Assembly (NCBI GenBank): GCA_047515735.1
Contig: JAKZWC010000169.1
Coordinates: 1-48,490 of the forward strand
Origin: Spirochaetales bacterium
GTDB taxonomy: Bacteria; Spirochaetota; Spirochaetia; SZUA-6; Bin103
DNA length: 48,490 nucleotides
Direction of reading: 5' to 3'
Of this stretch, positions 1-48,490 are shown piece after piece. Made by a program: the position numbers and the translations under genes. A model generated the notes under the pieces. It was not told the origin of the DNA, did not search any database, and saw only the letters and a program-made list of their open reading frames with translations. Each line of letters begins with the position of its first letter. The stretch's first letter is position 1.

Positions 1-900
1 GTGCTGGAGAGCGCGGAGCAACTCGTGGCGCTGGACGCGGTCGACGCCGTGTACATCGCCGTGCCCAACTACCTGCACGCCGCCATCAGCACCATGGCGC
101 TGCAGGCGGGCAAGCACGTGCTGCAGGAGAAGCCGCTGGCACTCAGCCTGGCGGACGCGGCACCGCTGGCCGCGGCGGCGCGGCAGTCGGGCAAGCACTT
201 CATGCTGGGCATGAACCAGCGCTTCGCGCCGCCGGTGCAACGTGCCAGACAACTGGTGGAGCAGGGATGCATCGGCCGGCCGTACCACTGCAAGGCGTAC
301 TGGCGTCGCAGGACGGGCATTCCGGGGATCGGGAGCTGGTTCACCCGCAAGCGGCACTCCGGCGGCGGCGGGCTGCTCGACATCGGCGTGCACATGCTGG
401 ACGACGCCCTCTACGAACTCGGCGACTTCGAGGTGCACTCGGTGTCCGGGGCAACCTACGCCGAGTTCGGGCCGCGCGGGCTGGGCGAAGGCGGCTGGGG
501 CCTCTCGGAACGGCCCGACACGCGCTTCGACGTGGACGACTTCGCCACCGCAATCATCAAGCTCAAGAGCGGCGCCAGCGTGGTGCTGGATGCGGTCTGG
601 GCGATGCACTCCGAGCAGCGCAGCGCCATGAACGTCGAGCTCTACGGCAGCGACGGCGCCATCGACACCTACGGCGAACGGCTCTGCCAGCCGCAGGCGG
701 ACGGCTACCACATCATCGAAACCACCGATGTCGGGGCGCTCACCTACCCGCACGCCAGCCGCTTCCACCACTTCGTGAACCTGATCCTGGGGCGCGAGGA
801 CGCGTGCGTCACCCTGGAGCAGGCGCTGACCGTGCAGCGGGTGCTGGACGCGATCTACTCCTCGGCGGCCAGCGGCAGGGAAGTGATCTTCGACGACTGA
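1..900 (+). CDS. Gfo/Idh/MocA-family NAD(P)-dependent oxidoreductase (5' end probably cut by the window edge)
   Basis: ORF 1..900. It shows the family-typical segment VYIAVPNYLHAAISTMALQAGKHVLQEKPLA (EKP motif) followed by the C-terminal alpha/beta domain. The glycine-rich dinucleotide-binding start expected upstream is absent, so the gene likely begins left of position 1. Confidence 0.85.
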   Translation: MLESAEQLVALDAVDAVYIAVPNYLHAAISTMALQAGKHVLQEKPLALSLADAAPLAAAARQSGKHFMLGMNQRFAPPVQRARQLVEQGCIGRPYHCKAYWRRRTGIPGIGSWFTRKRHSGGGGLLDIGVHMLDDALYELGDFEVHSVSGATYAEFGPRGLGEGGWGLSERPDTRFDVDDFATAIIKLKSGASVVLDAVWAMHSEQRSAMNVELYGSDGAIDTYGERLCQPQADGYHIIETTDVGALTYPHASRFHHFVNLILGREDACVTLEQALTVQRVLDAIYSSAASGREVIFDD

Positions 901-944
901 TGCCTCGTTGACCGGGCGCCGGAGATACAGGAGGATCGCCACCC

Positions 945-1898
945 ATGCGCATTCTATTTGCTGATGACACCGATATCAGCCTGAACGGGGACATCGATTT
1001 CTCCGGGCTGGAGGCGTTGGGAGAGTACCACAGCCTGCCCAACGGCTCGGTGGCCGAGATCATCGAGCACGGCGCCGCCACCGAGGTGATCGTGGTCAAC
1101 AAGGCGCTGATCACCACGGCGGTGTTCGAGGCACTGGCTGACCTGCGCCTGGTGGCGGTGAGCGCCACCGGCTACAACAACGTCGACCTGGAGGCGGCCC
1201 GCGCCGCCGGCGTCACGGTGAGCAACGTGGCCGGCTATGCCGGCGACACCGTGCCCCAGCACGCCTTCGCGCTGATCCTCAACCTGGCCACCAAGGCGTA
1301 CCGCTACGCCGCCGACGTGGCCCGCGGCGACTGGCAGCGCAGTTCGTCGTTCACGCTGCTGCGCTACCCCGCCTTCGAGCTCAAGGGGCTCACCATCGGC
1401 ATCATCGGCTTCGGGGTGATCGGCCGCGGCGTGGCGCGCATCGCCGAGGGCTTCGGCATGCGCATCCTGGCGCACGACGCCTTTCCCATCCACGACAGCC
1501 CGTACGCCAACACGCCGCTCGACGAGCTGCTGGCGGAGTCCGACTTGGTGACCATCCACAGCCCGCTCACCGACCAGACGCGCAACCTGATCGACGCCGC
1601 GGCACTGGCGCGGATGAAGCCCACCGCCTACCTGGTCAACACGGCGCGCGGCGGCATCGTCGACGAAGCGGCGCTGGCCGCGGCACTGCACGACGGGAGC
1701 CTGGCCGGGGCCGGCTTCGACGTGCTCACGGAGGAGCCGCCCAGCGCCGGCAACCCGCTGCTGGAGGCGCCCAACATCATCATCACCCCGCACAGCGCGT
1801 GGTCCACCCGCGAGGCACGCCAGAAGCTGATCGACGAGAGCGTGGAGAACATCCGCGCCTTCATCGCCGGCACCCCGCGCAACGTGGTCAGCGCCTAG
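945..1898 (+). CDS. D-isomer-specific 2-hydroxyacid dehydrogenase (glycerate dehydrogenase / hydroxypyruvate reductase-like)
   Basis: 317-aa ORF with ATG at 945, preceded by AGGAGGA at 929-935. NAD-binding GIIGFGVIGRGVARIA, then NTARGGIVDE and ITPHSAWST (catalytic His region), typical of the family. Confidence 0.85.
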   Translation: MRILFADDTDISLNGDIDFSGLEALGEYHSLPNGSVAEIIEHGAATEVIVVNKALITTAVFEALADLRLVAVSATGYNNVDLEAARAAGVTVSNVAGYAGDTVPQHAFALILNLATKAYRYAADVARGDWQRSSSFTLLRYPAFELKGLTIGIIGFGVIGRGVARIAEGFGMRILAHDAFPIHDSPYANTPLDELLAESDLVTIHSPLTDQTRNLIDAAALARMKPTAYLVNTARGGIVDEAALAAALHDGSLAGAGFDVLTEEPPSAGNPLLEAPNIIITPHSAWSTREARQKLIDESVENIRAFIAGTPRNVVSA

Positions 1899-1899
1899 C

Positions 1900-4182
1900 C
1901 TACACCCACAACAGGTTTTCGGTGTCCAGCTCCTCGACGGGGAGCAGTTCCGTCACCTCATCCACGGTGGTGGCGGCCACCATGCGTTCGGCCAGGGCTT
2001 GCGCGGCGGCCAGCTCGATGCCGGAGATGGCCGCCTGCACCGCCGGCAGGTAGATCGGCTCCACGCTCAGGCTGCGCACCCCGATGCCGATCAGAAACGG
2101 CAGGTACTGGGCCTGGTGCGCCATGTCGCCGCACACCGACACCTCCACCCCCCGGCGGGTGCAGGCCGTGACCACCGCATGCAGCGTGCGCAGCACGGCC
2201 GGGTGATGCGGCAGGTAGAGGTGGGCCACTTTCTCATTGGTGCGGTCCACCGCCAGCAGGTACTGAATCAGGTCGTTGGTGCCGATGGAGAGGAAGTCCG
2301 CCTCGCGCGCGAAGTCGTCGATCAAGGGGACGACGGAAGGCACCTCCACCATCGCCCCGACCGCCACCTCGGTGCTGATCTGATGGTCCTCCTTGCGCAG
2401 CTCGGCGGCACACTGCTCCACCGCGGCCCGGCCGGCGCGCAACTCCTCGATGGAGGTCACCATGGGGAACATCACGTGCAGCTTGCGCCCGCGGTTGGCG
2501 CGCAGCATGGCGCGCAGTTGCTGGGTGAAGATGTCAAGGTTGCGCAGGCTGAAGCGTATGGAGCGCACCCCCAGGAACGGGTTCTGCTCGCGCATGTCGG
2601 GAAAGTAGGGGAGCACCTTGTCGCCCCCGATGTCGAGGGTACGGAACAGGATGTCGCCGTTCGGGAAGCGCGCCACCAAGTCGCGGTACAGGGTGTACTG
2701 CTCCTCCTCCGTGGGCAGCTCACGCCGCACCATGAAGGGGAACTCGGTGCGGTACAGCCCGATCCCCTCGGCGCCGAGTTGGCGCGCCAGGTCGGCGTCG
2801 CTCATCAGGTTGACGTTGGCCATGAGCCGCACCAGCGTGCCGTCCGCGGTGGCGGTCTGCGGCTCGATGGTGCCGCGCGGCTCCGGCGCCTGCTGCGCGG
2901 CGAGCCGGGCGCCGAAATGGGCCGCCACCGCCTCGCTGGGCCTGACGTACACCCGGCCGTGGTCGGCGTCGAGCAGGAGGTCGGTTCCGGGCGCCAGCAC
3001 CAGCAGGCGCGGGTCGTCGACGATGACCAGCGGCACCACCAGGGAGCGTGCCAGGATGGCGACGTGGGAGGTCACCCCGCCGGTCACCAGCACCACGCCG
3101 GCCGCCTGCTGCGACGACAGCCGCAGGAGCTGCGACGGGAAGAACTCGCGGGCGATGACGATGCGCCCGCGCCATTCGGTGGCCTCGGCCTCGGCGTCGC
3201 TGATGTTGTGCAGCAGGCGCGTGACCAGGTCCTTCACGTCGTTGGCCTTCTCGCGCACGAAGCCGACGTTGCTGGACTGGAAGCGGTGTACGTACTCGTC
3301 GGAGATCCTCAGCACCGCCTGCGGCACAGCGACTCCCTCGTCGATCAGGCGCTCGACGGCGTCCGTGAACCCGGGGTCCTTGAGGATCAGGAGATGGGAC
3401 GAAAAGATCAGCGAGGCGACGTCGGACAGCCGCTCACCCACCTGCGCCTGCATCTCCTCCAACTGCTCCTCGGTGGCGCTGATGGCGGCGCGGAAGTCAT
3501 CCAGGACCAGGTCGGGCGGATAGTCGGCGGCGGCCAGCGAATCGTACTGCCCCTCCCGGTCCAGCCGCAGGCTCGGGCCGCGCGCCAGCCCGCCGGAAGC
3601 CACCTGGCCTTCGAAGGTGGCGACCGATTCCAGCGGCGAGTCGTCGCCCTCGCTGGGAGTGGGCGCCGCCCCCAGCAACAGGCGCGCGTTCTCGATCGCG
3701 CCGGTGAGCTGGGCGCCCACCGCGCGCAGCCCCTGCACGTCCATACGCGTGAACTGGTGGTTCCTCCGGCGCTGTACCACGAGCACGCCGACCCGGGTAA
3801 TGCCGCGCAGCAGCGGCACCGCCAGGAAGCACTCGAACTCCTCTTCCCTGAGGTGCGGCACATGGCGGTAGTAGGGGCTGGCGCTGGCTATCGGCTCCAC
3901 GATGTGACGGAGTTGCTTGAGCGCCACGCCGGTGAGCCCCTCGCCCAGCTTCAGGCGTACCTTCCCCACCAGCTCGCGGTTGAGGCCGTGGGTGGCGCTG
4001 AGGGTAAGCTCGCGGTCGCTGGGATCGTAGAGATAGATCGAACACACCTCGGCATCGACGTGCACGGCCACCATCGTGGCCGTGCGCTGGAGGAACGTGC
4101 TCAGGTCAAGCGCTTCGTGAAACAGCGCGCTGAGCTCGCCGATGTCGCAGACCAGGCTGTAGTGCTCCACCTTCATTGACAT
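1900..4182 (-). CDS. ptsP: Phosphoenolpyruvate-protein phosphotransferase with N-terminal GAF domain (PTS-Ntr enzyme I)
   Basis: 760-aa ORF. N-terminal GAF-like region (VCSIYLYD...GEGLTGVA...FLAVPL), followed by PEP-utilising enzyme motifs (GGVTSHVAILARSL phospho-His region; GIGLYRTEFPF; SIGTNDLIQY). Convergent with the previous gene, with stops 1 nt apart. Confidence 0.85.
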   Translation of the reverse strand: MSMKVEHYSLVCDIGELSALFHEALDLSTFLQRTATMVAVHVDAEVCSIYLYDPSDRELTLSATHGLNRELVGKVRLKLGEGLTGVALKQLRHIVEPIASASPYYRHVPHLREEEFECFLAVPLLRGITRVGVLVVQRRRNHQFTRMDVQGLRAVGAQLTGAIENARLLLGAAPTPSEGDDSPLESVATFEGQVASGGLARGPSLRLDREGQYDSLAAADYPPDLVLDDFRAAISATEEQLEEMQAQVGERLSDVASLIFSSHLLILKDPGFTDAVERLIDEGVAVPQAVLRISDEYVHRFQSSNVGFVREKANDVKDLVTRLLHNISDAEAEATEWRGRIVIAREFFPSQLLRLSSQQAAGVVLVTGGVTSHVAILARSLVVPLVIVDDPRLLVLAPGTDLLLDADHGRVYVRPSEAVAAHFGARLAAQQAPEPRGTIEPQTATADGTLVRLMANVNLMSDADLARQLGAEGIGLYRTEFPFMVRRELPTEEEQYTLYRDLVARFPNGDILFRTLDIGGDKVLPYFPDMREQNPFLGVRSIRFSLRNLDIFTQQLRAMLRANRGRKLHVMFPMVTSIEELRAGRAAVEQCAAELRKEDHQISTEVAVGAMVEVPSVVPLIDDFAREADFLSIGTNDLIQYLLAVDRTNEKVAHLYLPHHPAVLRTLHAVVTACTRRGVEVSVCGDMAHQAQYLPFLIGIGVRSLSVEPIYLPAVQAAISGIELAAAQALAERMVAATTVDEVTELLPVEELDTENLLWV

Positions 4183-4250
4183 CCCGGGCCCGCGCCGTAC
4201 CGCACCGGCGCCGGCACGCCGTGTCCGGGTAATATACTCCAGGATCGAAA

Positions 4251-5114
4251 ATGGTGAAGCTTCACGACCAGCACCTGCACTCGCGCCACTCCGTCGACTC
4301 CAAGGCGGATCCGGCAGCCAACTGTGAACAGGCCCTGGCCGCCGGTCTCGGCGGCCTGACGTTCACCGAGCACTACGACATGCACCCGAGCGAGCGCGAC
4401 CAATGTCAATGGGACTACGACGCCATCGCGGCCACGATCACGGAACTGCGCCGCCGCTTTTCGCCCCAGCTCGCCATCGGCTTCGGCATCGAGGTGGACT
4501 ACCAGCCGACGCTGGTCGAGCAGACCCTGGACTACCTCGACCGGCACCCCTTCGACGTGGTGCTGCTCAGCGTCCACTGGTGCGGCGGCCGGCCCCTGCA
4601 CCTGCACCGGCGCTGGCAGCAGCTCGATGCCGCGGCCATGCGCCGCGACTACCTGGCTGCGCTGCGCGAGATGGCCGAGCTGTGCCGCGACCTGGCGGCC
4701 GCCGGGAGGTGTCCGTTCGACATCATCAGCCACCTCGACTACGTCAAACGCTACCTGCTCAGCTACTGGGACACGTCACTGGGGACCCTGGAGCCGGCGC
4801 TGCTGGACCCGATCCTGGAGGCGATCATCGCCGCCGGCGTGGTGCCCGAGATCAATACCGCGGGGCTGCGGCGCGAGGAGGCGGCGGCCTACCCCGACTG
4901 GCCGATCCTGCAGCGCTACCGTGACCTCGGCGGACGCGCCGTGAGCATCGGTAGCGACGCCCACCGCAGCCACGAGATCGGCCACGGGTTCGCTGAGGTG
5001 GCGTTACGCCTGCAGGCAATGGGCTTCGCCGGCGAGACGGTGTTCGAGGAGCGCCGGCCGCGCATCATTGCCTGGAGAGAAGACGCCCAGGGGCGCAACG
5101 CACGTTCCTCCTGA
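4251..5114 (+). CDS. PHP-domain histidinol-phosphatase family protein (HisJ/HisK-like)
   Basis: 287-aa ORF. N-terminal DQHLHSRHSVDS metal-binding motif, TEHYD, SVHW, ISHLDY and C-terminal IGSDAHRSHEIG match the PHP phosphoesterase pattern. Confidence 0.75.
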   Translation: MVKLHDQHLHSRHSVDSKADPAANCEQALAAGLGGLTFTEHYDMHPSERDQCQWDYDAIAATITELRRRFSPQLAIGFGIEVDYQPTLVEQTLDYLDRHPFDVVLLSVHWCGGRPLHLHRRWQQLDAAAMRRDYLAALREMAELCRDLAAAGRCPFDIISHLDYVKRYLLSYWDTSLGTLEPALLDPILEAIIAAGVVPEINTAGLRREEAAAYPDWPILQRYRDLGGRAVSIGSDAHRSHEIGHGFAEVALRLQAMGFAGETVFEERRPRIIAWREDAQGRNARSS

Positions 5115-5169
5115 GGATTGTCGCAACGAGCGGATTGGCCTACACTATGCGTGCTGAAGGAGCAACCAG

Positions 5170-7518
5170 ATGAGCGATACCACCACCACCACCAAGTCGG
5201 GCTACCGCTGGATCGGCAAGCGGCCGATTCGCCACGACGGCGTCGACAAGGTCACCGGGCGCGCCCAGTACGGCGCTGACTTTGCGCTGCCCGGAATGCT
5301 GTACGGCAGGGCGCTGCGCAGCACCTACGCCCACGCCCGCATCAAGTCGATCGACACCAGCGCGGCGCGTGCCCTGGAAGGGGTCAAGGACGTGATCACC
5401 GCGGCCGACTTCCCCGAGGTCAGCGCCGCAGGGCAGATCGACGCGGAGGCGCCGGCCAGCATCAAGGATACGGCCCACAACGTGATCGCCCGCGACAAGG
5501 TGCGCTACCACGGCCACGCCGTAGCGGCCGTGGCCGCCGTCAGCCCCGCCATAGCCGACGCAGCGCTCAAGCTGATCAAGGTCGACTACGAGCCGCTGCC
5601 GGTGGTGCTGGACGTGATGGAGGCGTGCGCCGCGGACGCGCCGCTGATCGACGAGTCGCAGCGCACCAACGGCGAGGCCGATGCCGCCCCCTCCAACGTC
5701 GCCTCGAGCAACACGTTCGAGGGCGGCGACCTCACGCAGGGCTTCGACGCCGCCGACGTGATCATCGAGCACGAGTTCGACAGCGGCACCGTGCACCAGG
5801 GTTACATCGAGACCCACGCCTGCTTGGCGCGCGCCACGGAGAGCGGCGAGATCACCCTGTGGGTATCCAGCCAGGGCCACTTCTCGATCCGCGACAGCGC
5901 CGCCCAGGTGCTGGCCATCGAGCCCTCCAAGATCCGGGCGATCCCCGCCGAGATCGGCGGCGGCTTCGGCGGCAAGACCACGGTCTACCTGGAGCCGATG
6001 GCGATCCTGATGGCGCAGCGCACCGGCCATCCGGTGAAGATGGTGATGACCCGCGACGAGGTGTTCCGCGCCACCGGCCCGGCACCGGGCAGCCACACCC
6101 GCATCAGGATGGGCGCCACCCGCGACGGCCGCATCACCGCGGTGGACTGCGACCTGTGGTTCGAGGCCGGCGGCTTTCCCGGCTCCGCGGTGGGTGCCGC
6201 CATGATGGCGCTGATCTCTCCCTACGACGTGGCCAACTTCCGCATCGTCGGCTACGACGTGCTGGTCAACAAGCCCAAGTCGCACGCCTACCGTGCGCCG
6301 GGCGCGCCCAACGCCGCCCACGCCAGCGAGTGCGTGATCGACGAGATCTGCGAGCAGATCAACATGGACCCGCTGGAGTTCCGCCTCAAGAACGCGGCCA
6401 AGAAGGGCACCAAGGCGCCCTACGGTCCGGTGTTCCCCGAGATCGGCATGGTGGAGACGGTGCAGGCATGCCTGGATCATCCCCACTACCGGGCACCGCT
6501 GGGACCCAACCAGGGCCGCGGCGTGGCCTCCGGCTTCTGGATGAACGGCGGCGGCGATGCCACCGCCCACATCGCCGTCCAGCCGGACGGCATGGTGACG
6601 CTGGTGACCGGCCGCCCCGACATCGGCGGCTCCCGCGCCGGCCACGCCATGGTGCTGGCCGAGGAGCTGGGCATCGACGTGGATAACGTGCGGCCCTCGA
6701 TCGGCGATACCGACGCCATCGGCTTCAACGGCGTCACCGGCGGCAGCAGCACCGCCTACTCCGCGGCGGTGGCGGTGCACGAGGCGGCGCAGAAACTGAT
6801 CGCCGACGCCCGCCGCCGAGCGGCCGAGATCTGGGACGTGCAGTCCGACGACGTCGAGTGGCGCGACGGCGCCGCCCACCTCAAGGCGGGAGTCAACGGC
6901 ACCGAGGCGCCGCTCACGCTCGCAGACCTGGCGGACAAGGCGTCGCAGACCGGTGGGCCGCTGGCGGCCGACGCGTCGGTCAACGCCAAGGGCGCCGCGC
7001 CCGCGCTCGGCACCCACATCTGCGACGTGGAGGTGGATCCGGAGACCGGCAAGGTGGACGTCATCCGCTACACCGTGGCGCAGGACGCCGGCCGCGCGAT
7101 CCACAAGAGCTACGTGGAAGGCCAGCTGCAGGGCGGCGCCGTGCAGGGCATCGGCTGGGCGCTCAACGAGGAGTACCTGTTCAACGAAGACGGCGTGATG
7201 GAGAACGCCGGCTTCCTGGATTACCGCATGCCGGTGGCGCTGGACCTGCCGATGATCGACACGGTAGTGGTCGAGGTGCCCAACCCGCGCCATCCCTACG
7301 GCGTGCGCGGCGTCGGCGAAAACGCCATCGTGCAACCGCTGGCGGCGGTCGCCAACGCCATCTACGATGCCGTCGGCGTGCGCCTGTACAGCGTCCCGAT
7401 GTCACCGCCCCGGGTGCTCAAGGCGCTGCACGACGCGCAGGCCGCCCGTCACGTCGCGGCCTCCGGCAACGGCACCGCCGCCGCGGAACGGCAACCGGAG
7501 CCGGTCACCGCGCGCTGA
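5170..7518 (+). CDS. Xanthine dehydrogenase / aldehyde oxidase family molybdopterin-binding (large) subunit
   Basis: 782-aa ORF with GAAGGAG Shine-Dalgarno at 5154-5160. The a/b-hammerhead start (GKRPIRHDGVDKVTGRAQYGAD), IGGGFGGK, and C-terminal PYGVRGVGE are typical of Mo-hydroxylase large subunits. Confidence 0.85.
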   Translation: MSDTTTTTKSGYRWIGKRPIRHDGVDKVTGRAQYGADFALPGMLYGRALRSTYAHARIKSIDTSAARALEGVKDVITAADFPEVSAAGQIDAEAPASIKDTAHNVIARDKVRYHGHAVAAVAAVSPAIADAALKLIKVDYEPLPVVLDVMEACAADAPLIDESQRTNGEADAAPSNVASSNTFEGGDLTQGFDAADVIIEHEFDSGTVHQGYIETHACLARATESGEITLWVSSQGHFSIRDSAAQVLAIEPSKIRAIPAEIGGGFGGKTTVYLEPMAILMAQRTGHPVKMVMTRDEVFRATGPAPGSHTRIRMGATRDGRITAVDCDLWFEAGGFPGSAVGAAMMALISPYDVANFRIVGYDVLVNKPKSHAYRAPGAPNAAHASECVIDEICEQINMDPLEFRLKNAAKKGTKAPYGPVFPEIGMVETVQACLDHPHYRAPLGPNQGRGVASGFWMNGGGDATAHIAVQPDGMVTLVTGRPDIGGSRAGHAMVLAEELGIDVDNVRPSIGDTDAIGFNGVTGGSSTAYSAAVAVHEAAQKLIADARRRAAEIWDVQSDDVEWRDGAAHLKAGVNGTEAPLTLADLADKASQTGGPLAADASVNAKGAAPALGTHICDVEVDPETGKVDVIRYTVAQDAGRAIHKSYVEGQLQGGAVQGIGWALNEEYLFNEDGVMENAGFLDYRMPVALDLPMIDTVVVEVPNPRHPYGVRGVGENAIVQPLAAVANAIYDAVGVRLYSVPMSPPRVLKALHDAQAARHVAASGNGTAAAERQPEPVTAR

Positions 7519-7667
7519 GACCACGCAGCAAGACCCAAGCACTATAGGCCGGCGCCCGCAGGGAGTGCCCCCGCAGGCGCCGGCTGCCCGATCATCCTGA
7601 TTACTGGGTACGCCGGCGCCCCTGGGCTGGGCTACTCGCCAGGGTGGACGAGATCGACCCGTTGATC

Positions 7668-7775
7668 GTCCCACGCCGCGGTGCTGGGATGAAGCTAATC
7701 GCGGTCATCCGGGATCCTGCCGAGATCAGCAAGATTCCGGCCCACCTGATGAGCACCCGTCGGGCACCTCTGGGG
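7668..7775 (+). mobile_element. Possible decayed C-terminal remnant of an IS91-family (Y2 HUH, rolling-circle) transposase
   Basis: The translation VPRRGAGMKLIAVIRDPAEISKIPAHLMSTRRAPLG resembles the recalled C-terminal signature of IS91/IS801/ISCR transposases (CPxCGGxhxhIAxIxdPxvIxKILxHLGLxxRAPP). Only about 36 codons survive, with no upstream catalytic part. The comparison is from memory only. Confidence 0.35.
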
Positions 7776-8155
7776 CGGCTCCGAAATCCGCACCGTGAGG
7801 ATCGGAGCTTCGGTGTCCATTTGCCGCTTCAACCGCATGCGGAGTTCCGCCATGGTGTCGGCGTGACGCGCGGTCGCCCACCAAGTTGCCGCCTCGTTGG
7901 GACGGAACAACAGATCGCAGACCTGCTCTTTGGGCATCGGCTGGCTCTCTACTAGCCGTGGCGCAGCGATTTCTTTGAGCTGCTGCCGGCGCTGAAGTCG
8001 CCGGCGCTCCACGGGTCGGGAGAGCGCTCCGAGTCGTATGCCATTGGAACGGTTCCTGCCTCACACGTTGTGCGCCCTGCAAGCTGACTTTGCAGATCGT
8101 GGGTACTTGTGGCATAGTTCCATGTGGTCTCCAACCCGACCTGAGCAGGCGCGCT

Positions 8156-9385
8156 ATGTACATCGAATCAATTACCATGCGTGAATTCCGAACTTTCAAG
8201 CAGGTGAGCACCAACTTCCTGCATCCCGATGAGCAGTACGGCGATGAACATGAACCGCCAGGTGTTACGAACATGAACCTCATGATCGGGACAAATGGAT
8301 CAGGCAAGACGACGCTCCTCAAGGGTATAGCCCTGGCAGCTCTCGGACCCGCCGTGGCTGACTCGGGACTGTTCCCCTACTACCTTATTCGACGCGTATT
8401 CGGCCAAGAAGGTAATCGTGAGGCGTCGATCAAGGCGGTCTTCATTCCCAACAGACAGGATCGAAAGAATGGTTTTCCAGAGTCAGTCGAGAGAATCCAC
8501 TCTCACATCCGCATCGACCACCGTGGCGATCTTGAAAGGCTCAAGTGGGCACATGATGACGACAAACACTGGCACCCGATCTTCAGCAGCCGTTCGGACG
8601 CTTTCTTCTTCGTAGGATACGGCTCGAGTAGGCGCGTTGAGAAGGCTGATCGAGTTGACGAAGCGGGACGAAGAGTGTCGTCTTTCTCTCGTGCACGACG
8701 GATCATGAGCCTATTCGAGGAAGCATACTCACTGCTTCCATTGAGTCACTGGTTGCCACGGTACCAGGACAATGATCCGGCTCGTTTCGCCGAGGTGAGA
8801 GAGCTCGTCAACCGTCTCCTCGGTCGCGACCGATACCGATTCACGGGTGATATGGAAGACGGAGAGTACCTCTTTGAGGACCGGAATATTCGTGTTCCAT
8901 TTCCAGCGCTATCTGACGGATATCGCGCTCTACTCGGGTGGATTGGCGACCTATTGTATCACATTTGCGAGACCTGTCCCAGTGGGAAGCGGATTGCAGA
9001 GAACCAAGGCATCGTAATGATCGACGAGGTTGATCTACACATTCATCCGGGATGGCAGATGCGATTACTACCCGAAATCGCTCGACAGTTGCCACGAATC
9101 CAGTTTATCGTCACGTCTCACAGCCCTCTCCTGGTGGGGTCTCTTGAATGGCGGAACATCATCGTTATCCGACAGATCACAGACGGCAGCAGCTTGGAGC
9201 GGGTACGAGCTCAAGTATCCAGAATGGACGCCGATCAGATCCTCTTGACCGATATCTTCGGCCTTGAGTCGACACGATCGGCATCTCAGACGCGCCGGAT
9301 ACGGGCGCTTCTCGCGCACGCCCGGGATGGGGATACCGAGGCGGCCCGGAAGCTGATGGCTGAGTTATCGGGGTCGAATCACTGA
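8156..9385 (+). CDS. ABC/SMC-like AAA ATPase (AAA_21/AAA_15 type), PtuA-like component of a Septu-like defence cassette
   Basis: I place the start at ATG 8156 (MYIESITMREFRTFK, the usual I-x-x-I-x-I-x-N-F-R-type N-terminus), not 8090. Walker A GTNGSGKTT at 8288-8314. ABC signature-like LSDGYRALL at 8909-8935. Walker B IVMIDEVD at 9011-9034, followed by LHIHP. H-loop TSHSP. G+C is much lower than in the flanking genes. Confidence 0.85.
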   Translation: MYIESITMREFRTFKQVSTNFLHPDEQYGDEHEPPGVTNMNLMIGTNGSGKTTLLKGIALAALGPAVADSGLFPYYLIRRVFGQEGNREASIKAVFIPNRQDRKNGFPESVERIHSHIRIDHRGDLERLKWAHDDDKHWHPIFSSRSDAFFFVGYGSSRRVEKADRVDEAGRRVSSFSRARRIMSLFEEAYSLLPLSHWLPRYQDNDPARFAEVRELVNRLLGRDRYRFTGDMEDGEYLFEDRNIRVPFPALSDGYRALLGWIGDLLYHICETCPSGKRIAENQGIVMIDEVDLHIHPGWQMRLLPEIARQLPRIQFIVTSHSPLLVGSLEWRNIIVIRQITDGSSLERVRAQVSRMDADQILLTDIFGLESTRSASQTRRIRALLAHARDGDTEAARKLMAELSGSNH

Positions 9386-9525
9386 TCCGCTACGACGTCA
9401 CACTGGATCGACTTGAGGAACTGCTCGAACAACATAAACCGGGATGGATCAAGCGTGCAAAAGAGCGGACCGATTCATTCCGCGAAGAGGGGAGGTACGA
9501 GGATCGGAGCACCATCTGGGGTGAG

Positions 9526-10239
9526 GTGAAGTCGGTGTTCATGGACATCCAAGGGGGTGGCAAGTGCTGTTTCTGCGAGCGCAAGTTCGAGTCGGGCGTG
9601 CTTGGGCGATACGAGCTCGACATCGAGCACTTCCGCCCGAAGGGAGAGATCAAGGCATGGAAAGTTCCTCAATCTCTGCTTGACGAAGGAATCCCGTTCA
9701 CAGCTCCTCCCGCTGCTAGCCACGGGTACTATCTTCTGGCGTACCACCTCTTGAATCTCACGGTGGCATGCAAGCCATGTAATTCGGGTCTCAAGAAGAG
9801 CTACTTTCCAATCGGCGGTACTTACGATTTGCATGGTGACGACCCAAGACAAATGGGTGGGGAGCAGCCGTGGCTTATGTATCCGATAGGAGACCTGGAC
9901 GTCGATCCGGAAGACGTGATCAATTTCTACGGTATTCTGCCACGAAGTACATCGCAGCGTGGGCTCGTTACAATCATCTTCTTCGGTCTCGATAACGCCA
10001 TTGGGCGCAAGCAACTGATGAGGGACCGGGCGAGGTTGATTGTCTGCCTTTATCCACAACTCCAGATGGCCCAGCATTCATCCGTGGAAGCCGCAGCGTT
10101 TGTCGCGAAGACTTGTGCAGAGAGCGAGCCACACACCAACTGTGCCCGGAGCTTCGTGCGACTGTTCCAATGCGATCAGGCCGCAGCAGGCAGAGTGGCC
10201 AACGAAGCCAACAAGTATTTTGTTTCCGGATCGCTGTAG
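9526..10239 (+). CDS. HNH endonuclease of the TIGR02646 type, PtuB-like (true start probably upstream, possibly CTG 9382)
   Basis: The motif string GKCCFCE...DIEHFRPK...NLTVACKPCNSGLK (about 9565-9783) gives the CxxC...H...N...CxxCN beta-beta-alpha-metal finger of the AAA-ATPase-associated HNH family. The frame is open from 9364 and overlaps the ATPase stop. The track ORF starts at GTG 9526. Confidence 0.8.
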   Translation: MKSVFMDIQGGGKCCFCERKFESGVLGRYELDIEHFRPKGEIKAWKVPQSLLDEGIPFTAPPAASHGYYLLAYHLLNLTVACKPCNSGLKKSYFPIGGTYDLHGDDPRQMGGEQPWLMYPIGDLDVDPEDVINFYGILPRSTSQRGLVTIIFFGLDNAIGRKQLMRDRARLIVCLYPQLQMAQHSSVEAAAFVAKTCAESEPHTNCARSFVRLFQCDQAAAGRVANEANKYFVSGSL

Positions 10240-10349
10240 CCTTACTTAATCGATGCGAGGACGCGAGTTCTAACGGCGCTCCGATCATACTGCAGTTTCC
10301 CGCTACGACAACCGCGGTCCGAGGCAGTTTGGCAGCGCATATCTCAATC

Positions 10350-11468
10350 TTAATGGCGCACCGACCCGTCGGCGTGCAGCGCGGCGCTCACCGGCCGTGA
10401 ACGGAACGGCAGCCGGGCCGCCGCCGCCTCGTCGATTTCGATGCCGATACCGGGCCGCTGCGGAAGCTGCAGGTATCCGTCCACCACCCGCGGTTGTTCA
10501 TCGACCAGCTCCAGCGCCGGCCCCTGCTTGATGTTGGCTTCCTGCACGAAGTAGTTGGGGATGGCGGCATCGAGCTGGGCGAAGGCCATGGTGTTGACCG
10601 GACTGCCCATCAGGTGGGGGAAGTAGCGCACGAAGCGCGCCTCCGCCAGCGCGGCGATCTTCCTGGCCTGAGTGATGCCCCCCGCCAGTGACAGGTCCGC
10701 GCGCACGAACGCCACGATGCCGCGCTCGATCAACTCCGCGAACTGAAACAGGCTGTAGCTGCGCTCGCCGGCGGCGAGCGGCACGTCGACGTGGCGCGCG
10801 ACGTACTCCAGGGCGTCCTCGCTCTGCGGCGGCAACGGGTCCTCGTAGTAGGCCAGGCGGAAGGGTGCCAGCTCGCGGCCCAGGGTGATCGCTTCGGCGG
10901 GCGTCAGGTTGCGGTGGATCTCCACTCCGAGATCGGCGCGGTCGCCGATCGCATCGCGGATCGCCGCCACGATCGCCACCGCCGAGCCGATCACCGCGCT
11001 GGAGCTGTCCGTCGCCTCCCAGCCGGCGAAGAAGGGCTGGGTGCGGAGCGAGACGAAGCCCTGCTCCACCAGCGCGCGGGCGTGCTCGGCCCGCTCCGCC
11101 ACGCTTTCGCCGGCCACGTTCTCGAACACCTTGATGCGGTCGCGGCAAGGCCCGCCCAACAGGCGGTGCACGGGCAGTCCCGCCACCTTGCCGGCGATGT
11201 CCCACAGCGCCACGTCGATGGCGCTCAGGGCGGCGCTGGACACCGAGCCCATGAAGTGGCTGGCGCGGGTGACTGCCTGGTGATGATGCTCGATCAGGGC
11301 CGGGTCCTTGCCCACGAAGTACTCGGCGAGCGACTCGATGGCGCGCGCCACCACCTCGTGACTGGCCCACAGGCCGGCTTCGCCGTTGCCTACCAGCCCG
11401 GCGTCGGTGGCGACCCGCACCAGGAGGAACTGGTCGCTGAGGAGCGGTTTGACGGACGTGATGCGCAT
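10350..11468 (-). CDS. Enolase-superfamily sugar-acid dehydratase (mandelate racemase/muconate lactonising enzyme family; D-galactonate/D-mannonate dehydratase-like)
   Basis: The track ORF (to 11705) is over-extended. The homologous protein begins at MRITSVKPLLSDQFLLVRVATDAGLVGNGEAG (ATG at 11468). It has the family capping domain followed by the barrel (DLGVEIHRNL, YYEDPL, AAGER). Confidence 0.85.
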   Translation of the reverse strand: MRITSVKPLLSDQFLLVRVATDAGLVGNGEAGLWASHEVVARAIESLAEYFVGKDPALIEHHHQAVTRASHFMGSVSSAALSAIDVALWDIAGKVAGLPVHRLLGGPCRDRIKVFENVAGESVAERAEHARALVEQGFVSLRTQPFFAGWEATDSSSAVIGSAVAIVAAIRDAIGDRADLGVEIHRNLTPAEAITLGRELAPFRLAYYEDPLPPQSEDALEYVARHVDVPLAAGERSYSLFQFAELIERGIVAFVRADLSLAGGITQARKIAALAEARFVRYFPHLMGSPVNTMAFAQLDAAIPNYFVQEANIKQGPALELVDEQPRVVDGYLQLPQRPGIGIEIDEAAAARLPFRSRPVSAALHADGSVRH

Positions 11469-11481
11469 GCCGGCGGCTCCG

Positions 11482-12345
11482 CTAGTGGATCGGCACGCCG
11501 GCAGCTGCGGCGATGCGCTGCGCGTTGGCCACGGCGCCGGGAATGCGCTCGTCCGGGAGGTGCTCCACCAGCATGTAGCCGTCCGGCCGCAACGCCTCCC
11601 AGCGCCGCACGGCGGTGGCCAGGTCCAGGCAGCCTTCGCCGGGGGCGGCCTCGTCGAGGTGCACCACGAAGCCGTCGACGGTGGCCAGGTCCTTGAAGTG
11701 GGCAATGGCAGCGATCGGTCCCATCAGGTCGAAGATGTGATCGATCCGGGCCGGGCTGGAGCACGCCTGTTCCCACGACTGGAAGTGGTTCACGAAGTCC
11801 ATCACCACCCGCAGCCGGGGTGAGCCGACGGCGTCGACCACTTGGCGGTTGATCTCGGGAGTGCCGAGGATGGTCAGGTTGTGGGTCTCCACCACCACGG
11901 TCAACTCCGCCGCCTCCGCGGCCGCGGCCACGCTGTGCAGCTCGGCGACGAGCGTCTCCAGCCGTCCCGGTTCGTGGTTGCGCGGCGAGGGACTGTAGGA
12001 TCCGGTGGGGCTCAGGCTGCCGGTGCGGATCAGGAGTACCCCGGCACCCAACTCGAGCCCTGCCTCCAGGCCGCGCGAGATCTTGCGTTGAATGGCGGCA
12101 CGCACCGTGGCGTCGGGATCGAACAGGCATTCACCATAGCCGACGCCGAGCTGTGCCAGCTCCAGGCCGGCGTCGGCGTAGCGCTGCCGGCAGGCGCGGA
12201 GCTCGGCGGAGGTCACCGCGAACAGCACCTCGCCCGGCGCATGGAAGCAGGCCGCCGATACCCCCAGCGCGCGCACCCGCTCCAGGTGCTCGCGGCGCAC
12301 TTCCCGCGGATCGCCCGGCAGGATACCTACGACACCGAGTCGCAT
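11482..12345 (-). CDS. Sugar phosphate isomerase/epimerase (xylose isomerase-like TIM barrel)
   Basis: 287-aa ORF. AP-endonuclease-2/xylose-isomerase-like barrel pattern (LGVSAACFH..., VVVETHN, MLVEH). Same strand as, and adjacent to, the dehydratase gene. Confidence 0.75.
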   Translation of the reverse strand: MRLGVVGILPGDPREVRREHLERVRALGVSAACFHAPGEVLFAVTSAELRACRQRYADAGLELAQLGVGYGECLFDPDATVRAAIQRKISRGLEAGLELGAGVLLIRTGSLSPTGSYSPSPRNHEPGRLETLVAELHSVAAAAEAAELTVVVETHNLTILGTPEINRQVVDAVGSPRLRVVMDFVNHFQSWEQACSSPARIDHIFDLMGPIAAIAHFKDLATVDGFVVHLDEAAPGEGCLDLATAVRRWEALRPDGYMLVEHLPDERIPGAVANAQRIAAAAGVPIH

Positions 12346-12355
12346 GGCCGAGCCC

Positions 12356-13192
12356 TCAGCCGAGCTGCGCCAGGTAGTGGCGCATCTGCTGCACGTACTG
12401 CGGGAACCCCACCGACGGATCGGGCAGGTAGTCCTTCCACGCCTTCTCCCACTCCAGCGTCAGGTAGCCGTCGTAGCCGCCGGCGTGCAGCACCGGCAGC
12501 GTGTCGGGCACCGGCACGTCACCATCACCCAGCAGACAGTAGCGGTAGCCCTCCCGGTCGCTGTCGGTGAGGTAGGAGTCCTTGATGTGGGTATCCACCA
12601 CATGCGGCCCGACGTTGTCCCAGCACTGCCGCGGGGTCTGGCCGTACAGGCGCCACGGGTGATGGACGTCCCACTGCACCTTGACGAAGGGGTGATCCAC
12701 ACGGGCGACGATATCCTTCACCAGAATGGTGTCGACGAAGTGGTCGTGGGTCTCCACCGCCGCCGCCACCCCCACCGAGGAGCCGTACTCGGCCACGGTG
12801 CGCAGACTCTCCACCACCCAGCCGTAGGCGGCGTTGCGATCCACCTCCGGTGCGATGCGGCCGCCGTACAGCCGGATCTTGTCGATCCCCATGGCGCCCG
12901 CCAGCTCCATGTTCGCCTTCGCTTCGTCGATGTTGGCTTGGCGCTCGTCCGCCGTGGCCGACGAGAACTTGCAGCCGGTCATCAGCATCATGATCTCCAG
13001 CCCGGCGTCGGCGGCCATGCGCAGCGTCTCCGCGCGCCGGCCCGGCTGCAGTTCCGGTACCTTGAGCAGGTCCATCTCCCCCATAAGGCCGCGGATCTCG
13101 AATCCGTCGAAACCGTACTCCCGCGCCTTGGCCACGATCGTCGCATACGGCCAGTCGGGGCACCCGAGCGTAGAAAACCCAAGTTTCATCAT
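12356..13192 (-). CDS. Sugar phosphate isomerase/epimerase (xylose isomerase-like TIM barrel)
   Basis: The real start is MMKLGFSTLGCPDWPY (ATG at 13192), with GGAGGA 6-11 nt upstream on the minus strand. Motifs GFDGFEIR, AVETHD and YLTLEWE are present. The track ORF extension to 13471 has no support. Confidence 0.8.
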   Translation of the reverse strand: MMKLGFSTLGCPDWPYATIVAKAREYGFDGFEIRGLMGEMDLLKVPELQPGRRAETLRMAADAGLEIMMLMTGCKFSSATADERQANIDEAKANMELAGAMGIDKIRLYGGRIAPEVDRNAAYGWVVESLRTVAEYGSSVGVAAAVETHDHFVDTILVKDIVARVDHPFVKVQWDVHHPWRLYGQTPRQCWDNVGPHVVDTHIKDSYLTDSDREGYRYCLLGDGDVPVPDTLPVLHAGGYDGYLTLEWEKAWKDYLPDPSVGFPQYVQQMRHYLAQLG

Positions 13193-13300
13193 GCAGTTCC
13201 TCCGTTGAGGTATCAGTGGCAAAGAAATAATCAGGGCGTCGAGTTGCAGGGCATCACGCGCGCCTCTCCACAGTCGAATCGGTGACTTGACTTGCTTTAG

Positions 13301-13338
13301 GCTTGACAGTGTTGTCAAATATGACAACACTGTCAAGC
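13301..13338. promoter_or_regulatory. Perfect 17-bp inverted repeat with 4-nt spacer (GCTTGACAGTGTTGTCA-AATA-TGACAACACTGTCAAGC), candidate operator/promoter element
   Basis: Read directly from the sequence: both arms are exact reverse complements, and each arm contains TTGACA. It ends 2 nt before the GTG (13341) of the toxin reading frame. It lies in the divergent intergenic region with the isomerase operon. Confidence 0.6.
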
Positions 13339-13340
13339 TA

Positions 13341-13691
13341 GTGGTCCCCGACACACGGCCGATAGGGTGAATCAGGGCAGCGCGCAAGGAGTTCGGGAAG
13401 TTCCCGGGAAATGTCCGGGATCGCATCGGTACCGCGCTCACCATTGCCGCCGAAGGTGGAAGAGCGGACATCGCTAAACCGATGAGGGGCCTTGGACCAC
13501 GTGTAATAGAGATTGCCGTGCGCTACCGGACAGACGCCTATCGCACAGTCTACGTCGCTGAGATTGCGGGGTCACTGTGGGTGGTGCACGCTTTCCTCAA
13601 GAAGTCGAAAACGGGAATCAAGACGCCGAAAGCGGAGATTGACCTCATCCGCGGCCGTATAGCATGGCTCAGAAGGAACCTGGAGCAATGA
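13341..13691 (+). pseudogene. Gp49/HigB-like (RelE/ParE superfamily) toxin gene interrupted by an in-frame TGA at 13368-13370
   Basis: Continuous frame from GTG 13341: VVPDTRPIG*IRAARKEFGKFPGNVRDRIGTALTIAAEGGRADIAKPMRGLGPRVIEIAVRYRTDAYRTVYVAEIAGSLWVVHAFLKKSKTGIKTPKAEIDLIRGR. This matches the family consensus (W-x-G-S-x-x-K-D-L-x-x-F-P ... YR-x-x-Y ... HAF-x-KK-x-x-x-TP). The TGA sits where the conserved Trp (TGG) is expected. The track ORF (13482..13691) is only the 3' part. Confidence 0.7.
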
Positions 13692-14017
13692 GCGCGTCCG
13701 ACTACCAACTGGTTCGAGGCAGCGGAAACCTGTTCCGTGACCTGCATGATCCGGACGCTGATCTGAAGCACGCCAAGGCAGTCCTCGCCGCAAGGATCAT
13801 CATGGTGCTGGATCAAGGCAAGATCTCCGTGCGAATGGCCGCCGACATGACCGGCTTTGCCGCGGCGGATTTCTCTCGCGTGCGTAACGCGGATCTCGCC
13901 CGCTTTACGTTGGACCGGCTGATCAGAATGTTAGGAGGCCTGGACGGGAGCATCGAAGTTACCGTGCATTTGACCCCGCGGAAGATCCGCCAAAGCGTCG
14001 CGTCAAGCTCCGACTGA
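13688..14017 (+). CDS. XRE-family helix-turn-helix antitoxin (HigA-like partner of Gp49-type toxins)
   Basis: Start ATG 13688 overlaps the toxin stop (ATGA, 13688-13691). The sequence SGNLFRDLHDPDADLKHAKAVLAARI...ISVRMAADMTGFAAADFSRVRNADLARFTLDRLIRML fits the usual GSxNVFxDLG...HTH...FSxDxL pattern. Confidence 0.8.
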   Translation: MSASDYQLVRGSGNLFRDLHDPDADLKHAKAVLAARIIMVLDQGKISVRMAADMTGFAAADFSRVRNADLARFTLDRLIRMLGGLDGSIEVTVHLTPRKIRQSVASSSD

Positions 14018-14082
14018 CGAGAACCACCCAGTCCCACCGTCGGCCGACTCCAAGAGCAGCCGGCCGACGACTTCGTACCCGC

Positions 14083-15003
14083 TCAGCCTGCCATGAACGT
14101 CTCGACCTGCCGCCGGGTGTGATACGAGGGCAGCGTGGCGAGCCTGGTGCAGCAGAGGGCGGCGGCGGCGTTGGCGAAGCGTGCCGCCGCGGCCAGCGGA
14201 CGGCCCTCGGCCAGGGCCACCGCCAGCCCCGCGTTGAAAGCGTCGCCGGCACCGGTGGTGTCCACCACCGGGGAGACCGCGAAGCCGGGCACGTGCTCGC
14301 TGCCGGACGGGGTGACGCACAGACAGCCGCGCTCCCCGAGCGTGAGCAGGGCGGCGCCGCAGCCCCGTTCCAGCAGCCGGCGGCCGAGTTCCTCCTCGGC
14401 GGCGCGGTCGGCCGCGCCCAACCCCAGACAGACCCGCGCCTCGGTCTCATTGGGGGTGATCAGCGCCACGCTGGACAGGTCCTCGGCCGACAGGTCGTGT
14501 GCCGGGGCCGGGTTGAGGATGGTGGTGCAGCCCGCCGCCCGGCCCGCCTGCATGGCGCGCAGGGCGGTCCGCAGCGGGATCTCGAGTTGGGTCAGCACCG
14601 TGGCCGGAGGCTGCATCAGGTTCCCGGCGCGCTCCACGTCGGCGGCCGAGAAGTGCGCATTGGCGCCGCTGTCGATGGCGATCATGTTCTGGCCGTCGTT
14701 TCCCAGCAGGATGAAACCGACGCCGGTGGCGGTATCCGCCTGCGTACCCAGGTGTTCCGCGGCCACTCCCTCGGCCGCCAGCAGATCGGCAAACGCCCGG
14801 CCGCGGGCATCGTCGCCCACCCGCCCGACGAAGCTGGTGCGAGCTCCCAGGCGCGCCGCCTGCACCGCCATGTTGGAGCCCTTGCCGCCGTGGGTCTCGA
14901 AGTAGCCGTGGCCGGGGACCGTCTCCCCCACCGCCGGGAAACGCTCCACCTCGATCACCAGCGCTACCAGGTAGCTGCCGATCACGACTACGTCAGGCTT
15001 CAT
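14083..15003 (-). CDS. rbsK: Ribokinase / PfkB-family carbohydrate kinase
   Basis: 306-aa ORF. N-terminal VVVIGS...GGKGSNMAVQAARLG and C-terminal DTTGAGDAFNAG (PfkB signature 2) are typical of ribokinases. Confidence 0.75.
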   Translation of the reverse strand: MKPDVVVIGSYLVALVIEVERFPAVGETVPGHGYFETHGGKGSNMAVQAARLGARTSFVGRVGDDARGRAFADLLAAEGVAAEHLGTQADTATGVGFILLGNDGQNMIAIDSGANAHFSAADVERAGNLMQPPATVLTQLEIPLRTALRAMQAGRAAGCTTILNPAPAHDLSAEDLSSVALITPNETEARVCLGLGAADRAAEEELGRRLLERGCGAALLTLGERGCLCVTPSGSEHVPGFAVSPVVDTTGAGDAFNAGLAVALAEGRPLAAAARFANAAAALCCTRLATLPSYHTRRQVETFMAG

Positions 15004-17056
15004 CTTGCACGCAGCGGAAGCCGATGGTGGCGCAGCGGTCGAGGCCGGGATACATCAGCAGCACCTTTTCGTGGACATCGTTGGGCTGCGCCCCGCTGGC
15101 CCGGTACCACTTGCTGCCCACCACCACCCGGTGGCCGCCGCCCCGCACGATGGCGTAGCGCGTATGCCCGTCGTCGCGCTCGCTCTCGGTCCACTCCCAC
15201 ACGTTGCCGCACATATCGAGACAGCCGCACGGGCTGGCGCCGGCGGGAAACCGGTCCACGGCGGTGGTGCCGCCGCTGTCGCCGTTGCAGCGGGCGGCGT
15301 CGAACAGATCGCCCCACGGCCACAGGCCGCGGCCGGCGGCGCGATGCCACTCCTCCTCCCGCGGCAGCCGCTTGTCCGCCCAGCGGGCGTAGGCGCGGGC
15401 ATCCTCCAGGTCCACCCACACCACCGGATGGCGCTCCTTGCCGGCCGGTATCTGCCAGCGCCACGGCTCTCCGGTGGGCGCGTCCCCGCGGTGCCAGTGA
15501 CGCAGGAAGTTGTGCAGCTCGTCCGGAACATAGCGGGCAGCCTCCAGGAACGCCATGAACTGAGCGTTGGTGACTTCGGTGCGGTCGATCCAGAAGGGGC
15601 GCAGGTCGAACGACTGCGGTGGGTGGTAGGTGTTGAGGTGATTGTCCTGGTTGCCGTAGCACGCCCCTTCCATGAGCGCGGCGACGTTGTGGCGCACCAT
15701 CATGTTGTACGCACCGCCCGCCAGCCGGCACATGTCTGCCGGCTCGGATCCGGCCGTGACCGGGGCCGACGGCGCCACCGGACGCGGCCGGTGATCGGCC
15801 ACGGTGACGCGGTCACGATAGCCATCGTCGCGCGCCGGTTCGAGCGCTGCCTCCGCGGGAGGAAAGCGCACCGCAACCCCCTCCGGCGCCGACACGATGC
15901 AGCCGGCCCCGCCCGGCGGCAGCGGGACGGAGACTGCCGCTGCGCCCTCGCGTTCGGACCCCGTCAACTCGCGCCCGTTCCAGACGTCGTAGTGACGCAG
16001 GGGAGCACCGGAAGCGTCCGCTGCGGCAACCTCCAGCACCGGTCCGTCGCCAGCGCCCGCGCCGGCGTTCAGCAGCGTGTGCACCACGGTCGCGCCGTCC
16101 TGCCAGCGATGCGCGTACACGCCCTCGGCCAGCGTCGCCACGTAGGGCTGCCACTGCATGTCCTGGAACGCCGCCGCGTGCTCGCGCAGCAGCCACGCGC
16201 AGCGCCGCAGCAGGGCGCGGTCCGCCGCCTGCCACGGGTTCCACCAGCCGAAGATGTTCTCCCACACCACCTGCCCGCAGCCGTGGAAGAACGCCGTCTG
16301 CACGATCTCCCGGCGGTCGAGCGCGGTACGGACGATCGCCCGGAACGAGAAGCGCGGCTCCAGCCAGCGGATGGTCAGCAGCTCCGGCGGCGCCACCGGG
16401 CGCCGCTGCAGCCAACTGCCCGCCACCGAGTGCAGCGCACTGAGCGGCGGCGTTCCCTCCGGATCGAACACGATGTCGGGATTGGCGCGCTCCAGCGCCT
16501 CGCGGAATCCCGGCGCATCCATGGCGATGGTGTCCAGGAACACCCCGTCGGCGCCGATCGCCGCGATGATCCCGGCCAACGCCTCGCCGTCGGAACCTCC
16601 CTCCGGCTCGCGCCGGGTACCGGTGTCCCACGGGTTGTAGTGCACGAACACGCGCACGCCACGGGCGTGCGCGCGCTGCACCAGCTCGCGCAGCGCGGGC
16701 AGACCGCCGGGCATGTCGCGATACATCTCGAACTGGTTGCGCCCGTCGATCCCCAGCCGCGGATAGGACTGCCACAGCAGCACGAAGTCGTAGCCGCCGA
16801 ACTCAAGCTCGCCGTCGTCCAGGATCTCGTCGATGCGGTAGCGGCCGGCCGCGCGATCATAGAAACGGGTGTCGTACATGAACAGGAACGCCTCGACGCA
16901 CGCGCGCCGGTACCACCCTCCCGCGGGGCGCTCGAACAGGCGCCCGTCCAGCTCGTGCCGCAGCTCGGCGCGCCGCTCCTCCAACGCCGCCGCCTCCTCC
17001 CGGCCGCGGCCGACGTGGGCCGAGAAATCATTCTGCAGCTTCTCGGGATCGATCAT
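14993..17056 (-). CDS. Fusion protein: N-terminal glycoside-hydrolase-like TIM-barrel region plus C-terminal FGE-sulfatase (SUMF1/EgtB/PvdO) domain
   Basis: The track ORF (to 18223) is over-extended. A plausible start is ATG 17056 (MIDPEKLQ). The C-terminal ~280 aa carry FGE-family motifs (FWIDRTEVTNAQF, HPVVWVDLEDARAYARWADKRLPREEEW, GNVWEWTE, RGG, IGFRCV). The N-terminal ~400 aa resemble an (alpha/beta)8 glycosidase-like fold (RGVRVFVHYNPWD, ADGVFLDTI). It overlaps the ribokinase start by 11 nt. Confidence 0.7.
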   Translation of the reverse strand: MIDPEKLQNDFSAHVGRGREEAAALEERRAELRHELDGRLFERPAGGWYRRACVEAFLFMYDTRFYDRAAGRYRIDEILDDGELEFGGYDFVLLWQSYPRLGIDGRNQFEMYRDMPGGLPALRELVQRAHARGVRVFVHYNPWDTGTRREPEGGSDGEALAGIIAAIGADGVFLDTIAMDAPGFREALERANPDIVFDPEGTPPLSALHSVAGSWLQRRPVAPPELLTIRWLEPRFSFRAIVRTALDRREIVQTAFFHGCGQVVWENIFGWWNPWQAADRALLRRCAWLLREHAAAFQDMQWQPYVATLAEGVYAHRWQDGATVVHTLLNAGAGAGDGPVLEVAAADASGAPLRHYDVWNGRELTGSEREGAAAVSVPLPPGGAGCIVSAPEGVAVRFPPAEAALEPARDDGYRDRVTVADHRPRPVAPSAPVTAGSEPADMCRLAGGAYNMMVRHNVAALMEGACYGNQDNHLNTYHPPQSFDLRPFWIDRTEVTNAQFMAFLEAARYVPDELHNFLRHWHRGDAPTGEPWRWQIPAGKERHPVVWVDLEDARAYARWADKRLPREEEWHRAAGRGLWPWGDLFDAARCNGDSGGTTAVDRFPAGASPCGCLDMCGNVWEWTESERDDGHTRYAIVRGGGHRVVVGSKWYRASGAQPNDVHEKVLLMYPGLDRCATIGFRCVQDEA

Positions 17057-17170
17057 GCGGCAATCATGCCACGAAGTTGCCGGTCGTGCACCGGCTCCCA
17101 CCCCGCGCCTCGGCGTAGACCGCCGCCGCCGCGGCGTGCCATGCTCGGCGCACCGAGCCAGGAGGTGTTC

Positions 17171-18517
17171 ATGCCCACCGCCACCGCAGATACTCTCGAT
17201 TCTCTGGTCGCGGAGTACCGTGCCCGCAACGCCGCTTCCTGTGACCTGTTCCGGCGCGCGCAGTCGGTGCTGCCCGGCGGCAACACCAGAACCGGCGTAT
17301 TCGTGGACCCGTTCCCGGTCTATGTCGACCACGCGCAGGGGGTGGAGCTGATCGATGTGGACGGCAACCGCCGCCTGGACTTCGTCAACAACGCCAGCGC
17401 GCTGATCCTGGGCCACGCGCATCCCGCCGTGGTGGAGGCGATCACCGAACACGCCGGCCGCGGCAGCGCCTACTTCGCGCCTTGTCCCCTGGAGCTGGAA
17501 TTGGCCGAGTTGTTGGCGCAGCGGATCCCTTCGCTGGAGCGTCTGCGCTTCTGCAGCTCGGGTACCGAGGCGGTGCTGGGCGCGCTGCGCGCTGCGCGCG
17601 CCTTTACCGAGCGGCCCATGATCGCCAAGTTCGAAGGCGCCTATCACGGCATCGACGATCCGGCGCTGATCAGCTACCTGCCGCCGGTCGGTCCCGCCCT
17701 CGGGCCGGCGCAGCGGCCGCGGCCGGTCCCGGCTTCCGCCGGACTCGCCCCGGGGACCGCCGCGAACGTGCTCGTGCTGCCGTTCAACGACAGCGAGGCG
17801 TGTGCCACGCTGATCCGCGAACACGCCGACCGTCTGGCCGCGGTGATCGTCGACCCGCTGTCCACCGCGGCCGGGCTCACCCTGCCGGCACCGGACTTTC
17901 TGGAGACGTTGCGCAGTCTCACCAGCGAGCTGGGCATCGTGCTGATCTTCGACGAAGTGGTGAGCTTCCGCGCCGGATCGGGCGGCGCCCAGGGTACGTT
18001 CGGGGTGCAGCCCGACCTGACCTGTCTGGCCAAGGTGGTGGCCGGCGGCACCCCCGGCGGCGCCTTCGGCGGCCGTGCCGACATCATGGCGCTGTACGAT
18101 CCCAGCGCCGGGGCGCCGGCGATTCCGCAGTCCGGCACCTACAACGGCAACCCCATCGTGATGGCGGCGGGCCTGGCGACGCTGCGCACCATGACCGACT
18201 CCGCCTACCGCTCCATCCACCAACGCACCAGCCGTCTCGGCGACGGACTGCAGCAGGTGTTCGACGCGGCGGGAGTGCCGGGCTGCGTGGTCACCGCCGG
18301 CTCCCTGTTCCAGTTCTACTTCCTGCCGCAGCCGCCGCGCAATTACCGGGAGGCGGCGCAGGACGACGCCGGACGCCAGCGCTGGCTCTACCTCCGGCTC
18401 ATGAACCGCGGCATCGTCACCCGCCGCGGCGGCAACGTCTCGCTACCGATGGAGGATCGCCACACCGAGCGCCTGCTGGAGGAAGTCGGCGCCGCCCTGC
18501 GCCACCTGCCACGCTGA
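17171..18517 (+). CDS. Class-III (PLP) aminotransferase, glutamate-1-semialdehyde 2,1-aminomutase-like paralogue
   Basis: ATG 17171 is preceded by GGAGG (17161-17165). The sequence LPGGNTR...DFVNNASALILGHAHP...CSSGTEA...IFDEV...DLTCLAKVVAGGTPGGAFGG contains the PLP-lysine motif as in HemL-like enzymes. The track ORF 15005..18517 is over-extended. Confidence 0.85.
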   Translation: MPTATADTLDSLVAEYRARNAASCDLFRRAQSVLPGGNTRTGVFVDPFPVYVDHAQGVELIDVDGNRRLDFVNNASALILGHAHPAVVEAITEHAGRGSAYFAPCPLELELAELLAQRIPSLERLRFCSSGTEAVLGALRAARAFTERPMIAKFEGAYHGIDDPALISYLPPVGPALGPAQRPRPVPASAGLAPGTAANVLVLPFNDSEACATLIREHADRLAAVIVDPLSTAAGLTLPAPDFLETLRSLTSELGIVLIFDEVVSFRAGSGGAQGTFGVQPDLTCLAKVVAGGTPGGAFGGRADIMALYDPSAGAPAIPQSGTYNGNPIVMAAGLATLRTMTDSAYRSIHQRTSRLGDGLQQVFDAAGVPGCVVTAGSLFQFYFLPQPPRNYREAAQDDAGRQRWLYLRLMNRGIVTRRGGNVSLPMEDRHTERLLEEVGAALRHLPR

Positions 18518-18531
18518 GCCCAACGCCTCGA

Positions 18532-18732
18532 ATGCCGGATCGGTCGGGCAGTGTGACAGCACAGGACATCTCCTTCTTTCAGGAGCAGGGCTACATCCGT
18601 TACGAGGGGTTCTTCTCCGCCGCCGAGATGAACACGCTGCGCGAGGCGATCGACCACGCGATCGCGGAGCGGCGGGAGCGTATCAGGGGTGCGCGTGTTC
18701 GAAGCTGCGGTAGGCCATCACCTGGGAGATAG
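18532..18732 (+). pseudogene. 5' fragment of a phytanoyl-CoA dioxygenase (PhyH)-family gene
   Basis: TAQDISFFQEQGYIRYEGFFSAAEMNTLREAIDHAI is a typical PhyH N-terminus. The frame ends after 66 codons, and no frame downstream continues the family (the His/Asp iron ligands are absent). Confidence 0.45.
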
Positions 18733-18772
18733 TCGCACGCACGCAAGCTGCGCACGCAGCGCAGACGGCAGA

Positions 18773-18802
18773 TTGACGGCCGGCCTCGGGCGCAATTATA
18801 CT
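18773..18802 (+). promoter_or_regulatory. Sigma-70-like promoter candidate: TTGACG - 18 nt - TATACT
   Basis: TTGACG at 18773-18778 and TATACT at 18797-18802, read directly. It sits in a non-coding stretch between two gene fragments. Confidence 0.35.
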
Positions 18803-18816
18803 GCTCGGCAATTGGT

Positions 18817-18858
18817 CCCCGCCGGACTCGCCGCAAGGCCCCGGCGGGGTTATTTTTT
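18817..18858 (+). terminator. Rho-independent terminator (9-bp G/C stem plus T-tract)
   Basis: CCCCGCCGG (18817-18825) pairs perfectly with CCGGCGGGG (18841-18849) around a 15-nt loop. TTATTTTTT follows at 18850-18858. Confidence 0.6.
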
Positions 18859-18864
18859 GGCGGC

Positions 18865-19263
18865 ATGCCCGCCGAGCCCGACATCAAGCGTGCCGTTTCG
18901 TTCATCGACGGGCAGAACCTGTACCGGCACGCAAAGGACGCGTTCGGCTACCACCATCCCAACTACGATCCGCGCAAGCTCGCCGACGCCGTGTGCGCCG
19001 AACGCGGCTGGGTCAATCACGGTGTTCGCTTTTATACCGGCATTCCGAGCGCGGACAGGGCGCCGATGTGGCACGGGTACTGGACGCGTCGCCTGACGGC
19101 CATGCGGCGGGCAGGCATCGTCGTTACCACCCGGTATCTGCGCTACCGGGTGGAACGCGTGCGGCTGCCCGACGGTTCGGTCCACGAGATCCCGGTGGAG
19201 CGCGAGAAGGGGATCGACCTGCGGCTCGGGCTCGACGTCGTAGCTTGCGTTCGTCTTGCATGA
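18865..19263 (+). pseudogene. NYN-domain (LabA/DUF88-like, PIN-fold) gene, apparently 3'-truncated
   Basis: RAVSFIDGQNLYRHAKDAFG...VRFYTGIP...EKGIDLRLGLDVV matches the first two-thirds of NYN domains. The ORF stops about 9 codons after the EKGVD motif, before the usual xSGDxD segment. No other frame continues it before valS. Confidence 0.55.
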
Positions 19264-19367
19264 ACGTGTCGCGCTGCCGGGGGCTGCCGGGGAGACGGAA
19301 TTGACAAGGAGCGGCCTTTTCCGCGACGGTGGAGCGTCACCTCCGCTGGTGTCCGAATAATCAGACC

Positions 19368-22073
19368 ATGTCCTTCGATCCCAGCAATCTACCTCGTCAC
19401 TACGATGCCGCGCGCCGGGAGGAGCACTTCCGCCGCTGGTGGGAACAGGCCGGCGTGTACCGCTACGATCCCGACCACCGTCGCGACCAGGCGTTCGTGG
19501 TGGACACACCGCCGCCCACCGTGTCGGGCTCGCTGCATGTCGGCCATGTGTTCAGCTACACCCAGGCCGACGTCGTCACCCGCTACCAGCGCATGCTGGG
19601 CAAGCACGTGTTCTACCCCATGGGATGGGACGACAACGGCCTGCCCACCGAGCGCCGGGTGCAGAACTACTTCCACGTGCGCTGCGATCCGAGCCACCCC
19701 TACGAGCCCGGCCTCGAGCTGTCGATGGCCACCAGCAAGGCGTTCAAGTCACCGCCGCGGCCGGTGTCGCGGCGCAACTTCATCGAGCTGTGCGCCCTGG
19801 TCACCCGGGAGGATGAGCGGGCGTTCATGAGCGTATGGCAGACCATCGGTCTGTCGGTGGACTGGAACGAAGAGTACGCCACCATCAACGACGCCAGCCG
19901 CCACCTCGCCCAGTACAGCTTTCTGGACCTCCACCGCAAGGGGCACCTGTACACTGCCGAGGCGCCCACCATGTGGGATGTCGACTTCCGCACCGCCGTG
20001 GCCCAGGCCGAGGTGCAGGATCGGTCCACCGCCGGCCACTACCACGACATCGCGTTCGCGGTGGAGGGCAGCGAACGGGAACTGGTGATCTCCACCACCC
20101 GTCCCGAGCTGCTCGCCGCCTGCGTCGGCGTCGCCGCCCATCCCGACGACGCCCGTTATCGGGACCTGTTCGGCCAACGCGCCGTCACCCCGCTGTTTCG
20201 CGCCCGCGTGCCGATCTTCGCCACCGAGCTGGCCGACCCCGAGAAGGGCACCGGCATCCTGATGGTGTGCACCTTCGGCGATACGACCGACGTCCAGTGG
20301 TGGCAGGAGCAGGGGCTCCCGTTGCGCCAGATCGTCGGCCGCGACGGCCGCCTGCAGCCGGTCACCTTCGGCAGCGGCGTGTGGGACAGCGCCGACCCCG
20401 CCGCGGCCAACCGCTACTACGCCGAGCTGGCCGGCAAGAACCTGCGCCAGGCGCGCGCCGCCATCGTGACCCAGCTCCGTGACGCGGACGGCGCCGCCGG
20501 CGGCGATCAGCCGCCCCTGCGCGGCGAGCCGCGCGCCATCGAGCACACCGTGCGCTACTATGAGCAGGGCGACCGCCCGCTGGAGTTCATCACCACCCGG
20601 CAGTGGTTCGTGCGCCTCACCGACAAGCGGCAGGAGCTGATCGAACGCGGCCGCGAGATCCAGTGGCACCCCGGCTACATGCTCAGCCGCTACGTCAACT
20701 GGACCGAGAACCTGCAGTTCGACTGGTGCATCAGCCGCCAGCGCTATTTCGGGGTGCCGTTTCCGGTGTGGTACCCGCTCGACGAAGGCGGCACGCCGAA
20801 TTACGAGCAACCGCTGCTGGCGCCGCTCGAGGCGTTGCCGGTGGACCCGCTCAGCGACACGCCGCCGGGTTACGAGCCAGAGCAACGCGACCAGCCGGGC
20901 GGGTTTACCGCCGAGGCGGACGTGTTCGACACCTGGTTCACCAGCTCCCTGACACCGCAGATCGGCAGCGGCTGGATTCTCAATCCGGAACGCCACGAGC
21001 GGCTGTCGCCGATGGATATCCGGCCCCAGGCGCACGACATCATCCGTACCTGGGCGTTCTACACCATCGCCAAGGCGCACCTCCACTTCGACACCATCCC
21101 CTGGCATCACGCCCTGATCTCCGGCTGGATCCTCGATCCGGACCGCAAGAAGATGTCCAAGAGCCGCGGCAACACCGTCACCCCGCAGCAGATCATCGAC
21201 ACCCACCATGCCGACGCGGCGCGCTACTGGGCGGCCAGCGCGCGGCTGGGCGTGGATACCGCATACGACGAGTCGGTGTTCAAGATCGGCCGCCGGCTGG
21301 TCACCAAGCTGTACAACGCCGGCAAGTTCGTGACCGCCATCGTTGCCACCGCCCACGCCGAGCTGGGCGAGCGCCCCGGTGCCGAAGCGGTGAGCGAGGA
21401 GCTGGACCGCGGCTTCCTGCAGCAGCTCCGCGGCCTGGTGGAGCGGGCGACCGCCGCGTTCGACGACTTCGACTACGCCAGCGCCCTGGCCCATACCGAG
21501 GAATTCTTCTGGGACAACTTCACCGACTCCTACATCGAGCTGGCCAAGAACCGGGCCAAGGGGAGCGGCGACGTGAGCCGTGCGGCGCGCGCGTCGGCGG
21601 TGGCCGCCCTGGACTTCGCGCTGCGCGTGTTGGTGCGGCTGTTCGCGCCGGTGCTCCCGTACATCACCGAGGAGGTGTGGTCATGGGACTACGCGCGGCG
21701 CCTCCAGGCGCAGTTGGACGGCAGCGACGGCGATGACCTGCCTCCCGCCGCCTGTTCGGTGCATCGTGCCGCGTGGCCCGCGGCCGCCGAATTCGCACCC
21801 CTCGGGGAGCCCGCCGACAGCGACAGCTTTGCCGTCGCCAAGGCGTGTCTGGCGGCCATTCACCGGCACAAGACGCAAGCCGCCGTATCGGTGGCGCGGG
21901 CGGTCGACTCGATCCGGCTCGCCGCCCATCCGAGCACGATACGCGTCGCGGAGGCGGTGGCGGGCGACGTGATCAGCGCGGTGCGGGCCGAGAGCTTCGA
22001 GTTGGTGGAAGATGATTCCCTCGCTGCCGGACAGTTCGCGGTGCGGGCCGCCGAGTTCGCCGCCCGCACCTGA
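19368..22073 (+). CDS. valS: Valine--tRNA ligase
   Basis: Start ATG 19368 (MSFDPSNLPRHYD). HIGH-type motif PPPTVSGSLHVGH, KMSKS at KKMSKSRGN, and the editing-domain and anticodon-binding regions are recognisable. 901 aa. Confidence 0.95.
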   Translation: MSFDPSNLPRHYDAARREEHFRRWWEQAGVYRYDPDHRRDQAFVVDTPPPTVSGSLHVGHVFSYTQADVVTRYQRMLGKHVFYPMGWDDNGLPTERRVQNYFHVRCDPSHPYEPGLELSMATSKAFKSPPRPVSRRNFIELCALVTREDERAFMSVWQTIGLSVDWNEEYATINDASRHLAQYSFLDLHRKGHLYTAEAPTMWDVDFRTAVAQAEVQDRSTAGHYHDIAFAVEGSERELVISTTRPELLAACVGVAAHPDDARYRDLFGQRAVTPLFRARVPIFATELADPEKGTGILMVCTFGDTTDVQWWQEQGLPLRQIVGRDGRLQPVTFGSGVWDSADPAAANRYYAELAGKNLRQARAAIVTQLRDADGAAGGDQPPLRGEPRAIEHTVRYYEQGDRPLEFITTRQWFVRLTDKRQELIERGREIQWHPGYMLSRYVNWTENLQFDWCISRQRYFGVPFPVWYPLDEGGTPNYEQPLLAPLEALPVDPLSDTPPGYEPEQRDQPGGFTAEADVFDTWFTSSLTPQIGSGWILNPERHERLSPMDIRPQAHDIIRTWAFYTIAKAHLHFDTIPWHHALISGWILDPDRKKMSKSRGNTVTPQQIIDTHHADAARYWAASARLGVDTAYDESVFKIGRRLVTKLYNAGKFVTAIVATAHAELGERPGAEAVSEELDRGFLQQLRGLVERATAAFDDFDYASALAHTEEFFWDNFTDSYIELAKNRAKGSGDVSRAARASAVAALDFALRVLVRLFAPVLPYITEEVWSWDYARRLQAQLDGSDGDDLPPAACSVHRAAWPAAAEFAPLGEPADSDSFAVAKACLAAIHRHKTQAAVSVARAVDSIRLAAHPSTIRVAEAVAGDVISAVRAESFELVEDDSLAAGQFAVRAAEFAART

Positions 22074-22086
22074 TCGGAGGGCGGCG

Positions 22087-22752
22087 GTGGGGGGACGACG
22101 CGGCGCCTCCACGGTGCCGGTGGCGCTGTTCGCATCGGGCTCCGGCAGCAATGTCGCCGCCCTGCTGGAACACCGCTACGCCGGTCCGGTGCGACCCGAC
22201 TACCGCTGCCTGATCGGCAACAACAGCGACGCGGGGGTGATGGCGCTGGCGCGTGGCCGCGGTCTGCCGTGCTACCACGTGTCGAGCCGCACCCATCCGC
22301 GGCCGGAGGCGTTCTCGGCCCGCCTGCGGGAGATCCTCCACGGCCACGGCATCGAGTTGATCGTGCTGGCCGGCTACCTGAAGCGACTGTCGGCGGAGCT
22401 GGTACGCCGCTGGCGGGGACGGATCCTCAGCATCCATCCGGCGCTGCTGCCGCGCCACGGCGGGGCCGGCATGTACGGCCTGGCCCCGCACCGCGCCGTG
22501 CTGGCCGCCGGCGAGCTCGAGACCGGGGTCACGGTCCACTGGGTCACCGAGGAGTACGACGCGGGATCGATCCTCCTGCAGCGCGTGGTCGCGGTGCACG
22601 ACGGCGACACGGCCGAGACTCTGGCGCGGCGCGTGCTGGCCGTCGAGCACGACACCTACCGGCGCGCAGTGGAGCAGGCCGCAACAGAGTTGGCCGGCGG
22701 GGCAGCCGCGGCGCCTCGCGGGGGGCGCGCGGTGGACAGGGGAACGGCATGA
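22087..22752 (+). CDS. purN: Phosphoribosylglycinamide formyltransferase
   Basis: VALFASGSGSNVAALL, LIVLAGYLKRL, SIHPALLP and VTVHWVTEEYDAGSIL are canonical PurN motifs. I chose the first in-frame GTG after the valS stop (22087). GTG 22114 is an alternative. Confidence 0.85.
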   Translation: MGGRRGASTVPVALFASGSGSNVAALLEHRYAGPVRPDYRCLIGNNSDAGVMALARGRGLPCYHVSSRTHPRPEAFSARLREILHGHGIELIVLAGYLKRLSAELVRRWRGRILSIHPALLPRHGGAGMYGLAPHRAVLAAGELETGVTVHWVTEEYDAGSILLQRVVAVHDGDTAETLARRVLAVEHDTYRRAVEQAATELAGGAAAAPRGGRAVDRGTA

Positions 22753-23882
22753 GCCGGCGCGTGGTGCGGGGACGCGGCGCGGTGGCCAATCCCGGCAACC
22801 GCTTCGACGGCATCGACTATTTGCCCGATCCCGAGGCGCTGCAGGCGCAGGCGGACGCCGGCGCCGCGCCGGAGCGCCCGCGCACCGAGCTGCTGCGCGA
22901 CCGCTCGCGCAGCATCATCACTTACAACGACAGCCCCGACGTGAACTTCGACGCCTCCATCAACCCCTACCGGGGCTGCGAGCACGGCTGCGCCTACTGC
23001 TTCGCGCGGCCCACGCACGAGTACCTGGGCATGTCCGCGGGGCTGGACTTCGAGACCAGGATCCTGGTCAAGGAGCACGCTCCCGAGCTGCTGCGCCAGG
23101 AGCTGGCACGGCCCGGCTGGCGGCCGCAGGCGCTTGGGCTGAGCGGGGTGACCGATCCCTACCAGCCGATCGAGCGCCGCCTGCGCCTCACCCGCGGCTG
23201 CCTGGAGGTGCTGTGCGAGGCGCGCAACCCGGTGCAGGTGATCACCAAGAACTACCTGGTGACGCGCGATGTCGACCTGCTGGCGGAGCTGGCGCGGCAG
23301 CGGCTCGCCGCGGTGTGCGTATCGCTGCCCACCATCGACGCCGCGCTGAGCCGGGTGCTGGAGCCGCGCACCAGTCAGCCGCAACGGCGCCTCGATGCCG
23401 TGGCGCGGCTCGCGGACGCCGGCATTCCGGTGATCGTCCTCGTGGCCCCCGTCATCCCCGGGCTCACCGACCACGAAATACCCGCGGTCATCGCAGCGGC
23501 GAGCCGGGCCGGCGCCACCCATGCCGGCTACGTCACCCTGCGGCTGCCGCTGGCGGTGGCGCCGCTGTTCAGCGCCTGGCTCGAGGAACACCGGCCCAAC
23601 CAGGCACGCAAGGTGCTCGAGCGGGTCCGCGACCTGCGCGGAGGGGCGCTGAACGAGGCCGCGTTCGGCAGCCGCATGCGCGGCCGCGGGCCCTTTGCGA
23701 AGCTGATCGAGCAGCTCTTCGCCGGCTCCTGCCGCCGCCACGGTGTCAACGCCGAACGCCTGCGCCTGCGCCTGCGCACCGACCTGTTCCAGCGTCCCCG
23801 CGCCGACGCCGCCCAGCTCCCGCTGTTCACGGAGCTCGAGCCCGGGACGATGCCGTTCCCGGACGCGGAGATCGACACGTGA
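22749..23882 (+). CDS. Radical SAM protein (PA0069-like family)
   Basis: ATG 22749 overlaps the purN stop (ATGA). NPGNRFD and INPYRGCEHGCAYCFAR (CxxxCxxC cluster) are followed by SGVTDPYQPIE, typical of this conserved family. Confidence 0.85.
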   Translation: MSRRVVRGRGAVANPGNRFDGIDYLPDPEALQAQADAGAAPERPRTELLRDRSRSIITYNDSPDVNFDASINPYRGCEHGCAYCFARPTHEYLGMSAGLDFETRILVKEHAPELLRQELARPGWRPQALGLSGVTDPYQPIERRLRLTRGCLEVLCEARNPVQVITKNYLVTRDVDLLAELARQRLAAVCVSLPTIDAALSRVLEPRTSQPQRRLDAVARLADAGIPVIVLVAPVIPGLTDHEIPAVIAAASRAGATHAGYVTLRLPLAVAPLFSAWLEEHRPNQARKVLERVRDLRGGALNEAAFGSRMRGRGPFAKLIEQLFAGSCRRHGVNAERLRLRLRTDLFQRPRADAAQLPLFTELEPGTMPFPDAEIDT

Positions 23883-23995
23883 GCGGCACCCCGCGCCTAG
23901 CGTGCGCCAGACGCCGGACCGGGAGCAGGGCCGGCGTGGCGCTGAGCCTCCTGCGCCCCGAGGGCACGGTGGCCGCGCGGGTGCGCGAGCAGTGG

Positions 23996-24340
23996 ATGCG
24001 TCATGCCGGCCAGTTCTTCGGCGCAGAGCAGGCAGCGCCCTCGTCGCCCGAGGTGTTCGACGACCCGAGCACCGGGGTGGAGGTGCGCGAACCGCCGCTG
24101 TTCCAGGTGATCATGCACAATGACCACTACACCACCATGGACTTCGTGGTGAGTGTGCTGGAGGGCGTATTCCACAAGTCGCCCTCCGAGGCTACGCAGA
24201 TCATGCTCGCGATTCATCGCCACGGTGCGGGACGTTGCGGGGTATATACGCGCGAGGTGGCGGAAATGAAAATCGAGCACGTGCATCGGCTGGCGCACGA
24301 GCATGAGTTCCCGTTACGCTGTTCCCTGCAAGAGGCTTGA
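23996..24340 (+). CDS. clpS: ATP-dependent Clp protease adaptor ClpS
   Basis: PPLFQVIMHNDHYTTMDFVVSVLEGVFHKSPSEATQIMLAIHRHGAGRCGVYTREVAE is a canonical ClpS core. It lies immediately upstream of clpA. The start at ATG 23996 is provisional. Confidence 0.9.
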   Translation: MRHAGQFFGAEQAAPSSPEVFDDPSTGVEVREPPLFQVIMHNDHYTTMDFVVSVLEGVFHKSPSEATQIMLAIHRHGAGRCGVYTREVAEMKIEHVHRLAHEHEFPLRCSLQEA

Positions 24341-24343
24341 GCG

Positions 24344-26692
24344 ATGTTGAGTCGTGACGTGGAGCTGTCCCTGGCCGCGGCGTTTCGAGAGGCGGAGATC
24401 CGGCGCCACGAGTTCGTGACCCTGGAGCACCTGTTGTACGCCCTGCTGCACAACGACGACGGGGCCGCGATCATCGGCGCCTGCGGTGGAGAGACGCGCG
24501 AACTGCGCACCCGGCTGGAGACGTTCTTCCGCGACCGGCTGCAGACGGTACCGGGAGAGAGTCCCTACGAGCTGGAGATGACGCGCACGGTGCGCCGCCT
24601 GCTGCAGCGGGTGATTCACCAGGCGCGCAGCGCGGAACGGGAGAAGGTGCATGCCGGCGACCTGCTCGCCGCGCTGCTGCTGGAAGCCGACTCCCACGCT
24701 GTGTACTTCCTCCAGGAGCAGGGTGTTTCCCGCGTCAACGTGCTGGAAGTGATCTCCCACGGCGAGGTCGCACCCGCCGCTGACACGCCGGCAAAGCCGC
24801 CTGAGGAGGCCCGCAAGGGCACTTCCCGGCAGATGCTGGAACGGTTCACCGCCGATCTGACGGCGCGCGCCGCCGCCGGTGCCTTCGACCCGCTGATCGG
24901 CCGCGGCCCGGAAGTCGCCCGCGCCCTGCAGATCCTGGGGCGCCGCCACAAGAACAGTCCGGTGCTGGTGGGCGATGCGGGAGTCGGCAAGACCGCGATC
25001 GTCGAAGGAATCGCGTGCCGCATCGCCGCCGGCGAGGTGCCGGCGATGTTCCGTGGGATGCGCATCATTGCCCTCGATCTGGGCGCGCTGCTGGCCGGCA
25101 CCCGGTTTCGCGGCGACTTCGAGGAGCGCATCAAGGGCGTGATCGACGCGCTGCGCGAACGCCGCGACGCGATCCTGTTCATCGACGAGATCCACACCGT
25201 CATCGGCGCCGGCGCCACCTCGGGGGGTACCATGGACGCCTCCAACCTGCTCAAGCCGGTGCTCGGCAGCGGCGAGCTGCGCTGCATCGGGGCCACCACC
25301 TACGAGGAGTACCGCCGCCACTTCGAGAAGGACCACGCCCTGTCACGGCGCTTCCAGAAGATCGTGGTGGCGGAACCGTCGGTGGATGACACCGTGCTGA
25401 TCCTGCGCGGCCTCCGGGAGCGCTACGAGGCGTTCCACGAGGTGCGTTACAGCGAGCGCGCACTGCGCGACGCCGCCGAGCTGGCGGCGGTCCACATCCA
25501 CGACCGGCACCTGCCGGACAAGGCGATCGACGTCATCGACGAGGCGGGTGCCCGCTGGAAGCTGCGCGCGTCGCCAAACGGTACCGCGGACGCCGCCGGC
25601 GCTGGCCCGGACGCTGCGGACGCGCCAGACGATGCCCACTCGGGTTCCGGCCGGCGCCACGTGATCACCGGCAGCGAGGTGGCGGCGGTGGTGGCGAGCA
25701 TCAGCGGGCGGCCGGTGGCGGCGGTCTCCAGCAGCGGGCGCCAATCGCTGCGCGATCTGCCCGGCAAGCTACGCGAGCGGATCTTCGGCCAGGACGAGGC
25801 GATCGACCGCATCACCCGCGCCATCAAGCGCAACCGCGCCGGCCTCGGCGAGGTGAACCAGCCGATCGGGGCGTTCCTGCTCACCGGACCCACCGGCGTC
25901 GGCAAGACCGAGCTCACCCGCCAGCTCGCCGACCTGCTCGGCGTGGAACTGATCCGCATCGACATGAGCGAATACCAGGAGAAGCACACCGTGTCGCGGC
26001 TGATCGGGGCGCCCCCCGGCTACGTCGGCTACGAGGAGGGCGGCTATCTGACCGACGCCGTCATCAAGGCCCCCTACTCCGTGGTGCTGCTGGATGAGAT
26101 CGAAAAGGCCCATCCCGACGTGTTCGACCTGCTGCTGCAGATCATGGACCACGCCTCGCTCACCGACGGCAACGGCCGCCGCGCCGACTTCCACCACACC
26201 GTCCTGGCGATGACCTCCAACGCCGGCGGCGAAGATATGAGCGCCGACCACATCGGCTTCGATCACGGCGCGACGCCGGTGCCGACCTCCGCCGCCGCGG
26301 CCGCGGTCAAGCGCCTGTTCCGGCCCGAGTTCATCAATCGCCTGGACGCCATCGTCACTTTCCGGCCGCTGCAGCCCGACAGCATGCGCCGCATCGTGGC
26401 CGCCCACCTGCAGCACCTCAACGCCAAGCTGCGCGCGAGGGGCGGCACCGGCGGCCGCGCCGTGGTGCAGCTCACCGGCGCCGCCCACGGCTGGCTCAGC
26501 GAACGCGGCTACGACCCGCGCTACGGCGCGCGCCCATTGGGGCGCCTGTTTCAGCGCGAGGTGGCGGACCGCATCACCGACCTGCTGCTGGCCGGCGCGC
26601 GCCTGCGCGGCGTGGTAACCGTGGATCTGGCGCCGGACGGCGCCGAACTCGCCGTGCTGAACAAGGCGGCCCTGGCTCCCGCGAGCAGCTGA
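24344..26692 (+). CDS. clpA: ATP-dependent Clp protease ATP-binding subunit ClpA
   Basis: 782 aa. Clp N-domain, two AAA+ modules (GDAGVGKT and GPTGVGKTE Walker A; ILFIDEIH and VVLLDEIEKAH Walker B), and no long middle domain. Confidence 0.95.
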   Translation: MLSRDVELSLAAAFREAEIRRHEFVTLEHLLYALLHNDDGAAIIGACGGETRELRTRLETFFRDRLQTVPGESPYELEMTRTVRRLLQRVIHQARSAEREKVHAGDLLAALLLEADSHAVYFLQEQGVSRVNVLEVISHGEVAPAADTPAKPPEEARKGTSRQMLERFTADLTARAAAGAFDPLIGRGPEVARALQILGRRHKNSPVLVGDAGVGKTAIVEGIACRIAAGEVPAMFRGMRIIALDLGALLAGTRFRGDFEERIKGVIDALRERRDAILFIDEIHTVIGAGATSGGTMDASNLLKPVLGSGELRCIGATTYEEYRRHFEKDHALSRRFQKIVVAEPSVDDTVLILRGLRERYEAFHEVRYSERALRDAAELAAVHIHDRHLPDKAIDVIDEAGARWKLRASPNGTADAAGAGPDAADAPDDAHSGSGRRHVITGSEVAAVVASISGRPVAAVSSSGRQSLRDLPGKLRERIFGQDEAIDRITRAIKRNRAGLGEVNQPIGAFLLTGPTGVGKTELTRQLADLLGVELIRIDMSEYQEKHTVSRLIGAPPGYVGYEEGGYLTDAVIKAPYSVVLLDEIEKAHPDVFDLLLQIMDHASLTDGNGRRADFHHTVLAMTSNAGGEDMSADHIGFDHGATPVPTSAAAAAVKRLFRPEFINRLDAIVTFRPLQPDSMRRIVAAHLQHLNAKLRARGGTGGRAVVQLTGAAHGWLSERGYDPRYGARPLGRLFQREVADRITDLLLAGARLRGVVTVDLAPDGAELAVLNKAALAPASS

Positions 26693-26704
26693 CCCGCCCG
26701 CGCG

Positions 26705-27898
26705 CTACAGCGTGCGTTCGTAGATGCGGTAGCGTTTGTAGACCCGCGCGCCCATCTTTTCCAGGGTGTTGCGCATCGCCTGGTTGTCCTCCAGCACCCA
26801 GGAGAACTCGCCCTGCCAGTAGCCCTTGGCGACGCCGCGGGTATAGGTCTCGTAGTAGAACACGGCATCCAGGGCCAGGTTGCGGAACTGGTGGCGGATC
26901 CCGGCCATGACCACGCGCAGCAGGTCGATCCGGCGCCGGTACCACAGCACCTTGAGCACGCCGGTCGGAAACAGGCGGCCGTTGATGCGCCGCAGCACCT
27001 GGTGGAAGTCGGGCAACGCCAGCGAGAACCCCGCCGGCTCGCCGTCGACGAAGGCGAAGAATACCAGGTCGGGGTCGATCACCATCTTCAGGTCGGCCGC
27101 ACTGTATTCGATCTCCTCGTCGCTCCACGGCACGAACCCCCAGTTCCTGGTCCAGGCGTCGTTGTAGATCAGCTTGAGCAGCGCCATCTCGCGGTCGAGA
27201 TGGCGCAAGTCCGCGCTGCGGATGGTGACGTTGTGGCGCCGCCGCACCAGCTCCGCCAGCCGCGCGGCCTGCGGCGGCACCGGCGTCTCGCGCGAGTCCA
27301 TGTACAACGCCACCAGGTCCCTGGCCTTGGCCAACCCCCCGGCCTCCAGCAGGCGCGGATAGTAGGAGGGGTTGTAGGCCATGAGGATCGCCGGCGGGAC
27401 GTCGTAGGCATCGAGCAGGGTGCCCATCGATTCCGACGTGGACGGGTTGACCGGGCCCCGCAGGTGGGTCATGCCGCGCGCCTTCAGCCACGCTCCGGCC
27501 GCGTCCAGCAGCGCCCGCGCCACCACCACCAGGTCTTCTGCCTCGAAGAAGCCGAAGAAGCCGGTGCGCTCGTCGTGGAAGCTGTTGTACTCATGGTCGA
27601 TGATGGCGGCGACGGTTCCCACGACCGCGCCGTTGTGATAGGCCAGAAAGGGTTGGATTTCGGCATGGAGATAGAACGGATTGCGTTCGGTATCGAGCTT
27701 TTTCTTGAAGTCCGAGAGCAGCGGCGGCACCCAGGCCGAGTTGCCGCGGTAGACCGACCACGGGAACCGCATGAAGCGGCGCCGGTCGGCCGCGGTGAGC
27801 ACCGGCGCCACGCGTATCGCGCCGCCTTCAATGGCAGAGGTAGCGGCCACTGCCGGCACCCTACGACCTTGCCGAGCAAACGGCAAGTCTGCCGGCAT
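26705..27898 (-). CDS. Uncharacterised GNAT-like acyltransferase family protein
   Basis: A long ORF with coding-like composition. The N-terminal FMRFPWSVYRGNSAWVPPLL...FYLHAEIQPFLAY...VGTVAAIID...FGFFEA pattern is one I recall from about 380-aa GNAT-fold proteins. The start is uncertain (ATG 27898 chosen; 27913 and GTG 27922 are possible). Confidence 0.55.
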   Translation of the reverse strand: MPADLPFARQGRRVPAVAATSAIEGGAIRVAPVLTAADRRRFMRFPWSVYRGNSAWVPPLLSDFKKKLDTERNPFYLHAEIQPFLAYHNGAVVGTVAAIIDHEYNSFHDERTGFFGFFEAEDLVVVARALLDAAGAWLKARGMTHLRGPVNPSTSESMGTLLDAYDVPPAILMAYNPSYYPRLLEAGGLAKARDLVALYMDSRETPVPPQAARLAELVRRRHNVTIRSADLRHLDREMALLKLIYNDAWTRNWGFVPWSDEEIEYSAADLKMVIDPDLVFFAFVDGEPAGFSLALPDFHQVLRRINGRLFPTGVLKVLWYRRRIDLLRVVMAGIRHQFRNLALDAVFYYETYTRGVAKGYWQGEFSWVLEDNQAMRNTLEKMGARVYKRYRIYERTL

Positions 27899-27924
27899 CC
27901 GATGGTGGATCATGGAGCGCACCG

Positions 27925-28905
27925 GTGCGGGTAGCGGTCACCGGGGGCAGCGGGTTCATCGGCGCGCACCTGGTGGCGGCGCTCGCCGCGCGCGGCGAGC
28001 GGGTGCGCTGCCTGCTGCGGCCGGCCAGCAACCGGTCGCTGCTGCCGGCGCAGGTGGAGCCGGTGGTGGCGGCGGACTTGAGCGATGCCGCCGCCCTGGA
28101 GCGGCTGGTGCGCGACTGCGATGCCGTGGTGCACCTCGCCGGGCTGACCCGGTCGTGGACGCCGCGGGAGCTGTATCGCGTCAACCGCGGCGGCACCGCT
28201 ACGCTGTGCGCGGCACTGGCCCGGGTGCATCCCGAGGTGGGACAGCTCATCCTGGTCAGCAGCCAGGCGGCGGCGGGCCCGTCCCGCCCGGGCCGGCCGC
28301 GGCGCGAGGAGGATCCGCCCGCCCCGGTTACCGCCTACGGCCGCAGCAAGCTGGCCGCCGAGAGGATCCGCCACCGCCATCCCGGGTTGCCGATCACCGT
28401 CATCCGCCCGCCGGCGGTGTACGGTCCCGGGGATCGCGACGTCTTCGCCTACTTCCGTCTGGTGCGAGCCGGGGTGCGCCCGGAGCTGGTGCCTTCCGGC
28501 CGCCTCAGCTTGGTGTACGTCGGCAACCTGGTGGATGCGCTGCTGCTGGCGCTGGAACGGCCGCAGCGCGCCGGCCAGCGCGTCTACCATGTCGCCGATC
28601 GCGGCGCGGTGAGGATGAGCACGGTTGCGCAATGGATCGCCGACGCCTACGGCCGTCCCACCTGGCGCGTGCCGGTGCCGCAGGCCGCCCTCGCCGTGGC
28701 CGGGCTCCCGCTGGCCGCTGCCGGCCGGCTGCTGCACCGCGACCTCCTGCTCAGCCGCGACAAGCTGCGCGAGATCGCACAGCCGGCGTGGCTCCTGGCC
28801 ACGCGCCGCATTCAGGCCGAACTCGGCTATCGGCCACGCGTCGGCACCCGTGAAGGCGTACAGCGGACCGCGCGGTGGTACCTCGACCACGGCTGGCTGC
28901 GCTGA
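27925..28905 (+). CDS. NAD-dependent epimerase/dehydratase (extended SDR) family protein
   Basis: GTG 27925. VTGGSGFIGAHLV Rossmann motif and YGRSK (YxxxK catalytic motif). Confidence 0.85.
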   Translation: MRVAVTGGSGFIGAHLVAALAARGERVRCLLRPASNRSLLPAQVEPVVAADLSDAAALERLVRDCDAVVHLAGLTRSWTPRELYRVNRGGTATLCAALARVHPEVGQLILVSSQAAAGPSRPGRPRREEDPPAPVTAYGRSKLAAERIRHRHPGLPITVIRPPAVYGPGDRDVFAYFRLVRAGVRPELVPSGRLSLVYVGNLVDALLLALERPQRAGQRVYHVADRGAVRMSTVAQWIADAYGRPTWRVPVPQAALAVAGLPLAAAGRLLHRDLLLSRDKLREIAQPAWLLATRRIQAELGYRPRVGTREGVQRTARWYLDHGWLR

Positions 28906-28964
28906 CCATCCGGCGGCAGCTCCCATCCGGCGCCGCGCTTGCGCCGCTCAGCTTACCGCCAGCG

Positions 28965-31145
28965 CTACGGTCCTGACTCGCGGTGCAGGGACGTTACCGC
29001 CTCCAGGCTCTTCAGGTGCTTGATCACGCGGCCGTAGTCGCGCTTGCTCTTGACCGCCACGGTGAAACGGCCGGTGAGGTGCGCCTGACTGTCCGGGTCG
29101 AGGTGCCCGGACACCAGCGTGCCGCCGTCGTTGTGGATGATTTTCTCGATCTCCGAGTAGAGGCGTGCGTCGGGCTCGGCGGTGACGATGAAGCTGTAGT
29201 TCTCCAGCGGGGTCGGCATCTCCCAGGCTACCTCCCAGGCCACCTCCACGCCGCGCTCGTTGAAGTCGCGGGCGTTGCGCACGTTGGCGCAACTGGCCCG
29301 GTGCACCGTAATGCCTTGGCTGCGCGACACGTAGCCGACGATCTCGTCGGCCGGGCTGGGCCGGCAGCAGCGCGCCAGCCGGATCAGCAGGCCGGCGTCG
29401 TTGCCGTCGCGCAACCCCACGCGCCAGGACGCCTCGTCTGTATTGGACCGCTCCTCCTCGGGACGGCCGGCGTCGGTCTCCCGCGGGCGTCGCGGCGGGG
29501 AAGGTGCCTGCGCTTGGCGCGCCGGCTGCGCCATGATGTTGCGCTGGATGATCAGGTCGGGATTCTCCTGGGTCAGCCAGTGGCGGATCTTGGAACGGGC
29601 GCGGGAGGTCTTGACCGAGCGCAGCCAGCCGACGTGGGGCCGGGCGCCGGTGCTGGTGATGATCTGGATCACCTGCGTGTTCTTCAGCTCCCCGCTCAAC
29701 GGCACGATGCTGCCGTTCGCCTTCGCCGCCATGCAGTGGTTTCCCACCTCGGTGTGGATGTGGTAGGCGAAGTCGATGGGAGTGGAGCCGCGCGGCAACT
29801 CGATGATGTCCCCCTTCGGGGTGAACACGTAGATCGAGTCGCGCAACAGCTCACGCTTGATTTCATCGAGGAAGTCGGTGGACGCCGCCTGTGCCCCCTG
29901 CCAGTCGCGCAGCTTGTTGATGATCGACAGCTGCCCGGCGAGCGCATCCGCGTCCCCGGTGCGCCGCGACTTGTACAGCCAGTGGGCGGCGATGCCGTTC
30001 TCGGCCGTCTCGTGCATCTGGTCGCTGCGGATCTGGATTTCGATGGTGGTCCCCCGCGGTCCCATCACCGTGGTGTGCAGGCTCTGGTAGCGGTTGGACT
30101 TGGGCATGGCGATGTAGTCCTTGAAGCGCCCTTCGATCGGCAGCCACAGGCGGTGGACCAGACCGAGAATCTCGTAACACTCGCCGGTGGAGGCGCAGAT
30201 GATCCGTACCCCGAGCAGGTCGTGGATCTCCCCGGCGGAGTGGCCGCGATCCTTCATCTTCTGATAGATGGAGTAGAAGTGCTTGGCGCGGCTCTCCACC
30301 CGCAACCGCACGCCGGCTTCCCGCGCCCCGACGGTGAGTAGCTCCGTAATGCTCCGCAGATAGGAGTCTCGCTCCGCCCGCGTGGCCGCCACGAACTCCT
30401 TGAGCTGCTCGTAGACGCGCGGATGGAGGTACTTCATCGCCAAGTCCTCCAGCTCCGTGCGGATCCGGTAGAGGCCCAGCCGCCCCGCCAGGGGGCAGTA
30501 GATGTCCATGCACTCGCCCGCAATGCGGGTGCGGTTCTCGGCGTTGTGGAACTCCAGCGTGCGCATGTTGTGGAGCTTGTCGGCCAGCTTGATGAGGATT
30601 ACCCGTACGTCGCGCACCATCGCGAACAGCATCTTGCGGATCGACTCCGTGGCCCGCGCCCCGTGACTCTGCCCCTTGATGATGGAGATCTTGGTGACCC
30701 CCTGGACCAGGCCGGCGACCTCCTCGCCGAAGGTGTCGGTGATCTCCTCCAGGGTGGAGCCGGTGTCCTCCACCACGTCGTGGAGCAGCGCCGCCACCAG
30801 CGTCGCCGTGTCGAGACGGGTCTCCAGCAGAATGGACGCCACTTCCAGGGGGTGGATGATGAAGGGGTCGCCGCTGGCGCGGAACTGGCCCGAGTGGCGG
30901 GCGTTGGCCCAGCGCGCCGCGGCGACGATCTGACGCCGCGTGTCCTCGTCGTACTCCTCCGCCGCTGCCTCCAGCCGGTCGCAGAAACGGTTGACGAGCC
31001 GCCGTGACGCCTGCGTTACCCGCGGGTGGCCTTCATGCGGACCGCTGTCGCGGATGGCCACCGCGGCCGTGCGGCCCGCGCTGGAACCGTCCGGCGCCCC
31101 ACCCGCCAACGGCGCCGCGGCGCGGTTGGCGGGTGGCGAGCTCAC
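28965..31145 (-). CDS. rel: Bifunctional (p)ppGpp synthetase / hydrolase (RelA/SpoT homologue)
   Basis: HD hydrolase domain (HPLEVA...LHDVVEDT), synthetase domain (YRSLHTTV-like: RYQSLHTTVMGP), TGS (IYVFTPKGDIIELPRGSTPIDFAYHIH) and a C-terminal ACT-like region. I chose GTG 31145 because it forms a GTGA overlap with the prmC stop (31142-31144). The track start 31235 would overlap prmC by 94 nt, and GTG 31061 is another option. Confidence 0.9.
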   Translation of the reverse strand: MSSPPANRAAAPLAGGAPDGSSAGRTAAVAIRDSGPHEGHPRVTQASRRLVNRFCDRLEAAAEEYDEDTRRQIVAAARWANARHSGQFRASGDPFIIHPLEVASILLETRLDTATLVAALLHDVVEDTGSTLEEITDTFGEEVAGLVQGVTKISIIKGQSHGARATESIRKMLFAMVRDVRVILIKLADKLHNMRTLEFHNAENRTRIAGECMDIYCPLAGRLGLYRIRTELEDLAMKYLHPRVYEQLKEFVAATRAERDSYLRSITELLTVGAREAGVRLRVESRAKHFYSIYQKMKDRGHSAGEIHDLLGVRIICASTGECYEILGLVHRLWLPIEGRFKDYIAMPKSNRYQSLHTTVMGPRGTTIEIQIRSDQMHETAENGIAAHWLYKSRRTGDADALAGQLSIINKLRDWQGAQAASTDFLDEIKRELLRDSIYVFTPKGDIIELPRGSTPIDFAYHIHTEVGNHCMAAKANGSIVPLSGELKNTQVIQIITSTGARPHVGWLRSVKTSRARSKIRHWLTQENPDLIIQRNIMAQPARQAQAPSPPRRPRETDAGRPEEERSNTDEASWRVGLRDGNDAGLLIRLARCCRPSPADEIVGYVSRSQGITVHRASCANVRNARDFNERGVEVAWEVAWEMPTPLENYSFIVTAEPDARLYSEIEKIIHNDGGTLVSGHLDPDSQAHLTGRFTVAVKSKRDYGRVIKHLKSLEAVTSLHRESGP

Positions 31146-32067
31146 CGCGGCCTCCAGCTGGCGATCAACACCCGCGGCAGTCCGGCCAGGTCGCGGCACA
31201 GCTCCGGTGATGCGAAACCGTGGCGCTCCAGGCAACGCGCCACTGCGGCAGCGCAGTCGGCGCCCGTCTCCAGAATCAGTGCGCCTCCCGGCCGCAGCCG
31301 CAGCCGTGCGCAGTCGATCAGGCGGCGGCTCGGACCCAGGCCGTCGTCACCGCCGTCAAGCGCGAGCGCCGGCTCCGGCCAGCCCCGGCGCCGCAGGTCC
31401 GCAACCTCCCCACTGGTCAAGTAGGGCGGGTTGGCTGCGATCAGATCCCAGTGCGCCGGCGCCGGCGGCAGCAGGTCGCACACGCGCAGCCGCAGGGTCC
31501 CGGCGCCCAGGCCGTCGCGGTTGCGCAGCGCGGCGGCCACCGCCGGCGGCGAAATGTCGGAGGCACTCACCCGCCACGCCGGGCGCTCGAGCTGCACGGT
31601 CACGGCGATCGCTCCGGAGCCGGTCCCGACGTCGTGCAACGCCACCGAACCGCGCTCCGCCGCGAGCGCATCGCCATACCGGAGCAGCGCCTCCACCAGC
31701 AGCTCGGTCTCCGGCCGGGGAATCAACACCCGCCGGTCCACGATGAAAGGCCGACCGTAGAATTCCTTGTAGCCGCGCAGGTAGGCCACCGGTTCGCCTG
31801 CCGCACGGTGTTCCAGCAGCCGCTCGAAGCGCAGCCGGGCGAGCTCGGGCAGGCGCTCCGGATACGCCGCGAACAGCCGTTCCTTGGAGACGCCGAGCGA
31901 GTGAGCCAGCAGCACCGTGGCATCCAGCCAGGGGGTGGCCATCCCGCGGGCACGCAACCGCGCACTGGCCGCGCCCAGAGCGGCGCGCACCGTGACCGGC
32001 GGGTCCGGCGCCTGCTCCCGCGGCGGGGTCAGCGCTGCCGCTGCGGCCGCCACGCCGGCCGCTCCCA

Positions 32068-32068
<1 letters not shown>
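31142..32068 (-). CDS. prmC: Peptide chain release factor N5-glutamine methyltransferase
   Basis: SAM-binding DVGTGSGAIA and catalytic NPPY (IAANPPYL). It lies directly downstream of prfA with a 1-nt overlap of the prfA stop and the prmC start. Confidence 0.9.
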
Positions 32069-33159
<1,091 letters not shown>

Positions 33160-33161
33160 CG

Positions 33162-33740
33162 TTATGCTTCGGCCTTGGAACGCCGCTTGGGCTGGCGCTG
33201 GAACAGGAACCCGAACAGGCTGCCGCAGACGCCGCCGGCGATATGGGCGAACTGTGCGACGCTGTCCTCGGCGAACGCGCCCAGCACCTCACGCGCGAGG
33301 TAGACCACCACCACCAGGATGAAGGTGAGGGGGATCTCGCCACTGGCGATGTTGGTAAAGGAGCTGAGCAGGATCATCATGAACACTACCCCGCTCGCCC
33401 CCATGAGGCCGCTATCGAGGAACACGATGTTTATTACCCCGGTAACCAATGCGGTGACCAGCATCATCAGCAGCAACGGTCCGGAGTGGTACTTCTCCTC
33501 CAGAATCGGCCCGATCAGCAGGATGAGCGAAAAGTTGGCTACCAGATGGGTCCAGTCCTGGTGACCGGCGATGTGGGAGATCACCCGGAAGTAGCTCAGC
33601 ACCGCGTGCCCGTCGAAGGTAGGCGGCACCGCGAAGTAGAGACGCGAGACCTGGCCGTTGGCGAACAGGTCCGCCACCAGCACCGCCACGCTGAGCAGCG
33701 CGTAGGAAAGCACCGCGGGCGAGTTGTAACGGATTCTCAT
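33162..33740 (-). CDS. Rhomboid-family intramembrane serine protease
   Basis: A multi-pass hydrophobic protein with the catalytic GASGVVF (GxSG) and a downstream HIAGGVCG histidine motif. Confidence 0.8.
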
Positions 33741-35089
33741 CGTTCTGCTCCGACCAGCTCCAGGATGCGGGCGGTGGCTTCCGCTACCGCCTCTTCATCG
33801 ACCGCCTCCAGCCGCGGCCGCAGCAACGGCTCGGTGTTGCTTGGCCGCAGATTGAACCAGAAGCGATCGTAGCTCACGCTCACCCCATCGAGCTCCTCCT
33901 GGCGGCCGTCGGCAAAGGCGTCCCGCACCCGCTGCAGCGCCGCGCCCGGATCCAACCCCTCGATGCGGATGTTCACCTCCTCCTGCTGCACGTAGCGCGC
34001 ACGCAGCGGCGCCGCCAGCTCCGACAACGGCCGCTCGCGCTGCAACAGCAGGTTGAGCAGCACGCCGAGCCCGTAGATCGCGGACTCGGTGTAGAAGGAA
34101 TCGCTAACCCGGAAGTAGAGATGGCCCGAGGTCTCGTTGCCGTACAGCGCGCCGGTACGCACCATCTCGTCGTAGAGAAAACTGTACCCGACGCGGGCCT
34201 TGACCGGGACGCCGCCGGCCGCGGCGATCTCCTCCGGGAACACCCGAGAGGAGACCAGGTCGTAGACGATGGCGGCGCCCGGGTGCTCCTCGAGCAGAGT
34301 GCCGGCGATCAGGGCGCCCGCGAAGTAGCTCTCCAGCGGCCGTCCGGTCTCGTCGAAGAACAGGATGCGGTCGCCGTCCCCATCGAGCACGGCGCCCAGC
34401 ACCGCCCCGGTCCGCGGCACCGCGGCCGCCACCTGTCGCTGGCTCTCGTGCTCCAGCGGGTTGGGCAGGTGCGCGGGAAACGAACCGTCGGGGGTGGCGT
34501 TGAGAATGATGGCGTCCAGCCCCAGGCGCACCGCGGCCGCCTCCAGCAGCGCGCCGGCGGAGCCGTTGGAGGCGTCCACCACCACCTTCATGCCGCGCAC
34601 CTCCGGCCGTACGTGGGCGGTGGCGAATGCCACGTAGGTGTCCAGCTCCGTGGCCGGGAGAGGCGCCAGGGGCGGCGGTGAGGCGGGCGGCCGACCGCTG
34701 TCGCCGGCTACCGCGGCCTCGATCTCGCGCAGCCCCTTGGCGTAGCCCACCGAGCCGCCGCTGCCGTCGTAGAGCTTGAAGCCGTGGTACTGCGGCGGAT
34801 TGTGCGAGGCGGTAGCCATCACGCCGGCGCCGTAGCCGCGCTGCATCTGCAGGTAGTGCAGCGCCGGGGTGCTGGTACAGCCGGCGTCGTGCAGCGTGCT
34901 GCCCTCGCTGGCGGCGCCGGCGCCGAAGGCGCGCAGCAGCTCGGCCGAGTGGATACGGGCGTCGCTGGCGCCCAGCAGGTCCACGCCACCCGTGAAGCGG
35001 GCAAAGGCGCGCCCCACCCGGAATGCCAGGGTGTCGTCGATCTCGGCACCGTAGGTGCCGCGGATGTCATACGCCTTGAACGGATTCAT
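33737..35089 (-). CDS. Phosphomannomutase / phosphoglucomutase (alpha-D-phosphohexomutase)
   Basis: Active-site TASHNPPQYHGFK, metal-binding DGDGDR, and sugar-binding GNETSGH. ATGA overlaps at both ends (35086-35089 and 33737-33740). Confidence 0.85.
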   Translation of the reverse strand: MNPFKAYDIRGTYGAEIDDTLAFRVGRAFARFTGGVDLLGASDARIHSAELLRAFGAGAASEGSTLHDAGCTSTPALHYLQMQRGYGAGVMATASHNPPQYHGFKLYDGSGGSVGYAKGLREIEAAVAGDSGRPPASPPPLAPLPATELDTYVAFATAHVRPEVRGMKVVVDASNGSAGALLEAAAVRLGLDAIILNATPDGSFPAHLPNPLEHESQRQVAAAVPRTGAVLGAVLDGDGDRILFFDETGRPLESYFAGALIAGTLLEEHPGAAIVYDLVSSRVFPEEIAAAGGVPVKARVGYSFLYDEMVRTGALYGNETSGHLYFRVSDSFYTESAIYGLGVLLNLLLQRERPLSELAAPLRARYVQQEEVNIRIEGLDPGAALQRVRDAFADGRQEELDGVSVSYDRFWFNLRPSNTEPLLRPRLEAVDEEAVAEATARILELVGAER

Positions 35090-37047
35090 AGTGCTGTGGA
35101 GCCGGTCCCCTCCAGGGTCCGCTCTATCTCCTCCCAGGCCGCCGTAGTTTCCTGCTGCGCGGTGCTGTTGGCCTGGAGCCGACGCTTCAATTCCCGCACG
35201 CGGCCACCGTCAGTGTACACCGCGGGATCGCCGAGCTGATCTTGCAGCCGGTGCTCGGTCTGCTGCAACCGCTCGCACTCGTCGAGCAACGCCTGCTGGC
35301 GCCGCTGCAAGGCCTCGGGAGAGCGCCGTCCCCGCTTGCGCCCGGCGCCACGGCGGCCGCCGTCACGCTGCCGCTGCGCCGGCGCCGGATCCGCGACCCG
35401 TCCGACCGGACCCGGTGCTCGCTCCCGCGACGGCCCGTCAGTAGTGGCGGCGGCCTGCTTCCACTGATAGTAGTCCCAGCCACCATGATAGAGCCGCACC
35501 CGATCGCGCGTCACCTCCAGCACCTTGGTAGCGAGTTGAGCGATGAAGTACTCGTCGTGAGAGGCGAACACCAGGGTACCGGCAAAGCCCCGCAGCGCCT
35601 GCGTGAGGATGCTGATGGCGCTCAGGTCGAGGTGGCTGGTGGGCTCGTCGAGCAACAGCAGGTTGGCCGGCTGCAGCAGCAGCCGTACCAGCGCCACGCG
35701 GCTGCGCTCGCCGCCGCTGAGCACTCCGAGGGACTTGAACACGTCGTCGCCGCTGAACAGGAACGCACCGAGCAGGTTGCGCAGCCGCGGAATCATCTCC
35801 GTGGGCGCCACCGCCTCCATGTCCTCCAGCACGCTCTGGCTGCCGGTCAGCTGCTCCGCGCGGTCCTGGGCGTAGTAGCCCGCCGTGACTCCGGTGCCCA
35901 GTATCACCTGTCCCGCCGGAATCGGCATCGCCCCGGCCAAGGCGCGCATCAGGGTGGACTTGCCGACGCCGTTGTCGCCCACCAGCGCCAGGCGATCACC
36001 GCGATCCAGTTCCAGATCCAGATCGCGGATCACCTGCTGGGAGCCGTAGGCGAGACTCAGTCCCGACACCCCGAGTGCCCGCCGCCCGCCCTTCGGCGAC
36101 GGCGGAAAGCTGAACGTGATGTGCGATTGAACCGGGGGCGGCTCCAGCCGCGGCATGCGTTCGAGCTGCTTGATGCGGCTCTGCACCAGGCGCGCCTTGG
36201 AGGAATTGGCGCGAAACTTGCGCACGAACGCCTCCATACGCGCTATCTCCTCCTCCTGGCGTGCGTGGGCGGCGGCCATCTGCTCCAGCTCGGCCGCGCG
36301 CCGCTGCAGGTATTCGGAGAACGTGCCGAGCCAGGTGTGCAGCGTGCCGCGATAGATCTCCGCCACCCGGTCGCAGGTACGGTCCAGCAACGTCCGGTCA
36401 TGAGCCACCAGCAGAAACCCGCCGTGATAGGAACGCAGGTACGCCTCCAGCCACTGGCGCGCCTCCAGGTCGAGGTAGTTGGACGGCTCGTCGAGGAGCA
36501 GCAGGTCGGAGCCCTGCAGCAGCAGCTTGGCCAAGGCGATGCGCATCTGCCAGCCGGAGGAGAAGGTGGTGGTATCCTTGTCCGCGTCGCGCGGACGAAA
36601 CCCGAGGCCGCGACTGACGCGATCGAGACGCGCGGAGCGCTCGGCAGCGCCATCCAGACTCACCCGCTCGGTGAGCTGTGCGTAGCGCCGCAACAGTCTG
36701 TCGAGCTGCTCTGCGTCGCCGGTGGCGGCCATCTGTTCCTCCACCTGACGCAACTCCCGTTCGGCGGCGAGCTCGCGGCTGAACGCCAGGGACAGCTCCT
36801 CGTGCAGCGTGTGACCGCTGTGCTCCACTCCGGACTGCGCCAGGTAGGCGATGCTGACGTCACGCCGCGCGATGACGCGCCCGCGGTCGGCGCTGCCGTG
36901 CCCGGCGATGATGCGCATCAGGGTGGACTTGCCGCTGCCGTTGGCCCCGCACAGGGCGATACGGGCACCGCGGTCGATAGTCAGACTGACGCCGTCCAGC
37001 ACGACCTGCTCGCCGTAGGTCACGGAGATTTCGCTGAGTGTTACCAT
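35086..37047 (-). CDS. ABC-F family ATPase (two ABC cassettes, no membrane domain; Uup/EttA-like)
   Basis: Two Walker A motifs (GANGSGKST, GDNGVGKST), two LSGG signature motifs (FSSGWQMR, LSGGERSR), an inter-domain linker, and a basic C-terminal coiled region. Confidence 0.9.
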   Translation of the reverse strand: MVTLSEISVTYGEQVVLDGVSLTIDRGARIALCGANGSGKSTLMRIIAGHGSADRGRVIARRDVSIAYLAQSGVEHSGHTLHEELSLAFSRELAAERELRQVEEQMAATGDAEQLDRLLRRYAQLTERVSLDGAAERSARLDRVSRGLGFRPRDADKDTTTFSSGWQMRIALAKLLLQGSDLLLLDEPSNYLDLEARQWLEAYLRSYHGGFLLVAHDRTLLDRTCDRVAEIYRGTLHTWLGTFSEYLQRRAAELEQMAAAHARQEEEIARMEAFVRKFRANSSKARLVQSRIKQLERMPRLEPPPVQSHITFSFPPSPKGGRRALGVSGLSLAYGSQQVIRDLDLELDRGDRLALVGDNGVGKSTLMRALAGAMPIPAGQVILGTGVTAGYYAQDRAEQLTGSQSVLEDMEAVAPTEMIPRLRNLLGAFLFSGDDVFKSLGVLSGGERSRVALVRLLLQPANLLLLDEPTSHLDLSAISILTQALRGFAGTLVFASHDEYFIAQLATKVLEVTRDRVRLYHGGWDYYQWKQAAATTDGPSRERAPGPVGRVADPAPAQRQRDGGRRGAGRKRGRRSPEALQRRQQALLDECERLQQTEHRLQDQLGDPAVYTDGGRVRELKRRLQANSTAQQETTAAWEEIERTLEGTGSTAL

Positions 37048-37071
37048 GCTCGCCGCGACGCGAGTGTAGCA

Positions 37072-38703
37072 TCAGCCATCGTCCGATGCAGAGCCGCCGG
37101 ACGCAGCGGCGAACGAAAAGTACATCACCACCGGGGAGCGGCTGACGTGAGTCGCCAGGAGGGTGACCGGATCCGGCTCGGCCGGGGTGAGGCGGATGCC
37201 GTTGCTGTCGTATTCCGCAAGCAGCGTGAGTTCCGCCGCCGGCTCGACCGGTGGCGAAACGTCGGCCGGGCCGCCGGCGTCGGGCTCAGCCTCGCCCGTG
37301 GCGGCAGCGGGGGCCACCGGACCCGCTTGACCGCCGGGATCGCCTGCGGCGGCGGAATCGCCGGCCGCCGCGCTAGCGTCGGCGCTGCCGCCCGTTCCCG
37401 GCGTTTCGGGCGCAGTTTCCGCTGCGCCAGCGTCGCCAGCGCTTGCGGACGCGTCCTCGGTGGCGGTGCTGTCGTCCTCGGAAGCGGCCGCAGCAGGGTC
37501 GTCGGTGCTGCCCGCCGCCGGCGCCGGATCGTCGCGGTCGAACAGAAAGGTGATGACCGTATCGTAGCCGCCGCCCTGCTCCGGTGCCGGCGCGTAACGA
37601 AACTCCACGCGGCCCGTGCCCGGCAGGCCCGCCGGCAACAGCTCCGGTATCAGGGCCTGGAAGCCGTGCCAGCGATAGCGCCGCTCCGGCCCCAGTTCGA
37701 TGGTGCCGTAGCCGCTGCTGTGCAACACGGCGCCGCGCTCCACCAGGTCGCTGTAGAGCCGGTCGCGGCGGGCCCGCTCCGCGGCGATCGACTCGGCGAC
37801 ATCGCGCGTCAGTTTCACGAACACCTGCGTCACCTGGCGTCCCGCGGCGGTGTAGGAAACCGACACCCGGTGCGCGCTGTGCACGATGAAACGCACCGAA
37901 CTGGAGGCATTCTCCATGCGCAGAACGTAGCGGCCCTCACCGACCCGCTCCACGGCCTGGTAGCGGAACTCGCGCGTGCCCGTCTCCGTGACCAGCCGGA
38001 ACAACCGCGCTGCCGGGTCGGGGAACAAGCCGTACGCGGCGCGAAATCGCCCCAGGTCGTAGCGGCCGGTGATCACCATGGCGCGGAAGTACTCGGGCCG
38101 CCAGATCGTGGCCAGCAGGTGCTCGAGGGTGGGATCGTCGGCGTGCAGCCGGGCTGCCTCCACCTGAGGATCGGCGCTCGTCTGGAATACCGGGAGAAAC
38201 TCCCCGAAGGTATACCCCGCGACGCCGGCTTCGGTGAGCACCTGGTACCAGTAGTTCTCGTACGCCCCGATCCGTTCCGGCTGCGCGGCCCGCTCCAGCA
38301 CCTTGGTCACTTCCCCCTCGCGCAGCTTGTAGACGATGTCGGCGGTGGCGGCGGCCTCGGCGCGCACCGGAAGACCGGCGCGGACAGCGTACCCATAGCT
38401 GTCGACGAACAGCGCGTAGCGCGCGGCGAACGCGGTTGCCTGCTCCGTATCGGGGAACACACGCACGCGCCAACGCTCCACCGATACCGGTTCCTCACGC
38501 CGGTCGCCGGCGGCGCTGCGGACCAGATAGTGGTCTTCGATGGAGGATTCCTCGATTACGTGGATGACGGCTCCCGCGGGCAGCGTGCTGCCATCGCTCC
38601 ACAGCACCACGCCATAGCCGCGCGGTGCCTGCCCGCAGGCGGCGAGCAGCAGCGCACATGCGCCTGCGGCGACTCCTTTGGTCCTGGCAAGCCGTGGCTT
38701 CAC
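37072..38703 (-). CDS. Hypothetical lipoprotein with acidic, Ala/Asp/Gly-rich low-complexity C-terminal half
   Basis: GTG 38703 forms a GTGA overlap with the upstream gene's stop. The N-terminus VKPRLARTKGVAAGACALLLAACG has a basic n-region plus an LLAAC lipobox. I recognised no family. The track start 38841 is unsupported. Confidence 0.55.
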   Translation of the reverse strand: MKPRLARTKGVAAGACALLLAACGQAPRGYGVVLWSDGSTLPAGAVIHVIEESSIEDHYLVRSAAGDRREEPVSVERWRVRVFPDTEQATAFAARYALFVDSYGYAVRAGLPVRAEAAATADIVYKLREGEVTKVLERAAQPERIGAYENYWYQVLTEAGVAGYTFGEFLPVFQTSADPQVEAARLHADDPTLEHLLATIWRPEYFRAMVITGRYDLGRFRAAYGLFPDPAARLFRLVTETGTREFRYQAVERVGEGRYVLRMENASSSVRFIVHSAHRVSVSYTAAGRQVTQVFVKLTRDVAESIAAERARRDRLYSDLVERGAVLHSSGYGTIELGPERRYRWHGFQALIPELLPAGLPGTGRVEFRYAPAPEQGGGYDTVITFLFDRDDPAPAAGSTDDPAAAASEDDSTATEDASASAGDAGAAETAPETPGTGGSADASAAAGDSAAAGDPGGQAGPVAPAAATGEAEPDAGGPADVSPPVEPAAELTLLAEYDSNGIRLTPAEPDPVTLLATHVSRSPVVMYFSFAAASGGSASDDG

Positions 38704-40082
38704 GCGCGCGACGCGACGGCGGGCTGTGCGCGGCGCGGCACCTGCAAGGTCTGGCCCGGGTGCAGCACGCTGCTCGACTGCAGTCCATTGGCGGCTGCCA
38801 GGGCCTCCACGGTGGTGTCGTGCAGGCGTGCGATACGCCACAGCGAGTCACCACCCGCTACCCGGTAGTCGGCCTCGAAGGGGCGGGTATCCCGCAGTTC
38901 GGGGAACCGCACCGTGGTCGGATCGAAACCGCGCAGCAACGGAATGAAGAGCCCCACCCCGACCGACATCCGGCGCGGACTCACCCCGGTGTTGTACCTG
39001 CGAATCAGGGCCACGCTCACTTCGAACGCTTCGGCCAGCTCGGACATGGTATCGCCGCTGCGAATGACGTGCCGGTGCAGCCGCACCAGCGAGCTGGCGG
39101 AGTCCTCCAGCACGGCGATCAGGCGATCGTGGGAGTCTGCCGGCACTTTCAACTGATAGGATGAGCCGGCGCTTCCCGGGGGAGTCAGGCCGTAGTTCAG
39201 TTCGGCGTTGGCCCGTTCCAGCACCTCGCTCGACACTCCGCTGAGATGGCTGAGCTGAAGCAGCTCCACGCCATCCGGCACCGTTACCCGCCGCCAGCTA
39301 TAGAGCTCGTGCACTGCCGGCGAGTCGCTGGCGGCGTAGCTGCGCAGCGCCAGCACCAGACCGTAGAAGCGCGGCACGAAGTCCCTGGTCTCGCGCGGCA
39401 ACAGGCCGCGGCGGCGCAACTCCCAGAAGTCGCTGGTGCCTGCGTTGCGCACGTCGCGGCGCACGCGGCCCTTCCCGGCGTTGTAAGCCGCCAGCGCCAA
39501 CTCCCAACTGCCCAGTTCGCGATGGTTGGCCTCCAGGATGCGCAAGGCCACGTCGGTAGCCTTCCAGAAGTCGCGCCGTTCGTCGATCAGCTCGTCGGTG
39601 ACGAGTCCGTAGAGCCGCGCCGTACCCCGCATGAGCTGCCAGAGACCGACCGCGCCCGCCGGCGAGGTGGCCCAGCCGCTATAATCGGACTCGATGGCCG
39701 GCAGGAACACCAACTCCGCCGGCATGCCGCGCTGCTCGAGCTGCTCAAGAATGTGATCGCCATAGAACGCGGTCCGCTGCAGGACCCGTTGCATCCACGA
39801 CCGCAGCGCGGCACTGCCGTAGCTGTCGGCATAGGAGGTCACGCGGGGATGGTCGGGAATATCCAGGGATGCAGGTATCATGTCCAGGAGATGCTGTGCA
39901 GCCGCCGGCATCGATCCTGCTGCCAGCAGCGTCGCAACCGCTATGGCGCGCCACGGCAGCATCCCGCGAGCGGCGGTGTACCTGCGGCCGGAGCCGCTGC
40001 CCGGCGCCTCTGGAACCGGTGACGCGACGGGACGCGCGCCAAGGTTACGTGATGTAAAGCAGCGTGCACTGTGCACAGTCAT
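38700..40082 (-). CDS. Lytic murein transglycosylase (SLT domain) with two C-terminal LysM domains, MltD-like
   Basis: SLT catalytic region LPAIESDYSGWATSPAGAVGLWQLM...AAYNAG. Two LysM repeats (HRHVIRSGDTMSELAEAF..., YRVAGGDSLWRIARLHDTTVEALAAANGL). ATG 40082 overlaps the upstream stop (ATGA). An alternative start is ATG 39962, just before the signal-like MLPWRAIAVATLLAAG. The track ORF to 40568 is over-extended. Confidence 0.8.
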   Translation of the reverse strand: MTVHSARCFTSRNLGARPVASPVPEAPGSGSGRRYTAARGMLPWRAIAVATLLAAGSMPAAAQHLLDMIPASLDIPDHPRVTSYADSYGSAALRSWMQRVLQRTAFYGDHILEQLEQRGMPAELVFLPAIESDYSGWATSPAGAVGLWQLMRGTARLYGLVTDELIDERRDFWKATDVALRILEANHRELGSWELALAAYNAGKGRVRRDVRNAGTSDFWELRRRGLLPRETRDFVPRFYGLVLALRSYAASDSPAVHELYSWRRVTVPDGVELLQLSHLSGVSSEVLERANAELNYGLTPPGSAGSSYQLKVPADSHDRLIAVLEDSASSLVRLHRHVIRSGDTMSELAEAFEVSVALIRRYNTGVSPRRMSVGVGLFIPLLRGFDPTTVRFPELRDTRPFEADYRVAGGDSLWRIARLHDTTVEALAAANGLQSSSVLHPGQTLQVPRRAQPAVASRA

Positions 40083-41176
40083 AGTTTCTCGCCAAAAAAT
40101 ATCCCCGCCCACTCCCAGCGACCATCGATTTCGGGGTCGGCCTTGAAATCGATGCGGCGGAAGTAGAGGTACCAGGTCTTGACCCGGTGCGACCAGCCGG
40201 TGGTACGCAGAAACGCCTCGCCGGCGTTGGAGTCGGGGTCCAACTCGTCGTCGAACCGGACCCGCGACAGGGGAAACGCCGACAAGTCGAACACCTGCGC
40301 GGCACTCTCGTCGGCTACCTGCTGCTCCCACGACATGGTGAAGAAGCCGGACTGGGAACGCAACCGGCGCAGCGCGCGCCGATCGCGGCGGCTGATGGCG
40401 CGCTTTATCTCCGCTACCAGCGAATCCAGGTCCTCCATCACCCAACTCTTGTCGGAGAAGTGGAAGTTCACCTTGTCGAGGACCTCGCGATGCACGTTGG
40501 GGAATCCCGGGATGTCGGTGGTCGCGTGCTGCAGATACACCCGGTAGGCCTGCACCGCCTGCTCCCATTCGCCGAGCGCCTCGTAGGAGCGGGCCAGAAA
40601 GAAGTGGCTGCGGCCGGGATCTATGGCGTCGCGAAAGCGGCCGATCAGTTCCTTGTACAGCTCCACCAGACGGTGAGGATCGCGTTCCAGCGCGATCAGC
40701 TCGGTGAGGGCCGCCAGGTGGATCGAGCGTCCCCGCACGAGAGCATCGGGATAGTTGAGCGTGCGCTCGTAGTAGTGTGCCGCCAGCGGCGCCGAGTCCA
40801 TCTCCCGATATCCCTCCGCCACGGACATGAGGTAGAAGGCGTTGTAGAGATCTGTCGGACGGGTCTCGACGTAGGTGGTGAGAAACAGCAGTTGACGACG
40901 CGGTGCTCCAGCGGCGCGCAGCAGCTTGGAGATCTCCTGCACGATCATGAACCGCTGTTCCGCTCCACCCGTCTCCTGCTCCAGCAATGCGAACAACTCG
41001 GAGATCTGGCGATCGTATTGGCGATTCCCGATCCGGTACTCAGGATAATCCCCGGTACATCCGACGAGCATCGCGCCCGCGGCGAGGACCAGCAGCGCGG
41101 CGGCCGTCCGGCAACAACCCTGCGTGACCGGAACGTGGTACTCACCATGCTTTGCATCGAGTGACATGCTCTTCAT
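40079..41176 (-). CDS. Hypothetical lipoprotein, TPR/helical-repeat-like
   Basis: Signal plus lipobox (AALLVLAAGAMLVGC). Helical-repeat-like composition (YLMSVAEGYREMD..AAHYYERTL; FFLARSYEALGEWEQAVQAYRVYL). No specific family recognised. Confidence 0.5.
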   Translation of the reverse strand: MKSMSLDAKHGEYHVPVTQGCCRTAAALLVLAAGAMLVGCTGDYPEYRIGNRQYDRQISELFALLEQETGGAEQRFMIVQEISKLLRAAGAPRRQLLFLTTYVETRPTDLYNAFYLMSVAEGYREMDSAPLAAHYYERTLNYPDALVRGRSIHLAALTELIALERDPHRLVELYKELIGRFRDAIDPGRSHFFLARSYEALGEWEQAVQAYRVYLQHATTDIPGFPNVHREVLDKVNFHFSDKSWVMEDLDSLVAEIKRAISRRDRRALRRLRSQSGFFTMSWEQQVADESAAQVFDLSAFPLSRVRFDDELDPDSNAGEAFLRTTGWSHRVKTWYLYFRRIDFKADPEIDGRWEWAGIFFGEKL

Positions 41177-41280
41177 GGCCTCAGTCGGTCACGGCGACGT
41201 CGTCCGGGTCACGGAGTAACCGTGCCCACTCATAGGCGACCTGCGTGACCGCGCGGCCACTATCGAGAGACCCGGTCGGG

Positions 41281-41877
41281 TTAGAAGGCTATCGAGACAT
41301 CGAGACCTGCGCTGAGCATGAACCCGGTAACGACGCCCTCTATGCCGTTCTCGTTCTGTATATCGGCGTCGTCATCCAAAAGGTCAAGTTCGGCAAACAC
41401 CCATTGGTGCCCCATACCGAGCCGAGGCGCCAGCGCGATCGGGCCCAGGAGCACTTGGTAGCCGATCTGGGTCACCACCCCGATCCGAAACCCCGTTACC
41501 TCTTCATTGATGCTGTCTCTGAGAAACAGATAGCCGGGCGCCACTCCCACGCCAGCGAAAAATCCTTCGGGAGCGCTGTCCTGCGGGTAATAGTTGGCAC
41601 CGATCTCGACATCGACCGACCAATACGTCCAGGTCTCAGGCACGAGATCTCGATACACCACGCTCCACTGGGGATTGAAGTACACCCCGCGCACGAAGAT
41701 GCTCAGGTCGTTCTGGAGAAGCTGTTGGAACGCTCCGCTGTAAATCCCGAACAGAGGCCCGCCGAGGTCGACGCCGATCAGGGTGTCGCGCTCGTCGGTC
41801 TGGGCGAAGGCCGGATGGACCCCCGTCAGTAACACTGCCGCGGTGATCACGGTGATGAAGAGAACTCGTCGTCGCAT
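41281..41877 (-). CDS. Small outer-membrane beta-barrel-like protein (hypothetical)
   Basis: Start ATG 41877 gives MRRRVLFITVITAAVLLTGVHPAFAQ (a cleavable signal peptide). The sequence has alternating hydrophobic beta-strand patterns and a C-terminal ...GLDVSIAF ending in Phe, as in many OMPs. Confidence 0.5.
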   Translation of the reverse strand: MRRRVLFITVITAAVLLTGVHPAFAQTDERDTLIGVDLGGPLFGIYSGAFQQLLQNDLSIFVRGVYFNPQWSVVYRDLVPETWTYWSVDVEIGANYYPQDSAPEGFFAGVGVAPGYLFLRDSINEEVTGFRIGVVTQIGYQVLLGPIALAPRLGMGHQWVFAELDLLDDDADIQNENGIEGVVTGFMLSAGLDVSIAF

Positions 41878-42076
41878 CGCGAACCTTGCTAGCATGGCCG
41901 AAACCGGCTCGTCAAGCCCCCTTGCCCGCAGCGCAGCGCGCACTTTGCATCCGGTAACAGGCACGCCAAGTTCGAGCTAACGGGCAAATGCCTCGCACCC
42001 GGCAAGCGGCACAAAGCAGACACGGTGTACGAAATTCCCCTGAAAACCTCCCGCAAACTACCGGCGAAGCTCACCT

Positions 42077-42124
42077 GCATAGTGCGCGGCGCATAGTGCG
42101 CGGCGCATAGTGCGTGGCGCATGA
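42077..42124. repeat. Tandem repeat, 14-bp unit GCATAGTGCGCGGC, about 3.4 copies
   Basis: Copies at 42077-42090 and 42091-42104 (both exact), 42105-42118 (one C>T change), then a partial GCATGA. Intergenic between two minus-strand genes. Confidence 0.85.
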
Positions 42125-42208
42125 CGTGCCAGCTTCGTATTCGTTGGATTCACGACACCTGAAACCGTGCCGGACGGGTTTCGTGAAGCGCAAGTTGCGA
42201 CGCGTTCC

Positions 42209-43285
42209 TCAGCCTAAACGCCAGGCGACTCCATGCTCGGCGGTGGCGGTTCTGAACCACTCGATCACCTCCGGGTGGTAGGGGATCCCGTGCTCGCGCC
42301 GCTCTGCCTCGGTACGCGCTTCGGGATACCCCGAGTAGAGCACCCTGTCCGCGCCGGAGACCGTGGGACACTCCAGCAGGTCGGTGAGGTACTGATCCAG
42401 ATCGGCCATGAACTCCTCCGGCTCCGAGAAGCTCGCAATGTCGTATGCCAGGAAGTGATGCACCGAGCCGGAGCGGCGTCTGGGACCGGCGCCGGAAGCG
42501 CACAGCACGCTGGTAAGGATCTCACCTATCACCGACAGGGCGTAGCCCTTCTGCGACCCGCCTTCCCGGGTCGAGCCGAGGGGCAGCAGCATGTACTTTT
42601 CCGGTATCGGAACCTCTTCCATGATCGGGTTGCCGTGCTCGTCGGTAATCCACCCCGGCAGCACAGTCTGCCCCAGACGCCTGGCCAGGGCCAGCTTGTT
42701 GCCGGCCACCACGCTCGGGGACGCGTCGTACACGAAGGGAGGGTTGCGCCGGGCCGGTGCCGCGAACGCCATGGCGTTGAGCCCGAGCAGCGGCTTGGTG
42801 CCGAACGTCGGGACCATGCCCACGCCGCCGGTGGTCGTGACCTGGCCCAGCATGCGGTGCTCCAGCGCCATGTGGGCGTAGTAGGAGCAGGGGCCGAGAT
42901 GGCGGCAGTTCGTCACCGATACCGAGCCGATGCCGAACTCGGCAGCTCGCCCGATGGCCTCGTTCATCGCCGCCGGAGAAACCACCATGCCGTGGCCGCC
43001 ATCGCCGTCGATCACGCAGGTGGCCTTGTTGTCGCGCACCATCCGCCACCGCGGGGCGGGATTGATGGCACCGCTCCCGAGCGACTTGAGGTAGCCCCGG
43101 AGCATGTTGCTGACGCCATGGGTGTCGATGCCGCGCAAGTCGGCGTACAGCAGCACGTCCGCCGTCTGCCGCGCATCGGCCTCCGGCATGCCCACCGCCT
43201 GCAGCAACTCCTCGGTAGTCCGGCGCACGTCCGCGGCCATGACCCGCACCGCGATCTCGTTGGGAACCTCGAACTTTTTCAGCAC
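42209..43285 (-). CDS. Ldh_2-family oxidoreductase (type-2 malate/L-lactate/ureidoglycolate dehydrogenase family)
   Basis: 358 aa. LLYADLRGIDTHGVSNMLRGY, GGHGMV and the overall pattern fit the Ldh_2 family. Confidence 0.85.
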   Translation of the reverse strand: MLKKFEVPNEIAVRVMAADVRRTTEELLQAVGMPEADARQTADVLLYADLRGIDTHGVSNMLRGYLKSLGSGAINPAPRWRMVRDNKATCVIDGDGGHGMVVSPAAMNEAIGRAAEFGIGSVSVTNCRHLGPCSYYAHMALEHRMLGQVTTTGGVGMVPTFGTKPLLGLNAMAFAAPARRNPPFVYDASPSVVAGNKLALARRLGQTVLPGWITDEHGNPIMEEVPIPEKYMLLPLGSTREGGSQKGYALSVIGEILTSVLCASGAGPRRRSGSVHHFLAYDIASFSEPEEFMADLDQYLTDLLECPTVSGADRVLYSGYPEARTEAERREHGIPYHPEVIEWFRTATAEHGVAWRLG

Positions 43286-43441
43286 GCTTGCCTCCGCACA
43301 CCGTCACCCTACCACACCAGCCACGCGTTCAGGCCACGCCGATGCCCGGAGAGCCGCGAACGCGGCCCGGCGGGCGGTTGAGCGGCGGCGAGTGCGCGGC
43401 TACACTCTGGCCAGCGTCGAGCGACGCCAAATGGAGGATGC

Positions 43442-44659
43442 GTGGGCCGATACATCACCATGACCAGTGCGGGGCTGCAGGTTCCCGACCGACCCCTCAT
43501 CCCCTTCATCGAAGGGGACGGCACCGGGCCCGATATCTGGGCCGCGGCGGTGCGGGTGTTCGATGCCGCCGTGACGCAGGCGTACGGCTCCGGGCGCGCC
43601 GTGGAGTGGGTGGAGGTACTGGCCGGCCAGAAGGCGTTCGACCGCACCGGAGACTGGCTGCCGGCGGCGACCGAAGACGCGTTTCGCAATCACCTCGTGG
43701 GTATCAAGGGCCCGCTCACCACGCCGGTGGGCGGCGGCATCCGCAGTCTCAACGTGGCACTGCGGCAACGTCTGGATCTGTACGTGTGTCTGCGGCCGGT
43801 GAAGTACTACCCCGGTGTCCCGTCGCCGGTGCGGACGCCGGAACGGGTGGACATGGTGGTGTTCCGGGAGAATACCGAGGATGTCTACGCCGGATTCGAG
43901 GTGGCGGCCGGCAGCGCGGAGGCAGGCAAGCTGCGGCAGTTCCTGCAGCAGGAGCTGGGCTGGTCCGTGCGGGCCGATTCCGGCATCGGCATCAAACCGA
44001 TCAGCCGCACGGGCACCGAACGCCTGGTGCGGGCGGCGATCGAATACGCCATCGACCACCGGCGCCGCAGCGTGACGCTGGTCCACAAGGGCAATATCCA
44101 GAAGTTCACCGAGGGGGCATTCCGCGAATGGGGCTACCAGGTGGCCGCCGAGCACTACCCCGAGCACACGGTCACCTGGGACGACATCGACGGCGAGATT
44201 CCGCCCGGCAAGATCCTGATCAAGGACACCATCGCCGACATCTTCCTGCAGCAGATACTGACCCGTCCGGCGGAGTTCGACGTGATAGCCACGATGAACC
44301 TGAACGGCGACTACATCTCCGACGCGCTGGCGGCGCAAGTCGGCGGCATCGGCATCGCTCCCGGCGCCAACATCAACTACCGGAGCGGTCATGCGATCTT
44401 CGAAGCGACCCACGGCACGGCGCCCAAGTACGCGGGCAAGAACGTGATCAATCCGTCGTCGGTCATCCTGTCCGGTATGATGCTGTTCGAGTACCTCGGT
44501 TGGAACGAAGCGGCACGCCTGATCGACGGCTCCCTGACCCGCACCATCGGCGAGCGCTACGTCACGTATGACTTTGCCCGCCTGATGGAAGACGCCACGC
44601 AGGTGACCACCAGCGAATTCGCCGACCGCCTCATCGCCCACATCCGCGCTGCCGAGTGA
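43442..44659 (+). CDS. icd: NADP-dependent isocitrate dehydrogenase (homodimeric type)
   Basis: GTG 43442 is preceded by GGAGGA (43432-43437). Motifs [45 protein letters not shown] and [10 protein letters not shown] are present. Confidence 0.95.
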
Positions 44660-46839
44660 CACCGACGGTTCGTAGCGGCCGTTCGGCCGGCGCCGGCAGG
44701 CCACGGTCCGCGCTACGGCGTTGGCTGTGGGCACTGCTCCTGGGGGCCGGCACCGTGGTCAACGTATCGGGCCAGGACCTGCCCAGCGCGATCGCCGCAG
44801 CAAGCATCGAGCAAGTGGTGCCGGCCGGAGACCGGCATTACGCTCGCAGCCGCCGCGCCGGCGTGTTCGCGTCCCTGGACGGAGGGCGCACTTGGCAGCC
44901 GCGCAACGCCGGCCTGCCGCACCGCGTGGTCCATCCGTTCCCCCAACCGCCCGAGTATCGATTCATCACCTCCCTCGGGGTAGATCCGCGCGATCCGCTG
45001 CGGGTGGCCGCCACCACCGCCCGCGGCCTGTACCTGAGCGAGGACGGGGGCGTGTCATGGCAGGCGCTACCCATCGCCGAGCCGATACGCCCCAATGCCT
45101 ACTTCACCAGCGTGGCGCCGTCGCCGCATCACCCCGACGCCCTGCTGCTCGGCACTTCGTTCCACGGAGTGTACGAGACCACCGACCGCGGCGCGAGCTG
45201 GCAACACCTCTCCTCCGCGATCCGCTTCCTCACCCATGACGCCCTCTACTACGAAGAGGTGGCGGCAGTCAGCTACGATCCTGCTGTGCCGGACGCCATT
45301 GCCCTGCTGGCCGGCTTCGATGACGGAGTCTTTTACAATCCCGACCGGCATGCGTGGCGCGACCGCGCGGACGCGGACTGGTGGCAGCACTATCCGATGC
45401 CGTCGGCGGCCGCCACGCACCTGACCTACGTGCCGGCAGGCGATGGGTGGGTCCTGGAGGCCGGTACCCGCCGCTCCCGTTGGTGGCTCGCCGGCGACGG
45501 CACCTGGACCCCGGCAGGCGTACGGCAACCGGTACCGGCGGCTGCCGGCAGCGCCGCGCCGTCGATCGCCGCGGACGCCGGCACCCCTCCGGACCGCCCC
45601 CGCCCAGTGTCGGCTCCCGGTGTACCCGCCGCGCCACCGCCGGCACCCGACCGGCCGTACGCTGCGCCAGCACGCGCCACCTTACCGGACTACGCTCCGG
45701 CGCCCGGCCCGCTGGCCCATGCAGCGCAACGCCACGGGATCTACCTGAGCGCGTGGAGCGCGGCGGCGCGGCTGCCGGAGTTCCTGGAGTTCCTGCAGGA
45801 GCACGGCCTCAACTCGTTCGTGGTCGACCTGAAGGACGACAGCGGCTACCTGACCTACGATTCGGAACTGCCGTTGGCCCACGAGCTGGGTGCGGTACAT
45901 GGGCCTATCAAGCTGGATGAGCTGCTGGCCGAGGCGCACGCCGCGGGCATGTACGTCATTGGGCGGCTGGTGGTGTTCAAGGACCGGTTACTGTACCGCT
46001 GGCAGGATCATCGCCTGGCGGTCTGGGACCGGGAACAGGACTCTCCCTGGCGTCAACTCATCCCGGTGGCCCCGGCGCGAGGCACGACAACGGAGGACAA
46101 CGGCGCCGCCGCGGACGCCGACGGCGCGGCCAAGGAGACAGCCACCGAGCCGGAGCCGGCCACGGAGCAGCGCGAGTTCTGGGTCGACCCATACGCAGCC
46201 GAAGTCTGGGCGTACAACGCTGCAGTGGCCGCCGAGCTGGCCGGGCGCGGTGTGGACGAGATTCAGTTCGACTACATTCGCTTCCCCTCCGACGGTCCCG
46301 TCGAGCGCGCCGGGTACCGCCACCGGCGTCCTGGAATGACCAAGATCGACGCCATCGAGTCGTTCCTGGCCCTGGCCCGGGAGCAGGTCCGCGTGCCTAT
46401 CAGTACCGACCTGTTCGGATTCAACTCCTGGTACCGCAGCGGCAACTGGATCGGCCAGAACATCGAAATCCTGTCGGAGTACGTCGACGTAATCAGCCCG
46501 ATGTTCTATCCGTCGCACTTCCCGAACGACTTCATGAGCGACCGCAGCTATCTGGAACGTGCCCATGACATCTACGAGCAAGGGGTGAGCCGCGCGCGCC
46601 ACATGGTCCAGGGACGGAGCTACATCCGCCCCTACGTCCAGGCTTTCCTCATCGGCGGCGAACTGCGCATGGAAGAGGACGAATACAGCCGCTACCTGAC
46701 ACGGCAGCTCGAGGGCAACCGCACCGCGGGCGGCACCGGCTTTACCCTGTGGAACGCATCGAATCGGTACTACATGGTCACCGAGCCTTTGCGACCCTAC
46801 CTGAGTCAGCACGGTCACTCCGCGACAGGAAGACCATGA
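44656..46839 (+). CDS. Secreted fusion protein: N-terminal BNR/Asp-box repeat region plus C-terminal putative glycoside-hydrolase-like TIM barrel (DUF4015-like)
   Basis: GTG 44656 overlaps the icd stop (GTGA). Signal-like N-terminus. Three Asp-boxes ([24 protein letters not shown]). A Pro/Ala linker, then HGIYLSAW...[18 protein letters not shown]...[10 protein letters not shown]...WVDPY...[13 protein letters not shown]. Confidence 0.7.
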
Positions 46840-46864
46840 AATCGACACACCGAGAGGAGATACG

Positions 46865-47320
46865 ATGAAACAGCGCATGGTTCCCGCGTCGGTACAGGCG
46901 TACGCGGCGGCGATCCTGGCCAGTGCCGCGCTGCTCGCGGGCTGTGTCACCGCCTCGCCCGAACTGGTGGAGGGGCTGACCCCCGCGGAGTACTTTCAGA
47001 GGGCGCAGGAAGCGACGGCGCAAAACGATTACGGACTCGCTCTGCGGTGGTATGCCGCGTTCCGCGAACGGTTCGCGGACGATCCGCCGCCGCAGCAGAT
47101 GGCGCGCCTGGTATGGGCCGAATACGAAACGGCGTTTCTGCACTACAAGATGGGCGACGACGAGACTGCGCTCCGGCTGCTGCACGCACTCGTGCGCAGT
47201 TACGAACAGCCGGCGGCGGCCGCCTACCCGGACGGCCCCCGCGTTCTGGCGCTGCGAGTGATCACCGAGCTGGACCCTGCGGCGGCGGCCGCCGAGGAGG
47301 CCGCCGCAGGGCAGCAATAG
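46865..47320 (+). CDS. Small lipoprotein with TPR-like helical repeat
   Basis: GAGAGGAG Shine-Dalgarno before ATG 46865. Lipobox LLAGC. AEYFQRAQEATAQNDYGLALRWY...AEYETAFLHYKMGDDETALRLL is TPR-like. Confidence 0.6.
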   Translation: MKQRMVPASVQAYAAAILASAALLAGCVTASPELVEGLTPAEYFQRAQEATAQNDYGLALRWYAAFRERFADDPPPQQMARLVWAEYETAFLHYKMGDDETALRLLHALVRSYEQPAAAAYPDGPRVLALRVITELDPAAAAAEEAAAGQQ

Positions 47321-47366
47321 CCCGGCGCCCTGAAAGCGTGCCGGACGGCGCGCCGTTGACAGGGGC

Positions 47367-48401
47367 ATGCGACCCCTTTCACACCGGACCGCCCGCGGCG
47401 TCCGCGTCTTCTCCCTGGCCCTGGCGGCCTGGGGATGCCTGGGCTGCGAGCCGGCCGGCCACGCGCTGGTGGAGGATGTCGATCTCCTGCCACCGGTGTT
47501 CAACGGGATAACGGTTACCTCCGAGACCACCGTCATCGCGCGCTTCGACGAGCCGGTAACCATGGCGCCGGAAGCGGTGACGGTGGAGCCCGACCTCGCG
47601 GTGACCGAAGTCGGCGCGGGCGAGGAGGTGGTGATCACCGTGGCAACGCCGTTGACTGCCGGCCGGCGCTATACCCTGCACACCACCGCCCGCGACGAGC
47701 GCGGCAACAGCACTACCTTCGTGGCTCGCTTCTGGGGTTACAACCCGCGGCCACCCGGCCTGGTCATCAACGAGTTCACCACCCAGGGATCCAAGAAGAG
47801 GCCGGACGCGATCGAGCTGTACGTCACCCGCGACGGCAACCTCGGCGGCGTGACCGTGTACGACGGCTGCGCCGACAACTATCGCGACCACGTGGTACTG
47901 CCCGCGGTCGAGGTGACCGCCGGCGACTATGTCGTGATCCATGCCACCGCCCACGGTCTGGGCGAGGATGAGCACGCCGACGCCGATCAGTCGGACCATG
48001 AACTGGCCCTGCCGGGGGTATGGGACTTCTGGATGCAGGAAGGCACCGGCCTCTCGGGGAAGAACGGGGTGCTCACCGTCCACGCCGCACCCGGCGGCGC
48101 GCTGCTCGACGGCGTGCTCTACAGCAGCCGGACCTCCGACTCGGACGACCGCTACCGTGGGTTCGGCAGCAAGGCGACCATGCTGCGCGCCGACCGTCTG
48201 GCAGAGCTGGGCGGCTGGCGGTTCGCCGGCGAACGGATCGCTCCGGAAGACGCGATCAGCTCCGCGGCCACCACCTCCACACGCTCACTGAACCGGGGCA
48301 GCTCCGCTACCGACACCGACAGCCCCGCCGACTGGCACACGGTACCCACTCGCAAGGCGAGCTTCGGCGCCGTCAACAGCGACGACGTTCACGGCCGGTA
48401 G
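47367..48401 (+). CDS. Lipoprotein with Ig-like N-terminal region and lamin-tail-domain (LTD)-like segment
   Basis: Lipobox-like LAAWGCLGC. PPVFNGITVTSETTVIARFDEPV resembles Ig-like surface-layer modules. LVINEFTTQGSKKRPDAIELYVTRDGNLGGVTVYDG resembles the LTD core (INE...ELYN...L.GW). Confidence 0.5.
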   Translation: MRPLSHRTARGVRVFSLALAAWGCLGCEPAGHALVEDVDLLPPVFNGITVTSETTVIARFDEPVTMAPEAVTVEPDLAVTEVGAGEEVVITVATPLTAGRRYTLHTTARDERGNSTTFVARFWGYNPRPPGLVINEFTTQGSKKRPDAIELYVTRDGNLGGVTVYDGCADNYRDHVVLPAVEVTAGDYVVIHATAHGLGEDEHADADQSDHELALPGVWDFWMQEGTGLSGKNGVLTVHAAPGGALLDGVLYSSRTSDSDDRYRGFGSKATMLRADRLAELGGWRFAGERIAPEDAISSAATTSTRSLNRGSSATDTDSPADWHTVPTRKASFGAVNSDDVHGR

Positions 48402-48415
48402 CCGCCCCTTACCTT

Positions 48416-48460
48416 CCAGCCAGGACCTTCGTCGGGTAAACCCGACCAGCTCCTGGCTGG
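48416..48460 (+). terminator. Long imperfect hairpin downstream of the last gene (possible bidirectional terminator)
   Basis: CCAGCCAGGA (48416-48425) pairs with TCCTGGCTGG (48451-48460). An inner stem pairs GTCGGG (48431-48436) with CCCGAC (48441-48446) across a TAAA loop. There is no clear T-tract. It lies between the stop at 48401 and what looks like the 3' end of a minus-strand gene entering from the right edge. Confidence 0.35.
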
Positions 48461-48490
48461 CTACACGTAGGCCTTGAACATCCCTTCGAT

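Follow-up and report, generated by a model that had tools for sequence, protein, structure and literature searches.

A probable stand-alone Septu cassette with a CTG-initiated ptuB at a variable site in an uncultured, G+C-rich bacterium

The stand-alone (type I) form of Septu, the PtuA/PtuB pair, was reportedly first described by Doron et al. in 2018, and Septu is a common, well-studied defence type. The comparators for this form are the E. coli Septu structures 8EE4, 8EE7, 8EEA and 8SUX, and Septu EcB88 (PMC13096335). [quoted passage not shown] In EcB88 the Walker A, Walker B and HNH residues are needed, tRNA-Tyr is cleaved and the phenotype resembles abortive infection (PMC13096335). The homologous PtuAB pairs of Retron-Eco7/Ec78 and Eco4/Ec83, effectors of type I-A retrons, have been named 'type II Septu' (PMC12640716), and additions specific to retron PtuA are an N-terminal extension, an m-loop and a helical flap (PMC12819146). 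PARIS (AriA/AriB) and the OLD/Gabija-type systems employ the same broad superfamily of ABC-type ATPases in phage defence, with a nuclease either paired or fused.

The window analysed here, a 48,490-nucleotide stretch from an uncultured bacterium of about 70% G+C, very likely carries a stand-alone Septu cassette, consisting of ptuA and ptuB with their own promoter, that was acquired horizontally at a variable site flanked by a convergent pair of housekeeping genes. Upstream lies a molybdenum-hydroxylase gene (5170-7518, + strand) and downstream, in convergent orientation, an enolase-superfamily (MR_MLE) gene (10350-11468, - strand). Sliding G+C is 0.53-0.59 over approximately 7800-10400 and 0.66-0.74 on either side; the stretch 8056-10349, at about 0.55 against about 0.70 around it, is the lowest in the window. 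When 2.2-kb windows are taken across the 48.5-kb sequence (mean 0.681, sd 0.032), the minimum of 0.548, at 8101, is about four standard deviations under the mean, and GC3 is 0.60 in ptuA and 0.64 in ptuB, compared with 0.88-0.94 in four flanking genes. This sharp drop, and the placement between metabolic genes, had been pointed out in a sequence-only reading of the window, the hand counts of which (30/60 at 8701-8760, 28/60 at 9781-9840 and 43/60 at 12001-12060) are exact. Its description of two genes on one strand holds for ptuA and ptuB, but the interval additionally contains a minus-strand sulfatase pseudogene fragment.

As in stand-alone Septu, a gene for an ABC-type (AAA_21/AAA_15) ATPase is followed in the same orientation by one for an HNH nuclease, with no further component. 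The former, ptuA (8156-9385, + strand, 409 aa), was identified with PADLOC, Pfam, PDB and AF2/Foldseek. It matches the PADLOC PtuA1 profile PDLC00301 end to end (2.2e-133), residues 1-407 aligning with the first 406 of 429 profile positions, and exceeds the Pfam cut-offs for AAA_21 (85.1 bits against 27; 1.2e-23) and AAA_15 (49.8 bits against 32.1). The motifs first read from the translation, GTNGSGKTT (45-53), LSDGYRALL (252-260), IVMIDEVD (286-293) and TSHSP (320-324), are all present; the Walker A (K51), signature (LSDGYR, 252-257), Walker B (D290-E291) and H-loop (H322) elements of stand-alone Septu are complete, and the signature is devoid of glutamine, as it is in E. coli Septu 8ee4 (LSDGLR, its leucine also being described in PMC12819146). 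In sequence searches the PtuA chains of the PDB match at 1e-16 to 1e-26 (8ee4 at 2.2e-18, improving to 3.7e-26 when the family profile is used). The best 50 PDB matches listed by Foldseek for the AF2 model (pLDDT 77.7) are all PtuA, headed by 8eea_C from the E. coli Septu complex (2.1e-20; TM 0.54-0.62). C-terminal helices are predicted in PtuA (~376-405) and a helical C-terminal domain in PtuB (~200-285), again resembling stand-alone Septu. The protein is shorter than its E. coli counterpart (465 aa; ~20% identity over the structural alignment) and had been regarded as short, yet 409 aa is usual in its subfamily, in which nearly all full-length matches have 407-417 aa.

Among named NCBIfam models, retron Ec78 PtuA is the one that PtuA matches best (2.4e-32), and retron PtuA chains score equally with stand-alone ones in PDB searches, as would be seen if the two proteins were the effectors of an Ec78/Ec83-like type I-A retron, its reverse transcriptase and ncRNA being nearby or lost. 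This is highly improbable. Both proteins score far under the cut-offs of the NCBIfam retron PtuA and PtuB models, with NF041760 reaching 112.5 bits against 500, mainly over the C-terminal part (best stretch, residues 239-405); it is likewise the C-terminal half over which retron type I-A PtuA aligns, at 1e-17 to 1e-26. The window PtuA is also ~140 residues shorter than the ~550-aa retron chains in the PDB. Unlike type I-A retrons, the cassette has no reverse transcriptase, ncRNA or msDNA: no Rfam family is detected in 6500-14500 at E<=1, both neighbours are metabolic, no RVT domain is present in the neighbouring genes or syntenic gene tables, and only ptuA and ptuB shift between contexts. The lack of a reverse transcriptase and of a retron RNA, already noted at the outset, is expected of type I Septu and argues for the stand-alone form. 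The sequence-only reading had hesitated between a canonical and a divergent system; the pair turns out to be a typical representative of a stand-alone Septu subfamily that PADLOC already models and that is large (396 PtuB clusters at E<=1e-30).

The ABC ATPase fold is also shared with AriA, which PtuA matches (PADLOC 5.1e-23; PDB 8ux9, 1.8e-4), while the OLD-family nuclease 6p74 is matched by the PtuA family profile (3.8e-5) and AbiEii is mentioned in the Pfam description of AAA_21. That the pair is another ABC-ATPase and nuclease family (PARIS AriA/AriB, Gabija, OLD-family or AbiL-like) rather than Septu is nevertheless scarcely credible: PtuA models beat AriA by 110 orders of magnitude, scores against OLD are likewise far lower, and PtuA has no fused nuclease domain. 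Its partner is an HNH rather than a TOPRIM nuclease, with matches to 25 PtuB models but to none for TOPRIM or DUF4435.

This partner, ptuB, was delimited with PADLOC PtuB1 and the family alignment; judged from these comparisons, the true gene is 9382-10239 (+ strand, 285 aa), with a CTG start. The frame, open from 9364 onwards, overlaps the ATPase stop, as originally observed, the CTG at 9382-9384 and the ptuA TGA at 9383-9385 forming a 4-nt CTGA overlap. In this frame the stop at 9361-9363 is followed by no ATG, GTG or TTG upstream of 9526, where the first canonical start (GTG) opens a 237-aa ORF that is missing the conserved N-terminus. The 48 added codons correspond to the N-terminus of the PtuB family, in which I2, Y4, W22, W46 and K50 are invariant (36 sequences) and the first residue is M in 34/35 homologues and V in 1/35. 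With the corrected start, the match to PADLOC PtuB1 PDLC00318 scores 233.5 bits instead of 186.5 (9.1e-70; profile positions 1-288 of 299), which with the PtuA1 match supports the Septu-like PtuA/PtuB assignment first put forward. The CTGA junction is found in four cassettes (the window, L006, L007 and L008), whose DNA diverges by as much as 19% and which occupy two different genomic contexts, and a GTGA junction in L003 and L089. The extension is open in 4/4 CTGA cassettes, with stops in the other two frames, and comparison of the 47 added codons with those of L003 and L008 gives dN/dS values of 0.31 and 0.51, respectively. The rare CTG start, which distinguishes the locus from the stand-alone comparators, is the sole unusual detail of the cassette.

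The nuclease motifs GKCCFCE, DIEHFRPK and NLTVACKPCN are all found, supplying C62/C65, catalytic H83 (previously numbered H35), N125, C130/C133 and N134, and every HNH and zinc-finger residue that is invariant in the family is kept. The label 'TIGR02646-type' holds in part: 28/36 family members match that model weakly, but the window protein, at 17.6 bits, falls short of the model's cut-off of 52.15. The NCBIfam PtuB model is matched weakly by 24/36 members, and PtuB has no match in Pfam. Its sequence is remote from those of all structurally solved PtuB proteins. Searching the PDB with the family profile gives 9n69_F as the top match (2.9e-4), over the first half of the HNH motif only; this CxxC...EHFRPK half aligns with the retron type I-A chains 9n69_F, 22bv_F and 9vh1_F, and E. 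coli Septu PtuB is not matched at E<=1 in PDB sequence searches. Solved retron-associated chains have 215-266 aa, against 285 in the window. H83 and N125 are 42 residues apart, compared with 16 between H75 and N91 in EcB88 (PMC13096335), which implies an insertion in the HNH motif; this and a conserved N-terminal helical region of ~50 residues are not features of the stand-alone comparators. The AF2 model is poor in the HNH core (pLDDT <50 over 59-174), too poor for the fold to be confirmed.

The unit recurring in unrelated genomic contexts, 8078-10259 (+ strand), comprises the promoter region, ptuA and ptuB. In blastn, the window matches L008 over 8078-10243 (81%) and L003 over 8087-10259 (77%), the flanks of both being unrelated to its own, and ptuA and ptuB are the only genes that move. 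The cassette in other contexts has a G+C of ~0.54 and flanks of 0.62-0.70. The locus between the molybdenum-hydroxylase and MR_MLE genes is a hot spot for cargo. In L010 (87 bp) and L011 (146 bp) it is vacant, and L009 and L012-L014 carry cargo other than the cassette, with a PD-Lambda-5-like pair in two of the six related genomes, its methylase alone in one and another small pair in one. Foreign composition and the absence of the pair from the same site in these six genomes bear out the proposed horizontal acquisition, and the locus is neither conserved nor host-like. One relative with flanks 91-93% identical carries the cassette at this site, so the insertion is not recent.

A decaying, non-functional remnant, having lost the canonical ptuB start first and with sister strains already frameshifted, would also lack an ATG, GTG or TTG start for full-length PtuB. 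The window PtuB is missing 6 residues found in 35/35 aligned homologues, and L002 (99.0% identical) has ~8 indel events within ptuA and ptuB, whereas 14 kb of flanks show ~0.4 per kb. Indels are likewise present in the cassette of L001 (99% identical); the frameshifts of both could be real sister-strain decay, and homopolymer density does not explain the excess. Decay is nonetheless unlikely. These indels fall in short base runs, and the flanking genes of L001 are fragmented too. L007 has a cassette allele 8% diverged between flanks 98.6-99.5% identical to those of the window, and if the two alleles co-occur in one sample, the mixture could corrupt the consensus. Both window ORFs are full length with every family-invariant residue kept, intact copies with identical sequence occur in other samples (P0121, 14 member sequences; P0001, 17), and both the conservation of the CTGA junction with its open extension and the dN/dS of 0.3-0.5 argue against a remnant.

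By analogy with characterised Septu systems, the cassette would have an anti-phage function. PtuA would dimerise, the dimers assembling into a higher oligomer, and its C-terminal helices would hold the helical C-terminal domain of PtuB, as in the 6:2 complex of E. coli Septu. In an uninfected cell the complex would be quiet, with nucleotide-bound PtuA restraining the nuclease; infection would free the HNH nuclease to cut nucleic acid, after which the infected cell would stop growing and the phage yield would be lost. Translation of ptuB would begin at the weak CTG with ribosomes that have just terminated on ptuA, a coupling that would leave PtuB scarcer than PtuA; with so weak an initiation codon, expression of PtuB could be poor.

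A candidate promoter precedes ptuA (8090-8118, + strand), consisting of a -35 TTGCAG (8090-8095), a 17-nt spacer, TG (8110-8111) and a -10 CATAGT (8113-8118), and AGG lies 7-9 nt upstream of the ptuA ATG. TTGCA and TG-n-CATAGTT stay constant amid variable bases in 5/5 cassettes drawn from different contexts, and this promoter appears to travel with the cassette. A consensus scan did not flag it because its -35 matches at 3/6 positions only. No terminator-like site was found in the low-G+C spacer that separates the ptuB stop from the convergent MR_MLE stop (10240-10349, 110 bp, G+C 0.555).

Upstream, blastn breakpoints delimit a 299-bp segment (7757-8055) that is missing from the relative L006, window positions 7756 and 8056 both corresponding to L006 6516. 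In L007 the equivalents of 7756 and 8073 are 1087 and 6540, and a 5.4-kb insertion with a DDE transposase gene lies at breakpoint 7756. The sulfatase 3' gene fragment (within 7695-8012, - strand; homologous core 7774-7967) matches residues 355-413 of the L003 sulfatase (BLASTP 58% identity, E=3e-16; blastn of 7774-7967 against L003 2917-3111, 74%). In L003 an intact, host-like sulfatase gene is directly upstream of ptuAB (G+C 0.713, against 0.548 for the cassette), and the upstream fragment in the window suggests that the cassette arrived together with neighbouring donor DNA. The spacer 7519-7756, outside the cassette, is host-like (G+C 0.668) and common to L006 and L007; it contains a G+C-rich hairpin, I2 (7548-7584; 16-nt arms, 88% complementary, 5-nt loop), which lies just 3' of the molybdenum-hydroxylase stop (7518) and is probably the terminator of that gene.

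The ATPase gene at 8156-9385 on the forward strand is ptuA. Its assignment to the AAA_15/21 ATPases, made from the sequence alone, is borne out by Pfam (AAA_21 at 85.1 bits, cut-off 27; AAA_15 at 49.8 bits, cut-off 32.1), and the 409 aa product aligns from end to end with the PADLOC PtuA1 model PDLC00301 (2.2e-133, 443 bits); PtuA models also account for the next eight PADLOC matches and for 23 of the best 25. Searching the PDB retrieves the PtuA of E. coli Septu (8ee4) at 2.2e-18, or at 3.7e-26 using the family profile, with AriA and OLD many orders of magnitude weaker. When the AF2 model (pLDDT 77.7, pTM 0.79) is compared with the PDB using Foldseek, the best 50 matches listed are all PtuA, headed by the E. 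coli Septu PtuAB complex 8eea (2.1e-20). The concern that this ATPase is short proves unfounded, as full-length members of its more than 1,500 homologues are nearly all 407-417 aa. In an alignment of 41 sequences, it retains 87 of the 87 invariant columns, including K51, Q101, S253-D254-G255, D290 and H322.

Gene 2 is ptuB, although this is only partly apparent when it is read from its first canonical start codon, a GTG at 9526: the resulting product matches the PADLOC PtuB1 model PDLC00318 at 1.9e-55, only from profile position 50 onwards. Upstream of this GTG the frame stays open as far as 9364, with no ATG, GTG or TTG found before 9526. Full-length homologues are 290-295 aa, and in an alignment of 36 sequences the first residue is methionine in 34 of the 35 homologues and valine in the other, with the consensus N-terminus being MIRY and I2, Y4, W22, W46 and K50 invariant. 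From position 9382, the window encodes exactly this N-terminus, with CTG replacing the start codon. Once the extension is included, the match to PDLC00318 reaches 233.5 bits (9.1e-70) and covers profile positions 1-288 of 299, and the best 25 PADLOC matches include 21 further PtuB1 models besides this one. Hence ptuB is predicted to occupy 9382-10239 on the forward strand, encoding 285 aa. All of the family-invariant residues C62, C65, H83, N125, C130, C133 and N134 are present, and with them the Cys4/His/Asn set of the HNH motif is complete.

The two genes are adjacent and co-oriented, with ptuA first, and the ptuB start (9382-9384) overlaps the ptuA stop (9383-9385) in the tetranucleotide CTGA (9382-9385). 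This type of stop/start overlap recurs in all five of the compared cassettes L003, L006, L007, L008 and L089. The junction is CTGA in L006, L007 and L008, making four diverged cassettes including that of the window; that of L008 has only 81% DNA identity to the window's and lies in another genomic context, yet still carries CTGA. In the more distant cassettes L003 and L089 the junction is GTGA. The 48 codons of the extension are open in all compared cassettes, while both other frames contain stops, and their dN/dS is 0.31 relative to L003 and 0.51 relative to L008. The start codon of ptuB has changed from GTG to CTG in this Septu subclade, with the overlap with the ptuA stop retained, and the gene is most likely initiated at the CTG by ribosomes terminating on ptuA. 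As the frame of ptuB is that of ptuA minus one, a programmed -1 frameshift generating a PtuA-PtuB fusion was also considered; this was rejected because 9364-9385 contains no slippery heptamer of the form X XXY YYZ and relatives have a plain GTG at the same point.

One consequence is that gene callers truncate ptuB genes of this type. Among the close relatives of PtuB in a public protein collection, nine are called at 232-239 aa and the tenth, P0008, is a frameshifted call of 280 aa. Five of these ten calls were traced to their source, and all can be attributed to the CTG start: alone in L006, L007 and L008, and combined with indels in L001 and L002, which are assemblies of essentially the window's own strain. 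Two other candidates for a non-canonical start were discounted: P0110, from L089, owes its short length to a frameshift, its junction being the normal GTGA, and P0098, from L090, is an orphan 5'-truncated ptuB without ptuA. In the latter locus (4001-4735) the orphan is fused directly to a fragment of a gamma-glutamyltranspeptidase gene, representing cassette decay elsewhere. Similarly, the matches to PtuB of '84%' (P0004) and '96%' (P0008) identity are not independent relatives, since they are frameshifted proteins from assemblies 99% identical to the window.

The relationship of this PtuB to those already characterised is distant in sequence. The proposal of a TIGR02646-type HNH protein is upheld in so far as the HNH and zinc residues are present and the PADLOC PtuB1 model is matched, but TIGR02646 itself scores only 17.6 bits, below its cut-off of 52. 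Weak matches are general in the family, being found for 28 of 36 members with TIGR02646 and 24 of 36 with the NCBIfam PtuB model; the score of the window protein with NF041761 is also below threshold, and a Pfam search with it gave no match. The best solved PtuB in a single-sequence search of the PDB has an E-value of 0.8. The family profile reaches 9n69_F weakly, at 2.9e-4, through the CxxC...EHFRPK half of the motif only, and does not reach the E. coli Septu PtuB. The AF2 model built from the 36-sequence alignment (pLDDT 60.8) is confident only in the N-terminal helices and a C-terminal helical domain (~206-282, pLDDT 83-96), with the HNH core at 59-174, a region that has the beta-beta-alpha-metal fold in solved PtuB, falling below 50; a Foldseek search with this model gave nothing at E ≤ 0.001, its hits to gyrase and to designed proteins being noise at E > 2. 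Between H83 and N125 there are 42 residues, in contrast to 16 between H75 and N91 in the PtuB of Septu EcB88 (PMC13096335), which implies an insertion of roughly 25 residues in the HNH motif of this subfamily. The N-terminal helical region is a further feature additional to the E. coli systems, and on account of these two differences the subfamily may have another substrate or trigger. A speculative extension, which should be considered rather unlikely, is that PtuB would be made only through ptuA-coupled termination and reinitiation on a very weak codon, as a built-in means of keeping the toxic nuclease scarcer than its ATPase scaffold, and would recognise a substrate or trigger different from that of the E. 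coli systems.

The subfamily is large and already covered by PADLOC models: at E ≤ 1e-30 an exhaustive profile search recovered 396 clusters (50% identity), a number that rises to 1,448 at E ≤ 1e-10, with lengths almost all of about 280-305 aa. On a conjugative Rhizobium plasmid, the gene adjoining a 42%-identical PtuA is annotated in RefSeq as 'hypothetical protein'. Such naming, together with the truncated gene calls, suggests that this Septu subfamily is probably under-annotated.

PtuAB pairs are also found in type I-A retrons, whose operons additionally include a reverse transcriptase and an msr/msd ncRNA, and the PDB search with PtuA reaches retron-associated PtuA chains. However, these are ~550 aa and carry a retron-specific N-terminal extension and a helical flap, whereas the window protein, at 409 aa, is ~140 residues shorter and scores only 112.5 bits against the retron Ec78 PtuA model NF041760 (cut-off 500), with the best stretch at residues 239-405. 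Furthermore, no gene tabulated for the syntenic loci carries a reverse-transcriptase (RVT) domain, the neighbours being metabolic, and an Rfam E-value scan of 6500-14500 gave nothing at E ≤ 1 except two matches at chance level (E 0.84 and 0.92). A retron was rejected on the basis of this lack of a reverse transcriptase and ncRNA and the length of PtuA. PARIS (AriA/AriB) was likewise rejected: the AriA profile does match the ATPase, at 5.1e-23 as against 2.2e-133 for PtuA, but its partner has matches to PtuB and HNH models alone, and is an HNH protein where AriB is a TOPRIM/DUF4435 protein. The profile matches of both proteins, their operonic arrangement and the absence of either a reverse transcriptase or an ncRNA bear out the sequence-only reading of a Septu system, and support its being a stand-alone one (type I: PtuA + PtuB) that is not retron-linked. 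A reverse transcriptase is encoded 1 kb downstream of the cassette copy in L008, on the opposite strand (7668-8975); it is of the group II intron type (RVT_1 + GIIM) rather than the retron type, and automated calls could mistake it for the latter.

Septu is among the commoner defence systems, and tools such as PADLOC would call this locus automatically, such that its importance extends little beyond annotation. Seen in this way the cassette is an ordinary Septu find, and only two aspects go beyond the routine: that ptuB has a conserved CTG/CTGA start, and that its product belongs to an uncharacterised PtuB subfamily.

The pair has parts corresponding to each of those described in characterised Septu systems. 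In these, the PtuA dimer uses its C-terminal extensions to clamp PtuB by its helical C-terminal domain (PMC12819146), the PtuA of stand-alone Septu has a leucine in place of glutamine in its signature motif and no ATPase activity (PMC12819146), and Septu EcB88 requires both the Walker A/B and the HNH residues (PMC13096335). The PtuA of the window has a complete nucleotide-binding site, a non-glutamine signature (LSDGYR) and C-terminal helices predicted confidently at 376-405, while its PtuB has the C-terminal domain and the HNH set. The C-terminal helices in the two monomer models (376-405 in PtuA, ~206-282 in PtuB) are consistent with the predicted binding of PtuB by PtuA. By analogy, the most likely model is that a nucleotide-bound PtuA oligomer would keep PtuB inactive until infection releases its nuclease activity, with DNA or a tRNA as possible substrates.

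The window's own copy of the cassette is intact, and other samples contain identical proteins. In L001 and L002, which are 99% identical to the window, indels cluster in the cassette: about eight fall within the ptuA and ptuB of L002, compared to about 0.4 per kb in the flanks. Relative to the window, these comprise 1 nt indels at 8247, 8538, 8667, 8740, 9661 and 10210 and 3 nt indels at 9135 and 9676, in addition to an 8 nt insertion at 8012 and a 27 nt deletion at 10247-10273. Homopolymer density fails to account for the excess, which reflects either real decay (pseudogenisation) of the cassette in these sister strains or a consensus error produced by mixed alleles.

The composition of the cassette differs markedly from that of its surroundings. 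Three G+C counts made by hand for the sequence-only reading are exact on recount, and the motifs it cited were each found in place, as were the flanking genes, with the molybdenum-hydroxylase gene (5170-7518, forward strand; Ald_Xan_dh_C and MoCoBD domains) and the convergent enolase-superfamily MR_MLE gene (10350-11468, reverse strand) ending at 7518 and 10350 respectively. In 400 nt windows, G+C is 0.53-0.59 over ~7800-10400 and 0.66-0.74 on either side, confirming the low-G+C island; the 2.2 kb window starting at 8101 has the lowest G+C of any in the 48.5 kb sequence (0.548; mean 0.681, standard deviation 0.032). GC3 is 0.60 and 0.64 in the two cassette genes, in comparison with 0.88-0.94 in four flanking genes. 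This foreign composition, along with the finding that none of six species-level relatives has ptuAB at the site, supports the proposed horizontal acquisition.

The unit shared with the unrelated contexts L003 and L008 corresponds to 8078-10259 of the window. In four hosts the G+C of the cassette is ~0.54, compared to 0.62-0.70 in their flanking DNA. At the same site, the cassettes of L006 and L007, which are metagenome contigs, diverge from the window faster than the flanks do: DNA identity is 85% against 91-93% in the flanks for L006, and 91.8% against 98.6-99.5% for L007, with PtuB changing the most (74-85% protein identity). The faster divergence fits allele exchange or diversifying selection and, combined with the steady composition across hosts, fits repeated exchange. 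The cassette may also bring its own promoter, as TTGCA and TGnCATAGTT, separated by ~17 nt, are found upstream of ptuA in five of five cassettes (8090-8118 in the window), although a promoter and terminator scan flagged nothing upstream of ptuA or downstream of ptuB. A possible trace of the donor lies at 7757-8055, a segment missing from L006 in which the 3' part of a sulfatase gene is found on the reverse strand. This fragment has 58% protein identity (E = 3e-16) and 74% DNA identity to the intact sulfatase immediately upstream of ptuA in L003, which has a host-like G+C of 0.713. Most simply, the cassette would have arrived with adjoining DNA from an L003-like genome, most of the sulfatase being deleted afterwards.

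Database entries for the closest genomes bear the title 'MAG: Spirochaetia bacterium'. In the six species-level relatives (L009-L014), the molybdenum-hydroxylase and MR_MLE genes are also convergent and the flanking proteins are 79-95% identical, while the interval between them varies in its content. It is empty in L010 (87 bp) and L011 (146 bp). In L012 (9160-12223) it contains a D12-class DNA methyltransferase (PADLOC PD-Lambda-5_B, 6.3e-46) followed by a PD-Lambda-5_A match (2.7e-15), and in L014 (9125-11287) a D12-class DNA methyltransferase, assigned by similarity only, followed by a PD-Lambda-5_A match (2.3e-13). L013 has a D12-class methylase (9100-10020), again assigned by sequence similarity only, and beside it a duplicated 3' fragment of the molybdenum-hydroxylase gene (10076-10663; 88% identical to residues 588-782), which suggests rearrangement at the site. 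On the reverse strand of L009 (9210-9983) are genes for a 139 aa retropepsin-like aspartyl protease (gag-asp_proteas, 3.2e-7) and a 117 aa protein with a weak DUF5678 match, neither of which was matched in a PADLOC search; they may form a toxin-antitoxin or defence pair of a kind not yet characterised. As L009, the closest relative without Septu, resembles the window no less closely than L006 does and nevertheless carries other cargo, the site must turn over between closely related lineages.

The interval is therefore a small hot spot for defence cargo, and a compact one, with no integrase, tRNA-like element or convincing flanking repeats found at the site, in an uncultured lineage lacking phage-host data. 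The sole repeat pair bracketing the insert (19 nt, 79% identity; 7581-7599 and 10274-10292) was considered as an attachment site, but L010 and L011, where the site is empty, do not show it, and it was treated as chance. The site could help to find further small defence cassettes, the pair in L009 being one candidate.

Several smaller features were noted in and around the site. A third ORF in the L012 interval (306 aa) is without any match. The host-like spacer at 7601-7756 of the window, common to L006 and L007 but not to the empty sites, has short ORFs on both strands (e.g. ...MKLIAVIRDPAEISKIPAHL...); Pfam gave no match for the short ORFs of 7601-8012, and the spacer may be the remnant of an older insertion. 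At the breakpoint next to the sulfatase fragment of the window (7756), L007 has a 5.4 kb insertion (1088-6539) encoding a 608 aa DDE_Tnp_1 transposase and several further ORFs without a known domain, one with a faint TerB match. Further downstream, a second low-G+C patch (13190-14087, ~0.57-0.60) is missing in L006, and contains a Gp49/HigB-like toxin ORF (13482-13691; Pfam Gp49, 2.8e-10) overlapping an ORF of 117 aa (13664-14017); the gene at the corresponding position in the sister strain L002 bears an HTH_37 domain. The arrangement resembles a small toxin-antitoxin module that has been inserted among sugar-metabolism genes. Another small variable insert is present in the same operon region of L006, where a Uma2-family gene (10185-10826) lies in a ~900 bp insertion between the MR_MLE and AP_endonuc_2 genes, which in the window are separated by 13 bp.
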